Assembly (NCBI GenBank): GCA_963796275.1
Contig: CAWCKY010000004.1
Coordinates: 160,001-224,000, forward strand
Source: an uncultured Acidobacteriota bacterium
Lineage (GTDB): Bacteria > Acidobacteriota > Blastocatellia > RBC074
Direction: 5' to 3'
Length of the DNA: 64,000 bases
Numbering within the stretch: the stretch's first letter is position 1; every line of letters begins with the position of its first letter. Of the stretch, positions 1 to 64,000 are shown piece after piece. Under the pieces are notes generated by a model. It did no database searches. It saw only the letters and a list, made by a program, of their open reading frames with translations, and was not told where the DNA came from. Position numbers and translations under genes: made by a program.

Positions 1-3000
1 CCGCCAGCCCCACCACATCTTCCGGCCCGATCCCCTCTCCGATCAGCACGTGCGCCAGGCCGTTGGCTCGCTCGTTCAACTCTCCGTAGCTCAGCTCCTG
101 TTCCTGGTAGATTGCCGCTACCCCACCCTGCCTCCTCCGCACCTGCTCCTCAAACAACTCCACCAGCGTCGCCTGCGTTATATCTTTCTCCGTCCGGTTC
201 CACTCCCCGAGTATCTGCCTGCGCTCATCCTCTCCCAGCAGCTCGATGCTTCCGATCTTCCGTTGCGCATTCCCTGCCATCGCCTCCAGCACCCGCACAT
301 AATGGCGCCCCATCTGTTCCATCCGCCACGCATCAAACAAGTCTCGGTTGTAGAGCCAGTAGAACCCCAGCTCTCCTTCTCTCTCCCACGCGTGCACTTC
401 CAGGTCGAAGCGCACTCGCAGTTGATCTCCCAGCACCGGCTCAACCTCCAGCCCCTTCATCCCCTCCGGTATCCACGGCGCATTCTGCAGCGCGATGACC
501 ACCTGGAAGATCGGCGTCGTATTGAGACTCCGCTCCGGCGAGAGCTCCTCCACTAACCGCTCGAACGGCACCTCCTGGTGCTCATACCCCTCCAGCGCCA
601 CTCGCCTCACCTCGCTCACCAACTCCTCTATCCGCTTCTCCTCATCCACCCTCACCCTCATCGCCAGCGTGTTGACGAAGAATCCGATCATCTCCTCCAA
701 CTGCGCCTCCTGCCGGTTCGCGATCGGTGACCCCACCACGATATCTTCCTGTCCGCTATAACGGCTCAGCAGCACCCCGAACCCCGCCAGCAATACCATA
801 TATAGCGTCGCCTGCTGGCTCTGGCTGAGCTGTTTCAAGGCGCTCATCTGCTCACGGCTCATGCTCACCTGACACAGTTCTGCCTCATAGCTCTGCACCG
901 CTGGTCTCACTCTATCGCTCGGCAACTCCAGCCGCTCCGGTATCCCCGCCAGCTGCTCTTTCCAGTAGGCCAGACCGCCCGCCAGAACCTCCCGCTCCAG
1001 CCACTCTCTCTGCCACAGGGCGAAGTCGGCGTACTGCACCGCCAGCGGCTTGAGCGGATTCTCTCTCCCTTCACAGTAAGCCTGGTAGAGCTGCGCCAAC
1101 TCCCGGTTGAAGACTCCTTCCGACCAGCCGTCCGAGACGATGTGGTGCATCGTCCGCAGCAGAAGATGATCGCCCTCTCCCAACTTGAGCAGCCTCATCC
1201 GCAGCAGCGGCCCGCGCGTCAGGTCGAAAGGGTGGATCGCTTCCTCCCGCAGTTCGGCCATCACACGCGCCGCTCGTTCCTGTTCACTCAGCCGGCTCAG
1301 ATCTTCTATGGGAATTTCGATGATCAGCTCCGGTTCGATGATCTGCACCGGCTCTCCCTCGATCTCGGCGATGTGTGTCCGCAGACTCTCGTGGCGCGAG
1401 ACGATCGCATTGATCGCCTTCTCCAGCCCCTCGCGGTCCAGCTCTCCCCGCAGCCGCAGCGCGCTCGATATGTTGTACTCGCTGCTGCCTCCTCCCAACC
1501 GATCGAGAAACCAGAGCCGCTGCTGCCCATACGAGAGCGGCAGTCGCTCGGGCCGCGGCTGAGCCACCAGCCGAGCACGTCCGGTCTCTGTCTCTCTCAG
1601 TCGCAGTCCGAGTTGAGCGACGGTGGGTGACTCAAATAGCATCCGTATGTCCAGTTCCACTCCCAGCATCGCCCGCACTCGGCTCACCAGCCGCGTCGCC
1701 ATCAGCGAGTGGCCCCCAAGCTCGAAGAAGTTGTCCTCGATCCCCACTCGCTCCCGGCCCAGTACCTCGGCGAACAACGTGCAGAGTATCTCCTCTTTCG
1801 GACTGCGCGGCCCTCTCCACACTGCCGTCGAGATCAGCTCCGGCTCCGGCAGCCCCTTGCGATCCAGCTTCCCGTTCGGCGTCAGCGGCAGGGCTTCCAT
1901 CTCGACGATCGCTGCCGGCACCATATAGTCAGGCAAACGTTGCGCTAGCTGTTGTCGCAATGTGCCGGCATCGATGCTCCGCCCCGGCGCGGGCACGACA
2001 TAGCCGACCAGCCTCTTATCTCCCGCACGATCTGCGCGCACCACCACCGCCGCCTGCGCCACCTCCGGCAGTTCGCGCAGCGCACCCTCGATCTCCCCCA
2101 ACTCCACCCGGAACCCCCGTATCTTCACCTGCTCATCGGCACGTCCCAGGAACTCCAGATTCCCATCTCTCCGCCAGCGCGCAAGGTCTCCCGTCCGGTA
2201 CATCCGCCTTCCTGCCTCTCCGTATGGGTCGGCCACGAATCGTTCCGCCGTCAGACCCGCCCTCTTCACATATCCACGCCCCAGTTGCACTCCCCCAAGG
2301 TAGAGCTCTCCTCCCACTCCTACTGGCATCGGCTTCAGTTGCTCATTGAGCACGTACAGCTGCGTGTTCCATACCGCAGTCCCGATCGGCACCGGAACCG
2401 ATTCATCATCGGGCCGTGCTTTCCAGTAGCTGACATCCACCGCTGCTTCTGTCGGTCCATACAAGTTGTGCAGCTCGGCTTCCATCACCGCGTGGAATCG
2501 ATCTCGCAATTGCCCCGGCAGTTCCTCCCCGCTACAAAATACTCGGCATAGTCTGATACCCCTTGCTGCCGGCTCGGCTAAAAACTGCTCCAGCATCGAG
2601 GGCACGAAATGTATGGTCGTGATTCCTTGCTCGCGAATGATCGAGGCCAGCCAGGCCGGATCTTTGTGACTATCTGGTGGCGCCACCACCAGCGTCGCCC
2701 CGGCAATCGGCGCCAGGAAGAACTCCCACACCGACACGTCGAAACTTGCTGGTGTTTTCTGCAGTATCCGATCACCAGCCCCAATACCGTAGTGCTCACG
2801 CATCCACTCCAGCCGGTTGACGATCGCCTTGTGCTCGATCGCCGCCCCTTTGGGCCTCCCCGTAGAGCCGGATGTGTAAATGACATAAGCGGGATTGTCT
2901 GGTCTCAGAGCCCGCACTCGTTCCCGGTCTGTCGGATCGATCTGAGAGCTCTGCTCCAGTGCCAGATCGGCCAGATCAGGTTGATCGAGTAATAAGCGAC

Positions 3001-4717
3001 GTGGAGTCTCGGGCAGCCGTTCCGCCATCCGACTGTTGGAGATCAGGCAAGCCGGCTCGGCATCCTCCAGCATAAAGGCCACTCGCTCGGCCGGATAATC
3101 CAAGTCGATCGGCAGATAGGCCGCTCCCGCCTTCAATATCCCCAGCAGCGCGACGATCATCTCCAAAGAACGCGGCAGGGCGAGGGCAACCACATCCTCC
3201 GGTCCAATCCCTTCAGCCATCAGCAGGTGTGCCAGGCGATTGGCCCTTTCATTCAACTCTCTGAAGCTCAGCTCTTGCTCCCCAAAAACAACCGCCACGG
3301 CCTGGTGGCTTCTCCGCACCTGCTGCTCGAACAACTCCACCAGCGTCGCTTGTGGGAGATACCTCTCCGTCCGGTTCCACTCCAGTATCTGCTCTCGCTC
3401 CTGCTCGCTCAGCGACTCCACTCGCCGTATCTGTTGTTCCGGATCACCTACTAGCCTCTCCAGGTAACTTAAAAATCTTCGCTCATGAGTAACAAGTGCA
3501 TCGCTCGTGTAGCGGTTCGATTCTGCATGAAAATCGATGCTTAACTCTCCATCATCAGAAGATCGGTCATAGACGATGATCGAGAAATCGTCGGCTGGTC
3601 CATATGTTAGGGTGTGCACCGTGGCGCGATGGCCGGCAAACCGCAGTTCAGAGAGGTATGGCCTGGCATTGATCCTTGGGCCATATAACCTTTGATCCAC
3701 AGCGCGTATACCAAGATCTCGCCGGATATACTCTCCCCGATAACGGTGGTGGCGCAGTGCCTGGCGAGTTTTCTGCCCGGCCTGTCGGATCAACTCGGAG
3801 AGAGACATCCCTGGCAGGACCTTCAGTCGCAATGGCAACACGTTTGCCAGCATGCCCGGGATGAGCCGTGAGACGACTCCCGTACGAGCAGAGACCGTGA
3901 GACCGAGGACTACTTCATCCGCGCCAGTCAATCGACTCAAATAGGCCGCTACTGCCGCCATCACAATCTGTGACAAACTCGCCCTGGTTCCCCGCCCAAC
4001 CTCACGCAGCCGCTCCGCAACGACACGCCCGACCTGTGCCCTCCGCAGCAATGTACCTCTGGCAGCGATTGATCGCTGATCCCCCAGGCTTACCGGCTCA
4101 GGCAAACCGGCTAGACATTCCAACCAATACTCCCGATCCTTCACGAACTGCTCGGACGCCCGATACCTCTCTTCCTCTTCGCAAAGATGCCGCAGAGAAC
4201 CGAAAGCACCACCCTCATTCGACAAACCACCAGCCAGCGCTGTGTAGACATCCGCCACCCGCTGCATTATCAGCGATAGCCCGAAGCCGTCATTGATAAT
4301 GTGATGAAACCGCAGGTACCAAAGAAACTTCTCAGGGCCCGCCTTGAACAGCGCGAAGGTGAATAGCGGGCCACAAGTCAAATCGACCGCCTGCCCCAGA
4401 TCCGCTTTCATCCAATCCTTGGCCGCCTCCAGTGGGTCCGCTTCCGCACTGACATCAAAAAATGGCAGCGACCATTGCAAGGACCCATTCAGCATTTGCC
4501 GCGGACCATCAGAATCTTCCAAGATTCGTACACGAAGCGCCTCGGCTTCCATAAGAACCTGTCGCAACGCAGCCTCGAAGAGAGCCGGATCAACCGGTCC
4601 ATCGATCTCTATGTATTCAGAGATGTTGTAGATGCTACTGTCGGTATCGACCTTTTGTGCTAACCAGATTTCGCGCTGAGCGGCCAGGAGAGGGAGATCT
4701 AAATACTGATTTACCAT
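1..4717 (-). CDS. NRPS-2, C-terminal part beyond the window edge: starter C - A(Ser-type) - T - C - start of a second A domain
   Basis: ATG at 4717 gives [22 protein letters not shown], paralogous to the ORF starting at 31381. The frame is still in phase at position 4 (...EDVVGLA) and the ORF track lists no stop-terminated ORF for it. Motifs [30 protein letters not shown]. Confidence 0.9.
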   Translation of the reverse strand, partial: MVNQYLDLPLLAAQREIWLAQKVDTDSSIYNISEYIEIDGPVDPALFEAALRQVLMEAEALRVRILEDSDGPRQMLNGSLQWSLPFFDVSAEADPLEAAKDWMKADLGQAVDLTCGPLFTFALFKAGPEKFLWYLRFHHIINDGFGLSLIMQRVADVYTALAGGLSNEGGAFGSLRHLCEEEERYRASEQFVKDREYWLECLAGLPEPVSLGDQRSIAARGTLLRRAQVGRVVAERLREVGRGTRASLSQIVMAAVAAYLSRLTGADEVVLGLTVSARTGVVSRLIPGMLANVLPLRLKVLPGMSLSELIRQAGQKTRQALRHHRYRGEYIRRDLGIRAVDQRLYGPRINARPYLSELRFAGHRATVHTLTYGPADDFSIIVYDRSSDDGELSIDFHAESNRYTSDALVTHERRFLSYLERLVGDPEQQIRRVESLSEQEREQILEWNRTERYLPQATLVELFEQQVRRSHQAVAVVFGEQELSFRELNERANRLAHLLMAEGIGPEDVVALALPRSLEMIVALLGILKAGAAYLPIDLDYPAERVAFMLEDAEPACLISNSRMAERLPETPRRLLLDQPDLADLALEQSSQIDPTDRERVRALRPDNPAYVIYTSGSTGRPKGAAIEHKAIVNRLEWMREHYGIGAGDRILQKTPASFDVSVWEFFLAPIAGATLVVAPPDSHKDPAWLASIIREQGITTIHFVPSMLEQFLAEPAARGIRLCRVFCSGEELPGQLRDRFHAVMEAELHNLYGPTEAAVDVSYWKARPDDESVPVPIGTAVWNTQLYVLNEQLKPMPVGVGGELYLGGVQLGRGYVKRAGLTAERFVADPYGEAGRRMYRTGDLARWRRDGNLEFLGRADEQVKIRGFRVELGEIEGALRELPEVAQAAVVVRADRAGDKRLVGYVVPAPGRSIDAGTLRQQLAQRLPDYMVPAAIVEMEALPLTPNGKLDRKGLPEPELISTAVWRGPRSPKEEILCTLFAEVLGRERVGIEDNFFELGGHSLMATRLVSRVRAMLGVELDIRMLFESPTVAQLGLRLRETETGRARLVAQPRPERLPLSYGQQRLWFLDRLGGGSSEYNISSALRLRGELDREGLEKAINAIVSRHESLRTHIAEIEGEPVQIIEPELIIEIPIEDLSRLSEQERAARVMAELREEAIHPFDLTRGPLLRMRLLKLGEGDHLLLRTMHHIVSDGWSEGVFNRELAQLYQAYCEGRENPLKPLAVQYADFALWQREWLEREVLAGGLAYWKEQLAGIPERLELPSDRVRPAVQSYEAELCQVSMSREQMSALKQLSQSQQATLYMVLLAGFGVLLSRYSGQEDIVVGSPIANRQEAQLEEMIGFFVNTLAMRVRVDEEKRIEELVSEVRRVALEGYEHQEVPFERLVEELSPERSLNTTPIFQVVIALQNAPWIPEGMKGLEVEPVLGDQLRVRFDLEVHAWEREGELGFYWLYNRDLFDAWRMEQMGRHYVRVLEAMAGNAQRKIGSIELLGEDERRQILGEWNRTEKDITQATLVELFEEQVRRRQGGVAAIYQEQELSYGELNERANGLAHVLIGEGIGPEDVVGLA

Positions 4718-4880
4718 ACCGGATATTGGGAATTAAATATAATTGATGAAAGTGGAGGGGCAGCTGAAGCGGGCACACAAGGGTGAAGACAAATGTTCCT
4801 GAGGAGCAAAAGTCATACCTGACACTCAATAGATTTGCGCGGGTCAGAATTTTCTGCTCAATCAGATACCTATCTCCTCG

Positions 4881-4925
4881 AAAAAGAGCAGGGGAGAAAT
4901 CGGTTGATTTCTCCCCCTGCTCTTT
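4881..4925 (-). terminator. Intrinsic terminator-like hairpin between NRPS-1 stop and NRPS-2 start
   Basis: AAAGAGCAGGGGAGAAATC / GATTTCTCCCCCTGCTCTTT stem (one extra C), followed by a T-run on the minus strand. Confidence 0.65.
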
Positions 4926-5171
4926 GATCTTATTCATAACTCGGCATTACAACTCGCCTGAGTTATTACTCACTTTTATTGATTGAATGAAAATGTAACT
5001 AAAATATAACTAAATGGAATCAATGGTATTGAGATCTCGTTGACTCTCCGAGTCGTCTTTGCTGTCTGGCTTACAGACAAGCGGTGCCTTAGTTTCGGTC
5101 ATCCGCTTCTTTCTTGTCCGGAACCAAGCCAACATCAGATTTCGTTTGATCCGGCCGCCTAGTCGATTTCC

Positions 5172-5858
5172 TCATTCGTTCGAGCCGATCAAGTTGCGCC
5201 CTTTCCCTCGGATAAACTCCTCAAGTTTGGCCGTAAGCGTCTGTCCAATCTGAGAAGTCGGCTCACGAAATGCGAGCATGTCATGGTGCCGGCCCGCGAC
5301 CGGATGTACCTCAATTTCTCCGCAGACATATCGCCTCCAGGCTTCTGGAATGGCCGCAGCATTTCCTTCAGAATCAGTAGCAGTAAAGAGTAAAAGATCG
5401 CCATCGTATCGTTGTGGGATGAAGGCGTTCATAGCAGAGATGCTGCTTTGAATGTCTTCGACAAGGGTATCAAGCGGGAAGTCTCCCAGGTGACGGGAGA
5501 GTTCATTGAAGAACGAGGTATCTAAAGGTTTGTCTTCCGTATCATAGCCCAGATATCGACATACCCCGGAAAGTATCTGATCTTGAGTCACCTGGACAGG
5601 CGTTTGCTGAATAATCGGCGGATAGGCATCCAGAAGGGCAAGAAGGGCAACTTCATCCCCTTGTTGCTGAAGGAGAGTCGCAATCGCATGCGCGATAAGT
5701 CCGCCCAATGACCAACCGATTAAATAATAGGGTCCGGCAGGTTGGATCTTGCGGATACTGATCAATGTAATCGGCGGCCATCTCTTCAACTGTTTGTGGG
5801 ATGAATTCTGGATCGCTAAAGTGACGAGATTGCAGTCCATAGATTGGGCAGTCTGCAC
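5172..5858 (-). CDS. NRPS-1 fragment: C-terminal thioesterase
   Basis: [12 protein letters not shown] nucleophile elbow and GRHHDML His region. Joins the upstream frame if one extra base near 5757 is removed (ATT GAT CAG [T] ATC CGC AAG = IDQIRK). Confidence 0.85.
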   Translation of the reverse strand: MQTAQSMDCNLVTLAIQNSSHKQLKRWPPITLISIRKIQPAGPYYLIGWSLGGLIAHAIATLLQQQGDEVALLALLDAYPPIIQQTPVQVTQDQILSGVCRYLGYDTEDKPLDTSFFNELSRHLGDFPLDTLVEDIQSSISAMNAFIPQRYDGDLLLFTATDSEGNAAAIPEAWRRYVCGEIEVHPVAGRHHDMLAFREPTSQIGQTLTAKLEEFIRGKGRNLIGSNE

Positions 5859-8800
5859 CGATGTAGTGCATCAGCCTGGTGTAGCACCAGCTAAGCCCCC
5901 CGCCAGGATGAATGCAAAACAGTGGAGGAAGGTTGCCTTTAGATCTGAGCGGCAGCATGACCTCAAATGCATTTCGATCAGTAGGATGGGATAATTTTAG
6001 CGCAAGTTCAGCCACGGTCGGCGCTGTGAACAGGCTGTGGATCGGGAGCTCAACTCCCAGCGTTGTCCGCACTCGGCCCATCAGTCTCGCCGCCAGCAGC
6101 GAATGGCCTCCCAGCTCGAAGAAGTTATCGTTGATGCCGACCCGTTCCAGCTTCAATGCCTCGGCGAACAATGCGCAGAGAATCTCTTCTTTGGGATTGC
6201 GCGGCGCCCACCACAACGCCGTTGGGATCATCTCCGGCTCCGGCAGCGCCCTCCGATCCAGTTTCCCGTTCGGCGTCAGCGGCAGCGCATCCAACTCGAC
6301 GATCGCCGCCGGCACCATGTAATTCGGCAGCCGTTGGGCTATCCGCTGCCGCACCGCGCCCGCATCAATGCTCCCGCCGGCTGCCGGCACGACATATCCC
6401 ACCAGGCGCCTCTCTCCCGCACTATCTTCGCGCGCCACCACCGCTGCCTGCGCCACTTCGGGAATCTCGCGCAGTGCTTCCTCGATCTCCCCAGGCTCTA
6501 CTCGGAAGCCCCGTATCTTCACCTGCTCATCGCTTCGGCCCACAAACTCCAACTTCCCATCCGCTCGCCATCTCGCCAGGTCTCCCGTCCGGTACATCCG
6601 CCTTCCTGGCCCTCCATAAAGATCGGCCACAAACCTCTCACCTGTCAGGGCAGGTCGCTTCAGATATCCGCGCGCCAGTCCCACTCCTGCTATGTAGAGC
6701 TCTCCCGTCACCCCCATCGGCACAGGTCTCAAACCTCCATCCAAAACATACACTCGAATATTCCAGATGGGAGCGCCAATTGCCGCTGAAACCGGCCATT
6801 GAGATGTGTCCGGAGGAAGGCTATACGCAGTCGCTACATGAGTTTCGGTAGGACCATAATGGTTGTACAGCCGCCTATTCCCATGACGATAGAACTCACG
6901 CATTTGCTCACTCAGGGTTAGCGCTTCTCCCGCCTGTGCCACCTCGACCAAACTTTTAAGATCGCTGCCCAACTGGCTGGCAGTTTCGCATAGAACCTCG
7001 ATCACTAGAGTGGGTGCAAACAATTCGTTCACTTTATACTGCTCAATCCAACGAACGAGTTCTGCAGGAGTATGGCGGGTCTCATTCGAAGGAATGATCA
7101 ATGTCTTGCCAGACGTCAGCGCAGATAGAATTTCCTGTGCCGAAACATCGAAGCTAAGCGCTGTGAATTGCGCCACCTTCGTTCCTGAACCGCCAGAGAT
7201 TAACCCCCTTTGCCAACTCAGAAGATTGGTCAATCCCCCCGCGCTCATCATCACCCCTTTGGGAACACCGGTGGAACCGGAGGTGTAGATGACATAGATA
7301 GGGTTCTCTGGCCTGAGCGGGCTTCGACGATCTCCATCTCCTGGATTTCCATCCACACTCTGCGCCAATCTCACAATTATCTCCGGGTGGTCCAGGATCA
7401 GACAGCGCGAGATATCTGGTGTATTGAGTGCCGCCTCGCCAGTCGTCAGCATATATGCCGGCTCGGCATCTGCCAGCATAAAGGCTATTCGCTGAGCCGG
7501 ATAATCCAGGTCGATCGGCAGATAGGCCGCCCCGGCCTTCAATATCCCCAGCAGCGCGACGATCATCTCCAACGACCGCGGCACGGCCAATCCCACCACA
7601 TCCTCCGGCCCGATCCCCTCCCCGATCAGCAGGTGCGCTAGCTGATTGGCTCGCTCGTTCAACTCTCGGTAGTTGAGCTCTTGCTCCCCGAAGACCACTG
7701 CCACCGCTTCCGGCGTTCTCTGGACCTGCAGCTCGAACAACTCCACCACTGTAGTCTCCCGTATCTCTCGCGCTGTTCGGTTCCACTCCTCCAGTATCTG
7801 TATGCGTTCCTCTTCTCCCAGCAGCTCGATGCTTCCGATCCTCCCTTGCGCATCCCCTGCCATCGCCTCCACCACTCTCACGTAATGGCGTCCCATCTGC
7901 TCCATCCGCCATCCATCAAACAGCTCCCGATTGTAGAGCCAGTAGAATCCTATCTCTCCCTCTCTCTCCCACGCGTGCACCTCCAGGTCGTACTTCACTC
8001 GCATCTCATCTCCCGACACCGGCTCCAGCTCCAGCCCCTTCATCTGTTCCGGTATCCGGGGCGCATTCTGCAACGCGAAGATCACTTGGAAGATGGGGGT
8101 CGTGTTCAGACTCCTCTCCGGCGACAACTCCTCCACCAATCGCTCGAACGGCATATCCTGATGCTCATAGGCCTCCAGCGCCACTCTCCTCACCTCTGCC
8201 ACCAACTCCTCGATCCTCTTCTCCTCATCCACCTTCACCCGCATCACCAGCGTGTTGACGAAGAACCCGATCATCTCCTCCAACTGCGCCTCCTGCCGGT
8301 TGGCGATCGGCGTTCCCACCACCACGTCTTGCTGTCCGCTGTAGCGCTCCAGCAGCACCCCGAAGCCCGCCAGCAACGTCATATAGAGCGTCGCCTGTTG
8401 GCTCTGGCTGAGGCGCTTCAGACGTTCGACCAGATCAACGCTCAAAATCGTCTGCGCCAGCTCGGCATCGAAACTCTGCACCGGCGGTCTGACTCTATCG
8501 GTCGGCAACTCCAGCCGCTCTGCCATTCCATCCAATTGCTGCCTCCAGTACTTCAGCCCCTCGTCCAGCGCTCCCCCTTCCAGCTTATTTCTCTGCCATA
8601 AGGTGAAATCGGCATACTGCACTGTCAGCGGCTTGAGCGGATTCTCTCTCCCCTCACAGAACGCCTGGTAGAGCTCAGCCAGCTCCCGATTGAAGACTCC
8701 CTCCGACCACCCGTCCGAGACGATGTGGTGCATGGTGCGCAAGAGAATATGATCCCGTTCACCCAACTTGAACAGCTTCATCCGCAGCAGCGGCCCGCGC

Positions 8801-11800
8801 GCCAGGTCAAACGATTGGCTTGCTTCTTCACGCAGTCCAGCCAGAACTCGTACTTGTCGCTCTTCTTCATCCAACGCTGTCAAATCTTCCACCCGCAGCT
8901 CGATCCGCAGCTCCGGCTCGATGACCTGCACCGGCTCTCCCTCTATCTCCGCAAAGTGGGTGCGCAGGCTCTCGTGGCGGGTCACGATCGTATTGATCGT
9001 CTTCTCCAGCGCCTGCCGGTCCAGCTCTCCTCTCAACCGGAGCGCGACCGGCATGTTGTACTCGATGCTGCCCCCTGCCAGCCGGTCCAGAAACCAGAGT
9101 CGCTGCTGCGCATACGAGAGCGGCAGCCGCTCGGGCCGCTGCTGGCGCACCAGCGCAGCTCGTCCTATGGTGCTCTCACTCAGCCGCCGGCCCAGCTGCG
9201 CCACACTCGGCGATTCAAACAGCGTCCGAATCGCCAATTCCACTCCCAGCATCGCCCGCACTCGGCTCACCAGACGCGTCGCCAGCAGAGAGTGTCCTCC
9301 GAGCTGGAAGAAGTTATCGTCGATCCCTACTCGCTCTACTCCCAGCACTTCGGCGAACAATGAACAGAGAATCTCCTCGTGCGGGCTGCGCGGCGCTCTA
9401 TACACATCTGAGGAGATCAACTGGGGCTGTGGCAGCGCCTTACGATCCACCTTGCCGTTGGGCGTCAGCGGCAATGCCTCCAACTCTACGATCGCCGCCG
9501 GCACCAGATAATCGGGCAGGTGTTGCGCCAGGCGCTGGCGAACGACGCTCGGATTGATGTTATGACCTGGGGCCGGCACTAGATAGCCGACTAGCAGTTT
9601 CTCGTCGTGCTTATGCTCGCGCGCCACCACCGCTGCCTGCGCCACCTCCGGCAGCTCCCGCAACGCAGCCTCGATCTCCCCCGGCTCGACGCGGAAACCG
9701 CGTATCTTGACCTGTTGATCACTTCGTCCCATGAACTCCAGATTCCCGTCTGCCCGCCAGCGCGCCAGGTCACCGGTGCGGTATATCCTTGTTCCCGGCG
9801 CTCCGTATGGATCAGCAACAAACCGTTCGGCAGTCAGCGCCGGTCGCTTGAGATATCCGCGTGCCAGTCCCGCTCCTGCAATAAAGAGCTCTCCTGCTAC
9901 TCCCACCGGTACTGGCTGCAGTCCCTGATCAAGTACGTACATCTGTGCATTCGTAATCGGCTTCCCGATAGGCACTGCTATTCTGGATAGTTTAGAGCAA
10001 TCGCCATAAACGGAACTCCATACAGTGCCTTCCGTTGGGCCGTATTCATTGAAGAGCTCTGCATCAGCAAATAGATCGGAATGCCGTTCGGGCAGTTCTG
10101 ACGGGCAAGCCTCGCCTGCGACGATTACGCACTTCAAGGAATTTATTTGCCCGGGCTTGGTCTCCTCTAGCAACATCGAATAAAGCGTGGGAAGACACAG
10201 CAAATGGGAAATACTGCTTTCTGCCATCAATCTTGCAAGTTGTGCGGGATCACGTTCGAGTCTCTCATACGGGAGTAAAAGTGTCCCGCCTTGGCATAGT
10301 GTCCAGTAGATGCCGGCGACCGAACTATCAAAGATAAAAGGTGAGGCCAGGAGAAATCTAGATACAGGATCTCTGTAGTAATGAAAACGCGCACGTGTCG
10401 AATTGGCCAAGCTGTAATGCCCGATCAAGACTCCTTTCGGGTTTCCGGTAGAGCCGGAGGTGTAGATGACATAGGCTGGATTGTTCAGCCTCAGCGGCCG
10501 CACGCGCTCCCACTCTTGCGGATTGCTGATCGGGCTCTGCTCCAGTGCCTCAACCATCTCTACCTGGTCGAGCATCAAGCGGCGCACTCTCTCCGGCAAC
10601 CGCTGCGCCGTCTCACAGGTCGTGATCACGCAACACGGCTCCGCATCCTCCAGCATAAAGGCCACTCGCTCGGCTGGATAATCCGGGTCGATCGGCAGAT
10701 AGGCCGCCCCCGCCTTCAATATCCCCAGCAGCGCGACGATCATTTCCAGCGAGCGCGGCAGAGCCAGCGCCACTACATCCTCCGGCCCGATCCCTTCGCC
10801 GATCAGCACGTGCGCCAGGCCGTTGGCTCGCTCGTTCAACTCTCCGTAGGTGAGCTCTTGTTCCCCAAAGACCGCTGCCATCGCCTCCGGCGTTCTCTGG
10901 ACCTGCTGCTCGAACAACTCCACCACTGTAGTCTCCGGTATCTCTCGCGCTGTTCGGTTCCACTCCTCCAGTATCTGCCTGCGCTCCTCCTCTCCCAGCA
11001 GCTCGAGGCTTCCGATCTTCCGTTGCGCATCTGCTGACATTGCCTCCAGCACCCGCACATAATGGCGTCCCATCTGCTCCATCCGCCACCTATCAAACAG
11101 CTCCCGGTTGTAGAGCCACGACAGCACGATCTCGCCCTCCTGCTCCCACGCGTGCACCTCCAGGTCGTACTTCACTCGCATCTCATCTCCCGGCACCGGC
11201 TCCAGCTCCAGTCCCTTCATCCGCTCCGGCATCCACGGCGCATTCTGCAGCGCGAAGACCACCTGGAAGATGGGCGTCGTATTGAGACTCCTCTCCGGCG
11301 ACAACTCCTCCACCAACCGCTCAAACGGCACATCCTGATGCTCATACGCCTCCAGCGCCACGCGCCTCACCTCGCTCACCAACTCTCCTACGCTCTTCTC
11401 CGCATCCACCCCAACCTTCATCACCAGCGTGTTGACGAAGAACCCGATCATCTCCTCCAACTGCGCCTCCTGCCGGTTGGCGATCGGTGATCCCACCAAC
11501 ACCTCTTCCTGTCCGCTGTAGCGCTCCAGCAGCACCCCGAACCCTGTCAGCAATACCATATAGAGCGTCGCCTGCTGGCTCTGGCTCAACTGTTTCAAAG
11601 CGCTCGTCTGCTCACGGCTGAAGCTCACCTGACACAGTTCCGCCGCGAAGCTCTGCACCGGCGGTCTGACTCTATCGGTCGGCAGCTCCAGCCGTTCCGG
11701 TATCCCCGCCAGCTGCTCTTTCCAGTAGCCCAGTCCTCCTGCCAGGACCTCCTGCTCCAGCCACTGTCTCTGCCACAAGGCGAAGTCGGCGTACTGGACT

Positions 11801-14800
11801 GACAGAGGTTTGAGCGGATTCTCTCTTCCTTCACAGTAAGCCTCGTAGAGCAGCGACAACTCCCGGTTGAAGACTCCTTCCGACCAGCCGTCCGAGACGA
11901 TGTGGTGCATCGTCCGCAGCAAGAGATGATCGCCCTCGCCCAGCTTGAGCAGCCTCATCCGCAGCAGCGGCCCGCACGCCAGGTCGAAAGGGAAGCTCGC
12001 TTCCTCCCGCAGTGCAGCCATGACATGTGCTTGTTGCTTCTCCTCATCGGGCCCACTTAAATCTTCCAAAAGCAGCTTGATCTGCAGCTCCGGCTCGATG
12101 ACCTGGAGAGGCTCTCCGTCGATCTCAGCAAAGTGCGTCCTCAGGCTCTCGTGACGGGAGATGATCGTATTGATCGTCTTCTCCAGAGCTTGGCAGTCGA
12201 GCTTTCCACACAACCGCAGGGCGCAGGGCATGTTGTACTCGGTGCTGGCTTCTCCCAGCCGGTCCAGAAACCACAGCCGATGTTGCGCATACGAGAGCGG
12301 CAGCCGCTCGGGCCGCTGCTGGCGCACCAGTGGAGGCGCTTTGTCGAAATTCCGCAGACGCGGGGCGAGGAGGGCAACAGTAGGCGACTCAAATAGCATC
12401 CGAATAGCCACTTCCACTCCCAGTGCCGCCCGCACTCGACTGACCAGGCGGGTCGCCAGCAGCGAGTGCCCCCCTAGTTCGAAGAAATTGTCGTCGATTC
12501 CAACTCTATGCTGACCCAACATTTCCCCAAACAATGAGCAAAGAATCTCCTCTTTTGGGCTGCGCGGCGCTCTATACACATCTGAGGAGATCAGCTCGGG
12601 CTCCGGCAGCCCTTTGCGATCCAGCTTGCCGTTGGGAGTCAGTGGCAGTGCTTCCATCTCGACGATCGCCGACGGCACCATGTACTCCGGCAGGCGTTGC
12701 GCTATCCACTGCCGCACAGCCCTGACATCAATGCTTCCGCCGGCTGTGGGCACCACATAACCCACCAGTCGCTTCTCTCCCGCACGATCTGCGCGCACCA
12801 CCACCGCCGCCTGCGCCACCTCCGGCAGTTCGCGCTGCGCCGCCTCGATCTCTCCCAACTCCACCCGGAAGCCCCGTATCTTCACCTGCTCATCGGCACG
12901 TCCCAGGAACTCCAGATTCCCATCTCTCCGCCAGCGCGCAAGATCTCCCGTCCGGTACATCCTCCTTCCAGCCTCTCCGTATGGGTCGGCCACGAATCGT
13001 TCCCCCGTCAGACCCGCCCTCTTCAGATATCCACGCGCCAGTTGCACTCCCCCAAGGTAGAGCTCTCCTCCCACTCCTACTGGCATCGGCTGCAGTTGCT
13101 CATTGAGCACATACAGCTGCGTGTTCCATACCGCGGCGCCGATCGGCACCGGAACCGATTCATCATCGGGCCGTGCTCTCCAGTAGCTGACATCCACCGC
13201 TGCTTCTGTCGGTCCATACAAGTTGTGCAGCTCGGCTTCCATCACCGCGTGGAATCGATCTCGCAATTGCCCCGGCAGTTCCTCCCCGCTACAAAATACT
13301 CGGCACAGTCTGATACCCCTTGCTGCCGGCTCGGCTAAAAACTGCTCCAGCATCGAGGGCACGAAATGTATGGTCGTGATTCCTTGCTCGCGAATGATCG
13401 AGGCCAGCCAGGCCGGATCTTTGTGACTATCTGGTGGCGCCACCACCAGCGTCGCCCCGGCAATCGGCGCCAGGAAGAACTCCCACACCGACACGTCGAA
13501 ACTTGCTGGTGTTTTCTGCAGTATCCGATCACCAGCCCCAATACCGTAGTGCTCACGCATCCACTCCAGCCGGTTGACGATCGCCTTGTGCTCGATCGCC
13601 GCCCCTTTGGGCCTCCCCGTAGAGCCGGATGTGTAGATGACATAAGCGGTATTGTCTGGTCTCAGAGCCCGCACTCGTTCCCGGTCTGTCGGGTTGATCT
13701 GTGAGCTCTGCTCCAGAGCCCGGGCCAGATCGGCCAGATCAGGTTGATCGAGTAATAAGCGACGTGGAGTCTCGGGCAGCCGTTCCGCCATCCGACTGAT
13801 TGGAGATCAGGCAAGCCGGCTCGGCATCCTCCAGCATAAAGGCCAGCTCGCTCGGCCGGATAATGCAGGATCGATCGGCAGATAGGCCGCCCCCGCCTTC
13901 AATATCCCCAGCAGCGCGACGATCATCTCCAAAGAACGCGGCAGGGCGAGGGCAACCACATCCTCCGGTCCAATCCCTTCATCCATCAGCACGTGTGCCA
14001 GGCGATTCGCCCGTTCATTCAACTCTCTGTAACTCAGCTCTTGCTCCCCAAAGACCACCGCCACGGCCTGTGGGCTCTTCTTCACCTGCTGCTCGAACAG
14101 CTCTACCAGCGTCGCCTGCGCTATCTCCCTCTCCGTCCGGTTCCACTCCTCCAGTATCTGCCTCCGCTCACCTCCATCCAGCAGCTCGATCCGCTTGATC
14201 GCCTGTCGCACATCGGCCGTCATCGACTCCATCATTCGCAGATAGTGGCGCCCCATCTGCTCCATCCGCCACCCATCGAACAAGTCCCGGTTATAGATCC
14301 AGTACAATCTCAGCTCTTCCTCTACCTCCCACGCGTGCACCTCCAGGTCATAGCGCACTCGCAGCTCATCTCCCGTCACCGGCTCCACCTCCAGCCCCTT
14401 CATCTGCTCCGGCATCCACGGCGCATTCTGCAACGCGAAGACTACCTGGAAGATCGGCGTCGTGTTCAGACTTCTTTCCGGCGACAACTCCTCCACCAGC
14501 CGCTCAAACGGCACATCCTGATGCTCATAGGCCTCCAACGCCACGCGCCTCACCTCTGCCACCAACTCCTCGATCCTCTTCTCCTCATCCACCCTCACCT
14601 TCATCACCAGCGTATTGACGAAGAATCCGATCATCTCCTCCAACTGCGTCTCCTGCCGGTTCGCGATCGGTGATCCCACCACCACCTCTTCCTGTCCGCT
14701 GTAGCGCTCCAGCAGCACCCCGAACCCCGCCAGCAATACCATATAGAGCGTCGCCTGCTGGCTCTGGCTGAGGCGCTTCAAGCCATCGACCTGCTCCCGG

Positions 14801-17800
14801 CTCAAACTCACCTGACACAGTTCCGCCGCGAAGCTCTGCACCGGTGGTCTGACTCTATCGGTCGGCAGCTCCAGCCGCTCCGGTATCCCCGCCAGCTGCT
14901 TACTCCAGTAGGCCAGCCCTCCTCGCAGCCCCTCCTGCTCCAGCCACTCTCTCTGCCACAAGGCGAAGTCGGCATACTGGACTGACAGAGGTCTGAGCGG
15001 ATTCTCTCTCCCCTCACAGTAAGCCTGGTAGAGCTCCGCCAGCTCCCGATTGAAGACTCCCTCCGACCACCCGTCCGAGACGATGTGGTGCATCGTTCGC
15101 AGCAGGATATAATCGCGTTCACCCAGCTTGAGCAGCTTCATCCGCAGCAGCGGCCCGCACCCCAGGTCGAAAGGGAGGCTCGCTTCTTCACGCAGTCCAG
15201 CCAGAACTCGTACTTGTCGCTCTTCTTCATCCAGCGCTGTCAAATCTTCCACCCGCAGCTCGATCCGCAGCTCCGGCTCGATGACCTGCACCGGCTCTCC
15301 CTCTATCTCCGCAAAGTGGGTGCGCAGGCTCTCGTGGCGGGTCACGATCGTATTGATCGTCTTCTCCAGCGCCTGCCGGTCCAGCTCTCCTCTCAACCGG
15401 AGCGCGACCGGCATGTTGTACTCGATGCTGCCCCCTGCCAGCCGGTCCAGAAACCAGAGTCGCTGCTGCGCATACGAAAGCGGCAGCCGCTCGGGCCGCT
15501 GCCGGCGCACCAGCGCAGCTCGTCCTATGGTGCTCTCACTCAGCCGCCGGCCCAGCTGCGCCACACTCGGCGATTCAAACAGCGTCCGAATCGCCAATTC
15601 CACTCCCAGCATCGCCCGCACTCGGCTCACCAGCCGCGTCGCCAGCAGAGAGTGTCCTCCGAGCTGGAAGAAGTTGTCGTCGATCCCTACTCGCTCTACT
15701 CCCAGCACCTCGGCGAACAATGAACAGAGAATCTCCTCGTGCGGGCTGCGCGGCGCTCTATACACATCTGTGGAGATCAACTCGGGCTCTGGCAGCGCCT
15801 TACGATCGAGCTTGCCATTTGGCGTCAGCGGCAGCTCTTCCATCTCGACGATCGCTGCCGGCACCATATAGTCTGGCAGACGTTGCGCCAACTGTTGTCG
15901 TAACGTGCCGGCATCAATGCTCTCCCCGGCTGCGGGCACCACATAGCCGGCCAGCAGTCTCTCGCCCGCACGATCCGCGCGCGCCATCACCGCTGCCTGC
16001 GCGACCTCCGGCAGCTCCCGCAGCGCCGCCTCGATCTCCCCCGGCTCGATCCGGAATCCTCGTATCTTCACCTGCTCATCGCTCCGCCCCACAAACTCCA
16101 GGTTCCCATCCGCTCGCCAGCGCGCCAGGTCTCCCGTCCGGTACATCCGCTCTCCCGCCTCTCCATTCGGATCCGCCACAAATCGTTCGCCTGTCAGCTC
16201 CGGGCGCTTCAGATATCCGCGCGCCAACCCAGCTCCCGCTATATACAGCTCTCCCACCACTCCCACCGGCGCCGGCTGCAGACTCCCGTCCAACACATAG
16301 ACTCGGGTGTTTGCTATCCCTCTGCCTATCGGAATGCGCTCCTCTTCTTTCTCTACTTTTTTGACTCTATACCATGTCGAAAATGTCGTTGTTTCGGTTG
16401 GTCCATAGACGTGTATTAACTGGTTCGGCGCTCCTTCTCTGAGGACAAGCTCCGGCCATTGGGGATCGACCGCCTCTCCTCCGAATAGCAAATATCGTAT
16501 CCCGCTAAATGCCTCTTTTGCTCCCCGCGCTACCTGGTTGAAAAGCGCCGTGGTCAAGAACATGACCGTAACCTTTTCATCCCTCAGTTTCCTGCTCAGA
16601 TCTGCCGGACTTAAGACTGTCGCTTTGTCGATCAATACCACCGATGCCCCATTCAACAGCGCTCCCCACACCTCGAAGGTCACTGCATCGAATGATGCGT
16701 TGGCTGCTTGTGCGATCCGATCCGTCTCGCGCAGCTCTACGTAATCGGTATTGATCACCAGCCGGGTAATCGCCTGGTGCGTTACCATTGTCCCCTTCGG
16801 CTTCCCGGTAGAACCCGAGGTATACATCACATAGGCCAGGTTTCGTGCATCAAAGCGGCCTTCAATATTTTCTCCACTCTCCTCAGCGATCCGCTCCCTC
16901 TCAACATCGAGCTCGATTTTTTTGCCCGTATAAGCGGGCAATTGCGGCTTCCATCTCTGTTGGACGAGCAAAACTGCGACTTGCGCATCCTCCAGCATAA
17001 AGGCGATCCGCTCGGCCGGATAGTCCGGGTCGATCGGCAGATAAGCCGCTCCCGCCTTCAATATCCCCAGCAGCGCGACGATCATCTCCAAAGAACGCGG
17101 CAGGGCGAGGGCAACCACGTCCTCCGGTCCAATCCCTTCATCCATCAGCACGTGTGCCAGCCGATTGGCCCGTTCATTCAACTCTCTGTAGTTCAGCTCT
17201 TGCTCCCCAAAGACCACCGCCACGGCCTGTGGGCTCTTCTTCACCTGCTGCTCGAACAGCTCTACCAGCGTCGCCTGCGCTATCTCCCTCTCCGTCCGGT
17301 TCCACTCCTCCAGTATCTGCCTCCGCTCACCTCCATCCAGCAGCTCGATCCGCTTGATCGCCTGTCGCACATCGGCCGTCATCGACTCCACCACTCGCAG
17401 ATAGTGGCGCCCCATCTGCTCCATCCGCCACCCATCGAACAAGTCCCGGTTATATATCCAGTACAATCTCAGCTCTTCCTCTACCTCCCACGCGTGCACC
17501 TCCAGGTCATAGCGCACTCGCAGCTCATCTCCCGTCACCGGCTCCACCTCCAGCCCCTTCATCTGCTCCGGCATCCACGGCGCATTCTGCAACGCGAAGA
17601 CTACCTGGAAGATCGGCGTCGTGTTCAGACTTCTTTCCGGCGACAACTCCTCCACCAGCCGCTCGAACGGCACATCCTGATGCTCATAGGCCTCCAACGC
17701 CACGCGCCTCGCCTCTGCCACCAACTCCTCGATCCTCTTCTCCTCATCCACCCTCACCTTCATCACCAGCGTATTGACGAAGAATCCGATCATCTCCTCC

Positions 17801-20800
17801 AACTGCGTCTCCTGCCGGTTCGCGATCGGTGATCCCACCACCACCTCTTCCTGTCCGCTGTAGCGCTCCAGCAGCACCCCGAACCCCGCCAGCAATACCA
17901 TATAGAGCGTCGCCTGCTGGCTCTGGCTGAGGCGCTTCAAGCCATCGACCTGCTCCCGGCTCAAACTCACCTGACACAGTTCCGCCGCGAAGCTCTGCAC
18001 CGGTGGTCTGACTCTATCGGTCGGCAACTCCAGCCGCTCCGGTATCCCCGCCAGCTGCTTACTCCAGTAGGCCAGCCCTCCTCGCAGCCCCTCCTGCTCC
18101 AGCCACTCTCTCTGCCACAAGGCGAAGTCGGCATACTGGACTGACAGAGGTCTGAGCGGATTCTCTCTCCCCTCACAGAACGCCTGGTAGAGCTCAGCCA
18201 GCTCCCGATTGAAGACTCCCTCCGACCACCCGTCCGAGACGATGTGGTGCATCGTTCGCAGCAGGATATAATCGCGCTCACCCAGCTTGAGCAGCTTCAT
18301 CCGCAGCAGCGGCCCGCACCCCAGGTCGAAAGGGAGGCTCGCTTCTTCACGCAGTCCAGCCAGAACTCGTACTTGTCGCTCTTCTTCATCCAACGCTGTC
18401 AAATCTTCCGCCCGCAGCTCGATCCGCAGCTCCGGCTCGATGACCTGCACCGGCTCTCCCTCTATCTCCGTAAAGTGGGTGCGCAGGCTCTCGTGGCGGG
18501 TCACGATCGTATTGATCGTCTTCTCCAGCGCCTGCCGGTCCAGCTCTCCTCTCAACCGGAGCGCGACCGGCATGTTGTACTCGATGCTGCCCCCTGCCAG
18601 CCGGTCCAGAAACCAGAGTCGCTGCTGCGCATACGAAAGCGGCAGCCGCTCGGGCCGCTGCCGGCGCACCAGCGCAGCTCGTCCTATGGTGCTCTCACTC
18701 AGCCGCCGGCCCAGCTGCGCCACACTCGGCGATTCAAACAGCGTCCGAATCGCCAATTCCACTCCCAGCATCGCCCGCACTCGGCTCACCAGCCGCGTCG
18801 CCAGCAGAGAGTGTCCTCCGAGCTGGAAGAAGTTGTCGTCGATCCCTACTCGCTCTACTCCCAGCACCTCGGCGAACAATGAACAGAGAATCTCCTCGTG
18901 CGGGCTGCGCGGCGCTCTATACACATCTGTGGAGATCAACTCGGGCTCTGGCAGCGCCTTACGATCGAGCTTGCCATTTGGCGTCATTGGCAGCTCTTCC
19001 ATCTCGACGATCGCTGCCGGCACCATATACTCCGGCAAGCGGTGTGCTATGCGCTGCCGCACCGCCTTGGCATCAATGCTCTCCCCGGCTGCGGGCACCA
19101 TATAGCCGGCCAGCCGTCTCTCGCCCGCACGATCCTCGCGCGCCACCACAGCTGCCTGCGCGACCTCCGGCAACTCTCGCAGCGCCGCCTCGATCTCCCC
19201 CGGCTCGATCCGGTAGCCCCGTACCTTCACTTGTTCATCGGCTCGTCCCAGAAACTCCAGGCTGCCGTCGATCCGCCAGCGCGCAAGGTCTCCGGTGCGA
19301 TAGATTCGGTTTCCCGGCTCGCCGTTGGGATCGGCCACGAATCGCTCAGCCGTCAAGGCTGCTCGCTTCAGATATCCGCGCGCCAGCCCTGCTCCCGCCA
19401 GGTAGAGTTCTCCCGCCACTCCCACTGGCGCTGCTCGCAGGCTCCCGTCCAACACGTACAAGCGCGTGTTGCTGATCGGCTCTCCTATCGGAACCGGCTC
19501 CAGTCCCCCACCTTCGTTACATTCCCAGTAGCTCGCGTCAATCGTCGCTTCTGTCGGCCCATAAAGATTGATTATTCTCGCACCGCTCACCGCCTGAAAC
19601 TTCTCTATCAAATCCCACGCAAGTGCTTCTCCACCGCAGAACATCCGCTTCAGCCTCCGACACTTCTCCCATCCTTCTTCCTCCACCATTGCCTGTAGCA
19701 GCTTCGGTACCACCTGCACGATGCTGATCTCCCGTTCTGCTATCTCAGCCATCAAATAAGCACTGTCGCGATGACCGCCAGGTCTGGCTATGACAAGCTG
19801 CGCCCCCACCAGCAGCGGCGCGTAAAACTCCCACACCGAGGCATCAAAACTGAATGGAGTTTTTTGGAGAACGCGGTCATCCTCACTCAAAGCAAAACGT
19901 TCCTGCATCCAGAGCATATGGTTAAGAAGAGCGCCGTGTGAGATCATCGTTCCCTTGGGGTCTCCCGTCGAGCCAGAGGTATAGATGACATAGGCGATAT
20001 TCTCAGAGGTTATTTTGGTCAACGGTGACGACTCAGTCTCAGAACCGAAAGCTGTCGGATCGGCATCAATAAATATCAAATTACGCCGAGAACCGCTCAA
20101 TCGATCGCGCAAATATCGCTGAGTCGAGGATGATTGGCACATGTGCGGTTTCAAGCATGAATGACAGCCGCTCCAGCGGATAATCTGTATCCAGCGGCAG
20201 ATAGGCCGCTCCTGCTTTGAGAATCCCCAGCATCCCCACTACCATCTCAATGCTGCGCTCCAAACATAGGCCCACGCATATCTCTGGTCCGATCCCCTCA
20301 CCGATCAACAGGTGCGCCAGCCGGTTGACTCGCTCGTTCAACTCTCGGTAATTAAGCACTTGTTCGCCGGAGACAACTGCCACCGCCTCCGGCGTTCTTC
20401 GGACCTGCTGCTCGAACAGCTCTACCACTGTCGTCTCTGGTATCTCTCGCGTTCGTTCGGTTCCACCCCTGGAGTATCTGCCTTCGCTCACCCTCCTCCA
20501 GCAGCTCGATGCTTTTGATCGCCTTGCGGCCATCAGCCGTCATCGCCTCCACCACTCGCAGATAGTGGCGCCCCATCTGCTCCATCCGCCAACCATCGAA
20601 CAAGTCCCGGTTATAGACCCAGGACAGCCGATATCGCCCTCCCACTCCCAGGCGTGCACTTCCAGGTCGTATTTCACTCGCAGCTCATCTCCCATCACCG
20701 GCCCCACCTCCAAGCCCTTCATCTGCTCCGGCATCCACGGCGCATTCTGCAGCGCGAAGACCACCTGGAAGATCGGCGTCGTATTGAGACTCCGCTCCGG

Positions 20801-23800
20801 CGAGAACCCCTCCACTAACCGCTCAAACGGCACATCCTGGTGCTCATACCCCTCCAACGCCACTCGCCTCACCTCGCCAGCAACTGCTCGATCCTCTTCT
20901 CTTCATCTACCCTTATCCTCATCGCCAACGAGTTGACGAAGAATCCGATCATCTCCTCCAACTCCGCCTCCTGCCGGTTCGCGATCGGTGATCCCACCAC
21001 GATCTCTTCCTGTCCGCTGTATCGCTCCAGCAGCACCCCGAACCCTGCCAGCAATACCATATAGAGCGTCGCCTGCTGGCTCTGGCTGAGCGTTTGAGAC
21101 GCTCGACTGATCAGCGCTCAAGCTTCATCTGGCACAGCTCTGCATCGATAGGTCTGCACCGTCGGTCGCACCTATCGGTCGGCAACTCCAGCCGTTCCGG
21201 TATCCCGGCCAGCTGCTCTTTCCAGTAGCCCAGTCCCCCTGCCAGGACCTCCTGCTCCAGCCACTCTCTCTGCCACAAGGCGAAGTCGGCATACTGCACT
21301 GACAGAGGCTTGAGCGGATTCTCTCTCCCTTCACAGTAAGCCTCGTAGAGCAGCGCACAACTCCCGGTTGAAGACCCCTTCCGACCAGCCGTCCGAGACG
21401 ATGTGGTGCATCGTCCTCAGCAGGAGATGATCGCCTTCGCCCAGCTTGAGCAGCCTCATCCGCAGCAGCGGACCGCAGGCCAGGTCAAAAGGAAGGCTCG
21501 CTTCCTCCCGCAGTTCTGCCATGACACGCGCCAGCTCGTTCCAGTTCGCTCAGCTTGCTCAGGTCTTCTATGGGAATTTCGACGATCAGCTCCGGTTCGA
21601 TGACTTGCACCGGCTTTCCTTCGATCTCGGCAAAGCGGGTGCGCAGGCTTTCGTGGCGGGCCACGATGGTGTTGATGCTCTTCTCCAGCGCCTGCCGGTC
21701 GAGCTCTCCCCGCAGTCGGAGAGCGATGCGCATGTTGTATTCGATGCTGGTTCCTCCCAACCGATCGAGAAACCAGAGCCGCTGCTGCGCATACGAGAGC
21801 GGCAGCCGCTCGGGGCGCTGCTGGCGCACAAGCGGAGGCGCTTTGTCGGAATTACGCAGGCGCGGGGCGAGGAGCGCGACAGTGGGTGACTCAAACAGCG
21901 TCCGTATCGCCAGTTCCACTCCCAGCATCGCCCGCACCCGGCTCACCAGGCGCGTCGCCATCAGCGAGTGGCCTCCGAGCTCAAAGAAGTTGTCCTCGAT
22001 CCCTACCCGTGGCAGGCCCAGCACCTCCGCAAAGAGTAAGCAGAGAATCTCCTCTTTCGGACTGCGCGGCCCTCTCCAGACAGCTGTCGAGACCAGCTCC
22101 GGTTCCGGCAGTCCCTTGCGATCCAGCTTACCGTTCGGCGTCAACGGCAGTGCTTCCATCTCGACGATCGCCGACGGCACCATATAGTCGGGCAAACGTT
22201 GCGCCAGCCGTTGTCGCAATGTGCCGGTATCGATGCTCCGCTCCGGCGCAGGCACGACATAGCCGACCAGCAGCTTCTCGCCCGCACGATCCTCGCGCAC
22301 CACCACCGCCGCCTGTGTCACCTCCGGCAGTTCGCGCAGCGCCGCCTCGATCTCTCCCGGCTCGATCCGGAAGCCCCGTATCTTCACCTGCTGATCCGCT
22401 CTCCCCAGAAACTCCAGATTCCCATCTCTCCGCCATCTCGCCAGGTCTCCCGTCCGGTACATCCTCGTTCCCGTCTCTCCGTATGGATCCGCCACAAATC
22501 GCTCGGCCGTCATCCCCGCTCGCTTCTGATATCCGCGCGCCAATCCCGGCCCAGCGATATAGAGCTCCCCTCCCACTCCCACTGGCGCCGGCTGCATACT
22601 TCCATCCAAGACGTACACCCGCGTGTTGCTGATCGGTTGCCCTATCGCTATCGTCTCCTCTTCTTTGATCTCCTCTCGACTAACTTCTCTCCATGTCGCA
22701 AAAGTCGTCGTCTCTGTTGGCCCGTAGACGTGCAGCAGCCGCTCTGGCCCCTCTTGTTTGAGCACCTCCGCCACCCATACGGATCTACTTTCTCTCCGCC
22801 AAATAAGATCTCCCGGCAACCCTTGAACGCCCTCGGTTCGGATCGTGCCACCTGGTTAAATAACGCCGTGGTCAGAAAGATTGTGCTAACCTCTTCCGCT
22901 ATCAATTCCTCGGCGAGCAACCCAGGTTGCAACAATAGATCGCGACTGATGCAATGCAATCGCGCTCCATGCACTAATGCCCCCCATATCTCAAAGGTCG
23001 CTGCATCAAATGAGATGGTCGATGCCTGCGCTATTACATCCATCTCTCTGATCTCGACGTAGTCTGTCTGACATACCAGGCGCGCTACTCCCCGATGCGT
23101 AACCTCAATCCCTTTTGGCTCCCCGGTCGATCCCGACGTGTAGATCACATACGCCAGGTTATCTCCGCACACCTCTACCCTCGGATTCTCCCTCACATCC
23201 TCCGCCTCTGCCTCCACTGTTGACAGATTGATTACTTCTGCGTCGCTACCGGCCAGCCGTTCGCCCTGCAACCGGTCACTCACCACTACTCTGGCTCCGC
23301 TATCTCTCACCATATAGAGCAGCCGCGACGGCGGGTACTCGGGATCCAGCGGCAGATAGGCGGCGCCCGCCTTCACGATACCTAGAATACCTATTACCAC
23401 CTCTATCCCACGCTCCAAACAGACTCCCACCACATCATCTCGCTCCACCCCTAGTCTCCGCAGGTAATGCGCTAATCGGTTGGCCCGCTCATTCAATTTT
23501 CCATAGCTGATCTTCTTATCCCCACTCTTTATCGCCACGGCCTCAGGTGTTCTTTGTACTTGCTCCTCAAACAACTCCACCAACGTCGCCTCTGGTATCT
23601 CCCGCTTCGTCCTGTTCCATTCCTCCACTATCTGGCGCCGCTCCACTTCCGGCACTACTTCAATTTCCCTCACCTCTGTCCCAGGCGCTCTCTCCAGCGC
23701 CTCCACTATCTGCTCCAGCGCCATCCGCATATATTCACAGATTCTTCTCGCCTCGATCGGTCTCACCGCTTGCGCCGTCAGCACGAATCCTTCTCCCAGA

Positions 23801-26800
23801 TCATCCACTGACAGGGTCAGCGGGTAGTTGGTCCGCTCTTCGGTGTCAATCACCTCGATGCCGGCCCAGCCATCTCCCGCCTCGAGCGATCGCGCCACCT
23901 CCTGCCGAGTGTGCCGGTAGTTGAGCAACGCACTGAACAGCGGCCTCGGCGCCTCCACCCCACTGCACCTTTGCGCCGACGCCAGCGACGCGTGTTCGTA
24001 CCTCATCAGCTCTCCCAGCTGCTTGTGCGTTTCTCTCACGCTCCGCTCCACACTCGCTTTCCCCACTCGTACCCGGGTCGGCAACGTGTTGATGAACATT
24101 CCCAGCACTCGCTCCGCTCCCTCTCCTCCTCCCATTCGCCCTAACAACACCGTCCCGAACACCACATCTTCCTCTCCTGACACTCGCCCAAGCACTCGCC
24201 CCCACGCCACGTGACACACGCTCGCCGCGCTCACCTCAAGCGCCCGCGCTCTCTCCCTCAACCGCCTCGCCAACCTCTCCTCCACCTCCATCCGCACTTC
24301 CTCTATCTCCCTCCCATCCCCTCGCACTTCCAGTAACCCATACGGCGCCGCCGGCTCTTCCACATCTCCAGCATCTCCCGGAAGAACCTCTCCTCTTCAC
24401 CACGCTCCTCCCTTAGCCGCCCAGCCCACACAAACTTTCGGTATGCCACCGGCTCTCGCAGTCGATCACTCTCTCCCTTCAGGCAGGCGCTCACCTCCTC
24501 GATCATTGCCTCCAGCGTCGTGTGATCCATCGTCAAATGGTGCAACAACCACAGCAGCAGCCACCTCCCACTGGCTCCATCCCGCGCCACCACCAGCCTC
24601 ATCATCGGCGCCTGACTCACATCCACTCTCATCCGCCGCGGATCGTACCGCTCTCGCAGTTGTTCGACCGCCTCCCCATCCCCTTCATCCAACTCCACCT
24701 CCTCCACCTCCAACCGCGCCTCCCGCCAGACTACCTGCACCGGCTCTCGCAATCCCTCCCACACCACCGCCGTCCTCAATATGTCGTGCCGCGCGATCAC
24801 CTCCCTCATCGCCCCCACCACTCTCTCCATTCGTTCTCGCCCATCGATGGCAAAAATCATTCGCAGTAGGTACGTATCCCCTCTCCTATTCATCATGTGA
24901 TGGAACAGTATCCCTTCCTGCAGCGGCGCCAGCGGGTAGATGTCCTGCACGTTGGCCGCCCCTCCTGCCACTCTCCCCACCACTTCATCGATCTCTCCCT
25001 GCGTCATCTCCACCAGCGGCAGCATCTCCGGCGTGATCTTCCGCATCCCTCTGGGATCAGATTGGGCGGCACCTCTAACTCCGCCTCTCTTACTCCTTCT
25101 ATCGCCCGGGCCAACCCCTCCAAAGTCGGCTCCCGGAACAGCGTCCGCACCTCCGTCGCCAGCCCCTCCCTCCTCATCCGCTCGATCATCTTCACCCCAA
25201 GCAGCGAATGGCCCCCCAGTTCAAAGAAATTGTCCCGCCGTCCCACTCTCTCCACCCCAAGCACTTCTTCCCATATCTCCGCCAATTTTCTCTCTATCTC
25301 TCTCTCCGGCGGCTCATACCCACCCCTCGCATTGGCATCCCACTTCGGCGCCGGCAATGCCCGCCGGTCCAGTTTCCCGTTAGGTGTCAGCGGCAGGACC
25401 TCCAGTTCCACGATCGCCGCCGGCACCATATAGTCGGGCAGCCTTTGCCCTAACTGTTGCCGGACCGCGCTCTGATCGATGCTTTGCCCTCGGGCCGCTA
25501 CCACGTATCCCACCAGCCGCTTCTCTCCCGGCACTTCCTCCCGCGCCACCACTGCCGCATCTCAACCTCCTCGCAGCTCTCGCAGCGCCGCCTCGATCCG
25601 CCCGTTTCACCCGGAACCCTCGTATCTTCACCTGCTGATCCACCTTCGCCCCAGGAACCCAGTGTTCCCATCCGTCACGCCATCTCTGCCAGGGTCTCCT
25701 GTCCGGTACATCCTCGTTCCAGGCTCCCTCCCTATTTCGATCGGGTACCGAATCGCTCGGCCGTCAGCGCCTGCTCGCTTCAGATATCCGCGCGCCAGCC
25801 CTGCCCCCGCGATAGAGCTCCCCAGCCACTCCCACAGGGACCGGCTGCATGCTCCCGTTCAAAACGTAGACGCGCGTGTTCCAGTTTGGCCGCCTATCGG
25901 CGGTCCCTCCCCTCCCGATAACGGCCCGCACAGAGTCGAGGAAGCTGTCGTCTCTGTCGGACCATAGGAATTGATTATTCGCCTCCCCTCCGCCCAGCTC
26001 GACACCAGTTCTGCCGAACACGCTTCGCCTCCCACTATCAGCGTCTGTAGATCGGGTATCTCACCGAATCGGGAGACTCGCCAATGTAGCAGGTGGAATC
26101 GGCGCATGACTGATCCTCTCATCGACCAGCATGCCCGTTAATAGATAGCCAGCCATCAATCCCGGACGCGGAAGCACCAAAGTGGCTCCCGCGGCGAACG
26201 CCATCAAAACTTCCATGACCGCCGCATCGAAGCTGGGAGATGACAACTGAAGAACACGCGCAGCGGGTGTCAGAGCGAAACGCTCGATCTGGAGTTCAGC
26301 GAGGCTGGGAAGGCCGACGTGGGAGATGACGGCACCTTTGGGAGTGCCGGTAGAACCGGAAGTATAGATGACATATGCCGGATTCTGTGCCCTCAGAGGC
26401 CTGAGACGCTCCATCTCTCCCGGATTGGTGCTCAGTTTCCGCTCCAGCGCTTCGGCCTGCTCAGGTTGATCAAGCAGCAGGCGGCGTGTCGCACTCCACG
26501 GCAACCGCTCCGCCTCTTCTCTCATGCTCAGCAGCAGCGCAGGCTCGGCATCCGCAATCATAAAGGCGATCCGCTCAGCCGGATACTCCAGGTCGATCGG
26601 CAGATATGCCCCCCCGGCCTTCAATATCCCCAGTTGCGCGATGATCATCTCTAACGATCGCGGCAGCGCCAGCGCCACCACATCCTCCGGCCCAATCCCC
26701 TCAGCGATCAACAGGTGCGCCAGCCTATTGGCTCGCTCGTTCAACTTCGCATAGGTTAGCTCCCGCTCCTGGTAGACCACCGCCACTGCCCCGGGGCTTT

Positions 26801-29800
26801 TCCGCACCTGTTCTTCAAACAACTCCACCAGCGTAGTCCGCGGTATTTCCCGCTCCGTCCGGTTCCACTCCTCCAGTATCTGCTCTCGCTCCTCCCTCCC
26901 AGCAGCTCGATGCTTCCTATCCCCCGTTGCGCATTCCCTGCCATCACCTCCAGCACCCGCACATAATGGCGTCCCATCTGCTCCATCCTCCACCGCATCA
27001 AACAAATCCCGGTTGTAGAGCCACGCGATCTGAATCTCTTCCTCACTCTCCCAGGCGTGCACCTCCAGGTCGAAGCGCACTCGCAGCTCTCCTCCCATCA
27101 CCGGCTCCACCTCCAGCCCCTTCATTCGCTCGGCCACCTGCGGCGCATTCTGCAGGGCGAAGACCACCTGGTAGATGGGCGTCGTGTCCAGACTCCGCTG
27201 CGGAGAGAGCTCCTCCACCAGCCGCTCGAAGGGCACCTCCTGATGCTCATAGGCCTCCAGCGCCACTCGCCTCACCTCGCTCACCAACTCTTCTACCCTC
27301 TTCTCCTCATCCACCCGCACCCTCATCGCCAGCGTGTTGATGAAGAATCCGATCATCTCCTCCAACTGCGCCTCCTGCCGGTTAGCGATCGGCGTTCCCA
27401 CCACCACCTCTTCCTGCCCGCTGTAGCGCTCCAGCAGCACTCCAAAACCCGCCAGCAATACCATATAGAAAGTCGCCTGTTGGCTCTGGCTCAGCTGTTT
27501 CAAGGCGCTCGTCTGCTCCCGGCTCAAGCTCACCTGATACAGTTCTGCCTCATAGCTCTGCACCGCGGTCTTACTCTATCGGTCGGCAACTCCAGCCGCT
27601 CCGGGTATCCCCGCCAGCTGCTCTTTCCAGTAGGCCAGCCCCCCGCCAGAACCTCCCGCTCCAGCCACTCTCTCTGCCACAAGGCGAAGTCGGCGTACTG
27701 CACCGCCAGCGGCCGCAGCGGATTCTCTTTCTCGCAGTAAGCCTCGTAGAGCAGCGCCAACTCTCGGTTGAATACCCCTTCCGACCAGCCGTCGAATGCG
27801 ATGTGGTGCATCGTCCTGATCAGGATGTGATCGCCCTCGCCCAGCTTGAGCAGCCTCATCCTCAGCAGCGGCCCGCAGGCTAGATCGAAAGGGAGGCTCC
27901 CTTCCTCCCGCAGTTCGGCCATGACACGCGACGCTCGTTCCAGTTCGCTCAGCTTGCTCAGGTCTTCTATGGGAATTTCGATGAGCAGCTCCGGTTCAAT
28001 GACTTGCACCGGCTCTCCCTCGATCTCGGCAAAGTGGGTGCGCAGGCTCTCGTGGCGGGTCACGATCGTGTTGATGCTCTTCTCCAGCGCCTCGCGGTCG
28101 AGTTCTCCTCGCAGGCGGAGAGCGATGGGCATGTTGTACTCGCTGCTGCCTCCTCCCAGCCGATCGAGAAACCAGAGCCGCTGCTGCGCATACGAGAGCG
28201 GCAGCTGATCGGGGCGCTGCTGGCGCACAAGCGGAGGCACTTTGTCGGAATTGCGCAGGCGCGGGGCGAGGAGGGCGACAGTGGGTGACTCAAACAGCAT
28301 CCGTATCGCCAGTTCCACTCCCAGCATTGCCCGCACTCGGCTCACCAGCCGCGTCGCCATCAGCGAGTGGCCCCCAAGCTCGAAGAAGTTATCGTTTATC
28401 CCTACTCGCTCCCGGCCCAGCACCTCGGCGAACAATGAGCAGAGTATCTCCTCTTTCGGACTGCGCGGCCCTCTCCATACGGCCGTCGAGATCAGCTCCG
28501 GCTCCGGCAGCCCCTTGCGATCCAGCTTCCCGTTCGGCGTCAGCGGCAGCGCTTCCATCTCGACGATCACTGCCGGCACCATATAGTCAGGCAAACGTTG
28601 CGCTAGCTGTTGTCGCAATGTGCCGGCATCGATGCTCCGCCCCGGCGCGGGCACGACATAGCCGACCAGCCTCTTATCTCCCGCACGATCTGCGCGCACC
28701 ACCACTGCTGCCTGCGCCACCTCCGGCAGTTCGCGCAGCGCCGCCTCGATCTCTCCCAACTCCACCCGGAACCCCCGTATCTTCACCTGCTCATCGGCAC
28801 GTCCCAGGAACTCCAGATTCCCATCTCTCCGCCAGCGCGCAAGGTCTCCCGTCCGATACATCCGCCTTCCTGCCTCTCCGTATGGGTCGGCCACGAATCG
28901 TTCCCCCGTCAGACCCGCCCTCTTCACATATCCACGCCCCAGTTGCACTCCCCCAAGGTAGAGCTCTCCCTCTACTCCTGGCGGCAACAGCTGCAGCTGC
29001 TCATTGAGCACGTACAGCTGCGTGTTCCATACCGCAGTCCCGATCGGCACCGGAACCGATTCATCATCGGGCCGTGCTCTCCAGTAGCTGACATCCACCG
29101 CTGCTTCTGTCGGTCCATACAAGTTGTGCAGCTCGGCTTCCATAACCGCATGGAATCGATCTCGCAATTGCCCCGGCAGTTCCTCCCCGCTACAAAATAC
29201 TCGGCATAGTCTGATACCCCTTGCTGCCGGCTCGGCTAAAAATTGCTCCAGCATCGAGGGCACGAAATGTATGGTCGTGATTCCTTGCTCGCGAATGATC
29301 GAGGCCAGCCAGGCCGGATCTTTGTGACTATCTGGTGGCGCCACCACCAGCGTTGCCCCGGCAATCGGCGCCAGGAAAAACTCCCACACCGACACGTCGA
29401 AACTTGCTGGTGTTTTCTGCAGTATCCGATCACCAGCCCCAATACCGTAGTGCTCACGCATCCACTCCAGCCGGTTGACGATCGCCTTGTGCTCGATTGC
29501 CGCCCCTTTGGGCCTCCCCGTAGAGCCGGATGTGTAGATGACATAAGCGGGATTGTCTGGTCTCAGAGCCCGCACTCGTTCCCGGTCTGTCGGGTTGATC
29601 TGTGAGTTCTGCTCCAGAGCCCGGGCCAGATCGGCCAGATCAGGTTGATCGAGTAATAAGCGACGTGGAGTTGCGGGCAGCCGTTCCGCCATCCGACTGT
29701 TGGAGATCAGGCAAGCCGGCTCGGCATCCTCCAGCATAAAGGCCACTCGCTCGGCCGGATAATCCAAGTCGATCGGCAGATAAGCCGCCCCGGCCTTCAA

Positions 29801-31381
29801 TATCCCCAGCAGCGCGACGATCATCTCCAATGAACGCGGCAGGGCGAGGGCAACCACGTCCTCCGGTCCAATCCCTTCAGCCATCAGCACGTGTGCCAGG
29901 CGATTCGCTCGTTCATTCAACTCTCTGAAGCTCAGCTCTTGCTCCCCAAAGACCACTGCCACCGCCTGTGGGCTCTTCTTCACCTGCTGCTCGAACAGCT
30001 CTACCAACGTCGCCTGCGCTATCTCCCTCTCCGTCCGGTTCCACTCCAGTATCTGCTCTCGCTCCTGCTCGCTCAGCAACTCCACTCGCCATATCTGTCG
30101 TTCCTGATCGTCTACAAGCCTATCCAGATAACTTAAAAATCTTCGTTCATGAGTAACAAGTGCGTCGCTCGAGTAGCGGTTCGATTCTGCATGAAAATCG
30201 ATTCTCAACTCTCCCGCATCAGAATATCGTTCATAGACATTGATCGAGAAATCTTCGGCTGGTCCATTTGTAAGAATGTGTGCCGTGGCGTGATTGCCGG
30301 CAAACCGCAGTTCAGGAAGGAATGGTATGGCATTGACCACTGGGCCATATAGCCTCTGATTCACAGCGCGTAAACCAAGATCCCGTCGTATATGCTCACC
30401 TCGATAGCGATGGTGCCGCAGCGCCAGACGGGTTCTCTGCCCGACCTGTTGTATTAGCTCCGAGAATGCCATGCCTGGCAGCACCTTCAGTAGCAATGGC
30501 ACCACGTTTGCCAGCATGCTCGGGATTGACCGTGAGACAATTCCTGAGCGGGCAGAGACCGCGAGACCGAGGACTATTTCATCCGCGCCCGTCAATCGGC
30601 TCAGATATGCTGCCACCCCCGCCGTTATGATCTGTGACAAACTCGCCCCGGTGCGGCGCATACTCTCCCGCAGCCGCTCCGCGACAACGCGCTGTACCTG
30701 TGTCGTGTGGAGCAATGAGCCGCGTGAAACGATTGATCGCTGATCCGCAAGGCTTACCGGCTCAGGCAAGCCGGCTAGACATTCCAACCAATACTGCCGA
30801 TCTTTCACGAACCGCTCTGACGCGCAATACCTCTCTTCCTCCTCCAAAAGAAGCCGCAGAGAACCGAAAGCGCTGCCCTTATCCGGCAGGCCGCTGACTA
30901 GTGAAGTGTAGACATCCGCTACCCGTCGTTCGACGAGCAAACACCCGACCCCGTCATTGATAATGTGATGAAATCGAAAGTACCAAAGAAACTTCTCAGG
31001 GCCCGCCTTGAACAGGACAAAGGTAAAAAGCGGGCCGTTGGTCAAATCAACTGCGTGGCCTATATCCGCTTTCATCCAATCTTTGGCCGCTTCCAGTGGG
31101 TCCGCTTCCGCACTGATATCAAAAAATGGCAGCGACCATTGCAAGGACCCATTCAGCATTTGCCGCGGACCATCAGAATTCTCCAAGATACGCACACGAA
31201 GCGCCTCGGCTTCCATAAGAACCTGTCGCAACGCAGCCTCGAAGAGACCTAGATCAACCGGTCCATCGATTTCTATGTATTTGGCGATGTTGTAGATGCT
31301 ACTGTCGGTATCGACCTTTTGTGCTAACCAGATTTCGCGCTGAGCAGCCAGGAGAGGGAGATATAAATACTGATTTACCAT
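5172..31381 (-). CDS. NRPS-1, 8-module lipopeptide synthetase, Cstarter-A-T / C-A-T / E-C-A-T / 4x C-A-T / C-A-T-TE; one gene interrupted by multiple frameshifts
   Basis: Consecutive minus-strand ORF fragments join mid-domain. Eight A domains (YTSGSTG.PKG, YGPTE, YRTGD), eight GGHSL carrier domains, eight C-type domains and a terminal GWSLG thioesterase. Confidence 0.88.
5653..13791 (-). CDS. NRPS-1 fragment: A6(Ser)-T-C-A7(His-type)-T-C-A8(Pro-type)-T-TE start
   Basis: 2712 aa ORF; pocket residues read by eye as DVWHFSLVDK, DSALIAEVWK, DVQFAAHVAK. Confidence 0.9.
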   Translation of the reverse strand: MAERLPETPRRLLLDQPDLADLARALEQSSQINPTDRERVRALRPDNTAYVIYTSGSTGRPKGAAIEHKAIVNRLEWMREHYGIGAGDRILQKTPASFDVSVWEFFLAPIAGATLVVAPPDSHKDPAWLASIIREQGITTIHFVPSMLEQFLAEPAARGIRLCRVFCSGEELPGQLRDRFHAVMEAELHNLYGPTEAAVDVSYWRARPDDESVPVPIGAAVWNTQLYVLNEQLQPMPVGVGGELYLGGVQLARGYLKRAGLTGERFVADPYGEAGRRMYRTGDLARWRRDGNLEFLGRADEQVKIRGFRVELGEIEAAQRELPEVAQAAVVVRADRAGEKRLVGYVVPTAGGSIDVRAVRQWIAQRLPEYMVPSAIVEMEALPLTPNGKLDRKGLPEPELISSDVYRAPRSPKEEILCSLFGEMLGQHRVGIDDNFFELGGHSLLATRLVSRVRAALGVEVAIRMLFESPTVALLAPRLRNFDKAPPLVRQQRPERLPLSYAQHRLWFLDRLGEASTEYNMPCALRLCGKLDCQALEKTINTIISRHESLRTHFAEIDGEPLQVIEPELQIKLLLEDLSGPDEEKQQAHVMAALREEASFPFDLACGPLLRMRLLKLGEGDHLLLRTMHHIVSDGWSEGVFNRELSLLYEAYCEGRENPLKPLSVQYADFALWQRQWLEQEVLAGGLGYWKEQLAGIPERLELPTDRVRPPVQSFAAELCQVSFSREQTSALKQLSQSQQATLYMVLLTGFGVLLERYSGQEEVLVGSPIANRQEAQLEEMIGFFVNTLVMKVGVDAEKSVGELVSEVRRVALEAYEHQDVPFERLVEELSPERSLNTTPIFQVVFALQNAPWMPERMKGLELEPVPGDEMRVKYDLEVHAWEQEGEIVLSWLYNRELFDRWRMEQMGRHYVRVLEAMSADAQRKIGSLELLGEEERRQILEEWNRTAREIPETTVVELFEQQVQRTPEAMAAVFGEQELTYGELNERANGLAHVLIGEGIGPEDVVALALPRSLEMIVALLGILKAGAAYLPIDPDYPAERVAFMLEDAEPCCVITTCETAQRLPERVRRLMLDQVEMVEALEQSPISNPQEWERVRPLRLNNPAYVIYTSGSTGNPKGVLIGHYSLANSTRARFHYYRDPVSRFLLASPFIFDSSVAGIYWTLCQGGTLLLPYERLERDPAQLARLMAESSISHLLCLPTLYSMLLEETKPGQINSLKCVIVAGEACPSELPERHSDLFADAELFNEYGPTEGTVWSSVYGDCSKLSRIAVPIGKPITNAQMYVLDQGLQPVPVGVAGELFIAGAGLARGYLKRPALTAERFVADPYGAPGTRIYRTGDLARWRADGNLEFMGRSDQQVKIRGFRVEPGEIEAALRELPEVAQAAVVAREHKHDEKLLVGYLVPAPGHNINPSVVRQRLAQHLPDYLVPAAIVELEALPLTPNGKVDRKALPQPQLISSDVYRAPRSPHEEILCSLFAEVLGVERVGIDDNFFQLGGHSLLATRLVSRVRAMLGVELAIRTLFESPSVAQLGRRLSESTIGRAALVRQQRPERLPLSYAQQRLWFLDRLAGGSIEYNMPVALRLRGELDRQALEKTINTIVTRHESLRTHFAEIEGEPVQVIEPELRIELRVEDLTALDEEERQVRVLAGLREEASQSFDLARGPLLRMKLFKLGERDHILLRTMHHIVSDGWSEGVFNRELAELYQAFCEGRENPLKPLTVQYADFTLWQRNKLEGGALDEGLKYWRQQLDGMAERLELPTDRVRPPVQSFDAELAQTILSVDLVERLKRLSQSQQATLYMTLLAGFGVLLERYSGQQDVVVGTPIANRQEAQLEEMIGFFVNTLVMRVKVDEEKRIEELVAEVRRVALEAYEHQDMPFERLVEELSPERSLNTTPIFQVIFALQNAPRIPEQMKGLELEPVSGDEMRVKYDLEVHAWEREGEIGFYWLYNRELFDGWRMEQMGRHYVRVVEAMAGDAQGRIGSIELLGEEERIQILEEWNRTAREIRETTVVELFELQVQRTPEAVAVVFGEQELNYRELNERANQLAHLLIGEGIGPEDVVGLAVPRSLEMIVALLGILKAGAAYLPIDLDYPAQRIAFMLADAEPAYMLTTGEAALNTPDISRCLILDHPEIIVRLAQSVDGNPGDGDRRSPLRPENPIYVIYTSGSTGVPKGVMMSAGGLTNLLSWQRGLISGGSGTKVAQFTALSFDVSAQEILSALTSGKTLIIPSNETRHTPAELVRWIEQYKVNELFAPTLVIEVLCETASQLGSDLKSLVEVAQAGEALTLSEQMREFYRHGNRRLYNHYGPTETHVATAYSLPPDTSQWPVSAAIGAPIWNIRVYVLDGGLRPVPMGVTGELYIAGVGLARGYLKRPALTGERFVADLYGGPGRRMYRTGDLARWRADGKLEFVGRSDEQVKIRGFRVEPGEIEEALREIPEVAQAAVVAREDSAGERRLVGYVVPAAGGSIDAGAVRQRIAQRLPNYMVPAAIVELDALPLTPNGKLDRRALPEPEMIPTALWWAPRNPKEEILCALFAEALKLERVGINDNFFELGGHSLLAARLMGRVRTTLGVELPIHSLFTAPTVAELALKLSHPTDRNAFEVMLPLRSKGNLPPLFCIHPGGGLSWCYTRLMHYIGADCPIYGLQSRHFSDPEFIPQTVEEMAADYIDQYPQDPTCRTLLFNRLVIGRTYRACDCDSPSATRG
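13807..20154 (-). CDS. NRPS-1 fragment: A4(Gln)-T-C-A5(Ile)-T-C-start of A6
   Basis: 2115 aa ORF; pocket residues DAWQFGLIDK and DAFFLGVTFK; two HHIVSDG C domains. Confidence 0.9.
13865..19200. repeat. Near-identical tandem intragenic duplication (offset 3159 nt) of the T-C-A(N-term) block
   Basis: Antisense shadow ORFs recur almost identically at 15085/18244, 14585/17744 and 14808/17967. A third partial copy lies near 8725-9400. Confidence 0.85.
20081..22819 (-). CDS. NRPS-1 fragments: end of A3, T3, C4 and start of A4 (several frameshifts)
   Basis: ORFs 21485-22819, 21331-21522, 21111-21299, 20869-21060, 20540-20872, 20352-20645 and 20081-20533 together spell a continuous A-T-C-A sequence. 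Confidence 0.8.
22648..25552 (-). CDS. NRPS-1 fragments: T2, dual epimerization/condensation domain and A3 (Ile-type)
   Basis: [29 protein letters not shown] carries the N-terminal HH..xxxGD signature of dual E/C domains, with HHLTMDH as second motif. A3 pocket reads DAFFLGVTFK. Confidence 0.82.
25380..27563 (-). CDS. NRPS-1 fragments: C2 second half and A2 (specificity unassigned)
   Basis: ORFs 26061-27563, 25859-26122, 25764-26021, 25380-25643; motifs [25 protein letters not shown]. Confidence 0.8.
27530..31381 (-). CDS. NRPS-1 fragment: starter C - A1(Ser) - T - C2 first half
   Basis: N-terminal [11 protein letters not shown]...HHIINDG is typical of lipoinitiating starter C domains; A pocket DVWHFSLVDK. 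Confidence 0.9.
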   Translation of the reverse strand: MVNQYLYLPLLAAQREIWLAQKVDTDSSIYNIAKYIEIDGPVDLGLFEAALRQVLMEAEALRVRILENSDGPRQMLNGSLQWSLPFFDISAEADPLEAAKDWMKADIGHAVDLTNGPLFTFVLFKAGPEKFLWYFRFHHIINDGVGCLLVERRVADVYTSLVSGLPDKGSAFGSLRLLLEEEERYCASERFVKDRQYWLECLAGLPEPVSLADQRSIVSRGSLLHTTQVQRVVAERLRESMRRTGASLSQIITAGVAAYLSRLTGADEIVLGLAVSARSGIVSRSIPSMLANVVPLLLKVLPGMAFSELIQQVGQRTRLALRHHRYRGEHIRRDLGLRAVNQRLYGPVVNAIPFLPELRFAGNHATAHILTNGPAEDFSINVYERYSDAGELRIDFHAESNRYSSDALVTHERRFLSYLDRLVDDQERQIWRVELLSEQEREQILEWNRTEREIAQATLVELFEQQVKKSPQAVAVVFGEQELSFRELNERANRLAHVLMAEGIGPEDVVALALPRSLEMIVALLGILKAGAAYLPIDLDYPAERVAFMLEDAEPACLISNSRMAERLPATPRRLLLDQPDLADLARALEQNSQINPTDRERVRALRPDNPAYVIYTSGSTGRPKGAAIEHKAIVNRLEWMREHYGIGAGDRILQKTPASFDVSVWEFFLAPIAGATLVVAPPDSHKDPAWLASIIREQGITTIHFVPSMLEQFLAEPAARGIRLCRVFCSGEELPGQLRDRFHAVMEAELHNLYGPTEAAVDVSYWRARPDDESVPVPIGTAVWNTQLYVLNEQLQLLPPGVEGELYLGGVQLGRGYVKRAGLTGERFVADPYGEAGRRMYRTGDLARWRRDGNLEFLGRADEQVKIRGFRVELGEIEAALRELPEVAQAAVVVRADRAGDKRLVGYVVPAPGRSIDAGTLRQQLAQRLPDYMVPAVIVEMEALPLTPNGKLDRKGLPEPELISTAVWRGPRSPKEEILCSLFAEVLGRERVGINDNFFELGGHSLMATRLVSRVRAMLGVELAIRMLFESPTVALLAPRLRNSDKVPPLVRQQRPDQLPLSYAQQRLWFLDRLGGGSSEYNMPIALRLRGELDREALEKSINTIVTRHESLRTHFAEIEGEPVQVIEPELLIEIPIEDLSKLSELERASRVMAELREEGSLPFDLACGPLLRMRLLKLGEGDHILIRTMHHIAFDGWSEGVFNRELALLYEAYCEKENPLRPLAVQYADFALWQREWLEREVLAGGWPTGKSSWRGYPERLELPTDRVRPRCRAMRQNCIR

Positions 31382-31866
31382 ACGGGATATTGGGAATTAA
31401 ATATAATTGATGAAAATGGAGGGGCAGCTGAAGCGGGCACACAAGGGTGAAGATAAACGTTCCTGAGGAGCAAAAGTCATACCTGACACTCAATAGATTT
31501 GCGCGGGTCACAATTTTCTGCTCAATCAGATACCTATCTCCTCGAAAAAGAGCACTGGAGAAATTGGTTCGATTTCTCCGATCTTTTTCATAACTCGGCA
31601 TTACAACTCGTCTGAGTTATTACTCACTTTTACTGGTTGAATGAAAAAGTAACTAAATGGATCAGTGGTATTGAGTATCTCGTTGACTCTCCGAGTCGTC
31701 TTTGCTGTCTGGCTTACAGACAAACGGTGCCTTAGATTCGGCCATCCGGCTTCTTTCTTGTCCGGAAACAAGCCAACATCAGATTTCGTTTGATCCGGCC
31801 ACTTCGTCGATTACTCACTCATTCGAGCCGATCAAGTTGCGTTCTTTCATTCAGATAACCTCCTCA
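31382..31866. repeat. Duplicated NRPS upstream region, direct repeat of about 4718-5224
   Basis: Long shared stretches such as GAGGAGCAAAAGTCATACCTGACACTCAATAGATTTGCGCGGGTCA and CGTTGACTCTCCGAGTCGTCTTTGCTGTCTGGCTTACAGACAA occur at both sites. Confidence 0.9.
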
Positions 31867-31902
31867 AAAAGCGAGGGGAGAGACCCTTTGATCTCTCCCC
31901 TA
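31866..31902 (-). terminator. Intrinsic terminator-like hairpin
   Basis: Minus strand AGGGGAGAGA-TCAAAGGG-TCTCTCCCCT followed by CGCTTTTT, downstream of the 32134-33090 gene. Confidence 0.6.
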
Positions 31903-32133
31903 TATTCGATCTTTGCTATTACGGCTATTACGTTGTTATTACAAGATAACAACTCAGCTGAGTTATTACTAACTTGTTTTGATTAAGTGAACTTGCAAAT
32001 AAGCTGAGATACTTGTCTTTCTTAAAGACAAATGGTGTTCTCTTTTTGATTGACGGGTTAAAGTTTTACCTCCCGAAGAAACAATCCCAGCTGTCATATT
32101 TTATTTTGCCTGATTCGCCTGATTTATTATTCA

Positions 32134-33090
32134 TCACTTTTTTCCGATTAACACACCCTTCTTAAAAGTCAGCGTTCCGGCCGTATATATCCAATTTTCG
32201 CCAGTAGCGGTGGGCGTCGTCTTCTCCGGCTCACCCCAGCTCATTTTCACTTGAACGGCAGTCATACCGGTGATGATCTGGCTGTTTTCGATCAAATTCC
32301 AGATATGCGCCGGCCACTTATACGACTTATGCGGGTCTTCACCGAGGAAGAAGTATTCCATCCTATTCAGATGGCGGACATCCTTAAAAACGTTGGTGCC
32401 GCTCAAGTTCAGATCGAGAAAACCGCGTTTGCCATCGGAAGTCTCCAGCAGAAAACGCACCGGCTTCTCTTCATCCCATCCCGAAACGACATCAAGAACT
32501 TTCAAAGGGGAATAACGCTTGACGGTAATGCTGCCCGTCAAATCACTCTGCTCATCATAAGTCGACAGTCTCGAAAACACGCACCAGAACGTCTTCCCAG
32601 CCCATTGGTTGCGCGCATTGCTGACATCATCGATCAAGGCGATCCCCCTGATGCTCTCTTTGTAGGGCAGAGTTCGCGCCCGCAGATGCTCCTGAGTATC
32701 TTCCATCACGAATTCGAGATGGACTCTTCCGCTGAAATCGCTGACCGAGACCACTTTGGCAACTCGACCCTGATACCGCCCGCGAGCGAGTTTGCCTGAA
32801 AATTCATCATAGATGCCGTTTTCAGAGCCTTTCGGCCCCTGCAGGAAGACGAACCGCTGACCGACCCAGGAATCGATCGGAACAAAAGGAAAAAGCACCG
32901 CAATATTGAGCGCCGCCTCGGGGGGATCGCCGGAGTTTTTTCCAGACACGATATTTCGGGAGGTTGATGGCTGAGCCAAGATATCCGTCTGGGCGATCGC
33001 ACACGTGATGACGATGAGGCAGAGGACGATCGTTGGACGCGGGATATTTTTCATAGGCATAGTACTCCTCTGGTTTGAAGTGAGAGCCAA
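32134..33090 (-). CDS. Secreted hypothetical protein with C-terminal SmpA/OmlA-like repeat
   Basis: Hydrophobic signal-like segment (IVLCLIVITCAIA); C-terminal GMTAVQVKMSWGEP...WIY...LTFKKGVL pattern. True start may be near 33060. Confidence 0.7.
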   Translation of the reverse strand: MALTSNQRSTMPMKNIPRPTIVLCLIVITCAIAQTDILAQPSTSRNIVSGKNSGDPPEAALNIAVLFPFVPIDSWVGQRFVFLQGPKGSENGIYDEFSGKLARGRYQGRVAKVVSVSDFSGRVHLEFVMEDTQEHLRARTLPYKESIRGIALIDDVSNARNQWAGKTFWCVFSRLSTYDEQSDLTGSITVKRYSPLKVLDVVSGWDEEKPVRFLLETSDGKRGFLDLNLSGTNVFKDVRHLNRMEYFFLGEDPHKSYKWPAHIWNLIENSQIITGMTAVQVKMSWGEPEKTTPTATGENWIYTAGTLTFKKGVLIGKK

Positions 33091-33296
33091 TCAATGGCTC
33101 CTGGTTAGGCCGTGAGTTGGTTTACGGCTGATTTGTATGTCATTTTCCGCTCGTAAGGTGCATGAATTAAACGCTGCCCTTCATGCCTATAGGACGTGGA
33201 AAATTACGGCTGATACATATCTTACGGAATTATAATTTATTAGAATTAATGGCAAATATGGCTGATCGGGAGGGATGGGGGTGATCCATAATCCTC

Positions 33297-33851
33297 TTAT
33301 TTGAGACCGCCATTTTGTCGTTCTTCGAAAAAGTCTTTGATAAAGTCGCGCTTCCGAAACTGGATGAACCCCAGCCCGTGATTATTGGCCTCATCGATAG
33401 CGCGTTCTGCGGTCCAGCCGTCTCGCTTGATGCGATAGACGGCGACGATCGCGCCGGTGCGATCGGAACCGCGTCTGCAGTGAATGAATACTGGACCTTT
33501 TTCCTTCTCTTCAATAATGGCAAGCACGCGCATGACCTGCTCGTCAGTCGGTCGACCCGCGGCAGACATGGGAATACTGAAGTACGCCATCCCCATACTC
33601 TTCGCTTCTATACCTTCAGCGCGCGTCTCATCGCTCTCGCCGCGCAGATTGATGATGGTCTTGATACCGAGTTCCGCGAGTTTCTTGAGTCCGCCCGTCT
33701 TCGGTTGACCGCCACGATACAGCTGCTCGTCGACACGGTGAAAGTTAGGAAGCTCCTTGTGGCTTGATTCAGGCTGCTGAGCAATGGATAAGGATGAAAC
33801 GAGCGCCAGAATGAGGACAAGCGTCAATGACTTTCCGTAAACTTTCATCAT
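33297..33851 (-). CDS. Secreted cysteine-dependent tyrosine/dual-specificity phosphatase family protein (Siw14/PFA-DSP-like)
   Basis: NFHRVDEQLYRGGQP, IINLRGE and the CX5R loop HCRRGSDRTG; N-terminal signal peptide. Confidence 0.85.
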   Translation of the reverse strand: MMKVYGKSLTLVLILALVSSLSIAQQPESSHKELPNFHRVDEQLYRGGQPKTGGLKKLAELGIKTIINLRGESDETRAEGIEAKSMGMAYFSIPMSAAGRPTDEQVMRVLAIIEEKEKGPVFIHCRRGSDRTGAIVAVYRIKRDGWTAERAIDEANNHGLGFIQFRKRDFIKDFFEERQNGGLK

Positions 33852-34184
33852 AATTTATATATATCTCTTTATATCTCTCTGATATCTCGTATCGCTGGCT
33901 TACGGCCTCACCGAGGTTTCCGTAATTAGCATTGTATGGGGGGCGAGGATGAGGGCGCATATTACCATAAAATTCGCAAATCCGCTTATCGCTATTCTGC
34001 AACCCGAAAATCTTCTTTCAATGACTCGGAACATTGGAATCATTTACCTCTCGCCCTGTAAAAGATTGATTGTTAGTAGATGACTGTTCTATGCTGCGAC
34101 CCATATTTGCTCCACCACCGCGGATACGCGATTTGGTTTTTAACCCTGAATCAGAAAAAACCCGTAGATCAAATTTGCAACGCT

Positions 34185-36951
34185 ATGAGATTCAATTCAA
34201 TCGTGAAACCATCCTTGACCTTTTTCTCCCCGCTTATGGTGATTTTTTCCCTTTTTTTCCCGATAAATGTCGCAGAAGCACATCGACTTACTTATCTGGT
34301 AAAAGATTCGGGAGACATCAAGGGAATCGTCAAAGACTCTTCCGGCGCATCGGTCAGCCAGGCGACAGTCGAGTTGACCAACTCACAGCAGGTATCGATT
34401 CGCAGGACTGAAACGGATATGTCCGGGCAGTTCCGACTCGAGGGGGTTAAATCAGGCTCCTATGTCATCCACATACTGCGTTCCGGGTTCGTGACATTGC
34501 GCGAGGTCGTGCATGTTACAGCCGACGGGACCGTTGAACTGGATATGGTCCTGGGCGCGGGTCAACTGAGCGAGCAGGTGACTGTGACTGCCGAGACAGG
34601 TTCAGCTCAGGAAAAAGAGAGGGTGCCGCAGCAGGTCAATGTAATCCCGGAAGGAGCGGTCACCCAGCGCACGACCGCGGTCCTGGCGCAGGTGGCCGAC
34701 GAAGAGGTGGGAATATCTCTCCAGCGCACCAGCCCGACCATCGGGGCCGTTTTGGTACGTGGATTGACGGAGGTCGGCGTCTATGTAGATGGGGTGCGTT
34801 ATACCAACTCTACGCAACGCGGCGGCATCAATACATTCTTCAATCTCAACGAACCGACTGCCCTTAGCAGTGTAGAAGTGCTGCGCGGCCCCAATACGGC
34901 GCAATATGGTTCCGATTCTTTGGGCGGTACGGTACAACTGATCACTCGCCAGCCTAACTTCGGTCATAAGCAGTCGAAGCTCCACGGGGAGTCAAATACA
35001 TCCTTCAATAGCGCCGATCGCTCTTTCGGCGGCAATATGTTGCTGAACTACGGCGCTGAGCGGTTTGGAGTCCTGGCCAACCTCAACGGCCGCCGGATCA
35101 ATAACCTGCGTCCGGGCGGCGGAATCGACTCTCACTCGGCGATCACTCGTTTTCTCGGGCTTCCCTCTGACATCGCCGGCGTATCGAGGCCGAGCGATAC
35201 AGCGTTCACACAATACGGTGGCACGATGAAGATGACATTTGCGCCGGCGGCCGATCAGAGCATCGGTCTTCATTATCAGCGAGCTCAACAGGACGGCGGT
35301 AAACGCTACGATCAATTGCTGGGGGGCGATGGGAATCTGGTGGCCGACCTGCGTAACCTGATGCTCGATTTCATCTATGCCCGATATTTCAATCATGGTG
35401 TGGGATTTTTCGACAATTTCTCGGCGACCTTCTCGTATAACAGCCAGCGCGAGGAGCGGGTCAACCAGGGCGGCAATGGTAATCCGCTGGCCGCGATTAC
35501 GCACGACCGAGAGCGCACAAGCAGTTATGGATTCAATTTCTATTTCGATAAACGGCTGGCGAACAGAAACAACCTCCTCATCGGCGGCGATTATTACCAC
35601 GATCGCGTAGATGCTCCCTCGTATTCGCTGGATCCGGCCAGCGGAATTTTCACCACGACAAGGCCTCGTGTTCCGGACGGTGCGCGATACATCCTGGCGG
35701 GCCTCTATGCGCAGGACGCCTTTGACGCGATCCCGAATCGGCTCAGATTGAGCGGCGCCTTACGCTACAACGTCGGTTCCTACCAGTCGCGCGCGGCCAA
35801 TAGCCCGCTTATCGATGGACAGCCGCTTTTCCCTGACGACTCGTTGCGCGTCGGCGATTTTTCGGGACGAATAGGCGCATCCGTGACGCTAACCCAAGGA
35901 TTCAATCTGGCTTTCAACTTCAGTCGCGGATTTCGCGCCCCGAACATCACGAGCCTGGGTTCGGTCGGATTAGTCGGGGTCGGATACCAGGTCGCGGCCA
36001 GCGATCTTCAAGGTCTGGGCGCACTCATCGGATCAACGGCTGACGAAAGCGCGGTCTCGAGTGGAGTGAGTGTGCAGCCGCTGAAATCGGAGACGAGTAA
36101 TAACTACGATGTCAGCTTGCGTTATAACAGCCGGCGTGTTCAGACGGAGATCACCGGATTCATCATCAACTACGATAATACGATAGTCAGACAAACCCTG
36201 ATCCTGCCTCCCGGGGCAGTAGGCCGGCAACTTGGCAGTCAGGTCATCGAGAGCCAGAATGAGAATGGCGCCGTTTTCGTACCATTATCTTCAGCGCCGG
36301 TCCTGGTCCAGGCTAACTTCAGCGCGACCCGGCTCTCCGGCATAGAATATTCGCTCAATTACCGCCTGACTAACTCCTGGTCCTTCAGCGGCAATTACAC
36401 ATTCATCCGCGCGGAAGAGAGGGAGACCGGTCTTCCTCCCAATCTGGGTGGAGGCGGAATCCCGCCACAGTTGGGGTTCGTCAGCGTACGCTATCAGCCC
36501 GACGGGCGAAAATACTGGATTGAAACCTATTCCACCCTGGCAGGCAAACAGGATCGCCTCTCCTCCTTGGATATATCGGACCGTCGCACCGGAGCGGTGC
36601 GATCGCGAGCCAACATTCAGAATTTCTTCAGGCGAGGCGCCTGCGTATACGGATTGACCACGCCCGGGATCTAATGGCCAGTGCGGCTCCGGCGGCGGGA
36701 GGTTGATAGCCACGGGCGAAACGCTGGAACAGGTTCAAAATAGGGTTTTGGGGGGTGCGGATTCCGCACCGCTATTTTCGGCCATTCCCGGATATGGGCT
36801 GATAAATCTGCGCGGCGGCATGAGGGTAGGGGAGAATCAGGATGTGATGATAGATTTTGAGAATATCGCCGATAAAAGTTATCGGGCGCCCGGCTGGGGG
36901 ATCGATGGCCCCGGACGCAGCGTCACGGTGAGGTACCGATACCGGTTTTAA
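34185..36951 (+). CDS. TonB-dependent receptor with N-terminal carboxypeptidase-regulatory-like domain; one frameshift near 36663
   Basis: Plug motif VEVLRGPNTAQYGSDSLGG, barrel motif RGFRAP, terminal ENIADKSY...RYRYRF. Removing one C in CGCCCGGG joins the two ORFs (TTPGSNGQCGSGGGRLIATGE). Start codon choice is inferred. Confidence 0.88.
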
Positions 36952-36983
36952 AGTTAAATCTCATTGGGTATATTACATCCATT

Positions 36984-37544
36984 ATGCGATGTTTTATTGC
37001 TATCGAAGTTCCATCAGAGATCAAGGCAGCACTCATAGAGCTGCAGACTGATCTGAGTAGCGCCGGCGCTGATGTGGCCTGGACAAATCCGGACAATGTT
37101 CATCTCACCCTTAAATTTTTGGGTGAGATCAACAAGAAATTGATCAGCGAGGTCGAGAAGGTCTGTCACGATACAATAGCTGAAGTGCCGCCATTTGAGC
37201 TGAGCATCAATGGCATCGGCCTCTTCCCTAATGCACGACACCCGCGTGTCCTGTGGATCGGGCTCGGTGGTGAAATCGAAAAACTCGAGCGATTACAGGA
37301 GCGGCTCGACGAGCGACTGGCCGAAATCGGATTTGATAACGAGGAGAAAGATTTCCAAGCGCACCTGACTGTCGGCCGCATCAGATCGAATAAAAACCTG
37401 CGCGAGTTGCTCGCCAGATCGGTCGGCTACTCGCTGCCGGAGCTCTCATTCGTGGTGAAAGAGATCGTTCTTATGAAGAGCGATCTCCTGCCGACGGGAG
37501 CGTGCTACTCGGAATTGGCGAAAGCCCAATTCAGGGAAAAATAG
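36984..37544 (+). CDS. thpR: RNA 2',3'-cyclic phosphodiesterase (2H phosphoesterase)
   Basis: MRCFIAI start and two HxT motifs (HLTLKFLG, AHLTVGR), plus PRVLW. Confidence 0.9.
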   Translation: MRCFIAIEVPSEIKAALIELQTDLSSAGADVAWTNPDNVHLTLKFLGEINKKLISEVEKVCHDTIAEVPPFELSINGIGLFPNARHPRVLWIGLGGEIEKLERLQERLDERLAEIGFDNEEKDFQAHLTVGRIRSNKNLRELLARSVGYSLPELSFVVKEIVLMKSDLLPTGACYSELAKAQFREK

Positions 37545-37573
37545 TTGGAGCGAGATGGCTCCATCACAAGACG

Positions 37574-37640
37574 CGCAAAAGGGAACATAAAATCACAAAT
37601 TGTCATTGCTGTGATTTTTGTGTTCCCTTTTGTGTTTTCC
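37574..37640. terminator. Imperfect inverted repeat between convergent genes
   Basis: CAAAAGGGAACATAAAATCACA ... TGTGATTTTTGTGTTCCCTTTTG. Confidence 0.55.
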
Positions 37641-37664
37641 GGATGCCCTTGAATCCCTTCCGCC

Positions 37665-40488
37665 TCAGAGCGTGATCCCTTCATCGCTTCGGCCCAGGAT
37701 GCGCGCGACGACCTTGGCAAGCTGCACCGGTTCGACCGGTTTCGACAGGTGTTGCTGAAAGCCGGCTGAAAGGGCGCTTTCCTTGTCCGATACACCAGCG
37801 AATGCGGTCAATGCGATAGCCGGCACCTCACCTCCCTCTTCCTCCGGAAGCGCCCGGACCTTTTTGATCAGCGCATACCCATCCTCGACCGGCATCCCGA
37901 TATCGGAGACGAGTACGTCCGGCTTCCATTGGGAGAGGACATCCATCGCTTCGGCAGCGGAGGCGGCAGCGCGCACCTCGGTACCGTACCGAGAGAGCAT
38001 GACGCTGAGGATACTCGCGAGTGTCGTGATCATCATCGACAACCAGCACCTTGGCTCCTCGTAGAGATGAGGTCCGCGTATCTGGCTGTTTTTCCGGACG
38101 AATGGGCCATAAACCGCCGGCTTCCACATCGCCCTGCTGCGCCCCCAGCGGCAAGGTGATCATAAAGTCTGATCCCTGCCCGATCCCGCGGCTGTACGCG
38201 TATATTGCGCCACCGTGCAGCTCAACCAGATGCTTGATAATAGCCAGCCCGAGACCTAAGCCCCCCTGCTGGCGGCGCGACGAGCTATCGCCCTGACGGA
38301 ACCGATCGAATATGCGCGGGAGAAACTCGGGATCGATTCCCTGCCCCGTATCGCTGACAATAAGCAGGGCTTTGTTCTCCAACCGCTCGAGACGGACTTC
38401 GATCAATCCGCCAGGCGGCGTGAATTTGATCGCGTTAGAGAGCAGGTTCCAAACGATCTGTTTCAATCGTTCGACATCGCCATTGAAAGGACCGACCCAC
38501 GGCTCGAGAACGATCTGCATCCGCAATTCTTTGCCCTCGACCATGGGGCGCACCGCGTCGACGGCTGCTTCGACGATGGACATCAACTCGACCGGACGAA
38601 TCTCCAGGTTGAGTTTCCCCGTAGCAATGCGCGATGCGTCGAGCAGATCGCCGACCAGATGGGCCTGCGTCTTCGCGTTGCGCTCGATGGTCAACAACGC
38701 CCTATCGAACGAAGCGCGATCGAGCGTGCCGGATCGCAGCATCTGCGCCCAGCCCAGGATGGCGGTGAGCGGCGCCCTCAACTCGTGCGAGATCATCGCC
38801 AAAAAGTCATCCTTCAGGCGGTTCGCATCTTCCGCAACCTGCCGAGCCTCCTGCTCGCGGCTGAGCAGATCTGCGCGCTCCTCCTCGATGCGTACCCGCT
38901 CGACTTCCGACTTCTTGCGCTCCGTGATATCGCGCACGATGCCCGTAAAGGTTTGCCTGCCGTCTTTGACAAACTCGCTGAAACTGACTTCGACCGGGAC
39001 GTCCCGGCCATCCTTATGCCATCCCATCAATTCTATTCCCGCATATCCCCAGAAATTGCTCCGGTGTTGGCAGTGCATAAGCGTCGTCAATTTCTGTCCG
39101 ATGATCTCCGATGGTATATAGCCGAATATCTTCTCAACCGCCGAATTGACGTATTGGATCGTGATCTCTTCGTCCACCGTGAGGATGACATCAGATGCGG
39201 TCTCGGCCACGATGCGATAGCGCTCTTCGCTCTCGTGCAGGGCGGCGGCCATCCGTTCGCGTTCCGTGATGTCACGTATCTGGCTCATGACGATCGTCCC
39301 GTCCTCCGTAACAATCTGGCGCCGCGTGATCTCCGCCAGGAATTCGCGACCGTTACGGCGGATGACCGAGAATCCGACCTGATCGCTCACCCCCGCATCT
39401 CTTCCTATGGGAACCTCATCATCCAGCTCGAAATCATCCAGCTCGAGCAGCATATCCTCATCGGGGTCATCAGACTCTAGAGCCAGTCCAAGGCGACCCG
39501 ACTGTATTGTTTGTGCAGATTGGCCCGTTTGCCCATTCTGCCCCGTAGGTCCCGTTTGGCCCGTCTGCCCCGTCTGGCCGGTCTGCCCCGTCTGCCCCGT
39601 CTGCCCCGTCTGTCCTATTTGTCCAGATTGCCTCGTTTGCCCTGTTTGTCCGATTTGTCCAGATTGTCCCGTATGCCCCGTTTGGGCTATATTTCCAGAC
39701 TTTCCCAACTGTCCGGTTTTCCCCAGTTGACCCGTCTGCCCGATTTGCCCCGTATGCCCCGTTTGTGCATTTGAGGAATCGGGCAAAAGCATAGAGACTG
39801 GTTGGCCGAGCAGTTCCTGGCGATCCACTCCGAAGAGCTTCTCGGTTTGCGAATTGACGAGCACGATCTGACCGTCCTGATTCGCCAGCACAATTGCATC
39901 GGGAGCGAATTCGAGCAACTCCTGGAATCGCGTTCGCGCGGCAACCAGGCTATTGATGAGGCTGCGGTTCTCACGCATATCGCGCGCGACGGCGAGCACG
40001 CCCGTGATCTTGTTCTGTTTGTCCTGCATCAGACTCAGCGAAAAACTGACCGGGATCGTCAGGCCACTCATCGTTCGGATATCGACTTCGAGATTGGGCA
40101 ACCTTCCCGTGGGAGCCAACTCCATCAACTTCCACGGTGTGGCTGGAATTTTCTCGGTGCCACAAACCGCCCTCAACGGGCGTCCGATGATGGAGGACTC
40201 CGGATATTCGAGCAGGTTGGCCGCCGCGGGATTGACCCGGATGACGCGGCCCGACCGGTCCGTCAGAAAGAGCGCCTCCGACATAGACGAGACCACGTGT
40301 TGAAAGAGATCACGCGTTTCGGCGATCTCCGCAGTACGCCGCTCTAGCTCGAATTGCGCATTGGTCAGCTCGGTGTAAGCGCTCTGTAGATTTGCGAACA
40401 TATCAAGCCGGGCAGCCTCGTTCAATTTGCGCGTATTCTCCTGTCGATCGTCATCATCTTCTCTGAATTTCCAGCCCAGTAATTTCAT
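37665..40488 (-). CDS. Cytoplasmic hybrid sensor histidine kinase (coiled coil - 3 PAS - HisKA - HATPase - REC); frameshift near 38010
   Basis: H-box [10 protein letters not shown]-box [11 protein letters not shown]1 DTGQGI, G2 GLGLGL. REC domain VLVVDDD...VSDIGMP...KP is split over two frames. GGAGG RBS; no transmembrane segment seen. Confidence 0.9.
39497..39768 (-). repeat. Degenerate 9-bp tandem repeat encoding about 30 Gly-X-Y (mostly GQT) triplets
   Basis: GTCTGCCCC-type units on the + strand; protein [12 protein letters not shown]...[18 protein letters not shown]. Confidence 0.9.
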
Positions 40489-40849
40489 TATTCCTCCAGG
40501 TAGGTTCCTCTATCCGTTCGCGCGATTCTGAGTTTTGCTATATCAGTGAAGCACCTCAGCTCTATATTTGGTACTCCGGATCAGGTTGAATCATGTATAC
40601 CGGTTGGTTTCCAGCGGGGCGAATAATGCTCTATGATTCAAGTTTCAACAAGATTCCAGGGGGGCGAAACTAATGCATCGCTCTCGCTTCTAACGAATCT
40701 CAAAATAATTCTAAAATTAGTACTATAAATATTCCGCCTCGCCGAGGCTGTCAATGAAAATCAGGATGACCGGCATCCTCTCTCCATTTTTCCAGTGCCA
40801 AACCAGCGTCAAATTAGTTAGCGCCGGCTCTCAATGACAATTGGAACTG

Positions 40850-42682
40850 TTATGGATCAAAACTGCGAATTGTTCGCAATATATCGATCCCCGTAAAATC
40901 GTCGGGCTTACTGAACGCTTCGAGCAGCGGCGTATTGATGATCGCCTGTTCATATGGGCCCGGCTTGCCGAATGGGTCCTGCGGCGATCCCATCCACTCG
41001 GAAGGAGCGACGATCCGGTAATTTGCGATGCGGCCGCGTCCAATCACTACATGGTGAATCAAGGCGCCCTGCGCGTCTTCCCAAAAACCCACGCCGACAG
41101 CCTCCTCCCGCACTCTATAGGGTTTTGACATCGCCACGTCTCGGCGCTTAAGGCAATCGAAAGCCTTCAAGAGGTATGTCAACGCGATAATGCCGCAGTA
41201 GCCGATATGATAGGCGCGCGCGCGAATGCGATCGAGCGCGTTCGGTCTTTCCGGTATCTGCCAGCGCAACCTTCTGGCCGGTAGTTGAAAACGTGGGAGA
41301 TCGATCTCCAGTCCCATGCCAGCAGCACCGCCGCTGACCGCCTGGATAAACTCGCTCTTCAATTGACCGCCCGCCGCCGTGATCCACTGCCTCGCGAGCG
41401 GACCGGATTCAACCGCCTCACGATCCCAACGTGGCGCCATGTTCCAGCTATACCGGTCCATCCAGTGACTGCGCCCGGGCGCTGGAACCGTATGATTATT
41501 CCATGGATGCAGAGGCGAAAGCGGGATACCCAGCGGATCGACGATCACCGCACCATCATCCCCCTTTTGATAAAAAGAACGGTTGGTAAATTCTTCAATC
41601 CCCGCGTTTATCTCCGATAAACGAACGGTCCTTAATTTACCATTAATTATCACTCCTGGCGTCACAAGCCTACGCACACCCCAGTTATTGGAGTTTTCAA
41701 ACTTCGCATTGTAGCGGGAAGGATCATCCCACATACCCGCCGAGATCAGATTCGCGGGCAAGTAACCGGCGTGATGATAGCGCGCATCGATCTTATAGAA
41801 GAAATTGGCCAGGTCATCCCATATAGCCGCGGTCTTCTTGGCGTAGTCAATCAAGTGATTCAGGCGGCCCAGGACTTGATTGAATATTTCTTTGTCGGGA
41901 AGGATGCCGACTCCGCCGGGAAAGATCGCGGATGGGTGCGGATACTTACCGAAGACGAGCGTAGCGATCTCGCAAGCGATGCGAATCATACCCAATGCTT
42001 CGCGGTAAAGCGCGCCGCTCATCGGGTTCATCTCCCGCATAATGTCGGCGATCGTTTGGTAGCCGTGTAATGCGGAAAATTCGGCCTTCGACTCCTGAGC
42101 TTTAGCCCAGATCGTCATGCTCGTGCGGCTGATCGTCGCCTCCGAATAATCAGGTCCGGATTGCACAAAGAGATGGCGAGTGAGCGATGCCATCAACTCG
42201 GCCGCCGCTCCCAATCCGCGCGTGATAATCGCGAGAGGTGGCGGGGCAATATCCAGCGCCATCTCCAATGCCATGGCCGAGGCAATAGCGTTTGCCCCGG
42301 CGCCCCACCCGCAAATACGGCTGGCGATCGGCACGGCATCAGCCGGCAACCGGCCTTTGAGGATCTGCTCGAGATCCCAAAAATTGGTTTTCTCAACTCG
42401 CGCATCGAGTACCCGGCGGTTTTTGAAGTCTATGATGGCTCGTAGCGATAAGGGATTCTTCGCGCGCGCCAGCGGGTCGACTTCGAAATAACGAGCATCG
42501 GGATTGTTCGCCGCCTCCTCTAACCGCCGTTCGTGGTCCGAGTTCGCTTCAGTCTTAACCGTCCGACCAATTGCCTGCGGTCCGGCAGCCCCTGTCACCG
42601 CAAAGGGATCGGCGGGTCCTCGCAAACGCAACTTCCCCTGACCGCGGGAGTCGAGATCGATTGGCAGATTTTTGAAGACCAT
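40850..42682 (-). CDS. [NiFe]-hydrogenase large-subunit homolog B, metal-binding motifs degenerate
   Basis: Start MVFKNLPIDL matches the paralog. DPLAR, SRICGWG (second L1 Cys lost), GKYPHP, HPWN, R(I)RAR, PGPYE; ends [11 protein letters not shown] with no L2 CxxC. Confidence 0.88.
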   Translation of the reverse strand: MVFKNLPIDLDSRGQGKLRLRGPADPFAVTGAAGPQAIGRTVKTEANSDHERRLEEAANNPDARYFEVDPLARAKNPLSLRAIIDFKNRRVLDARVEKTNFWDLEQILKGRLPADAVPIASRICGWGAGANAIASAMALEMALDIAPPPLAIITRGLGAAAELMASLTRHLFVQSGPDYSEATISRTSMTIWAKAQESKAEFSALHGYQTIADIMREMNPMSGALYREALGMIRIACEIATLVFGKYPHPSAIFPGGVGILPDKEIFNQVLGRLNHLIDYAKKTAAIWDDLANFFYKIDARYHHAGYLPANLISAGMWDDPSRYNAKFENSNNWGVRRLVTPGVIINGKLRTVRLSEINAGIEEFTNRSFYQKGDDGAVIVDPLGIPLSPLHPWNNHTVPAPGRSHWMDRYSWNMAPRWDREAVESGPLARQWITAAGGQLKSEFIQAVSGGAAGMGLEIDLPRFQLPARRLRWQIPERPNALDRIRARAYHIGYCGIIALTYLLKAFDCLKRRDVAMSKPYRVREEAVGVGFWEDAQGALIHHVVIGRGRIANYRIVAPSEWMGSPQDPFGKPGPYEQAIINTPLLEAFSKPDDFTGIDILRTIRSFDP

Positions 42683-42834
42683 AGATTGGTGATTGCTGAT
42701 TATTGATTGCAGGGGGATTCTCCACAAAAACCGCATAAATACAAAAGACACAAAAGAGATCTTTTCTTTCTTGTGCCCTTTGTCTTTTCGTATTTTTTTG
42801 GGTGAATCTCTCTCCGCGATCCGCCATCAAGATG

Positions 42835-44625
42835 TTACGGATCGAAGCTGCGAATCGTTCGTAAAAGATCAATGCCTGTGAAATCTTCCGATCGCGTACA
42901 TTCTTCGAAGAGTGGCGTGTTGATCACCGCCGCCTCGTAGATGCCGGGCAATCCCGATGAATCGCGTGGTGATCCCATCCACCCGGTTGGAGTGGTGATC
43001 TGGTAGTTTGAAATGCAAAGATTCCGGTTGACGATGTGATGGGTGATGGCGCCGCTGCTGCTCTCCCAAAATCCGGCGCCGATCGTTTTTTGCGGGATGA
43101 ACTGACCGGCCGACATCCCGGTCTGTCCAGTCCGCACCAGATCGAAGGCTTTGAGCAGGCTGGCATATGCGGTCAGGCCGGCATATGCCATTTGATATGC
43201 GCGGGCGCGGTTGCGCTCGAGTGTGTTCGGCTTTGCCGGTATCTGCCAGCGTAATGTGATGGCCGGCCGCGTGCCCATCGGCATATCAAACTCCAAACCA
43301 TAGCGGTCCTGCCTGATAAATTCACAATCAAGACTTCTGCTCAATGCGTTTACCCAAAGAAGCGCGATCGGCCCCGTCTCCATCGACTGGCGATCCCACC
43401 TCGTCGAGGTGCTCCAGCTGTAGCGATTCTTCAATTGACGTTCAGCCGGATCGGGAATCGTCTCCTTGTTCCACGGATGCAGGTGAGACAGCGGCATGCT
43501 CAAGGGATCAGTCGGAAACGAACAATGATTCCATTGCCGATAGAATGAGTGATCGATAAATTCTTCGATCCCTATGTTGATATCGCTCAGCCTCGCCGTG
43601 CGCCATTCCCGGTTAGTGATGATACCCGGGCTCGCCATTCGGCGCCTCGCCCATTCATTACAGTTCGCGTAACTCGCGTCGTAACTTGCGGGATCGTCCC
43701 AACACCCCACGCTCAGAAAATTTCCCGGCAATTCGCCGGCGAGGCGATAGAGCGGGTCTGCTTCATAAAAGAACTCTACCAGGTCGTCCCAGATCGCCGT
43801 AACTTTCTTCGAGTAATCGAGCAGCGTGCTGACGCGACCGAGAATCTGATTAAAAAGATCCTTGTCCGCTTCGATCCCCAATCCGCCAGGATAAATCGTG
43901 GTCGGATGCGGATACTTGCCGAAAATCATGGTGGCGATTTCGCATCCCAACCTCGACATCTGGAGAGCCTCGAGATAAAGCGGGCCGTACATCGTGTTCA
44001 TCTCGCGCATGATATCGGCGATGGACATCAGACCGTGAATCTCGACGCCAGGAGCCCTCGTCACTTGCGCTTTGGCCCATATCGAGAGGCTGGTGCGACT
44101 GACTGCGGCCTCGGAATAGTCCGGCCCGGTGAGCAGGAATAGATGGCGGGCGCATTCGCTCAGCATCTCGCCACACGATCCCAGATTCCGCGCGATGATC
44201 GCCAGCGGGGGCGGCGTGAGATTCCCGGTCATCTCCAATGCCATCGTTGCGGCGATCGCGTGGGCGCCGCTCGCTCGCCCACTGGTGCGGCAGGCGATCT
44301 GAGTTGCATCGAAAGGATTCCTCTCCTTCAACATCAGTTCAAAGCCGCAGAATTGCGTGTTTTCGACGTAGGCATCGAGCACTCGCCGTTGCTCGAAATC
44401 GATTATAGAATTCAAGACCAACCCGCCCGATGCGCGCGTCAACGGATCGATCGTGAAATTCCATACGTCCGGACTTTCGGCACCGCTTTCCATCGTTTGC
44501 TCTATCCCCGGCGCGCGATCCACACGGGGTTCTTCAACGATGTCGAAAGACGCTACCGGTCTATTGTCGTTCAAACGCGCTCGCCCGTAGGCATCATATT
44601 TGATTGGCAAACTCTTGAATACCAC
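42835..44625 (-). CDS. [NiFe]-hydrogenase large-subunit homolog A, metal-binding motifs absent
   Basis: GTG start. DPLTR, L1 region reads CRTSGRA instead of SRxCGxC, GKYPHP, HPWN, ERNRAR; ends [11 protein letters not shown]. Confidence 0.88.
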
Positions 44626-44716
44626 TGATTCCAGTTTCCAGTGTTCTGTTTTCAGTTATCAGTTTTCAGACAATCAAGATCGGCAACCACTAAAAACTGA
44701 ATTGAAAACTATTTTT

Positions 44717-45562
44717 TCAACCCGGGTCCGGACGGGCGAGATGAAGGAGGCGATCGGCGAAACCACGCTCGGTACAACCGATGCAACTCCCACCCACGCG
44801 GACACAACCGCCGAAATTCCTCAACCACCCATTGACCGGCACCGAGCAATTGACCGTCGGGCGGTTCGTCAGATCAATTCCGCCAGCCGGAGAATATTCG
44901 ACACGCGGTGGCAATGGATGTGTTTGGTGACTGAAAAGCCAGCGAGGACGGCGTTCCTCATCCAAATCGATGGGTACCAGTTGAGCTAAATGCAGAAAAA
45001 CGTAAATCAAGGTCTCAATAAAACCTTCACCTGTCGGAGCACAACCTGGAAGATTGATGACGGGCAATTTGGCCTGGCTTCTGAAATCCTGGCCTAGATA
45101 TTCATCGAGGCCGTTGGCAGCGATCGGGCTGCCGGCCGAAGCCGGAATACCTCCCCAGGTCGCACAGCTACCAATCGCTATAACCGCCTCGGCCCTGCGC
45201 GCCAGCCGGTCAACCCACGCGGCGGTCGTGATCGGCTTGCCATTCTGTGTCATTCCCAAACGTGAAAAGCTTCCATCTCCGGCGCGCGACTCGTCCGGGA
45301 TTGCACCTTCAAGCACCAGAACAAAGGGAGAGTAGGCGCCCTCGGCAGCGCGTTCGAGATGGGCGCGATACGAATCGCCGCTCTCCAGTGAAAATTCGGG
45401 GTGAATCATTACTACGCGAGGCACGTCGGGCACATTGCCCATAATTAAATCTTCTATCCCGGGTTCAGAGGCGCAGAGCATCGCCATCGTGCATCCGTTG
45501 CAACCAGCCCCGGTTAACCAGATCAGATGTACAGCCTCGAGCGATGTCCCTTCGCTCTGCAT
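44717..45562 (-). CDS. [NiFe]-hydrogenase small-subunit homolog (proximal and medial cluster cysteines present, distal ligands absent, no Tat peptide)
   Basis: [28 protein letters not shown], then NC...GGC...GGSCIGC. GAGGAG RBS. Confidence 0.88.
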
Positions 45563-45726
45563 GGATAACTCCTCAAAAGATTATTTCATCAGCTCTCTAA
45601 ATGGGGGGGATGTGAGCTGAAACTACAGAAACGATCCACTCATACGACCAGTGACAATGATCAACCTAAGTTTAATATGATCAAATGATTTCCGCTACTG
45701 GCTGTCGCTCAGTCATGAGTGAGCGG

Positions 45727-45756
45727 ATTATAAACATACTAATCAGGTTGCGCAAC
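45727..45756 (-). promoter_or_regulatory. Sigma70-type promoter for the hydrogenase-like operon, with a palindrome over the -35
   Basis: Minus strand TTGCGC (45755-45750), 17 nt spacer, TATAAT (45732-45727). GTTGCGCAAC palindrome at 45747-45756. Confidence 0.55.
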
Positions 45757-45971
45757 TGGTCTGACGCTACCCGTGAATTTGCGTGTAATCGCGGTAGAGA
45801 ATAGAATCACCGTTCTTCATTCGTCTCGTATCTTCGTGTTCTATTTTCAGACCACCCGTTCAACGAACGTTGCGCGAAAACCACTGAAAATAGACAGGAT
45901 TTATCGGATTTTCAGGATTTACCGGGTCGCAGCGATTCTTGAAAATACCGTCTATTGCCAGAGGAGTTTTT

Positions 45972-46718
45972 ATGAACCCTGAGCAACTTCAGAAGTTGCA
46001 TTACGACCGTATCGCTCAAGAATATGAGGCCCATTATGACGATTCAAACAGCCAGCGATACCGCGACAAATTCTATCATCGGACGATGTTCGAGGGGATG
46101 AATCTGACCGGCATGAATGTGCTCGAGGCGATGTGCGGGAGCGGGCAAACGACCCAATTCCTGCTCTCCGAGGGCGCGCAGGTCACCGGTTTGGATATCT
46201 CGAATGAGACCATATCTTCCTTCAGCAGACGCTGGCCAAATTGCAATGCGATCTGCGCTTCGCTGCTCGATTCAGGGTTGGAGAGCGACTCATTCGATGC
46301 CGTCTCGATAGTGGGCGGGCTGCATCATCTGCCTCCCTATGTCGAGAACGCGATCAGCGAAATTCATCGTATTCTCAAGCCGGGCGGATATCTGTGTTTC
46401 GCCGAACCTCATAAAGGATCACTCCCCGACCTGATTCGGCAACTGTGGTACAAACACGATTCGCTCTTCGCCAGCAATGAAGAGGCTATCGATATGACCG
46501 AGCTAAAACGGGCGTTCGCATCGCAGTTCAGCTTCAGAAGAGAGCGATACCTAGGCAACGTCGCGTACCTGCTCGTGCTGAATTCGATGGTCTTCCGTAT
46601 TCCGCTGAGATTGAAACCCGTCTACTCCCCCGCTCTTATACATCTGGAATCTGTGCTCAACCTACTTCAAAGCAAAATGACGGCGTGTCTTGTCGTCTGC
46701 CAATGGCAAAAAAGATGA
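45972..46718 (+). CDS. Class I SAM-dependent methyltransferase
   Basis: VLEAMCGSG motif I, GLDIS, LHHL, RILKPGG. GAGGAG RBS precedes the ATG at 45972. Confidence 0.85.
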
Positions 46719-47441
46719 ATAGTGCTCATCCACCGGACTCGATACCTTTGCGTGGACGCGTTTCATCAGCTCATCGACATCTTCTTTTTTCAGCCCTTTC
46801 GTCTCGATCGTGTCGTGCAAGTGCACCGTGATCTTCGAAGGATAGAGCATCCAATCGCCCTTCCGGCTGAATTCATATGCACCGACGATGCTCATCGGAA
46901 CGATGGGATAACCGAACTGAATCGCCATGCGAAATACGCCCGGGTTGAATGGGCCGACCCGGCCATCGGTAGTGCGGGTCCCTTCGGCGAAGACAATCAG
47001 GCTGATTCCTCGATCGAGCGCTCCCCGCGCCATCTTCAACATCTTTTTATAGGCGGATAAATTCCCTTCCGGAGGCACCGGTATATTCCCGAATTGCTTC
47101 ATCATCCAGCCATAGGCCGGAACGCTGAAATGAGATTCATTCTCCAGCCCGCGGACGAACTGAGGGATGGCGGAATAGATGATAAATGCATCCCAGATGT
47201 CGATGTGGTTGCAGACGAAGAAACTCGTGCGCCGCCGGTCCAATCCCGGAGAATACTTGACTGCCAAATCAACGCCGGCGACCCGCAGGATGTTGCGGAA
47301 AAGCCACCGCTGCGGCCGGTCGTTTTTACGCGGATCGATGAAAATCCCGAGCAGGACTAATACAGTGCAGATCGGAAAGAAGTGGATGATGCTGACGGTC
47401 CATATAAAAATGCTGCGAGCAATGTAGTAGAGTTTCTTCAT
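46662..47441 (-). CDS. Lysophospholipid/1-acylglycerol-3-phosphate acyltransferase (PlsC family)
   Basis: NHIDIWD (HX4D) and FAEGTR motifs; N-terminal hydrophobic segment. Confidence 0.88.
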
Positions 47442-47443
47442 GA

Positions 47444-47610
47444 TCGGTTGTCGGTTTTCGGTTGCTGGTTGCCGGTTGTTGGTTGTTGGTTGGTTGTTGG
47501 TTGTTGGTTCGCAATTGTTTCGAGGGAAATAAAATCGATGTAAACCGGCTACCGACTACCGATAAAATGTCGCTTGTTGATGTAAACCGACAACCGACAA
47601 CCGATTACCG
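47444..47610. repeat. Heptamer tandem repeats arranged as an inverted pair
   Basis: TCGGTTG/CTGGTTG/TTGGTTG units at 47444-47510 and complementary CAACCGA/CTACCGA units at 47543-47610. Confidence 0.75.
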
Positions 47611-48507
47611 TCACACCATTACATTTAATGCGGAGGGAAGCACTTCCAAACTTTCGCACTGGACCTTCATCACTTCGCCATCAATCATAATATCGACCGG
47701 TTCCTGAAAATCCAGATCGATGCGCTGAGCCCTTCCCACCCAAACGAGCGGATGTGAAATGTGGGTACCGTCGTAGCATTTCGGAAAATTCCGGATGAAA
47801 TCGAATCGATCGGCCGACCAGCGAACGATATCGATCAACCCATCGCGCGTATCGGCATTCGGCGCGAGCATCATTCGACCTCCGGTATACTTGCTGTTAT
47901 TGAATATCAGAAGCGCGGACAGCGGTGGATCGGCTTCAGCCACTCCATCGATTTTCATTCTGAAGATGCGCTTCTTGAAGTTCGCTAAGCAGAGGAGTAC
48001 CGACAACGGGTAACTGGCCGCGCCCAGCGATTTAAACCGATCATTGGCGAGTGTGCAAACATCGGCTACGAAACCGAGGCTCAAGATGTTGATATAAAAA
48101 ATCTCACCATCTTTATGTTTCAGGCGGACCACATCGCAACCGCGCCAGCGCTTTTCCATGATAGCCCGAAACGCATATTCGACTCCTTTATCAGTGAAGT
48201 CGCGCAGGAATGAGTTGCCCGTGCCGAGCGGCAAGAATCCCAGCCACGGTTTAACGCCATCGTTCGCGGCTTCGGGAAACAGGCCGTTGACGATTTCAAA
48301 TGAAGTGCCATCCCCGCCGACTGCGATGAATTTAAGATATCCGTCGCGGTAGGCCGCGCGCGCTATCAGGGTCGCATGCCCCGCGCGCTCGGTTTCAACA
48401 ACGTCAAACTGCAGCCCTGCTGCGCGCAGGCGATCGAGTGAGGGACCGAGAAGCTTGGCGCATTTTCCGAAACCCGCCGCCGGATTGACGATGGCAAGAG
48501 TCTTCAT
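47611..48507 (-). CDS. Diacylglycerol/lipid kinase family protein (YegS/DAGK-like)
   Basis: [28 protein letters not shown] motifs. Confidence 0.9.
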
Positions 48508-50228
48508 AGCTCTATGACCGCCGTGTGGCGCTCATATCTGTTTCGTAATTCCTCGGCCAGTACAAATCGTTTGATCTTCATCGAAGCGGTGCGCGGGAAA
48601 TCGGTATCACACAGGATGTAGCCGCTTATACGTTTGAAGTTGAGCAGCGTGTTATTACACCTGGAGATTTCCTGGATGACATCATCCGTCAATGCCTGCC
48701 CTTCATTGAGCCTCAGAGCGATCACCAGTTTTTCTCCGAGCATCGTGCGTTCAGGCCACACGTAGTTGGCCGCGAAGATGCAGAACTCCTTGACCGGCAG
48801 CCCATCAAAAGCCTTTTCGATGTCTTCCGGGTAAACGTTCTTCCCTTCTTCGGTGACGATCATATTCTTGACCCGCCCGAAGAGCTGAAGATGCCCCTCC
48901 TCGTCAAATCGTCCGAGGTCCCCGGTCAATAGCCAGCCATCGACGATTGTCTCAGCTGTCAGCTCCGGTTCATCCAGATAATGCGACATCACGGTATCGC
49001 TCCGGACGATGACCTGACCGATCCCGTCATCGTCCGGGTTGACCACCCGGACATCCATCCCGGGAAGCGGTTTGCCGACGGTATCGGCGCGGAACGGTCT
49101 GAAGTCATTGAGGGTGATGGCCGTCCCCGCTTCAGTCAAGCCGTAGCCATTTCCCACCGGAATCCCTACATCATAGAAGAACTGAAGCATCGAAGGATCG
49201 CTGAATGCCCCGCCCGTGAAGACGGCGCGCAGCTTCCCGCCGAACGCCTGGTGTATCTGTCTGAACATACCACGGCTCAGCCTGGGACGCGGCTGATTCT
49301 TCGTCAGAGCGCGATTGATCCTGACCAGTCGATTGAAGAAAAAACGGTTGAAAGGCGACAATTCATCGAGGCGTTTCATCAATGCGATCTGCAGGTTCTT
49401 CAAAATCAGCGGCACCAGGGCGACATACGTGATCTTGTACCGCACAAAGGCCTCGCGCACGAATTCCGGTCGCAATGTGCGCAGATGAATGACAGTCGCG
49501 CCGCAAACGAACGGCCCGATGAATCCAACCATAAAATCTATCGCGTGGTTCGTCGGCAAAATGCTGAGGTATCTCACGCCCGGCCAGAAAGGGAAAAGCG
49601 ATGTAAGCGAGGCGCACTGCTCGAGATAGTTATGGTGCGTCAACACGCACCCTTTTGGAGTTCCGCCGGTGCCCGAAGAGTAAACTATGCACGCCCAATC
49701 TTCACGCTTGCGCTTTACGAATAAAGGCTTCCCCTCGACATCGGGGTCTTCCCAGCGGATCGCGCCATATAGATCCGCATTATCCGGTGCATCGGTCACG
49801 ATCACTGTGCCGACGCTGAATTCCGAAAATCCCTCGCAGCGAGCCATCGCGCGCCACAGGTGATATTCGGTGATCAGCACTTCAGCCTTGGAGTGAGTGA
49901 GCAGAGCCAGATGTTCGGGAGCCGAAAGCTTATAATCGAGTGGGACAACCACGCCTCCTGAGTAAAAGATGGCGTATGCCGAAATCGGCCAGCGCGACTG
50001 GTTGGACAGAATGATCGCCGCACGCGAATCGGCCTCGAACCCGCGGTCCTGGAGAAACCTCGCCAGTGGCATAGCGGCTTCTTTGAATGTACGGTAGGTC
50101 AACCGGTGATTTTCCTTATCGCGATCGGCTTCGATAAGGCAGACTTCTTTGGAGAATCGGTCGATTGCTTCGCGCAGAGCGGATCCTATCGATTGGTGCT
50201 GGCTCAGATTGATCATCCCATTTTTCAT
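48504..50228 (-). CDS. Long-chain acyl-CoA/acyl-ACP synthetase (AMP-binding)
   Basis: [38 protein letters not shown]. Confidence 0.9.
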
Positions 50229-50277
50229 GTGTTCGCTGTAGCACGCCTTTTTTCGATTTATCCATCCGCAAGCAGCA

Positions 50278-50520
50278 TCACAGTCGCGCTTGAATTCGTT
50301 CAGCCAGTGTGCGGAAATCGCTTACACCCTGCACTTCGTAATCAGGCAATTCGACATTGAAATGGTTCTCCAGACGAGTCAGCAGTTCGAGCGCCTGCAA
50401 ACTGTCAATACCCAGTTTTTTGAAATAGTCGTCGTCCGGTGAAAGCTCTTCGCGCGATGCCTTAAAATGCGTCGCGGCAAGCGTGAGTATTTCGTCAACG
50501 ATGTTTTCTGTAGTTTTCAT
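50278..50520 (-). CDS. Acyl carrier protein
   Basis: 80 aa from MKTTEN; LGIDSL phosphopantetheine site; LENHFNVEL. Confidence 0.88.
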
Positions 50521-50531
50521 AAACCCAAGAA

Positions 50532-50604
50532 TAGTTGATAGTTCGTAAACATTGTGGCAACAATCTATACGAACTATCAACTATCAACTGTCAACTATCA
50601 ACTA
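50532..50604. repeat. Heptamer tandem/inverted repeat
   Basis: TAGTTGATAGTTCGTA ... TACGAACTATCAACTATCAACTGTCAACTATCAACTA. Confidence 0.75.
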
Positions 50605-50606
50605 AT

Positions 50607-51602
50607 TTAGTATGCCCACCGCACCAGTACCGTTCCGGCCGTGAATCCAGCTCCGACAGCGGCGAACAAGACCAGGTCCCCTCTCTTCAATTTACCATCG
50701 TCGATCGCGTCGCCTATGGCCAGCGGAATCGTCCCGGCCGTCGTATTTCCGTACTTGTGAATATTCCGGATAACCTTCTCCTGGGCCAATCCGAGTTTTT
50801 CGGCAGTAGCATCGATGATTCGGATATTCGCCTGGTGTGCGATGAAGGCTCCCAAATCATCGCCGGTCAGGTGATGTTTTTCGAGCATTCTATGACTTAA
50901 CTCTTCCATCTTCCGCACCGCGAATTTGAAGACCGAAGAGCCGTTCTGGTGAACGAAGTGCATATTCTTTTCGACGGTCTCCCGGGTGGACGGATGCAGA
51001 CTTCCGCCGGCGGGCATGCAGAGATTGTCGCCGCCGGAACCATCGATTTCGTGATAATAATCGAGTATCCCAAATTCTTCGTTTTCAGCCGGCTCGAGCA
51101 ACACGGCGCCGGCGCCATCGCCGAAGAGGATGATGGTTGATCGGTCACTCGGATTGACGATGCTCGTCATGACGTCGGTGCCGACGACAAGAACATTTTT
51201 GTGTTGCCCGCTCTCAATGAATTGCGCTCCGGTGGTCAGGGCGTAGAGGAAGGACGAGCAGGCGGCGGAGATGTCAAAACCCCACGCGCGCGTTGCGCGG
51301 ATTTTGTTCTGGATTACGCAGGCCGTCGAGGGGAAGAACATGTCGGGAGTGACCGTCGCAACGATAATCAACTCGATCTCTCCGGCCTCGATGCCGCGAC
51401 GCTTTAGGAGATCGTCGATGGCTTTGACGGCGAGTTCGGAGGCAGGCGTCCCTTTTTCGACCCATCGCCGTTCGTGGATACCGGTACGTTCAACAATCCA
51501 TTCGTGACTGGTCTCAACCAACTTTGCCAGATCGTGATTGGTTACGACGCGCGGCGGCACGTAACGCCCCAACGCTGTGATCTTGGCTCTTCGTTTAGTC
51601 AT
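50607..51602 (-). CDS. fabH: 3-oxoacyl-ACP synthase III
   Basis: RTGIHERR, catalytic [16 protein letters not shown] and YGNT motifs. Confidence 0.92.
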
Positions 51603-51690
51603 TCGTTATTCTCCGGAGATACGGGAAAATGCAAAAATGCTAATAGCTGAATATTCCTGGCATTACCTGCTTTTCAATTCCCGCTACATT

Positions 51691-52494
51691 TCAGGGCAAA
51701 TAAGGAAATGGATCGCTGCTCTCCACAAATCTACGCAAGCCGGCTTCGACCGCTGGTCGAGTAAATAGCTCGCAGAAAATTTCGATCTCTTGTCGAAGTT
51801 CGGCGGAGGGGACCGGCTTGATGAACCCTTTCGCTCTGATACTCGTCGCTCGATCAAACTTCCTTACCTGTGCGGCCGCCGCGCGCGCTACTTTGAGCGC
51901 ATCGCCTTCAGCAACCAGCTGGCTGACCAGCCCGATAGTTTGCGCCTTATTAGCATTTATACTCCTACCGGTCAGCAACAAGTCACGAACAATAGCATTA
52001 CCCAGATCACGCTTCAAACGCGGAATGCCGCCGAATCCAGGGATCAGACCCAACCGAAGTTCGGGAAAACAGAACCGGGCCATCTTGTCCGCAATGATCA
52101 GGTCGCAAACGAGCGCGAGTTCGAATCCGCCTCCGAATGCCATGCCGTGGACAGCTGCGATCGTCACGAGCGGCGAAGCGTCGAGCGTGTTCATCACGCC
52201 ATGAATACGGTTGAGAAACTCGCGAACGCGCGGCGCGGCGTTTTCAAATCCCAATTCTTTGGCGCGGAGATAGAGTTCGCGCAGATCGGCCCCGGCGCAG
52301 AAACCCGATTTCATGCGGCTGTAAATGATGAGCGCGTGTGCTTCATCCTTTAATATTTCGTGCGCCTCAACGAATCGTTCGAGCTCTTCGAGGGTCTTCG
52401 AGCCGATTTCATTGCAGGGCTCACGATGCAGGGCCAGTTCGATACAACCATCGCGCATTTCCCACGAAATCGTCTCACCGGTGAAGCTTTTCAT
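51691..52494 (-). CDS. Enoyl-CoA hydratase/isomerase family protein
   Basis: [29 protein letters not shown]; both catalytic glutamates present. Confidence 0.9.
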
Positions 52495-54149
52495 ACTTTT
52501 TTGGAATGATACAGATCCTCGATCTGAGACTGAAATTGTGCGGCAATGGCATCGCGCCGCAGCTTGCCATTCGCCGTCAGCAATCCGCTCTCGATCGTCA
52601 AAGGCTCTTTGTTGAGATGAAATGCGTGTATACGCTTGTAATGCGGCAACTGCAGATTGACCGTCTCCAGAGCCTGTTCAACCTGCTCGTGCGACACCTC
52701 CCCAGTGATCAATGCAGTCAGGAAACCGCGGCCATTACCCATTACCACGCATTGCTGCGCGTCCGGCAGTTTAAAAAGAACCTTCTCCTCGATAGGCTCG
52801 GGCGCAATGTTATGGCCGGAATTCAGGATGATCAGGTTCTTGATTCTACCGACGATCGCCCATTTGCCTTGCTCATCGACTTCGCCTTGATCTCCGGTGC
52901 GCAGCCAACCGTCGTTCATCGTTTTCGCCGTAGCCTCAGGCTTCCCCCAGTAACCGGCGAAGATATTAGGCCCTCGTACCAGTATCTCATCGCCTTCGCC
53001 GAGTTCCATCTCTACCCCGGGAACCGCCGGTCCCACACGACCGGGTACGAAATCGCGCGGGTCATCCAACGTGCAGATAGCCGTGGTTTCGGTCAAGCCA
53101 TAAACCTGTAAGACGCGAATCCCGAGCATGAGGAAGAAAAGTTGCGTATCTTTCGCCAGAGGCGCAGAGCCGCAGATCAGCGCCCGCAGGCTCGACCCGA
53201 TCTTTTTTTTGATGGAAGAAAAGATCAGCGAATTTGCCAATGAGAACCAAAACCCGTCAAAACCCGACGCTTTTCCCTCGTACTTTCGCAGCCAGGCCGC
53301 TTTGCCATTGTGATAAACCTTGCGGATGATACCCGGCTTCCGCGCTATCTGGCTCTCAACACCCGTGCGAATACGCTCGAGCAATACCGGGACGTTGAGG
53401 AAATATTGCGGTTGGGCTAGTGTCAGCTCCTCTCCGAGTTTATTGAGATCGGTCGATAGAGTCAGCAGACTGTGGCGCGACAAACACCCAAGAAGCAGGA
53501 TCCACGAGCCGGCGAAGCAGAAGGGCAGATAATGAAAAACGTGATCCGGATAACTCTCGCTTTCGCCTTCCATCAACTGATCGAGCCGCATCCCCACACA
53601 GCTCAGCATAAATGTGACGTTGCCGGCATTTAGCATAACTCCCTTCGGCTCGCCCGAAGTACCGGATGTATAGATGAGAGTGACGACTTCCCCATCATCG
53701 AGCGTCAGCGGTCCATCAGCCAGCTCATCTGCCGGCTTGGCCGAAAAGATTTCCTCGAAGAGCTTCAACCTCAGCGTTCCAGCATGTTGGTTCTTCGCTA
53801 TCCCATCGAGGAGCTCTTCACTGCTGCAGCAAACCATCGCCGCGCCGCAATCTTTGAGCATACGGGCGAGCTCATCCGGCGCCTGTCTCGGATAGAGGGG
53901 GACCACGATGATGCCTTCGGCGATGAGCGCCAGATCCAGCGCCGCCCATCGAATACTGTTAGGCGCGAGCAATCCGCAGCGGTCGCCTTTCTGTAAGCCC
54001 GATTGGCGAATGAAGCTGCGCGCCGTCCGGATCGATGTAAGCAGTTCGCCCGCAGTCGCGCCAACGAACTGGCCGTCACGAACCTCACGCAAGATAGGAA
54101 GGTCGGGTCTTTGTTTCAGTCGATGAAAGATGTTTTCGATAAAGTTCAT
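52491..54149 (-). CDS. Long-chain fatty acid-CoA ligase (FadD-like)
   Basis: [42 protein letters not shown]. Confidence 0.9.
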
Positions 54150-54162
54150 TCGGTGAAGCCCC

Positions 54163-54280
54163 TTGTCATTGTTAATTGTTCATTGTTGATTTTCATTTGT
54201 CATTTGTCATTTAAGAATTAAGCTACCGTTTTTTTCTTCAATGACAAATGTCAAATCAACAATGAGCAATGAAAAATGAC
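54163..54280. repeat. Heptamer tandem/inverted repeat
   Basis: TTGTCAT/TGTTAAT/TGTTCAT units followed by complementary AATGACA/AATGTCA/AATGAGC units. Confidence 0.75.
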
Positions 54281-54291
54281 GGGTGGGCCAG

Positions 54292-55704
54292 CTAGCTATA
54301 TGTTTCAAGCAATTTATGCAAATTCCCGCTCAGCGGCGGCAAATAATCCTCCCAATTCTGCAATCCCTTGCGGATCGGGAAATCGGGATATCGCCGCTGC
54401 AGGTGCTCTTCGAAATAGATGCCCATCCGCGCCATCACTTTCAAATTTCTGGCTACTGTAGCACCGATACCGTCGCGAACCGATTCTTGTTCTTTGAGCA
54501 ATCTTCCCATGACTTCGAACAACCTTTCCTCCAGGTCCGGATCGTCAACGGTCAGGAGCAGATCCTGGTGGCCGCGTTCGTGCATCAGGTTTCTGATTCG
54601 TTCATCCATTGTCAGTCCGGCCGAAGCGACGAGCGACGGCATCGTAGTCACAATTCCGTGGTATCGTGAAGAGACCATCAGATTGCAGTGTCGCAGAATG
54701 CTGACGAGTTGATACATATCGTAATCCGCGGATGAAAATACCGGCAACCCGCCCAGCTTCTCCGCTATCTTTTCGCAGGCCTCCGTATCGAGCATCTCCG
54801 TAGCCGCCAGTACGACGAAAACGCGGTGTTGCTTGCGGAAGCGGTCGACCGCATTTGCTATAGCCCTCAGATAACGCGCGAATGCCTCGTCCACCTCCGG
54901 CCCAGCTCTGTGGAAGTAGACTGTACGATACTGGCTATCTCGATAGGCACCGGTCAATGTCAAAGCGATGAACTTCGATACCGAAGCATTGACCGGCCAC
55001 CAGTAAGGATTGACGGGACAGACGACGAGCACCGGCGTTCGCTCATCCCAGCCCGATTTGCGTAAAGCATCCCGCCCAAAATCGGGGCGGGGCGGTTCGA
55101 ATGTCCAGGCGGTGTCCGTTCCGAGCGCGGTCGATACGCCGAGTTTGCCCAGCACGGTTTGCGATTCCGGATTACGAGTGATGACGAATGAATCCTTGCA
55201 ATAACGCCCGACCATCCGCGCCAGTACCGGCTCCATATATCCCGCTTCCGCTCCATAACCCAGGCTCAGTTTGTTCTGCGCCGCTGCGATGCCGAGCGAA
55301 CCGACCATCATTGCAGTCACCGCATTGGTGAATTTGCTCTTGAACATTGAGCCCTCGCACGCAACGACGCCGTCGAATTTTGGTACTTCGCGCGCCAGCA
55401 TCGGCGGGAAGATGTCGGGAAGTTTTACCTGCTTGACGCTTTTGAAATAGCCTTCTGTGAACCCGAAATTCTGACTCAGGACGCTCAACTCGCACCTGTC
55501 TTCACCAAGAATATGCCTGACCTGGCGCAACATCTCCTCGACGCGCACATCGGAGCCCGTATTGCGGGTTCCGTTATAACCGGTGAAGAGCAATTTCAGT
55601 TTTTCGCCCGGTTGCCAGCGGCGTCCCGCGCCCAGCATCCATTTGAGCTTTGAAATTTCGATCAAACCCCCGACCCAGGCTTCGAGCGCCAGATCCATAC
55701 TCAT
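54292..55704 (-). CDS. Polysaccharide pyruvyl transferase-like protein
   Basis: GYNGTRNTGSD (cf. GYYG..N.GD), ITRNPES, GTDTAW, VSSRYHG. Confidence 0.7.
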   Translation of the reverse strand: MSMDLALEAWVGGLIEISKLKWMLGAGRRWQPGEKLKLLFTGYNGTRNTGSDVRVEEMLRQVRHILGEDRCELSVLSQNFGFTEGYFKSVKQVKLPDIFPPMLAREVPKFDGVVACEGSMFKSKFTNAVTAMMVGSLGIAAAQNKLSLGYGAEAGYMEPVLARMVGRYCKDSFVITRNPESQTVLGKLGVSTALGTDTAWTFEPPRPDFGRDALRKSGWDERTPVLVVCPVNPYWWPVNASVSKFIALTLTGAYRDSQYRTVYFHRAGPEVDEAFARYLRAIANAVDRFRKQHRVFVVLAATEMLDTEACEKIAEKLGGLPVFSSADYDMYQLVSILRHCNLMVSSRYHGIVTTMPSLVASAGLTMDERIRNLMHERGHQDLLLTVDDPDLEERLFEVMGRLLKEQESVRDGIGATVARNLKVMARMGIYFEEHLQRRYPDFPIRKGLQNWEDYLPPLSGNLHKLLETYS

Positions 55705-55767
55705 GCGGTATCTCCTAGGTAAGACAATAAAATAAACGGTATTGCGAGGGGTTAGCGAGTTCTTTCA

Positions 55768-56940
55768 TCAAGTGGCCATCGATCTAGTGTCACTCGCTAC
55801 GGCTCGCGGTGCCGATTCTTCCGTATTCGGCCAATCCTTATACGGATATGAGAAATTGTGCGCCTTACAAAATCGCAGCAGAGGATAGCAGTATTGGGAG
55901 AACGGGACAGGTTTCTTCCCGGTCTCCTGCGTGATGCGCGTATTATCGAAGACTGTGTTCCATACCAGGTAAGGGATGAAGACTTTCAGTAATGTAGCCC
56001 CGTAGCTGACTGCACTGCCCCGGAAACTGTCGGCCAACCAGTTATTGATCGTCGTAAAGGGTTTCTCGAGCGAAGGCAGATATAGAGGGCCGCTCCTGTT
56101 CTGCGCTTCGGCCAATGCGTTTGTCAGTTCCTTGAAGGTCTGCGATTCAACACCCGATGAGAGATGATAAGTATCATGAGCAGGCCTCTCTTTCTGGTGA
56201 ATGGCGACGATCGATTCGGCGACGAAATCGACATTGACTATATCGATCCGATCGCCCGGCTGGAATGGAAGTATGGGCAATCCCGAGAGAAAGACAAAGG
56301 AGCGTACCATGTCGAATTGAGTCGTCTCCGGATAACGACTGTCTCCTAAAATGATGCTCGGCCGAAAAACTGTGTGCGGCACATCCGCCAGCAGTTCGTT
56401 GATCATATGTTCGCAGAATTTCTTGGTGCGCGCATAGGGATCGTAATCGGAACGATTCCAGTCGAGAGCCTTGTCTTCTTGGACTACCTCATCCAATCGA
56501 TGGCCGGCGATGGCGACGGTGCTAACCTCGCTGAAGCGGCGCAGACCGTGGATGTCCCGGGCGGCTTGGGCGGCCTTGAGGACCTCCAGGGTCCCACGCA
56601 GATTGACGTTCAAACAGGTCTTTTCGCTCTTCCGGTTGAGCGACGCTGCGCAATGTATGATCGAATCGGATGATTTGATCAGGCGGCGATAATCTTCTTC
56701 CGACAGCCCGAATTTTTTATCGGTGAGATCGCCGCGAAAAATGTTGATGCGGCTTTTGAGATGATCGTAAAAACGCGGGAAATCCAGGTGCAGCTGCAGC
56801 GCGCGCCAAAGCCGTACTTCGGCTTCGCGCGCGTCTTTGGCGCGAACCAGCAGATTGAGATTGTCTCGATAATTCTCCAGCAGGAGTGCGGCAACGTGGG
56901 CTCCCACGTAACCGGTCGCGCCGGTAAGGAAAATCGTCAT
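55768..56940 (-). CDS. Extended SDR / thioester-reductase-like oxidoreductase (NAD_binding_4)
   Basis: [29 protein letters not shown] (YxxxK), [10 protein letters not shown]. Confidence 0.88.
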
Positions 56941-57008
56941 AACCGGGTCAAGTTATCTAGTTGAGGCCTGTGCAAATTATAGCCAGTTGCCATCAGTGTT
57001 TTCTGATT

Positions 57009-57155
57009 GGCTCCGGAGGAGCCCGATATTTATAGCTCAGGGTCTAATTTCAATCTCCAGCTCCGAAGGAGCGGCATCCGAATGCGGGGATGTCGATTCA
57101 TCGCAGCCGGCGAAATGTGGATGATCGAATGCTATAACATTTCGCGCCTCCGGCA
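57009..57155. repeat. Degenerate REP-like palindrome cluster
   Basis: GGCTCCGGAGGAGCC and GCTCCGAAGGAGC short hairpins, then GCGCCTCCGGCAC. Confidence 0.45.
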
Positions 57156-57269
57156 CCTGCCTGCTTAGCCACTAATTACTCGGGCAATTTATTTTTTGAT
57201 ATCGCTCTGGCCCGCTTCACGGGTTAGAACAATATTCAAACAACCTTGTTTCCACAGTACTAACACTAT

Positions 57270-57419
57270 TAACTAAGTTTCTTAATGATCGACGAATCAG
57301 TACCGCGAGCGGTAGCGAGCGTTGTACCCGAGCCAGTCGATTGATTGAGCCACGCTCGCTACCGCTCGCGGTACTGATTCGAACTTGAATCGCCATTTAA
57401 ACATCAAATAACTTAGTTA
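57270..57419. repeat. REPIN/MITE-like element: perfect 30-bp inverted repeat nested in a 10-bp outer inverted repeat
   Basis: CGAATCAGTACCGCGAGCGGTAGCGAGCGT (57293-57322) and its exact complement (57352-57381); outer TAACTAAGTT / AACTTAGTTA. Confidence 0.75.
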
Positions 57420-57896
57420 GCTTAGCTTGCCTTTCCTGTCTCGCATTATCGAGGCGAGAATCAATGAAGTGAGCACACCGGCAACAATCGCGCCCATCGA
57501 TGCCTGGAGCATGTAGCTTTTCAGATTGAAGTAATTGTTCGCTTGCTCAAGCGTCGCCCTGCCCGCCCCGATAGCGTTGTCGATCATATTCCCGAAGAAA
57601 TCGGGATTTATAAAACGATAAAAAATGAATTGAAACAATGGCGCTAACAAAGAGACGACAACGCTCACACCGAGACCGCATAAGAATGCCTGGTTAAAAT
57701 TGATACGCCCTCCGAGCGCCCTGCGTTTTTCCGCGATCGCCAGGATCATCATGACGAAGGCGGGGAAGATGAAGAGAAGCGTGAGGTACGGATGCATCGA
57801 GATATACTTGTCGTGCAAGCCGACGGCGTACTCGAGCGCGAGCCACAACAACTGGACGACCGAGAAAATCAACCCCCATTTAATTTCAATCTTCAT
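57417..57896 (-). CDS. Four-TM membrane protein (DUF4199-like)
   Basis: KWGLIF start, four hydrophobic helices, FINPDFF loop; GGAGGAAGG RBS. Confidence 0.75.
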
Positions 57897-58009
57897 TTCC
57901 CTTCCTCCATGGATCTAACCGATACGGCGGACGAACGCGGATTCCTCAACGCATTCGTCGCCTGTGCCGACTCATAATCCACCTGAGCCCTTCTCGTCGC
58001 CGGCGCATG

Positions 58010-60349
58010 TCAACTTGCCGCTATACTCTGTTCCGGCGTTCCCATTTCGACGTCTCTGCGCGACTTGTTCTGGACGGGGCGCCCCTCGATAATCGGATAT
58101 GACCACTTGCGCAGCGCCGGTATGTGAATATTGATCCAGTAATCCCACCAGTCGATATAGTTCGCGTCGTATCCGAAAGCCTGATATTCCTCGGGCGGGA
58201 GCGCAGCGGAAAGCAGTTCTACATGCTTCGCCTCAAAAACGTATTCGTTGTGCAGGATGAATGGCTCATAGAGCTGTATCAACTTCTCGACTTTATCCAG
58301 ATCGCGTTCGCGCCTGACCAGCGGCGAGCGCATCATCGGCAGCGGCGCCATGATCCTCAACAAAGCCTGCACGACCTGTTTCTGTCGCGGCGCTGAGAGA
58401 TTCCGGTACCGGTCAATCGAGACCGGTATCGAATCGAATAACGCGCGCAAACGCTGATTGAAATCATCCTGCGCGCGATAATACTTCCGGTGCGCGAGCC
58501 CGGTCAGTTCGATCGTGCGGCGCATATCACACGGATTGGTCGCCGAAGTCGCCAGTTGATATAAACGTTCATGCCGCCGCTCGATCAATGCCGCCGAGAT
58601 GAGGACCATCCCGCGGCATACGAGATCGACGGGAATGATGTCGAGGCATTTCTTGCCGTTGGACGGTAACTGGCGGAAGAAAGTGCCGAGCAGATAAGAG
58701 ATGGGCGCCGATGTGTTGACGCCTTCATTCCACCCCTCGAAAGGGTCGTGCGTCGACGTCTCGACGATCGACGGGCGCACGATGGCGACCGGTAAATCTC
58801 GCCCGAGCGTTGCGATGAGCGATTCCGCCAGACTTTTGGTGAGGGTATAGGTGTTCGGCCAGCCGTACGACCGCGCCCGCGCCATTCCGGCTTCGGTCAA
58901 TTCGTTCCTCACCCACCGCTGCCGCTGTTTGCGAACCTGGGCATCTATTTCGGCTTCACCGGGCTTTTTCTTCTGATTGCTTGCCTTGCTGAGCACCTGA
59001 CGACGAAGCTGATCCGTGACCTCTTCGCTCTCCGCTCTCTCTTCGATCCGGGCAGCCAGTTCCCGCAGCGCATCGTATTCGCTGGCGGCGTCGAATCCTG
59101 CCACGTCGTTGGGAGTGTAATGAGGCACGAGCGTTTCATTGATGCGCCCATCGCGGAATCCCACGACATAACAGGTAGAAAGATGAAGCAATGACGCGTG
59201 ATCGCACCGGCGTAAAAAGTCCAGCAGGTGAAGGGTCCCGTCAATATTGATCGAGAGAGCCTCGCGCAGGTCCGGATTGAAATCCGTGAGCCCGGAGCTA
59301 TTGATGATCAGATCGAGTTTCGCCAGCAGTCGCCCCTCATCTTCTAATCCCAGACCCGGCCGGCAGATGTCGCCCTCGATGACCTCGACCTTTTCCGCGA
59401 TAAACTGCGCGAGCCCGTCACCGTACTTCTCGTGCAAAGGTTCGAAGATCGGAGACTCATCGATTATCTTGGCGAAGCGCCGTTCCGCAGTCGTGGAACG
59501 CTGGCGGCGAATGAGCAGATAGATTTTTCCGACATCGGGCAATTCTTGAAGCACTTTGGCCAGCCAGACCTTGCCGATGAACCCGGTGAATCCGATGAGC
59601 AAAATATGTTTAGATGCGAATGATCTTCGGATCGAGAGATAGGGGATTATCTGATGCGGCTCAAAAACCACGGTCGGGCTGCAAATCTGCGGCACTATGC
59701 GTCTGGCCGGGATGATCGCCCTTTTCAATGTCACTAAGCCGGGGAATCCCAGCTTGCGCGCTAACTTTCCCGGATAGATGGAGCCGTCGGGATTGGTGCC
59801 GACGATGCGCGCCAATACCTGCCTCGGCCTGATGACCGGTGAGAGCAATCTTCCGGTCGCCAATCCGTCGCGAAACTCCAGACGGTTGGCCACCAGCCAC
59901 TGGACCCCCAACTCTTGCGCGAGCGGCCGCATGACGTGTTCGAGTCCCTGACTGACCAACACGATATTCTCGCCGCGCGCTATGGCTTCCCTTAAATTTG
60001 CGAGCCCACGCGGCTTGAGTTTAGGCTTGAGAACATATTTGAAGTACTCTTCACCGAGTAGATCGAGGCGGTCCCGGCTGATGCCGCGCAACAGCGTGTG
60101 CAGCACTCGCGTCGCGAATATTCGGTCGAGGGCGAAAAGAAAAGGGCGGAATAAGGCCGATAGCGCGAGCAGCCCGCGCCTCTGCCAGCGTTCGGAAAAC
60201 CTCTGGGCGTGCCATGTGAAATAGGCGACCGGGCGCACGGCGCTTAAATTGAGTAGACTTCCCTCTACACGCCAGAAGGTCCTTTCAGGCACACGCGGAT
60301 CCTTGTAGGTCCGCAAACCAGTCAGATTATTTCTATCGACTGCGCTCAC
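58010..60349 (-). CDS. Fusion of a degenerate HAD-like domain and a fatty acyl-CoA/ACP reductase (male-sterility type)
   Basis: N-part resembles HAD-IB ([22 protein letters not shown]) but motif I reads WRVEGSL. C-part has [45 protein letters not shown]...HIPAL. GTG start. Confidence 0.85.
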
Positions 60350-60628
60350 AATCCAATTTTTATTGACAAACTACTTTCTCATTATTTGGCAAGATGACTA
60401 TTTTCTTCAATCCTGTGTCAGAGCCCTCGCTCTTCTATCCTGGACTGCGCATGAAACCTCAAATCCCACTACTAGTCAAATACTTTGGGCATCGCTTCAT
60501 CTGCGGATTATTACCGTACCGATCCGCCACTATCTGACCAAGACCTAGCTTTTCACATGCATAATGTAATTACAGGCAACTACAGTATTACCAATACTGC
60601 ATTATTTTTATTAGTTGAAAGTAGTTTA

Positions 60629-60657
60629 TTGACAACTGATCAAAATATCCGTAATTT
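60629..60657 (+). promoter_or_regulatory. Sigma70-type promoter
   Basis: TTGACA, 17 nt spacer, TAATTT, with an AT-rich upstream segment. Confidence 0.5.
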
Positions 60658-60680
60658 GGCGAAGCTTTCGCGGTGAAAGC

Positions 60681-60717
60681 AAAAACCCGGTCACAACTGG
60701 TTAGCTGTGACCGGGTT
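60681..60717 (-). terminator. Hairpin with terminator polarity on the minus strand
   Basis: AACCCGGTCACA-ACTGGTTAGC-TGTGACCGGGTT preceded by an A-run on + (T-run on -). Confidence 0.5.
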
Positions 60718-60848
60718 CATTTGGTCAGCATTGAGCTGATACCAATTTAGCAAATGCATGTTAGCTCATCGCTGACCTTCTGAAAAGCTCGAGGAGCGTC
60801 GCTGACTACCATAGCGGCAGCTTTCTCATAGATCGAAAAGGAGCAAAG

Positions 60849-61367
60849 ATGATGAGCCTCTCATTGAAGGTATTTCAAGCAAAACCCAATCCTCGCGGCA
60901 AGGAAGGAAAAGACAGAACGCTGAATCAAGCGATTCAACCGGAACTATTGCTGGGCGAGTGGGTAGATATCGAAAACAATGGAATCGAATTAATCACATT
61001 CTCCAAAATTCAGCTTCACCATACGCTCTTCAACGACCTCTGCCAGACTAAAGGTCAAACGGAGAAGTACTGGAGCGCCGAAGGGACCGGTTTGCTCAAA
61101 CCCGGGCAAATTCTTCGAATTCATAGCGGAAGGCATCACGACCGGAATCTGATGTCCGAGGTAGATGAAGGGGATGTGGACTGGCATGCCTATGCTGAGC
61201 GGGAAGCTTTCGTTCTGAACAACCGTTGCGGTGAGATCATCGTCCTCACCTGGCAGGACGAAGAAGGACGAGAGTATAAGGATGTGGCGTCCTACGCGCC
61301 TAATCCTCCGGAAGGCGAAATACTTTCCCGTTCGGAGAATCAACTCGTTTATCAAACCGAATCCTAG
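60849..61367 (+). CDS. Lamin-tail-domain-like hypothetical protein
   Basis: PNPRG...EWVDIEN, LKPGQILRIHSG, FVLNN..GEIIVL pattern of LTD Ig-like domains; AGGAG RBS. Confidence 0.65.
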   Translation: MMSLSLKVFQAKPNPRGKEGKDRTLNQAIQPELLLGEWVDIENNGIELITFSKIQLHHTLFNDLCQTKGQTEKYWSAEGTGLLKPGQILRIHSGRHHDRNLMSEVDEGDVDWHAYAEREAFVLNNRCGEIIVLTWQDEEGREYKDVASYAPNPPEGEILSRSENQLVYQTES

Positions 61368-61441
61368 TTTCTTCATCAGCGCAGGACAATAGCCGACGGC
61401 CACCCAAATGTCCTGCCCCCAAAAATCCTACAAAGGGTGCG

Positions 61442-62011
61442 ATGATGCATAGCTTACTAAGAGATATAGCGAAGATACGCTCCGGCCGTCTGTTTCGCGG
61501 GAAGATCGAGCCTGATCCGACCGGTCATTATCTGGTCATCCAGATCGGCGACATCGATCTAGGTAAAAAACTGGAAGTCAGCAATCTGACCAGAATCAGA
61601 TTGCCTGACATCAAACCGTCCCAATTCGTCCGAAAAGGAGATGTGCTCTTCATCTCGCGTGGGATGCGCAAGCAGGCTCTGACGATCACGGAAGAGTTGA
61701 ACAATGTCATTACCACTTCACAAATTTTCATTCTTCGACCTCACGAGGAGCTCTTGCCGGAATATCTGGCCTGGTTTCTCAATCAACTTCCGGCGCAGCG
61801 TTACCTGGAAGAACATTCATCGGGAACCAATGTCAGCCTGATCAATATGGAGGCATTCGGCAAGCTACCCGTTCGAACGCCGAAGCTTGAGATACAGCAG
61901 AAGATTGTTCAGATCTACGAGCTGGGTGTTCGGGAGAGAGAGTTGACGGAATTGATTCGACAGAAACGCAGCGTTTTAATCGAGATGAGATTACTCGCCG
62001 CGATCGAATAA
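61442..62011 (+). CDS. Type I restriction-modification specificity-subunit-like protein, single TRD (half-size HsdS)
   Basis: LRDIAKIRSG, KGDVLF, PEYLAWFLN, P.LEIQQKIV; only 189 aa. Confidence 0.8.
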   Translation: MMHSLLRDIAKIRSGRLFRGKIEPDPTGHYLVIQIGDIDLGKKLEVSNLTRIRLPDIKPSQFVRKGDVLFISRGMRKQALTITEELNNVITTSQIFILRPHEELLPEYLAWFLNQLPAQRYLEEHSSGTNVSLINMEAFGKLPVRTPKLEIQQKIVQIYELGVRERELTELIRQKRSVLIEMRLLAAIE

Positions 62012-62123
62012 AGAGGTTTAGAAGTTTGACTATAACTATTAAACGATAGCTACGGAGTAACGGAGAAAAATAGTGAAACCCGGTAATTCTCTCTGAGTCC
62101 GCGGCTATGAAAGAAAGGCTGCA

Positions 62124-63641
62124 ATGAGCGAGCGATCGATTTTTCAAGAGGACAAAATACAAGCCGATATCAATGCCATAGCCTGGAAGGCCTGCGATAC
62201 ATTTCGCGGTACCGCTGATGCGTCAGTCTATAAGAATTACATCCTGGTTTTTCTTTTCATCAAATATCTAAGCGACATCTGGAAAGACGGGCTAGAACAT
62301 TATCGCCAGGAGTACAAAGGAGACGAGGAGCGCGTGCGGCGCCGGATGAGCCGCGAGCGTTTCATTCTCCCTGAGGGCTGCGACTTCGATACTATCTATG
62401 CCAAGCGCAACGAAACCACGATCGGCGAGATCATCAACATTTCTCTGGAGAAGCTCGCGGAGGCCAACCGAGCCAAGCTGGATGGCATATTTCGCGACAT
62501 AGATTTCAATTCCGAAATGAATCTGGGGAAGACAAAAGACCGCAACGCACGCCTGAAAAAATTGATCGAAGATTTTGCCGATCCGCGCCTCGATCTGCGG
62601 CCTTCGCGTCTCGGTGCGCGCGATGTGATCGGAGGCACTTTTCAATTTCTGATAGAGCGTATCGCCAGCGATGCGGGGAAGAAGGGCGGCGAGTTCTTCA
62701 CGCCTCCGCAAGTATCATCGCTGCTTGCCAGATTGTTAAATCCGAAAAAAGGGGACCGCATCTGCGATCCGGCATGCGGTTCCGGGTCGTTACTGATCCG
62801 CCTGGCAGACGAGATTCAGGATCGCGACTATGCGATTTACGGCCAGGAGTCTGACCCCAGCACCTGGGCGATGTGCCGGATGAATATGTTTCTGCACAGC
62901 AAGGACAGCGCGCGAATCGAGTGGGGCGATACGCTCCGTAGCCCCAAGTTGATCGAGGAGGGTGCCCTCATGAAATTCGATATAATCGTCACCATTCCCC
63001 CCTTCTCGCTCGACAAGTGGGGCGCGGAGGATGTAGTTCCCGATAAGTTCAACCGGTTTCATCGCGGTATTCCACCCAGGAGCAAATCTGATTACGCGTT
63101 CATCACGCATATGATCGAGACGACTGTCCAAGATACCGGAAAAACCGGCGTGGTCGTGCCGCACGGCGTGTTGTTTCGCGGCGGCGCAGAAGTCAAAATC
63201 CGTAAACAATTGATCGAAGAGAATCTGCTTGAGGCTGTGATCGGGTTACCCGTAAATCTGTTCTACGGTACTTCCATCCCGGCAGCGATCCTGATCTTCA
63301 ATCGCGGAAAAAAGACGAGCGATGTTCTATTTATCGACGCAAGCCGTGAATATGAAGGCGCGAAGAACCAGAACAGGCTGCGTGGCCGAGATATCGATAA
63401 GATCGTAGACGCATATAAGCAGTTCGAGACAATTGAGAAGTATGCGTATAGGGCGACAGTTGAGGAGATAACTGGTAACAATTTTAATTTGAATATTCCG
63501 AGATATGTCGATATTTTTGATGCGGAAGAGCAGATGGATTTCAAGGCATTAGGGAAAGAGATCGAGCAGTTGGAAACGGAGTTAGCCGATGTAAGGAGGG
63601 AGATGCAGACATATTTAGCCGGGTTGGGATTGATTGAATAG
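62124..63641 (+). CDS. hsdM: Type I R-M modification subunit homolog with atypical motif IV (IPPF)
   Basis: WKACDTFRG, GEFFTP, DPACGSGS, PHGVLFRG, LP.NLFYGTSIP, FIDAS, NLNIPRYVD. Motif IV is encoded ATT CCC CCC TTC. Confidence 0.88.
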   Translation: MSERSIFQEDKIQADINAIAWKACDTFRGTADASVYKNYILVFLFIKYLSDIWKDGLEHYRQEYKGDEERVRRRMSRERFILPEGCDFDTIYAKRNETTIGEIINISLEKLAEANRAKLDGIFRDIDFNSEMNLGKTKDRNARLKKLIEDFADPRLDLRPSRLGARDVIGGTFQFLIERIASDAGKKGGEFFTPPQVSSLLARLLNPKKGDRICDPACGSGSLLIRLADEIQDRDYAIYGQESDPSTWAMCRMNMFLHSKDSARIEWGDTLRSPKLIEEGALMKFDIIVTIPPFSLDKWGAEDVVPDKFNRFHRGIPPRSKSDYAFITHMIETTVQDTGKTGVVVPHGVLFRGGAEVKIRKQLIEENLLEAVIGLPVNLFYGTSIPAAILIFNRGKKTSDVLFIDASREYEGAKNQNRLRGRDIDKIVDAYKQFETIEKYAYRATVEEITGNNFNLNIPRYVDIFDAEEQMDFKALGKEIEQLETELADVRREMQTYLAGLGLIE

Positions 63642-63829
63642 CCTGGCTGTAATAACTATTATTCAGAATTACAGGATTCGGGGACATCGCATTCCAGGTA
63701 ACATCGTTCCCTTCTCTATGGCTGGTTTATGGTCTTTGAAAAATAGATGCAACCACGTCATCCAGCGTAGGGGCAGACTTATGTGTCATGCGCGTCAAGA
63801 TAAGCCGTCAACTTCGTAACCTGGCCACT

Positions 63830-64000
63830 GAGCGCCAACGGCGCGCAATAAAACAACCAGGGGTGGAGCGCCTGGCGCGTAGCCCCTGGTAAATCGCAAG
63901 TGAGACGTCAAGCCCTGTAAGGGTGGGATATTCGGTCGCTCTTACCCCCCTACAACAGGGCTTGCCGATTCTTGATGATCTTCCAGGGGCTACGCTTCGC
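63830..64000. repeat. REP/REPIN-like palindromic element (runs to window edge)
   Basis: GCGCCAACGGCGC, CCAGGGG...CCCCTGG, AAGCCCTGT...ACAGGGCTT, and GCGTAGCCCCTGG pairing with CCAGGGGCTACGC. Confidence 0.6.

Follow-up and report, generated by a model that had tools for sequence, protein, structure and literature searches.

The stretch of DNA analysed, here called the window, is 64,000 nucleotides of one strand from an uncultured Acidobacteriota bacterium (GCA_963796275.1 CAWCKY010000004.1:160001-224000). It contains, in an order that is conserved elsewhere, a gene for a hydrogenase-type small subunit (S), genes for two large-subunit paralogs (A and B) and a gene for a PAS histidine kinase (Table 1). 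The S gene, whose product has the cysteines expected of a proximal-cluster small subunit, is directly upstream of A. The open reading frame of B extends over 40850..42751, and the start that resembles those of the family, MVFKNLP, is an internal ATG. The kinase gene starts 361 nt downstream of B. A weak terminator-like hairpin (40779..40763) lies between the two, and in a scan of promoters and terminators the sites were no commoner than in shuffled sequence (3 vs 5.2; 8 vs 8.8). Besides the kinase, the neighbours in the window encode LigT and acyl/lipid enzymes.

Table 1. Features of the S-A-B-kinase cluster, numbered from the first nucleotide of the window
Feature	Position	Strand	Basis
Small subunit S, 281 aa	44717..45562	minus	ORF; Oxidored_q6 3e-21; HofK match
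Large-subunit paralog A, 596 aa	42835..44625	minus	ORF, Pfam, alignment, structure model
TAA stop, paralog A	42835..42837	minus	codon of the first L2 cysteine in relatives
Large-subunit paralog B, 609 aa from ATG 42679	40850..42679	minus	ORF, Pfam, alignment
TAA stop, paralog B	40850..40852	minus	same codon position as the A stop
Histidine kinase, PAS x3 - HisKA - HATPase_c, 886-aa frame	37828..40488	minus	Pfam
Receiver domain of the same hybrid kinase, other frame	37665..38129	minus	ORF, Pfam, alignment

Both large-subunit paralogs terminate with RSFDP, precisely where the L2 motif DPCxxCxxH is expected to start. The 3′ end of A is CGC AGC TTC GAT CCG TAA, with HLDGGS as its in-frame continuation, and that of B is CGC AGT TTT GAT CCA TAA, continued by QFQLSL and a further stop; reading downstream of either stop reveals no CxxC..H. 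The L1 pair, RxCGxCxxxH, is also missing from both. In A the L1 residues are R-T-S-G-R-A, with 0 of the 4 ligand cysteines (segment [10 protein letters not shown]), and in B they are R-I-C-G-W-G, with 1 of 4, in the segment RICGWGAGAN where Asn is present in place of the L1 His. The conserved active-site Arg (GFHEAVRG in 5aa5_C, AAPRGALGHW in 3rgw_L) aligns with Ser of A (ESSSG) and with Gln of B (EDAQG). The two paralogs are 50% identical (304/609) without a frameshift. An initial sequence-only reading of the window had drawn attention to the position of the two stops, to the cysteine counts and to the divergence without frameshifts, all of which hold. By these alignments and the position of the stops, the Ni-Fe site is gone from both A and B.

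The hydrogenase character of the two proteins is otherwise clear. Both match Pfam PF00374 (A, 2.2e-49; B, 4.3e-56), the match in each ending at position 501 of the 508 of the profile. The best solved relative of A is the group 1h large subunit 5aa5_C (2.1e-109), the match to the group 2a Huc chain being at 3.6e-19. An AlphaFold model of A (pLDDT 88) superposes on 5aa5_C with TM scores of 0.90/0.95 and an rmsd of 1.2 Å, and so A is predicted to retain the large-subunit fold, as the initial reading had supposed.

The counterpart of S in the same solved enzyme is HofK (5aa5_A, 5.6e-67), whose distal-cluster cysteine segment is missing from S; the match of S to NiFe_hyd_SSU_C, at 26.5 bits, falls under the 27-bit cut-off. 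S retains eight cysteines, enough for two clusters, of which four are those of the proximal cluster and four are further ones, and has lost the three distal-cluster cysteines and the C-terminal tail. In an alignment of 38 family members, four of the cysteine columns are invariant (38/38); of the proximal columns, two are at 38/38 and the other two at 36/38 with the remaining two rows gapped. All eight cysteines are thus conserved wherever a member has a residue at the column in question. Three other canonical cysteine columns are P or gap in all 38. Modelling of S (mean pLDDT 74.8) gave a confident structure only for residues ~6-210, the cluster-binding C-terminus being of low confidence. From its cysteines S is evidently maintained as an Fe-S protein. 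However, such cysteines are also needed for mere folding, and their conservation is therefore no proof of redox sensing.

Related loci were collected with an alignment query, A1 (protein A alone as query returned no relative). Among the 120 homologue clusters listed, 83 end in ...F(D/A/G)P, one ends RSF, two stop with the L2 His and the remaining 34 are Cys-complete and extended at the C-terminus. The truncated genes number 70, in 44 loci, and use all three stop codons (TGA 35, TAA 29, TAG 6). Downstream of the stop the loci share no related sequence; more stops are frequent there, and CxxC..H never reappears. The second L1 cysteine is missing from all 37 A-type and all 27 B-type orthologues, the L1 cysteine positions now being Ser, Gly, Ala or Arg. 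The active-site Arg position is Ser, Gln or Arg, and here the initial reading needs qualifying. Alignment with group 1h and 1l-like relatives confirms the cysteine losses and the absence of the Arg from A and B themselves, but the latter is not a trait of the family since 23 of the 37 A-type orthologues, though none of the 27 B-type, retain it. No new invariant set of Cys, His, Asp or Glu is present in the alignment of the A/B family. NG86 dN/dS values over eight orthologue pairs range over 0.04-0.12 (A) and 0.06-0.13 (B), and S lies at 0.04-0.125. Of 129 columns conserved at 95% or more in 22 canonical relatives, 63 are still at least 90% conserved in A and in B alike, and a cluster of 86% identity is the same as the window's copy in length and motifs. 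The family is real and under strong purifying selection, in keeping with the earlier proposal that selection has kept the fold. Its proteins carry the database annotation 'nickel-dependent hydrogenase large subunit'.

Could the stops be sequencing errors, or be read as an amino acid ahead of a downstream CxxH? [NiFeSe] enzymes carry at the corresponding site a selenocysteine encoded by UGA, and half of the family stops (35/70) are TGA, which is what DPU decoding would call for. The window stops are TAA, however, and the mixture of stop codons in the family, the unrelated sequence that follows them and the indels that in near relatives begin a few bases past each stop rule out recoding. That A and B are pseudogenes or products of assembly error is ruled out by intact frames in independent contigs, by the dN/dS values and by the recurrence of the truncation in 83 of the 120 clusters listed, with three stop codons; the orthologues do share it, a point on which the sequence-only reading had made its claim depend. 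Logan metagenome contigs from two other studies (X2 and X3, in pieces ~92-95% identical to the window) span both stops; no difference from the window is listed in them at the B stop, and all gaps of the X2 pieces fall between genes. The read-level confirmation sought for the stops is thus in hand in part, for the B stop; the contigs that are 100% identical (X1) lie outside both stops. Artefact or recoding is left with a probability close to nil.

The histidine kinase is the constant companion of the truncated genes. Of the 43 public loci that carry a truncated large-subunit gene, 37 have a PAS kinase gene that begins -66 to +221 nt from the last large-subunit gene, and in the other six at most 388 nt remain or the sequence is masked. 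Kinases of different phyla share its conserved N-terminal helix and first PAS domain. The kinase of the window is 82% identical to that of locus L053 across the first 237 aa. Its frame is broken after ...[12 protein letters not shown], leaving the receiver domain out of frame, and at its N-terminus it has W27R and P28L, where no fewer than 90% of relatives have W and P. It also contains an inserted (GQT)n repeat. The displaced receiver and the two substitutions mean that this copy may be decaying, or that the assembly may be wrong. Complex prediction for S with kinase residues 1-185 gave scores of 0.30, 0.33 and 0.00 against a mark of 0.32, which speaks neither for nor against binding. In locus L057 an apparent 3296-aa fusion of B with the kinase results from masked N and is not real. 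In the neighbourhoods read, no gene for a membrane, quinone-handling or electron-acceptor protein is conserved beside the cluster, and no hydrogenase or hyp gene occurs within the 10 kb flanks of the Blastocatellia loci read. Three genomes (G000, G016 and G251) each also carry Cys-complete hydrogenase genes and HypD. In the genome of the window, another contig (C6) has two group 1h loci, the second with a large-subunit gene whose frame is broken, possibly through assembly error.

Cys-complete relatives bear on how the metal site was lost. In three loci (L041, L047 and L058) the position of B, after a truncated A, is occupied by a Cys-complete paralog, B′, and a fourth B′ gene is on a short contig (L072). 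B′ has the motifs RVCGLCG... and ...DPCLHCAVH, the latter followed directly by the stop, so that the protein ends at the L2 His without an extension. In two of the four B′ proteins Asn substitutes for the L1 His, which we take to be the site at which regulatory hydrogenases have Gln. Trees place A and B within a 1h/1l-related clade, on long end branches (0.39 and 0.33), and group them with each other (UFBoot 98 / SH-aLRT 94), which favours a single loss in their common ancestor. A tree in which B and B′ are forced together nevertheless survives (p-AU 0.101; 0.606 on a 90-row quick tree). The earlier suggestion that the site disappeared before the duplication is accordingly favoured by the grouping of A with B, but the unrejected alternative tree and the very existence of a Cys-complete B′ keep it from being settled.

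The closest Cys-complete clade, 'TVH', known from eight loci, has the same short two-cluster S. In seven of these (L069, L074, L081, L086, L087, L088 and L090) a PAS/GAF kinase gene is directly after the large-subunit gene; in the eighth, L073, 910 nt remain. At three of the eight (L069, L073 and L081) the 'TVH' genes are beside a 1l-like hydrogenase operon, with a NarL-type regulator gene between the two in L081. This gene order suggests that the 'TVH' proteins are sensors, though unlike known H2 sensors their large subunit retains its C-terminal extension. The next sister of the whole kinase-linked clade is 'TTH', which is 1l-like and probably is group 1l itself. Such a kinase is present at none of 22 complete 'TTH' large-subunit loci. 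The published layout of group 1l (Hyl), with a gap between the small- and large-subunit genes, fits 'TTH' (10.1101/2020.08.06.239558 for the layout), the gap in 'TTH' being ~1.5-1.9 kb in L069, L073, L081, L092, L093 and L106. 'TTH', A and B have the N-terminal peptide MCFKNLPIEFD in common; in contrast to A and B, 'TTH' is Cys-complete and kinase-free and has long small subunits (~400-500 aa). A docking role for this peptide in kinase binding was considered and is rejected because the kinase-free enzymes share it.

Publications on regulatory hydrogenases describe a sensor unit of two heterodimers on a kinase tetramer, with a conserved His replaced by Gln (PMC5665086), and a large subunit without C-terminal extension (PMC8159394); HydDB labels group 2b 'histidine kinase-linked' (PMC5037454). 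The present cluster is like group 2b (HoxBC-HoxJ of Ralstonia eutropha, HupUV-HupT) in that hydrogenase genes adjoin the gene for a cytoplasmic PAS histidine kinase, and in that B′ is without a cleavable C-terminal extension, A and B being shorter still. It is unlike group 2b in having a hybrid kinase with a receiver domain and two different large subunits per one small subunit. Known H2 sensors, moreover, are members of group 2b with three clusters and a complete Ni-Fe site, whereas S has two clusters and, as there is no Ni-Fe site in A or B, H2 is excluded as the signal. The affinity of A is also with group 1h and not with group 2, as represented by 2a. Group 1h (HofG/HofK, PDB 5AA5; Hhy), the source of the best solved relatives of both A and S, is cytoplasmic, and on S no signal-peptide motif was noticed, without a dedicated scan. 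What sets group 1h apart is that it still has RICGICGDNH, the Arg and DPCLPCGVH together with the extension, that its small subunit carries three clusters and that it is not kinase-linked. A large-subunit fold of [NiFe] type without the four cysteines is familiar from complex I and Ehr-type complexes, where the 49-kDa/NuoD protein is still essential beside PSST/NuoB, a homologue of the small subunit with the proximal cluster. Those subunits come from group 4 membrane-bound hydrogenases, have one cluster and are mounted on antiporter-like membrane subunits. The cluster described here is without a membrane partner, has two clusters (eight conserved cysteines in S) and is of group 1 ancestry.

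Having lost the metal site and yet being conserved beside an Fe-S subunit and a sensor kinase, these proteins look like a former H2 sensor with another signalling job. We put at about an even chance that S, A and B, now blind to H2, descend from a sensor of hydrogenase type and act as an Fe-S redox input to the kinase or a scaffold for it. Their origin would be a kinase-linked, Cys-complete [NiFe]-hydrogenase clade whose sister group is the 1l-like uptake hydrogenases and whose genes are laid out like those of an H2 sensor. The large subunit would have been duplicated in a Blastocatellia-type lineage, and A, together with B in most genomes, would have shed every Ni-Fe ligand, or almost every one, along with the entire DPCxxCxxH tail. 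For a complex unable to bind Ni-Fe, sensing of H2 by turnover would be impossible. A and B may retain their fold to hold S, probably in a mixed (S-A)(S-B) double dimer that is like the (HoxBC)2 of the regulatory hydrogenase and would position the kinase. The remaining signal would then most likely be the redox state, or the integrity, of the two [4Fe-4S] clusters of S; alternatively, the S-A-B module may be purely a scaffold. We infer in this scheme the formation of a complex with the kinase, the control of kinase activity, the stoichiometry and the signal sensed.

Other functions deserve weighing against such a sensor descendant. A, B and S might constitute a redox enzyme of new function, in which some other substrate or cofactor occupies the vacated pocket and electrons pass between it and the proximal cluster of S, while the kinase only regulates. 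The hydrogenase-derived 49-kDa/PSST pair of complex I, which works with quinone, is a precedent; the proximal and second clusters of S are kept in all family members aligned, and strong purifying selection has preserved about half of the canonical invariant columns. The former ligand positions, however, are now small, variable residues with no new invariant set of potential ligands to replace them, loss of the distal cluster takes away the usual exit for electrons, and membrane, quinone-handling and electron-acceptor genes are not conserved nearby, making such an enzyme unlikely. The module could instead serve the real hydrogenases of the genome, independently of the kinase, as a decoy or assembly factor for small subunits or Hyp proteins, or as a non-catalytic protomer paired with an active large subunit. 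That truncated A adjoins Cys-complete B′ in three loci, as in pairs of enzyme and pseudoenzyme, and that three genomes have Cys-complete hydrogenases and HypD elsewhere would suit this idea. We doubt it, as the cluster has its own dedicated S, none of the Blastocatellia loci read places it beside hydrogenase or hyp genes, and its constant neighbour is the kinase (37/43).

It might also be that the family is functional elsewhere and that the copy in the window is being lost. The displaced receiver domain, the substitutions at near-invariant kinase positions, the (GQT)n insertion, the lengths of the A and B end branches and the absence of the Arg from both paralogs are what decay would produce. 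Against it, A, B and S are intact, their frames are kept in the ~92-95% identical contigs from two other studies and the 86% identical cluster matches them in length and motifs; other frame breaks in the assembly, such as that in the second 1h large subunit on C6, may be errors. We rate loss in progress as very unlikely.

A broader proposal that also starts from the sensor descendant is offered more tentatively. There may be an unrecognised class of kinase-coupled group 1 [NiFe] sensors, having a two-cluster S and sited by 1l-like operons, in Chloroflexota, Actinomycetota, Gemmatimonadota and Rokubacteriota, which in Blastocatellia was turned into an S2AB 'pseudo-hydrogenase' that signals Fe-S redox state or O2, instead of H2, to the same kinase. 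If this is true, the loci with A and B′ are living intermediates of the evolution from enzyme to pseudoenzyme.

[NiFe]-hydrogenases are defined by the four cysteines of the metal site, and surveys usually discard sequences that lack them. A full-text literature search, covering articles apart from their supplements, found no published description of the A/B pseudo-subunits or of a kinase-linked group 1 lineage. Where automatic annotation as hydrogenase is taken at face value, soil Acidobacteriota could be mis-scored for extra H2-oxidising capacity. The A/B family indicates that the large-subunit fold can be selected for a non-catalytic job, tied to a two-component kinase, and with apparent intermediates. 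It opens to test a long-standing question, how a hydrogenase-type sensor communicates with its kinase and which part of this needs H2 chemistry, and it suggests that next to the group 1l enzymes that use atmospheric H2 there is a kinase-linked hydrogenase lineage that has gone unrecognised.

The minus-strand row of four genes in the window, as read from its ORFs, runs S (small subunit), A and B (large-subunit paralogs) and a PAS histidine kinase. The last codons of A are AGC TTC GAT CCG TAA and of B AGT TTT GAT CCA TAA, and the in-frame continuations past these stops, HLDGGS and QFQLSL*, lack CxxC..H. The Pfam PF00374 matches (A, 2.2e-49; B, 4.3e-56) end at profile position 501 of 508 in both. 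At L1, the N-terminal Ni-Fe cysteine motif, RICGICG of solved hydrogenases aligns with RTSGRAS in A, and B has RICGWG; the conserved active-site arginine (GFHEAVRG / AAPRGALGHW) aligns with Ser in A, and its position is Gln in B. A and B are 50% identical and have no frame breaks. The sequence-only reading was correct throughout on TAA stops at L2 (the C-terminal DPCxxCxxH motif), L1 cysteine losses, arginine replacement and freedom from frameshifts. Its proposal that the fold was kept also holds: A as modelled by AlphaFold from a 41-row alignment (mean pLDDT 88, pTM 0.88) fits 5aa5_C over 554 columns at rmsd 1.2 A and TM 0.90/0.95. That chain, from a group 1h 'actinobacterial-type' enzyme, is the top solved relative of A (2.1e-109), with 3rgw_L second (1.7e-31) and a group 2a Huc chain at 3.6e-19.

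Features of the window, of its genome and of relatives carrying the cysteine-complete paralog B'
Feature	Location	Strand	Length
S, hydrogenase small subunit	window 45562..44717	-	281 aa
Paralog A, large subunit	window 44625..42835	-	596 aa
Paralog B, large subunit	window, ORF from 42751; family-like start MVFKNLP at 42679; end 40850	-	609 aa
PAS histidine kinase (core)	window 40488..37828	-	
Receiver domain	window 37665-38129	-	
Collagen-like repeat of kinase gene	window 39510-39699		
Acyl/lipid gene block	window 48504-57896		
Split group 1h large-subunit gene	contig C6 of same genome, ~2230455-2232288		370-aa + 284-aa pieces
B' gene	L041:11766-13622		
B' gene	L047:11892-13700		
B' gene	L058:12092-13903		
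B' gene	L072:321-2132		

The truncation is a family trait. Among the best 120 of 1406 homologue clusters (90% clusters) scoring E <=1e-20, from 8000 candidates, the C-terminus lies at F(D/A/G)P in 83, at RSF in 1 and exactly at the L2 His in 2; the remaining 34 have all the cysteines plus a C-terminal extension. Truncated large-subunit genes number 70, in 44 loci (the window and 43 public contigs), so that orthologs share what the window shows. Their stop codons are TGA in 35, TAA in 29 and TAG in 6, and the sequence after the stop is unrelated between loci, often with additional stops. In 8 pairwise comparisons of relatives, Nei-Gojobori dN/dS ranges from 0.037 to 0.125 in S, from 0.042 to 0.124 in A and from 0.062 to 0.131 in B or B', bearing out the suggestion that selection maintains A and B. 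At the level of reads, Logan metagenome contigs from two other studies (X2 and X3, in pieces ~92-95% identical) cross both stops, and among the substitutions listed, which take in the stop of B and not that of A, there is no difference at the stop of B. The gaps of the X2 pieces are all intergenic (40775-40848, 42705-42828, 44680).

A match to A is present in 26 of 401 sampled genomes of the phylum. Among these 26, truncated forms are confined to the window's own genome and the two others of its family (G016, G251), all three of which also have cysteine-complete hydrogenase genes and HypD; 22 others, as read, are cysteine-complete and one (G259) has no readable tail. The truncated loci are labelled Blastocatellia or Acidobacteriota, with some 'Heliomicrobium' or 'Heliobacteriaceae', names taken to be a peculiarity of the MAG sets concerned. 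[A more distant truncated member, P0122, 45% identical to A and ending RSFDV, retains the first L1 Cys and the arginine, and hints that additional lineages have truncated large subunits.]

In 37 of the 43 public truncated loci the last large-subunit gene is followed, at -66 to +221 nt, by the start of a kinase gene of the same type, the other 6 having <=388 nt left or being masked. The one kinase scanned, that of L053, combines three to four PAS domains with HisKA, HATPase_c and a receiver domain. Conservation is high in the N-terminal helix and the first PAS domain of the kinase. S-A-B-kinase is the commonest layout. Others are S-A-kinase (L039, L060, L061, L066; also L065, A-kinase on a contig beginning inside the cluster) and S-A-B'-kinase (L041, L047, L058), in which B' follows the truncated A; the short contig L072 has a lone B' then a kinase, with no A gene. 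B' is cysteine-complete (RVCGLCG..., GVRG or SGQG, with Gln at the arginine position in the L058 copy) and ends DPCLHCAVH-stop with no extension. An acyl/lipid gene block (two AMP-binding enzymes, KAS III, enoyl-CoA hydratase, pyruvyl-transferase-like, NAD-binding reductase, DUF4199) is a conserved neighbour of S-A-B in relatives, and is inverted in the window.

When framework is defined as the 129 alignment columns >=95% conserved among 22 cysteine-complete relatives, both A (37 rows) and B (27 rows) preserve 63 of them at >=90%. Among the columns lost are those of the four Cys and of the Gly that follows the second. The L1 His is retained in 35/37 A and is Asn in 22/27 B. Since the arginine is retained in 23/37 A (0/27 B, with Gln in 22/27), its absence from A in the window is particular to the lineage and not a family trait. 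The N-terminal peptide M-C-F-K-N-L-P-I-E-F-D is conserved in A, B and all 1l-like relatives, with Cys at position 2 where relatives are cysteine-complete, Val there in both A and B, and Tyr in 3 of 4 B'; residues 1-41 of the A model have pLDDT <50. For S, whose closest solved relative is HofK (5aa5_A, 5.6e-67), the four proximal-cluster Cys and four more (a C-terminal CxxC... set) are present in every family member aligned there, four columns at 38/38 and two proximal ones at 36/38 with 2 rows gapped. All 38 of 38 S lack the three Cys found in the HofK segment H-D-G-C...C...C, and there is no C-terminal tail. By the ligand order usual in small subunits this segment holds the distal cluster, which S would then have lost.

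Truncation may have preceded the A/B duplication, as the sequence-only reading thought probable. In the careful tree (50 rows, LG+C20+F+G4) A groups with B (UFBoot 98 / SH-aLRT 94) and B' falls outside, favouring a single truncation before the duplication. Against this, B' occupies the position of B, the two never being together in the loci read, and a tree with B and B' together, though 11.75 log-likelihood units worse, has p-AU 0.101; on a quick 90-row LG+G4 tree it is 5.74 units better (p 0.606). B-like states occur in B' (Asn for the L1 His in 2/4, Gln for the arginine in 1/4). Since a single step turns a Cys codon, TGY, into TGA, it would not be far-fetched for truncation at the L2 Cys codon to have happened a second time, in parallel.

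In trees rooted on six 1h sequences, a 'TTH' clade of 1l-like hydrogenases comes off before a 'TVH' grade, and last comes a group of B', A and B (100/100). [One 'TTH' row, L015 from the unpublished genome G024, is one of 10 or of 6 such rows, depending on the tree, and no claim depends on it.] 'TTH' loci have long small subunits, and in six of them 1.5-1.9 kb separates the small-subunit gene from the large-subunit gene, a spacing that fits the group 1l layout of 10.1101/2020.08.06.239558, the likeness being one of layout. No kinase was found in any of 22 complete 'TTH' large-subunit loci. The eight 'TVH' loci (L069, L073, L074, L081, L086, L087, L088, L090) come from MAGs of Rokubacteriota, Chloroflexota, Gemmatimonadota, Nitriliruptorales and Acidimicrobiia, and combine a cysteine-complete large subunit with extension and a short two-cluster S like that of the truncated family. 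A PAS/GAF kinase or PAS protein directly follows the large subunit in 7 of the 8 (L073 has only 910 nt left), sharing the N-terminal motif where aligned (L069, L074, L081, L088). In L069, L073 and L081 the module adjoins a 'TTH'-type hydrogenase operon, with a GAF kinase and a NarL-type regulator between them in L081. This is the layout of HoxBC-HoxJ, where the sensor lies beside the enzyme under its control, and by that analogy we infer that 'TVH' is an H2 sensor lineage.

The window's own kinase begins 361 nt past B. Kinase core and receiver domain do not share a reading frame, the break (near 38010-38020) being directly after [12 protein letters not shown], in GAG TAT CCT, which is not a homopolymer; the L053 orthologue is a single continuous 991-aa protein. 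At residues ~23-28 (40405-40422), where at least 90% of 20 relatives have LHEAAWPDMF, it reads [10 protein letters not shown], with R for W and L for P. A 9-bp tandem repeat of ~18 copies encodes collagen-like (GQT)n between PAS domains; this repeat gives a Pfam Collagen match and is absent from the alignment of the L053 orthologue. Sequencing error is possible, since at least one further gene of the assembly is split, a second group 1h large-subunit gene in two frames on C6, whose break may be real or an assembly indel; that locus is flanked by three hybrid kinase genes. [Composition shifts within the window: 1-30000 has GC ~0.59-0.63 (except the 2-kb bin 4001-6000, 0.505) with a GC skew that is strongly negative, down to -0.42, and 30000-64000 has GC ~0.49-0.58 and skew ~0; the start of an ORF across 28000-31381 resembles a condensation-domain (NRPS-type) protein.]

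Lacking L1, L2 and, in the window, the arginine, A and B are unable to bind Ni-Fe(CO)(CN)2, and established knowledge of the family excludes H2 turnover by them. Conservation instead covers the fold and a good part of the canonical framework, together with the kinase and the Fe-S small subunit dedicated to this cluster. An artefact or recoding of the stops can be practically dismissed given family-wide truncation, three stop codons and unrelated post-stop sequence. Local decay in the window's genome, to which the broken kinase frame might be ascribed, is improbable. That the retained fold houses a neofunctionalised pocket is unlikely; so, to a like degree, is a role as partner or decoy for real hydrogenases, though cysteine-complete hydrogenases occur in the same genomes.

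To the remaining reading we give about an even chance: S-A-B would be the descendant of a kinase-linked hydrogenase-type sensor which, as a mixed double dimer, still organises the kinase. The only signal-competent cofactors left would be the two clusters of S, giving redox or O2 input; alternatively, S-A-B may be a pure scaffold. In the regulatory hydrogenase, two heterodimers are bound to a kinase tetramer (PMC5665086), and its large subunit ends without a C-terminal extension (PMC8159394), as does B', the comparison with group 2b being one of descriptions.

In the main texts covered by full-text literature search, no description was found of a cysteine-less, truncated 1h/1l-like large subunit or of a kinase-linked group 1 hydrogenase clade. 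'TVH' may represent a class of H2 sensors, so far undescribed, inside group 1, and S-A-B is rated as a putative kinase-linked hydrogenase-type sensor turned pseudoenzyme.

What the first reader, a model, noticed from the sequence alone, without database searches (positions are those of the whole stretch)
44717..45562. Small subunit keeps proximal and medial cluster ligands but has lost the distal cluster segment
Seen: GCNGC, GSC and PGC (proximal) and NC, GGC, CIGC (four Cys, medial) are intact. The region expected to carry HxxC...C...GC reads [24 protein letters not shown], shortened and Cys-free. There is no Tat leader. Established: the distal cluster is the electron exit point of group 1 enzymes. 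Inference: a two-cluster relay with no catalytic source and no standard exit fits a sensory redox or O2-labile centre better than an enzyme. Selective retention of eight Cys argues against neutral decay.
Basis: partly seen in the sequence, partly recalled or inferred. Interest (0 to 1): 0.7.

Follow-up and report, generated by a model that had tools for sequence, protein, structure and literature searches.

The report
Two-cluster iron-sulfur subunit of kinase-linked pseudo-hydrogenase
This gene encodes a hydrogenase-type iron-sulfur protein that has lost its third (exit) cluster and sits with two nickel-site-less hydrogenase copies next to a sensor kinase, so it looks like part of a signalling device rebuilt from a hydrogen-scavenging enzyme.

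Summary
The 281-aa ORF at 44717-45562 (-) is a [NiFe]-hydrogenase small-subunit homologue. It keeps all eight Cys of the proximal and medial clusters. It lacks the His/Cys ligands, 12 residues of the distal-cluster segment and the C-terminal tail.

The eight Cys are conserved in 118-120 of the 120 closest homologues, and the gene is under purifying selection.

The nearest solved relative is the group 1h enzyme (5AA5), not the known H2 sensor HoxB.

Loss of the distal cluster is not tied to loss of catalysis. It is shared by one clade (support 0.93) that also includes subunits encoded directly beside large subunits with intact NiFe motifs.

The clade is tied to histidine kinases. A kinase follows the last large-subunit gene in 8 of 8 loci where that flank is visible. 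Two kinds of natural kinase-small-subunit fusions exist.

In this window both large-subunit copies are dead: 0 of 4 and 1 of 4 NiFe Cys, and both end at ...FDP.

Best reading: this is the FeS module of a hydrogenase-derived sensor that no longer reads H2 directly. The signal it reads is unknown.

This scan noted the same family twice before on other genomes. Six literature searches found no description.

The parts
44717..45562 (-). Small-subunit homologue S (281 aa). It is a two-cluster FeS protein of the kinase-linked clade that branches beside group 1h.
   Evidence: ORF. PF01058 75.9 bits. 5aa5_A E 5.6e-67. AF2 model pLDDT 86.6, Foldseek 5aa5_A TMq 0.84.
45041..45502 (-). Span holding the four proximal-cluster Cys codons: C21 (45500-45502), C24 (45491-45493), C133 (45164-45166), C174 (45041-45043).
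   Evidence: Conserved in 118, 118, 120 and 120 of 120 homologues. C24 replaces the Asp ligand of 1h subunits (Asp ligand of 5AA5 from passages of PMC11023054).
44774..44848 (-). Span holding the four medial-cluster Cys codons: C239 (44846-44848), C253 (44804-44806), C260 (44783-44785), C263 (44774-44776).
   Evidence: 120 of 120 each. The same four Cys are in the genome's own HhyS.
44852..44923 (-). Remnant of the distal-cluster segment (T214-V237). It is Cys-free and 12 residues shorter than in 1h. The PPR motif is conserved.
   Evidence: P218 is present in 120 of 120. pN/pS for residues 205-238 is 0.25-0.40. pLDDT is low (56) for residues 221-230.
42835..44625 (-). Large-subunit paralogue La (596 aa). 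The L1 motif reads [10 protein letters not shown] (0 of 2 Cys). The protein ends at ...RSFDP followed by TAA, so the L2 Cys pair is absent.
   Evidence: PF00374 169 bits. 5aa5_C E 2.1e-109.
40850..42682 (-). Large-subunit paralogue Lb (610 aa from ATG 42682; the mechanical ORF runs to GTG 42751). The L1 motif reads RICGWGAGAN (1 of 2 Cys). It ends at ...RSFDP followed by TAA.
   Evidence: The start is set by the N-terminus MVFKNLPI shared with La and its orthologues.
37665..40488 (-). Hybrid histidine kinase: coiled coil plus PAS (aa ~25-185), two more PAS domains, HisKA, HATPase_c and a receiver. The receiver lies in another frame after a +1 shift near 38013.
   Evidence: Pfam. Frameshift. 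The N-terminal module is 75% identical in L010 and 36% in the kinase next to an intact large subunit in L058. The next best match in the own genome is 27%.

Best explanation
S is the iron-sulfur subunit of a histidine-kinase-coupled sensor complex derived from a hydrogenase (S with La and Lb, read out by the PAS kinase encoded downstream).

It most likely binds two [4Fe-4S] clusters. The proximal one uses C21, C24, C133 and C174. The medial one uses C239, C253, C260 and C263.

The distal-cluster lobe is the electron exit of group 1 enzymes. It was deleted once, in the ancestor of a clade that branches beside the group 1h atmospheric-H2 enzymes. That clade still has members paired with NiFe-intact large subunits. 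In them the truncated relay would hold electrons from H2 instead of passing them on, and the kinase would read this state.

In this lineage the large subunit was duplicated and both copies then lost the NiFe ligands. H2 can therefore no longer be the direct input here.

The two clusters are still strictly conserved. The most likely job of S is to report a redox state (cellular reductant, O2 or another oxidant) to the kinase, with La and Lb as scaffold.

Shown here: the anatomy, conservation, phylogeny, synteny and fusions. Inferred: cluster binding, contact with the kinase, and the nature of the signal.
For: 1. Ligands. Eight of eight proximal and medial Cys are kept in 118-120 of 120 homologues, and the distal ligands are absent in all 120.

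2. Selection. For S, dN is 0.18-0.22 and dS 1.9-2.5 against four orthologues. For La and Lb, dN is 0.32-0.37 and dS 1.5-2.5.

3. Origin.
- S is 41.7% identical to HofK (1h, E 9e-76), 34% to HoxB (2b, E 2e-30) and 24% to HoxK (1d).
- La and Lb are 36-38% identical to HofG and 24-25% to HoxC.
- PDB searches agree.

4. Single loss. The two-cluster subunits form one clade of 43 terminals (support 0.928) that excludes all 1h, 2b and 1d references.

5. Intact partners. S-clade genes lie directly upstream of large subunits with RACGVCGGVH in L053, L058 and L061. In L058 the large subunit also has DPCLPCAVH. 36 of the 120 La homologues keep both L1 Cys, and the 12 of these whose C-termini were printed keep the L2 pair. 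The dead forms nest inside them.

6. Kinase link.
- A histidine kinase directly follows the last large-subunit gene in 8 of 8 loci where that flank is visible (window, L010, L011, L012, L133, L134, L060, L058).
- A kinase lies directly upstream of S in L009 and L063, and divergently upstream in L057.
- Nine further loci are too short to tell.
- The kinase's N-terminal coiled-coil-PAS module travels with the operon and is unique in the own genome.

7. Fusions.
- P0242 and P0390 (1171 aa, two diverged copies): REC-PAS-REC-HisKA-HATPase-linker-S.
- P0391 (852 aa): PAS-HisKA-HATPase-linker-S.
- P0244 (350 aa): HTH_17-S.
- All three kinds carry the eight Cys and no distal ligands.

8. In L057 the kinase is fused to a receiver and a LuxR-type HTH. 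It stands directly upstream of true 1h hhySL genes.
Against: - No experiment or model here shows that clusters are bound.
- No direct evidence shows that S touches the kinase.
- The kinase has three PAS domains of its own and could take its signal without S.
- The kinase gene lies 360 bp downstream of Lb, behind a weak terminator-like hairpin. The scan found no more such sites than in shuffled sequence, so co-transcription is not shown.
- In this window the kinase has a frameshift that splits off its receiver. This may be a sequencing error or real damage.
- Most loci with kinase synteny come from related Blastocatellia and are not independent. Independent lineages number about four: the dead clade, L058, L057 and the fusions.
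- The pairing of several other S and intact-L proteins rests only on equal contig lengths and names.
- The sampled relatives G251 and G016 carry the operon but no 1h hydrogenase. Control of Hhy therefore cannot be its general role.
Confidence: 0.6

Rival explanations
1. The clusters are only structural. S, La and Lb form an inert scaffold or adaptor, a pseudoenzyme that tunes the kinase. The signal enters through the kinase's own PAS domains.
For: The kinase has three PAS domains. The large subunits lost catalysis, yet their fold is kept with few class-specific changes: only 8 clean switches between the dead and intact clades. FeS ligands are often needed simply for folding (general knowledge).
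Against: It does not explain why the S domain alone is fused to kinases and to an HTH. It also does not explain why the distal lobe, and only that lobe, was removed at the base of the sensor clade.
Confidence: 0.17
2. The complex is still an enzyme. La or Lb hold a new, non-NiFe active site, and S passes electrons through two clusters to a partner that docks at the medial cluster.
For: All three genes are under purifying selection. The large-subunit scaffold is highly conserved across 80 La-clade sequences. One La-specific Cys (C434, in 72 of 80) replaces the Asn of intact forms.
Against: No new conserved set of metal ligands appears at the old site. L1 becomes Ser/Gly/Ala-rich and variable. 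The second copy is lost altogether in L012 and L060. The link to kinases and the fusions point to signalling.
Confidence: 0.08
3. S still takes part in H2 sensing. It either pairs in trans with an intact large subunit, or it receives electrons from the genome's true Hhy hydrogenase and so reports H2 oxidation flux to the kinase.
For: The own genome has a complete 1h hydrogenase with hyp genes, plus a second copy. In L057 the S-clade gene and its kinase-regulator flank true hhySL. In L009 the second large subunit keeps both L1 Cys.
Against: G251 and G016 carry S-La-Lb-kinase but no 1h large subunit. Their other PF00374 matches are of different kinds. S is encoded with, and co-evolves with, La and Lb.
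Confidence: 0.1
4. The gene is a decaying remnant of a duplicated 1h hydrogenase operon and has no function.
For: The NiFe ligands, the distal cluster and the C-terminal tails are lost. The kinase receiver is frameshifted in this window.
Against: All three genes have full-length open frames. The 120 homologues are 61-87% identical with invariant Cys. dN/dS is well below 1 with saturated dS. The same truncation point (...FDP) is kept across the dead clade.
Confidence: 0.02

Closest known systems
Group 1h (actinobacterial-type, Hhy/Hof) [NiFe]-hydrogenase small subunit, HofK of Cupriavidus necator, PDB 5AA5
   Same: It is the closest solved relative by sequence (E 5.6e-67; 41.7% identity) and by fold (TMq 0.84). 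It is cytosolic and has no Tat leader. It has a four-Cys medial site and the same domain order.
   Different: - The distal [4Fe-4S] ligands and 12 residues are missing.
- The C-terminal tail is missing.
- The proximal cluster has four Cys instead of three Cys plus the Asp that gives 1h its O2 insensitivity (PMC11023054 passages).
- The partner large subunits here have no NiFe site.
- The gene is linked to a kinase, not to hyp or maturation genes.
Regulatory H2-sensing hydrogenase HoxBC with kinase HoxJ (group 2b) of C. necator
   Same: Both are a hydrogenase-type heterodimer encoded next to a PAS histidine kinase. Both have a four-Cys medial site. The presumed logic is the same: the state of the hydrogenase module is read by a kinase (pHG1 gene order; PMC5665086 passages).
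   Different: - HoxB has three [4Fe-4S] clusters, including a His/3Cys distal one that H2 reduces (PMC5665086 passages).
- S is only 34% identical to HoxB, and La/Lb only 24-25% to HoxC. This is a separate origin from the 1h side.
- HoxC has an active NiFe site. La and Lb do not.
NiFe-less hydrogenase homologues: NuoB/NuoD of complex I and Ehr-type complexes (recalled, not tested here)
   Same: They are a precedent for hydrogenase small and large subunit pairs that lost the NiFe Cys yet stayed functional, with a shortened FeS relay.
   Different: Those derive from group 4 membrane-bound enzymes, keep one cluster and work in quinone reduction or ion pumping. This family derives from the 1h side, keeps two clusters, is soluble by sequence and is kinase-linked. 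NuoB scores only 16 bits against S.
Putative sensory [FeFe]-hydrogenases (group C HydS type)
   Same: They are hydrogenase-derived modules tied to signalling domains (HydDB table, PMC5037454 passages; PMC11023054 passages).
   Different: They belong to an unrelated protein superfamily and keep their catalytic cluster.

Membership tests
[NiFe]-hydrogenase small subunit (Pfam PF01058 + PF14720; NCBIfam TIGR00391) | N-terminal flavodoxin-like domain with the four proximal-cluster ligands | tested here: met
   PF01058 75.9 bits against a cut-off of 27. C21, C24, C133 and C174 align to the ligand columns.
[NiFe]-hydrogenase small subunit (Pfam PF01058 + PF14720; NCBIfam TIGR00391) | Complete C-terminal domain carrying the medial and distal clusters | tested here: not met
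   PF14720 26.5 bits against a cut-off of 27, matching profile positions 39-75 of 80 only. TIGR00391 94.3 bits against a cut-off of 179.5. The distal ligands are absent.
[NiFe]-hydrogenase small subunit (Pfam PF01058 + PF14720; NCBIfam TIGR00391) | Pairs with a large subunit that has the four NiFe Cys (L1 RxCGxCxxxH, L2 DPCxxCxxH) | tested here: not met
   La has 0 of 4 and Lb 1 of 4. Both end at FDP followed by TAA. The feature is met in clade relatives L053, L058 and L061.
Group 1h small subunit (HhyS/HofK) | Falls inside the 1h clade | tested here: not met
   It is the closest reference, but the two-cluster clade (support 0.928) excludes HofK and both own HhyS copies.
Group 1h small subunit (HhyS/HofK) | Proximal cluster with three Cys plus one Asp | tested here: not met
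   Cys is at the Asp column in 118 of 120 homologues (the other 2 are gaps). The own HhyS copies have Asp. The feature is taken from PMC11023054 passages.
Group 1h small subunit (HhyS/HofK) | Three clusters with a His/3Cys distal site | tested here: not met
Regulatory hydrogenase (group 2b, HoxB/HupU type) | Encoded next to, and acting through, a histidine kinase | tested here: inconclusive
   Adjacency is met (8 of 8 visible downstream flanks, plus fusions). Action through the kinase cannot be tested here.
Regulatory hydrogenase (group 2b, HoxB/HupU type) | Sequence membership in group 2b | tested here: not met
   34% identity to HoxB against 41.7% to HofK. La and Lb are 24-25% identical to HoxC against 36-38% to HofG.
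Regulatory hydrogenase (group 2b, HoxB/HupU type) | Three [4Fe-4S] clusters and an H2-activating NiFe site | tested here: not met
   Two cluster sites only. There are no NiFe ligands in La and Lb. The feature is taken from PMC5665086 passages.
Kinase-linked two-cluster clade beside group 1h (unnamed; noted twice before by this scan) | Eight Cys, no distal ligands, Cys at the 1h Asp position, clade membership, and a kinase next door | tested here: met

The most novel reading that the evidence does not exclude
The S clade marks an unclassified class of kinase-coupled gas or redox sensors that arose from the ancestors of atmospheric-H2 scavenging hydrogenases. Cutting off the distal cluster turned an electron wire into a two-cluster charge store that a kinase reads. 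The window shows the end state of a stepwise takeover: one intact large subunit, then one intact plus one dead copy, then both dead. A hydrogen sensor has thereby become a nickel-free FeS sensor of O2 or cellular redox state in aerobic soil Acidobacteria.
Probability: 0.35. Interest if true: 0.8.

Novelty: new variant of a known kind. Interest (0 to 1): 0.6.

Why it matters
Only one type of [NiFe] H2 sensor (HoxBC/HupUV, group 2b) has been studied, and it keeps all three clusters. Here a second sensor lineage of independent origin shows which parts of a hydrogenase are needed for signalling. The exit cluster is dispensable from the start. The NiFe site is dispensable later. The proximal and medial clusters are never dispensable.

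That gives a natural series for asking how a hydrogenase module talks to a kinase: intact, half-dead, fully dead, kinase-fused and HTH-fused. It also lets one ask what an FeS-only descendant senses.

There is a practical point for annotation. These genes are currently named 'hydrogenase small/large subunit' or 'HypE', and they would inflate counts of H2 oxidisers in soil metagenomes.

Tried and rejected
- Selenocysteine read-through. Both large-subunit stops after FDP are TAA, not TGA, and nothing hydrogenase-like follows.
- S-La fusion in L011. The 926-aa ORF is a frameshift artefact near the end of S. The normal ...RPDPAY stop is in another frame.
- Complex prediction of S (with two 4Fe-4S) against kinase residues 1-185. 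The result was no answer, with scores 0.00 and 0.00 under the mark of 0.32. It is not evidence either way.
- Sequencing runs. No RNA holder is listed. Five DNA holders have small shares of at most 0.20.
- Promoter and terminator scan of 37400-46100. It found no more sites than in shuffled sequence.
- Earlier notes near this place in this genome: none.
- Search for new conserved ligands in the dead large subunits. Only 8 clean class switches turned up, and none forms an evident metal site.
- Literature. Six full-text searches found no paper on a two-cluster small subunit, on NiFe-less 1h-like subunits, or on their kinase link. Only listings and abstract starts were seen for most hits. Subscription-only papers and HydDB itself were not searchable.
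- A decaying pseudogene was considered and rejected on the conservation data.

Full report
**The gene and its neighbours**

The ORF at 44717-45562 on the minus strand encodes 281 residues. Downstream on the same strand lie three genes:
- La, 42835-44625, 596 aa.
- Lb, 40850-42682 from the likely ATG. The mechanical ORF starts at GTG 42751.
- After a 360-bp gap, a hybrid PAS histidine kinase at 37828-40488. Its receiver domain continues in another frame to 37665.

Pfam assigns S to PF01058 (75.9 bits). It gives a sub-threshold, partial match to the small-subunit C-terminal domain PF14720 (26.5 against 27; profile positions 39-75 of 80). La and Lb match PF00374. No NCBIfam hydrogenase model reaches its cut-off for any of the three.

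**Check of the observation**

I aligned S with the genome's own two group-1h small subunits on contig C6.
- Seven of the eight Cys of S fall on Cys ligand columns.
- C24 falls on the column where the 1h proteins have Asp.
- The 1h distal ligands (His, then three Cys) correspond to H215, P218 and a 12-residue gap.
- The 1h C-terminal tail is absent.

In the 120 closest database homologues (61-87% identity; 905 hits in all), the eight Cys are present in 118-120 of 120. P218 is present in 120 of 120. H215 is present in only 37 of 120. The extra C30 is present in 4 of 120. The two-cluster, eight-Cys pattern is therefore real and is a family trait. No alternative conserved ligand set for a third cluster exists.

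Nei-Gojobori estimates against four orthologues give dN 0.18-0.22 with saturated dS (1.9-2.5) for S. La and Lb give dN 0.32-0.37 with dS 1.5-2.5. The distal remnant itself has pN/pS 0.25-0.40.

An AF2 model built on 55 sequences is confident overall (pLDDT 86.6, pTM 0.88). It is weak at residues 221-230 and 241-260. Its best structural match is 5aa5_A (E 1.6e-27, TMq 0.84).

**Where the family comes from**

By sequence, the closest solved chain is the 1h small subunit 5aa5_A (E 5.6e-67). The next is Huc at 1.6e-25. I took reference proteins from the annotated pHG1 record and compared them.

| Protein | vs 1h (HofK / HofG) | vs 2b (HoxB / HoxC) | vs 1d (HoxK) |
|---|---|---|---|
| S | 41.7% | 34% | 24% |
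| La, Lb | 36-38% | 24-25% | not cited |

So this is not the known sensor group 2b. It branches beside 1h.

In a tree of small subunits, all sequences without distal ligands and with Cys at the Asp position form one clade of 43 terminals (support 0.928). It excludes every reference. One two-cluster sequence, P0246, sits in a different clade. That looks like a second, independent loss.

The large-subunit homologues of La fall in two kinds.
- 36 of the 120 keep both L1 Cys, mostly as RACGVCGGVH. The 12 of these whose C-termini were printed keep the L2 pair and carry a tail ending in a CxCG motif.
- The other 84 include the window's own protein. Most have a Ser/Gly/Ala-rich L1 and end at ...RSFDP.
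- The dead forms nest inside the intact ones. Two intermediate sequences keep the Cys and end at the mature His.

Direct adjacency of an S-clade gene and an intact large subunit is seen in L053, L058 and L061. The intact large subunit of L058 is closest to 5aa5_C (E 1.7e-150).

The distal cluster was therefore lost before the NiFe site, in a lineage that still looks able to activate H2.

The window shows the end state: La has 0 of 4 NiFe Cys and Lb 1 of 4. In L009 the second copy still has both L1 Cys. In L012 and L060 the second copy is absent. Two earlier notes of this scan describe the same family on other genomes. One has an intact plus a dead copy, and one has a single dead copy with a giant kinase.

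**The link to signalling**

- A histidine kinase directly follows the last large-subunit gene in 8 of 8 loci where that flank can be seen (window, L010, L011, L012, L133, L134, L060, L058).
- In L009 and L063 a kinase lies directly upstream of S.
- In L057 a kinase lies divergently upstream.
- Nine loci are too short to tell.

The kinase's first ~185 residues (coiled coil plus PAS) are 75% identical in L010. They are 36% identical (E 2e-26) in the kinase next to the intact enzyme of L058. They have no close copy elsewhere in the own genome: the next best is 27%.

Natural fusions exist.
- P0242 and its diverged twin P0390: REC-PAS-REC-HisKA-HATPase-linker-S.
- P0391: PAS-HisKA-HATPase-linker-S.
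- P0244, a singleton: HTH_17-S.

In L057 the kinase carries its own receiver and LuxR-type HTH, and it stands upstream of true 1h hhySL genes.

The two sampled relatives with the dead operon, G251 and G016, have no 1h hydrogenase. In the dead clade the target is therefore not generally Hhy.

**Distribution**

In 401 sampled genomes of the phylum, 40 have a small-subunit match at E <= 1e-20. This count includes the unpublished G024, whose match is of 1h type. Only the own genome and the two other sampled members of its family carry the two-cluster type, at 71-73% identity. All other matches are 44% or less.

Names on database members point to Blastocatellia and other Acidobacteriota, one Dehalococcoidia MAG and one KSB1 MAG.

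NCBI names many members 'hydrogenase expression protein HypE'. The same misnomer is on HofK in RefSeq pHG1.

**Mechanism, and how far it is shown**

Shown:
- two intact Cys sites and no third
- purifying selection
- a single origin beside 1h
- intact relatives
- kinase synteny and fusions

Inferred:
- both sites bind [4Fe-4S] clusters
- the complex contacts the kinase
- the cluster state is the signal

The known H2 sensor keeps three clusters, and H2 reduces its medial and distal ones (PMC5665086 passages). The two-cluster relay here is a different design. The 1h Asp ligand is needed for O2 insensitivity of the C. necator enzyme (PMC11023054 passages). Here it is a Cys, so nothing suggests a protected proximal cluster. 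That makes an oxidant- or redox-responsive centre plausible, but it is untested.

The rivals are a purely structural role of the clusters, a new non-NiFe enzyme, H2 sensing in trans, and decay. Each is weighed in its own section of this report.

**What is not in print, as far as I could search**

Six full-text searches returned nothing on this family. HydDB's published scheme lists only 2b and the putative 2c as sensory [NiFe] groups (PMC5037454 table passages).

Noticed in passing
window ~38013 (within 37665-40488, minus strand): The hybrid kinase has a +1 frameshift just after [12 protein letters not shown]. Its receiver domain is therefore read in another frame. Orthologues such as L010 have a single ORF. 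This could be a sequencing error or real damage.
   Followed up: partly
window ~39470-39760 (kinase residues ~243-340): A run of G-Q-T/S triplets (TGQ repeats; Pfam Collagen E 1.6e-10) is inserted between the kinase's second PAS domain and the rest. It is absent from all nine aligned orthologues.
   Followed up: partly
La 44625 and Lb 42682 N-termini; L053, L058, L061: The large subunits of this clade carry an N-terminal extension absent from 1h (M-x-F-x-x-L-P-I...). Residue 2 is Cys in 33 of 37 forms that do not end in D/A/G-P, and Val in 48 of 83 that do. The forms whose tails were printed also end in a CxCG tail that the dead forms lack. These extra Cys appear to go together with the NiFe site.
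   Followed up: partly
G000:C6:2229346-2232258: A second 1h hydrogenase copy in the own genome has its large subunit split over two frames (274 and 362 aa ORFs). It is flanked by three hybrid kinases.
   Followed up: no
L057:559-8919: This metagenome contig has an S-clade gene divergent from a PAS-GAF-HisKA_3-HATPase-REC-LuxR protein, which stands directly upstream of true 1h hhySL. It is the clearest hint that the parent lineage regulates the atmospheric-H2 enzyme.
   Followed up: partly
P0246 (328 aa): This small subunit also lacks the distal Cys, but it groups with three-cluster subunits of another clade. It looks like an independent second loss of the distal cluster.
   Followed up: no
L144:2963-4018 (pHG1) and names: RefSeq names the 1h small subunit HofK, and many members of this family, 'hydrogenase expression protein HypE'. 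This is a propagated misannotation.
   Followed up: partly
window 46662-55704: A lipid-type gene set lies near the operon: acyltransferase, DAG-kinase-like, two AMP-ligases, ACP, FabH and enoyl-CoA hydratase. Parts of it recur near the operon in L009-L012 in a different orientation.
   Followed up: no
L011:9780-9960: The S gene of this MAG has a frameshift near its 3' end. This creates a false 926-aa S-La fusion ORF.
   Followed up: yes
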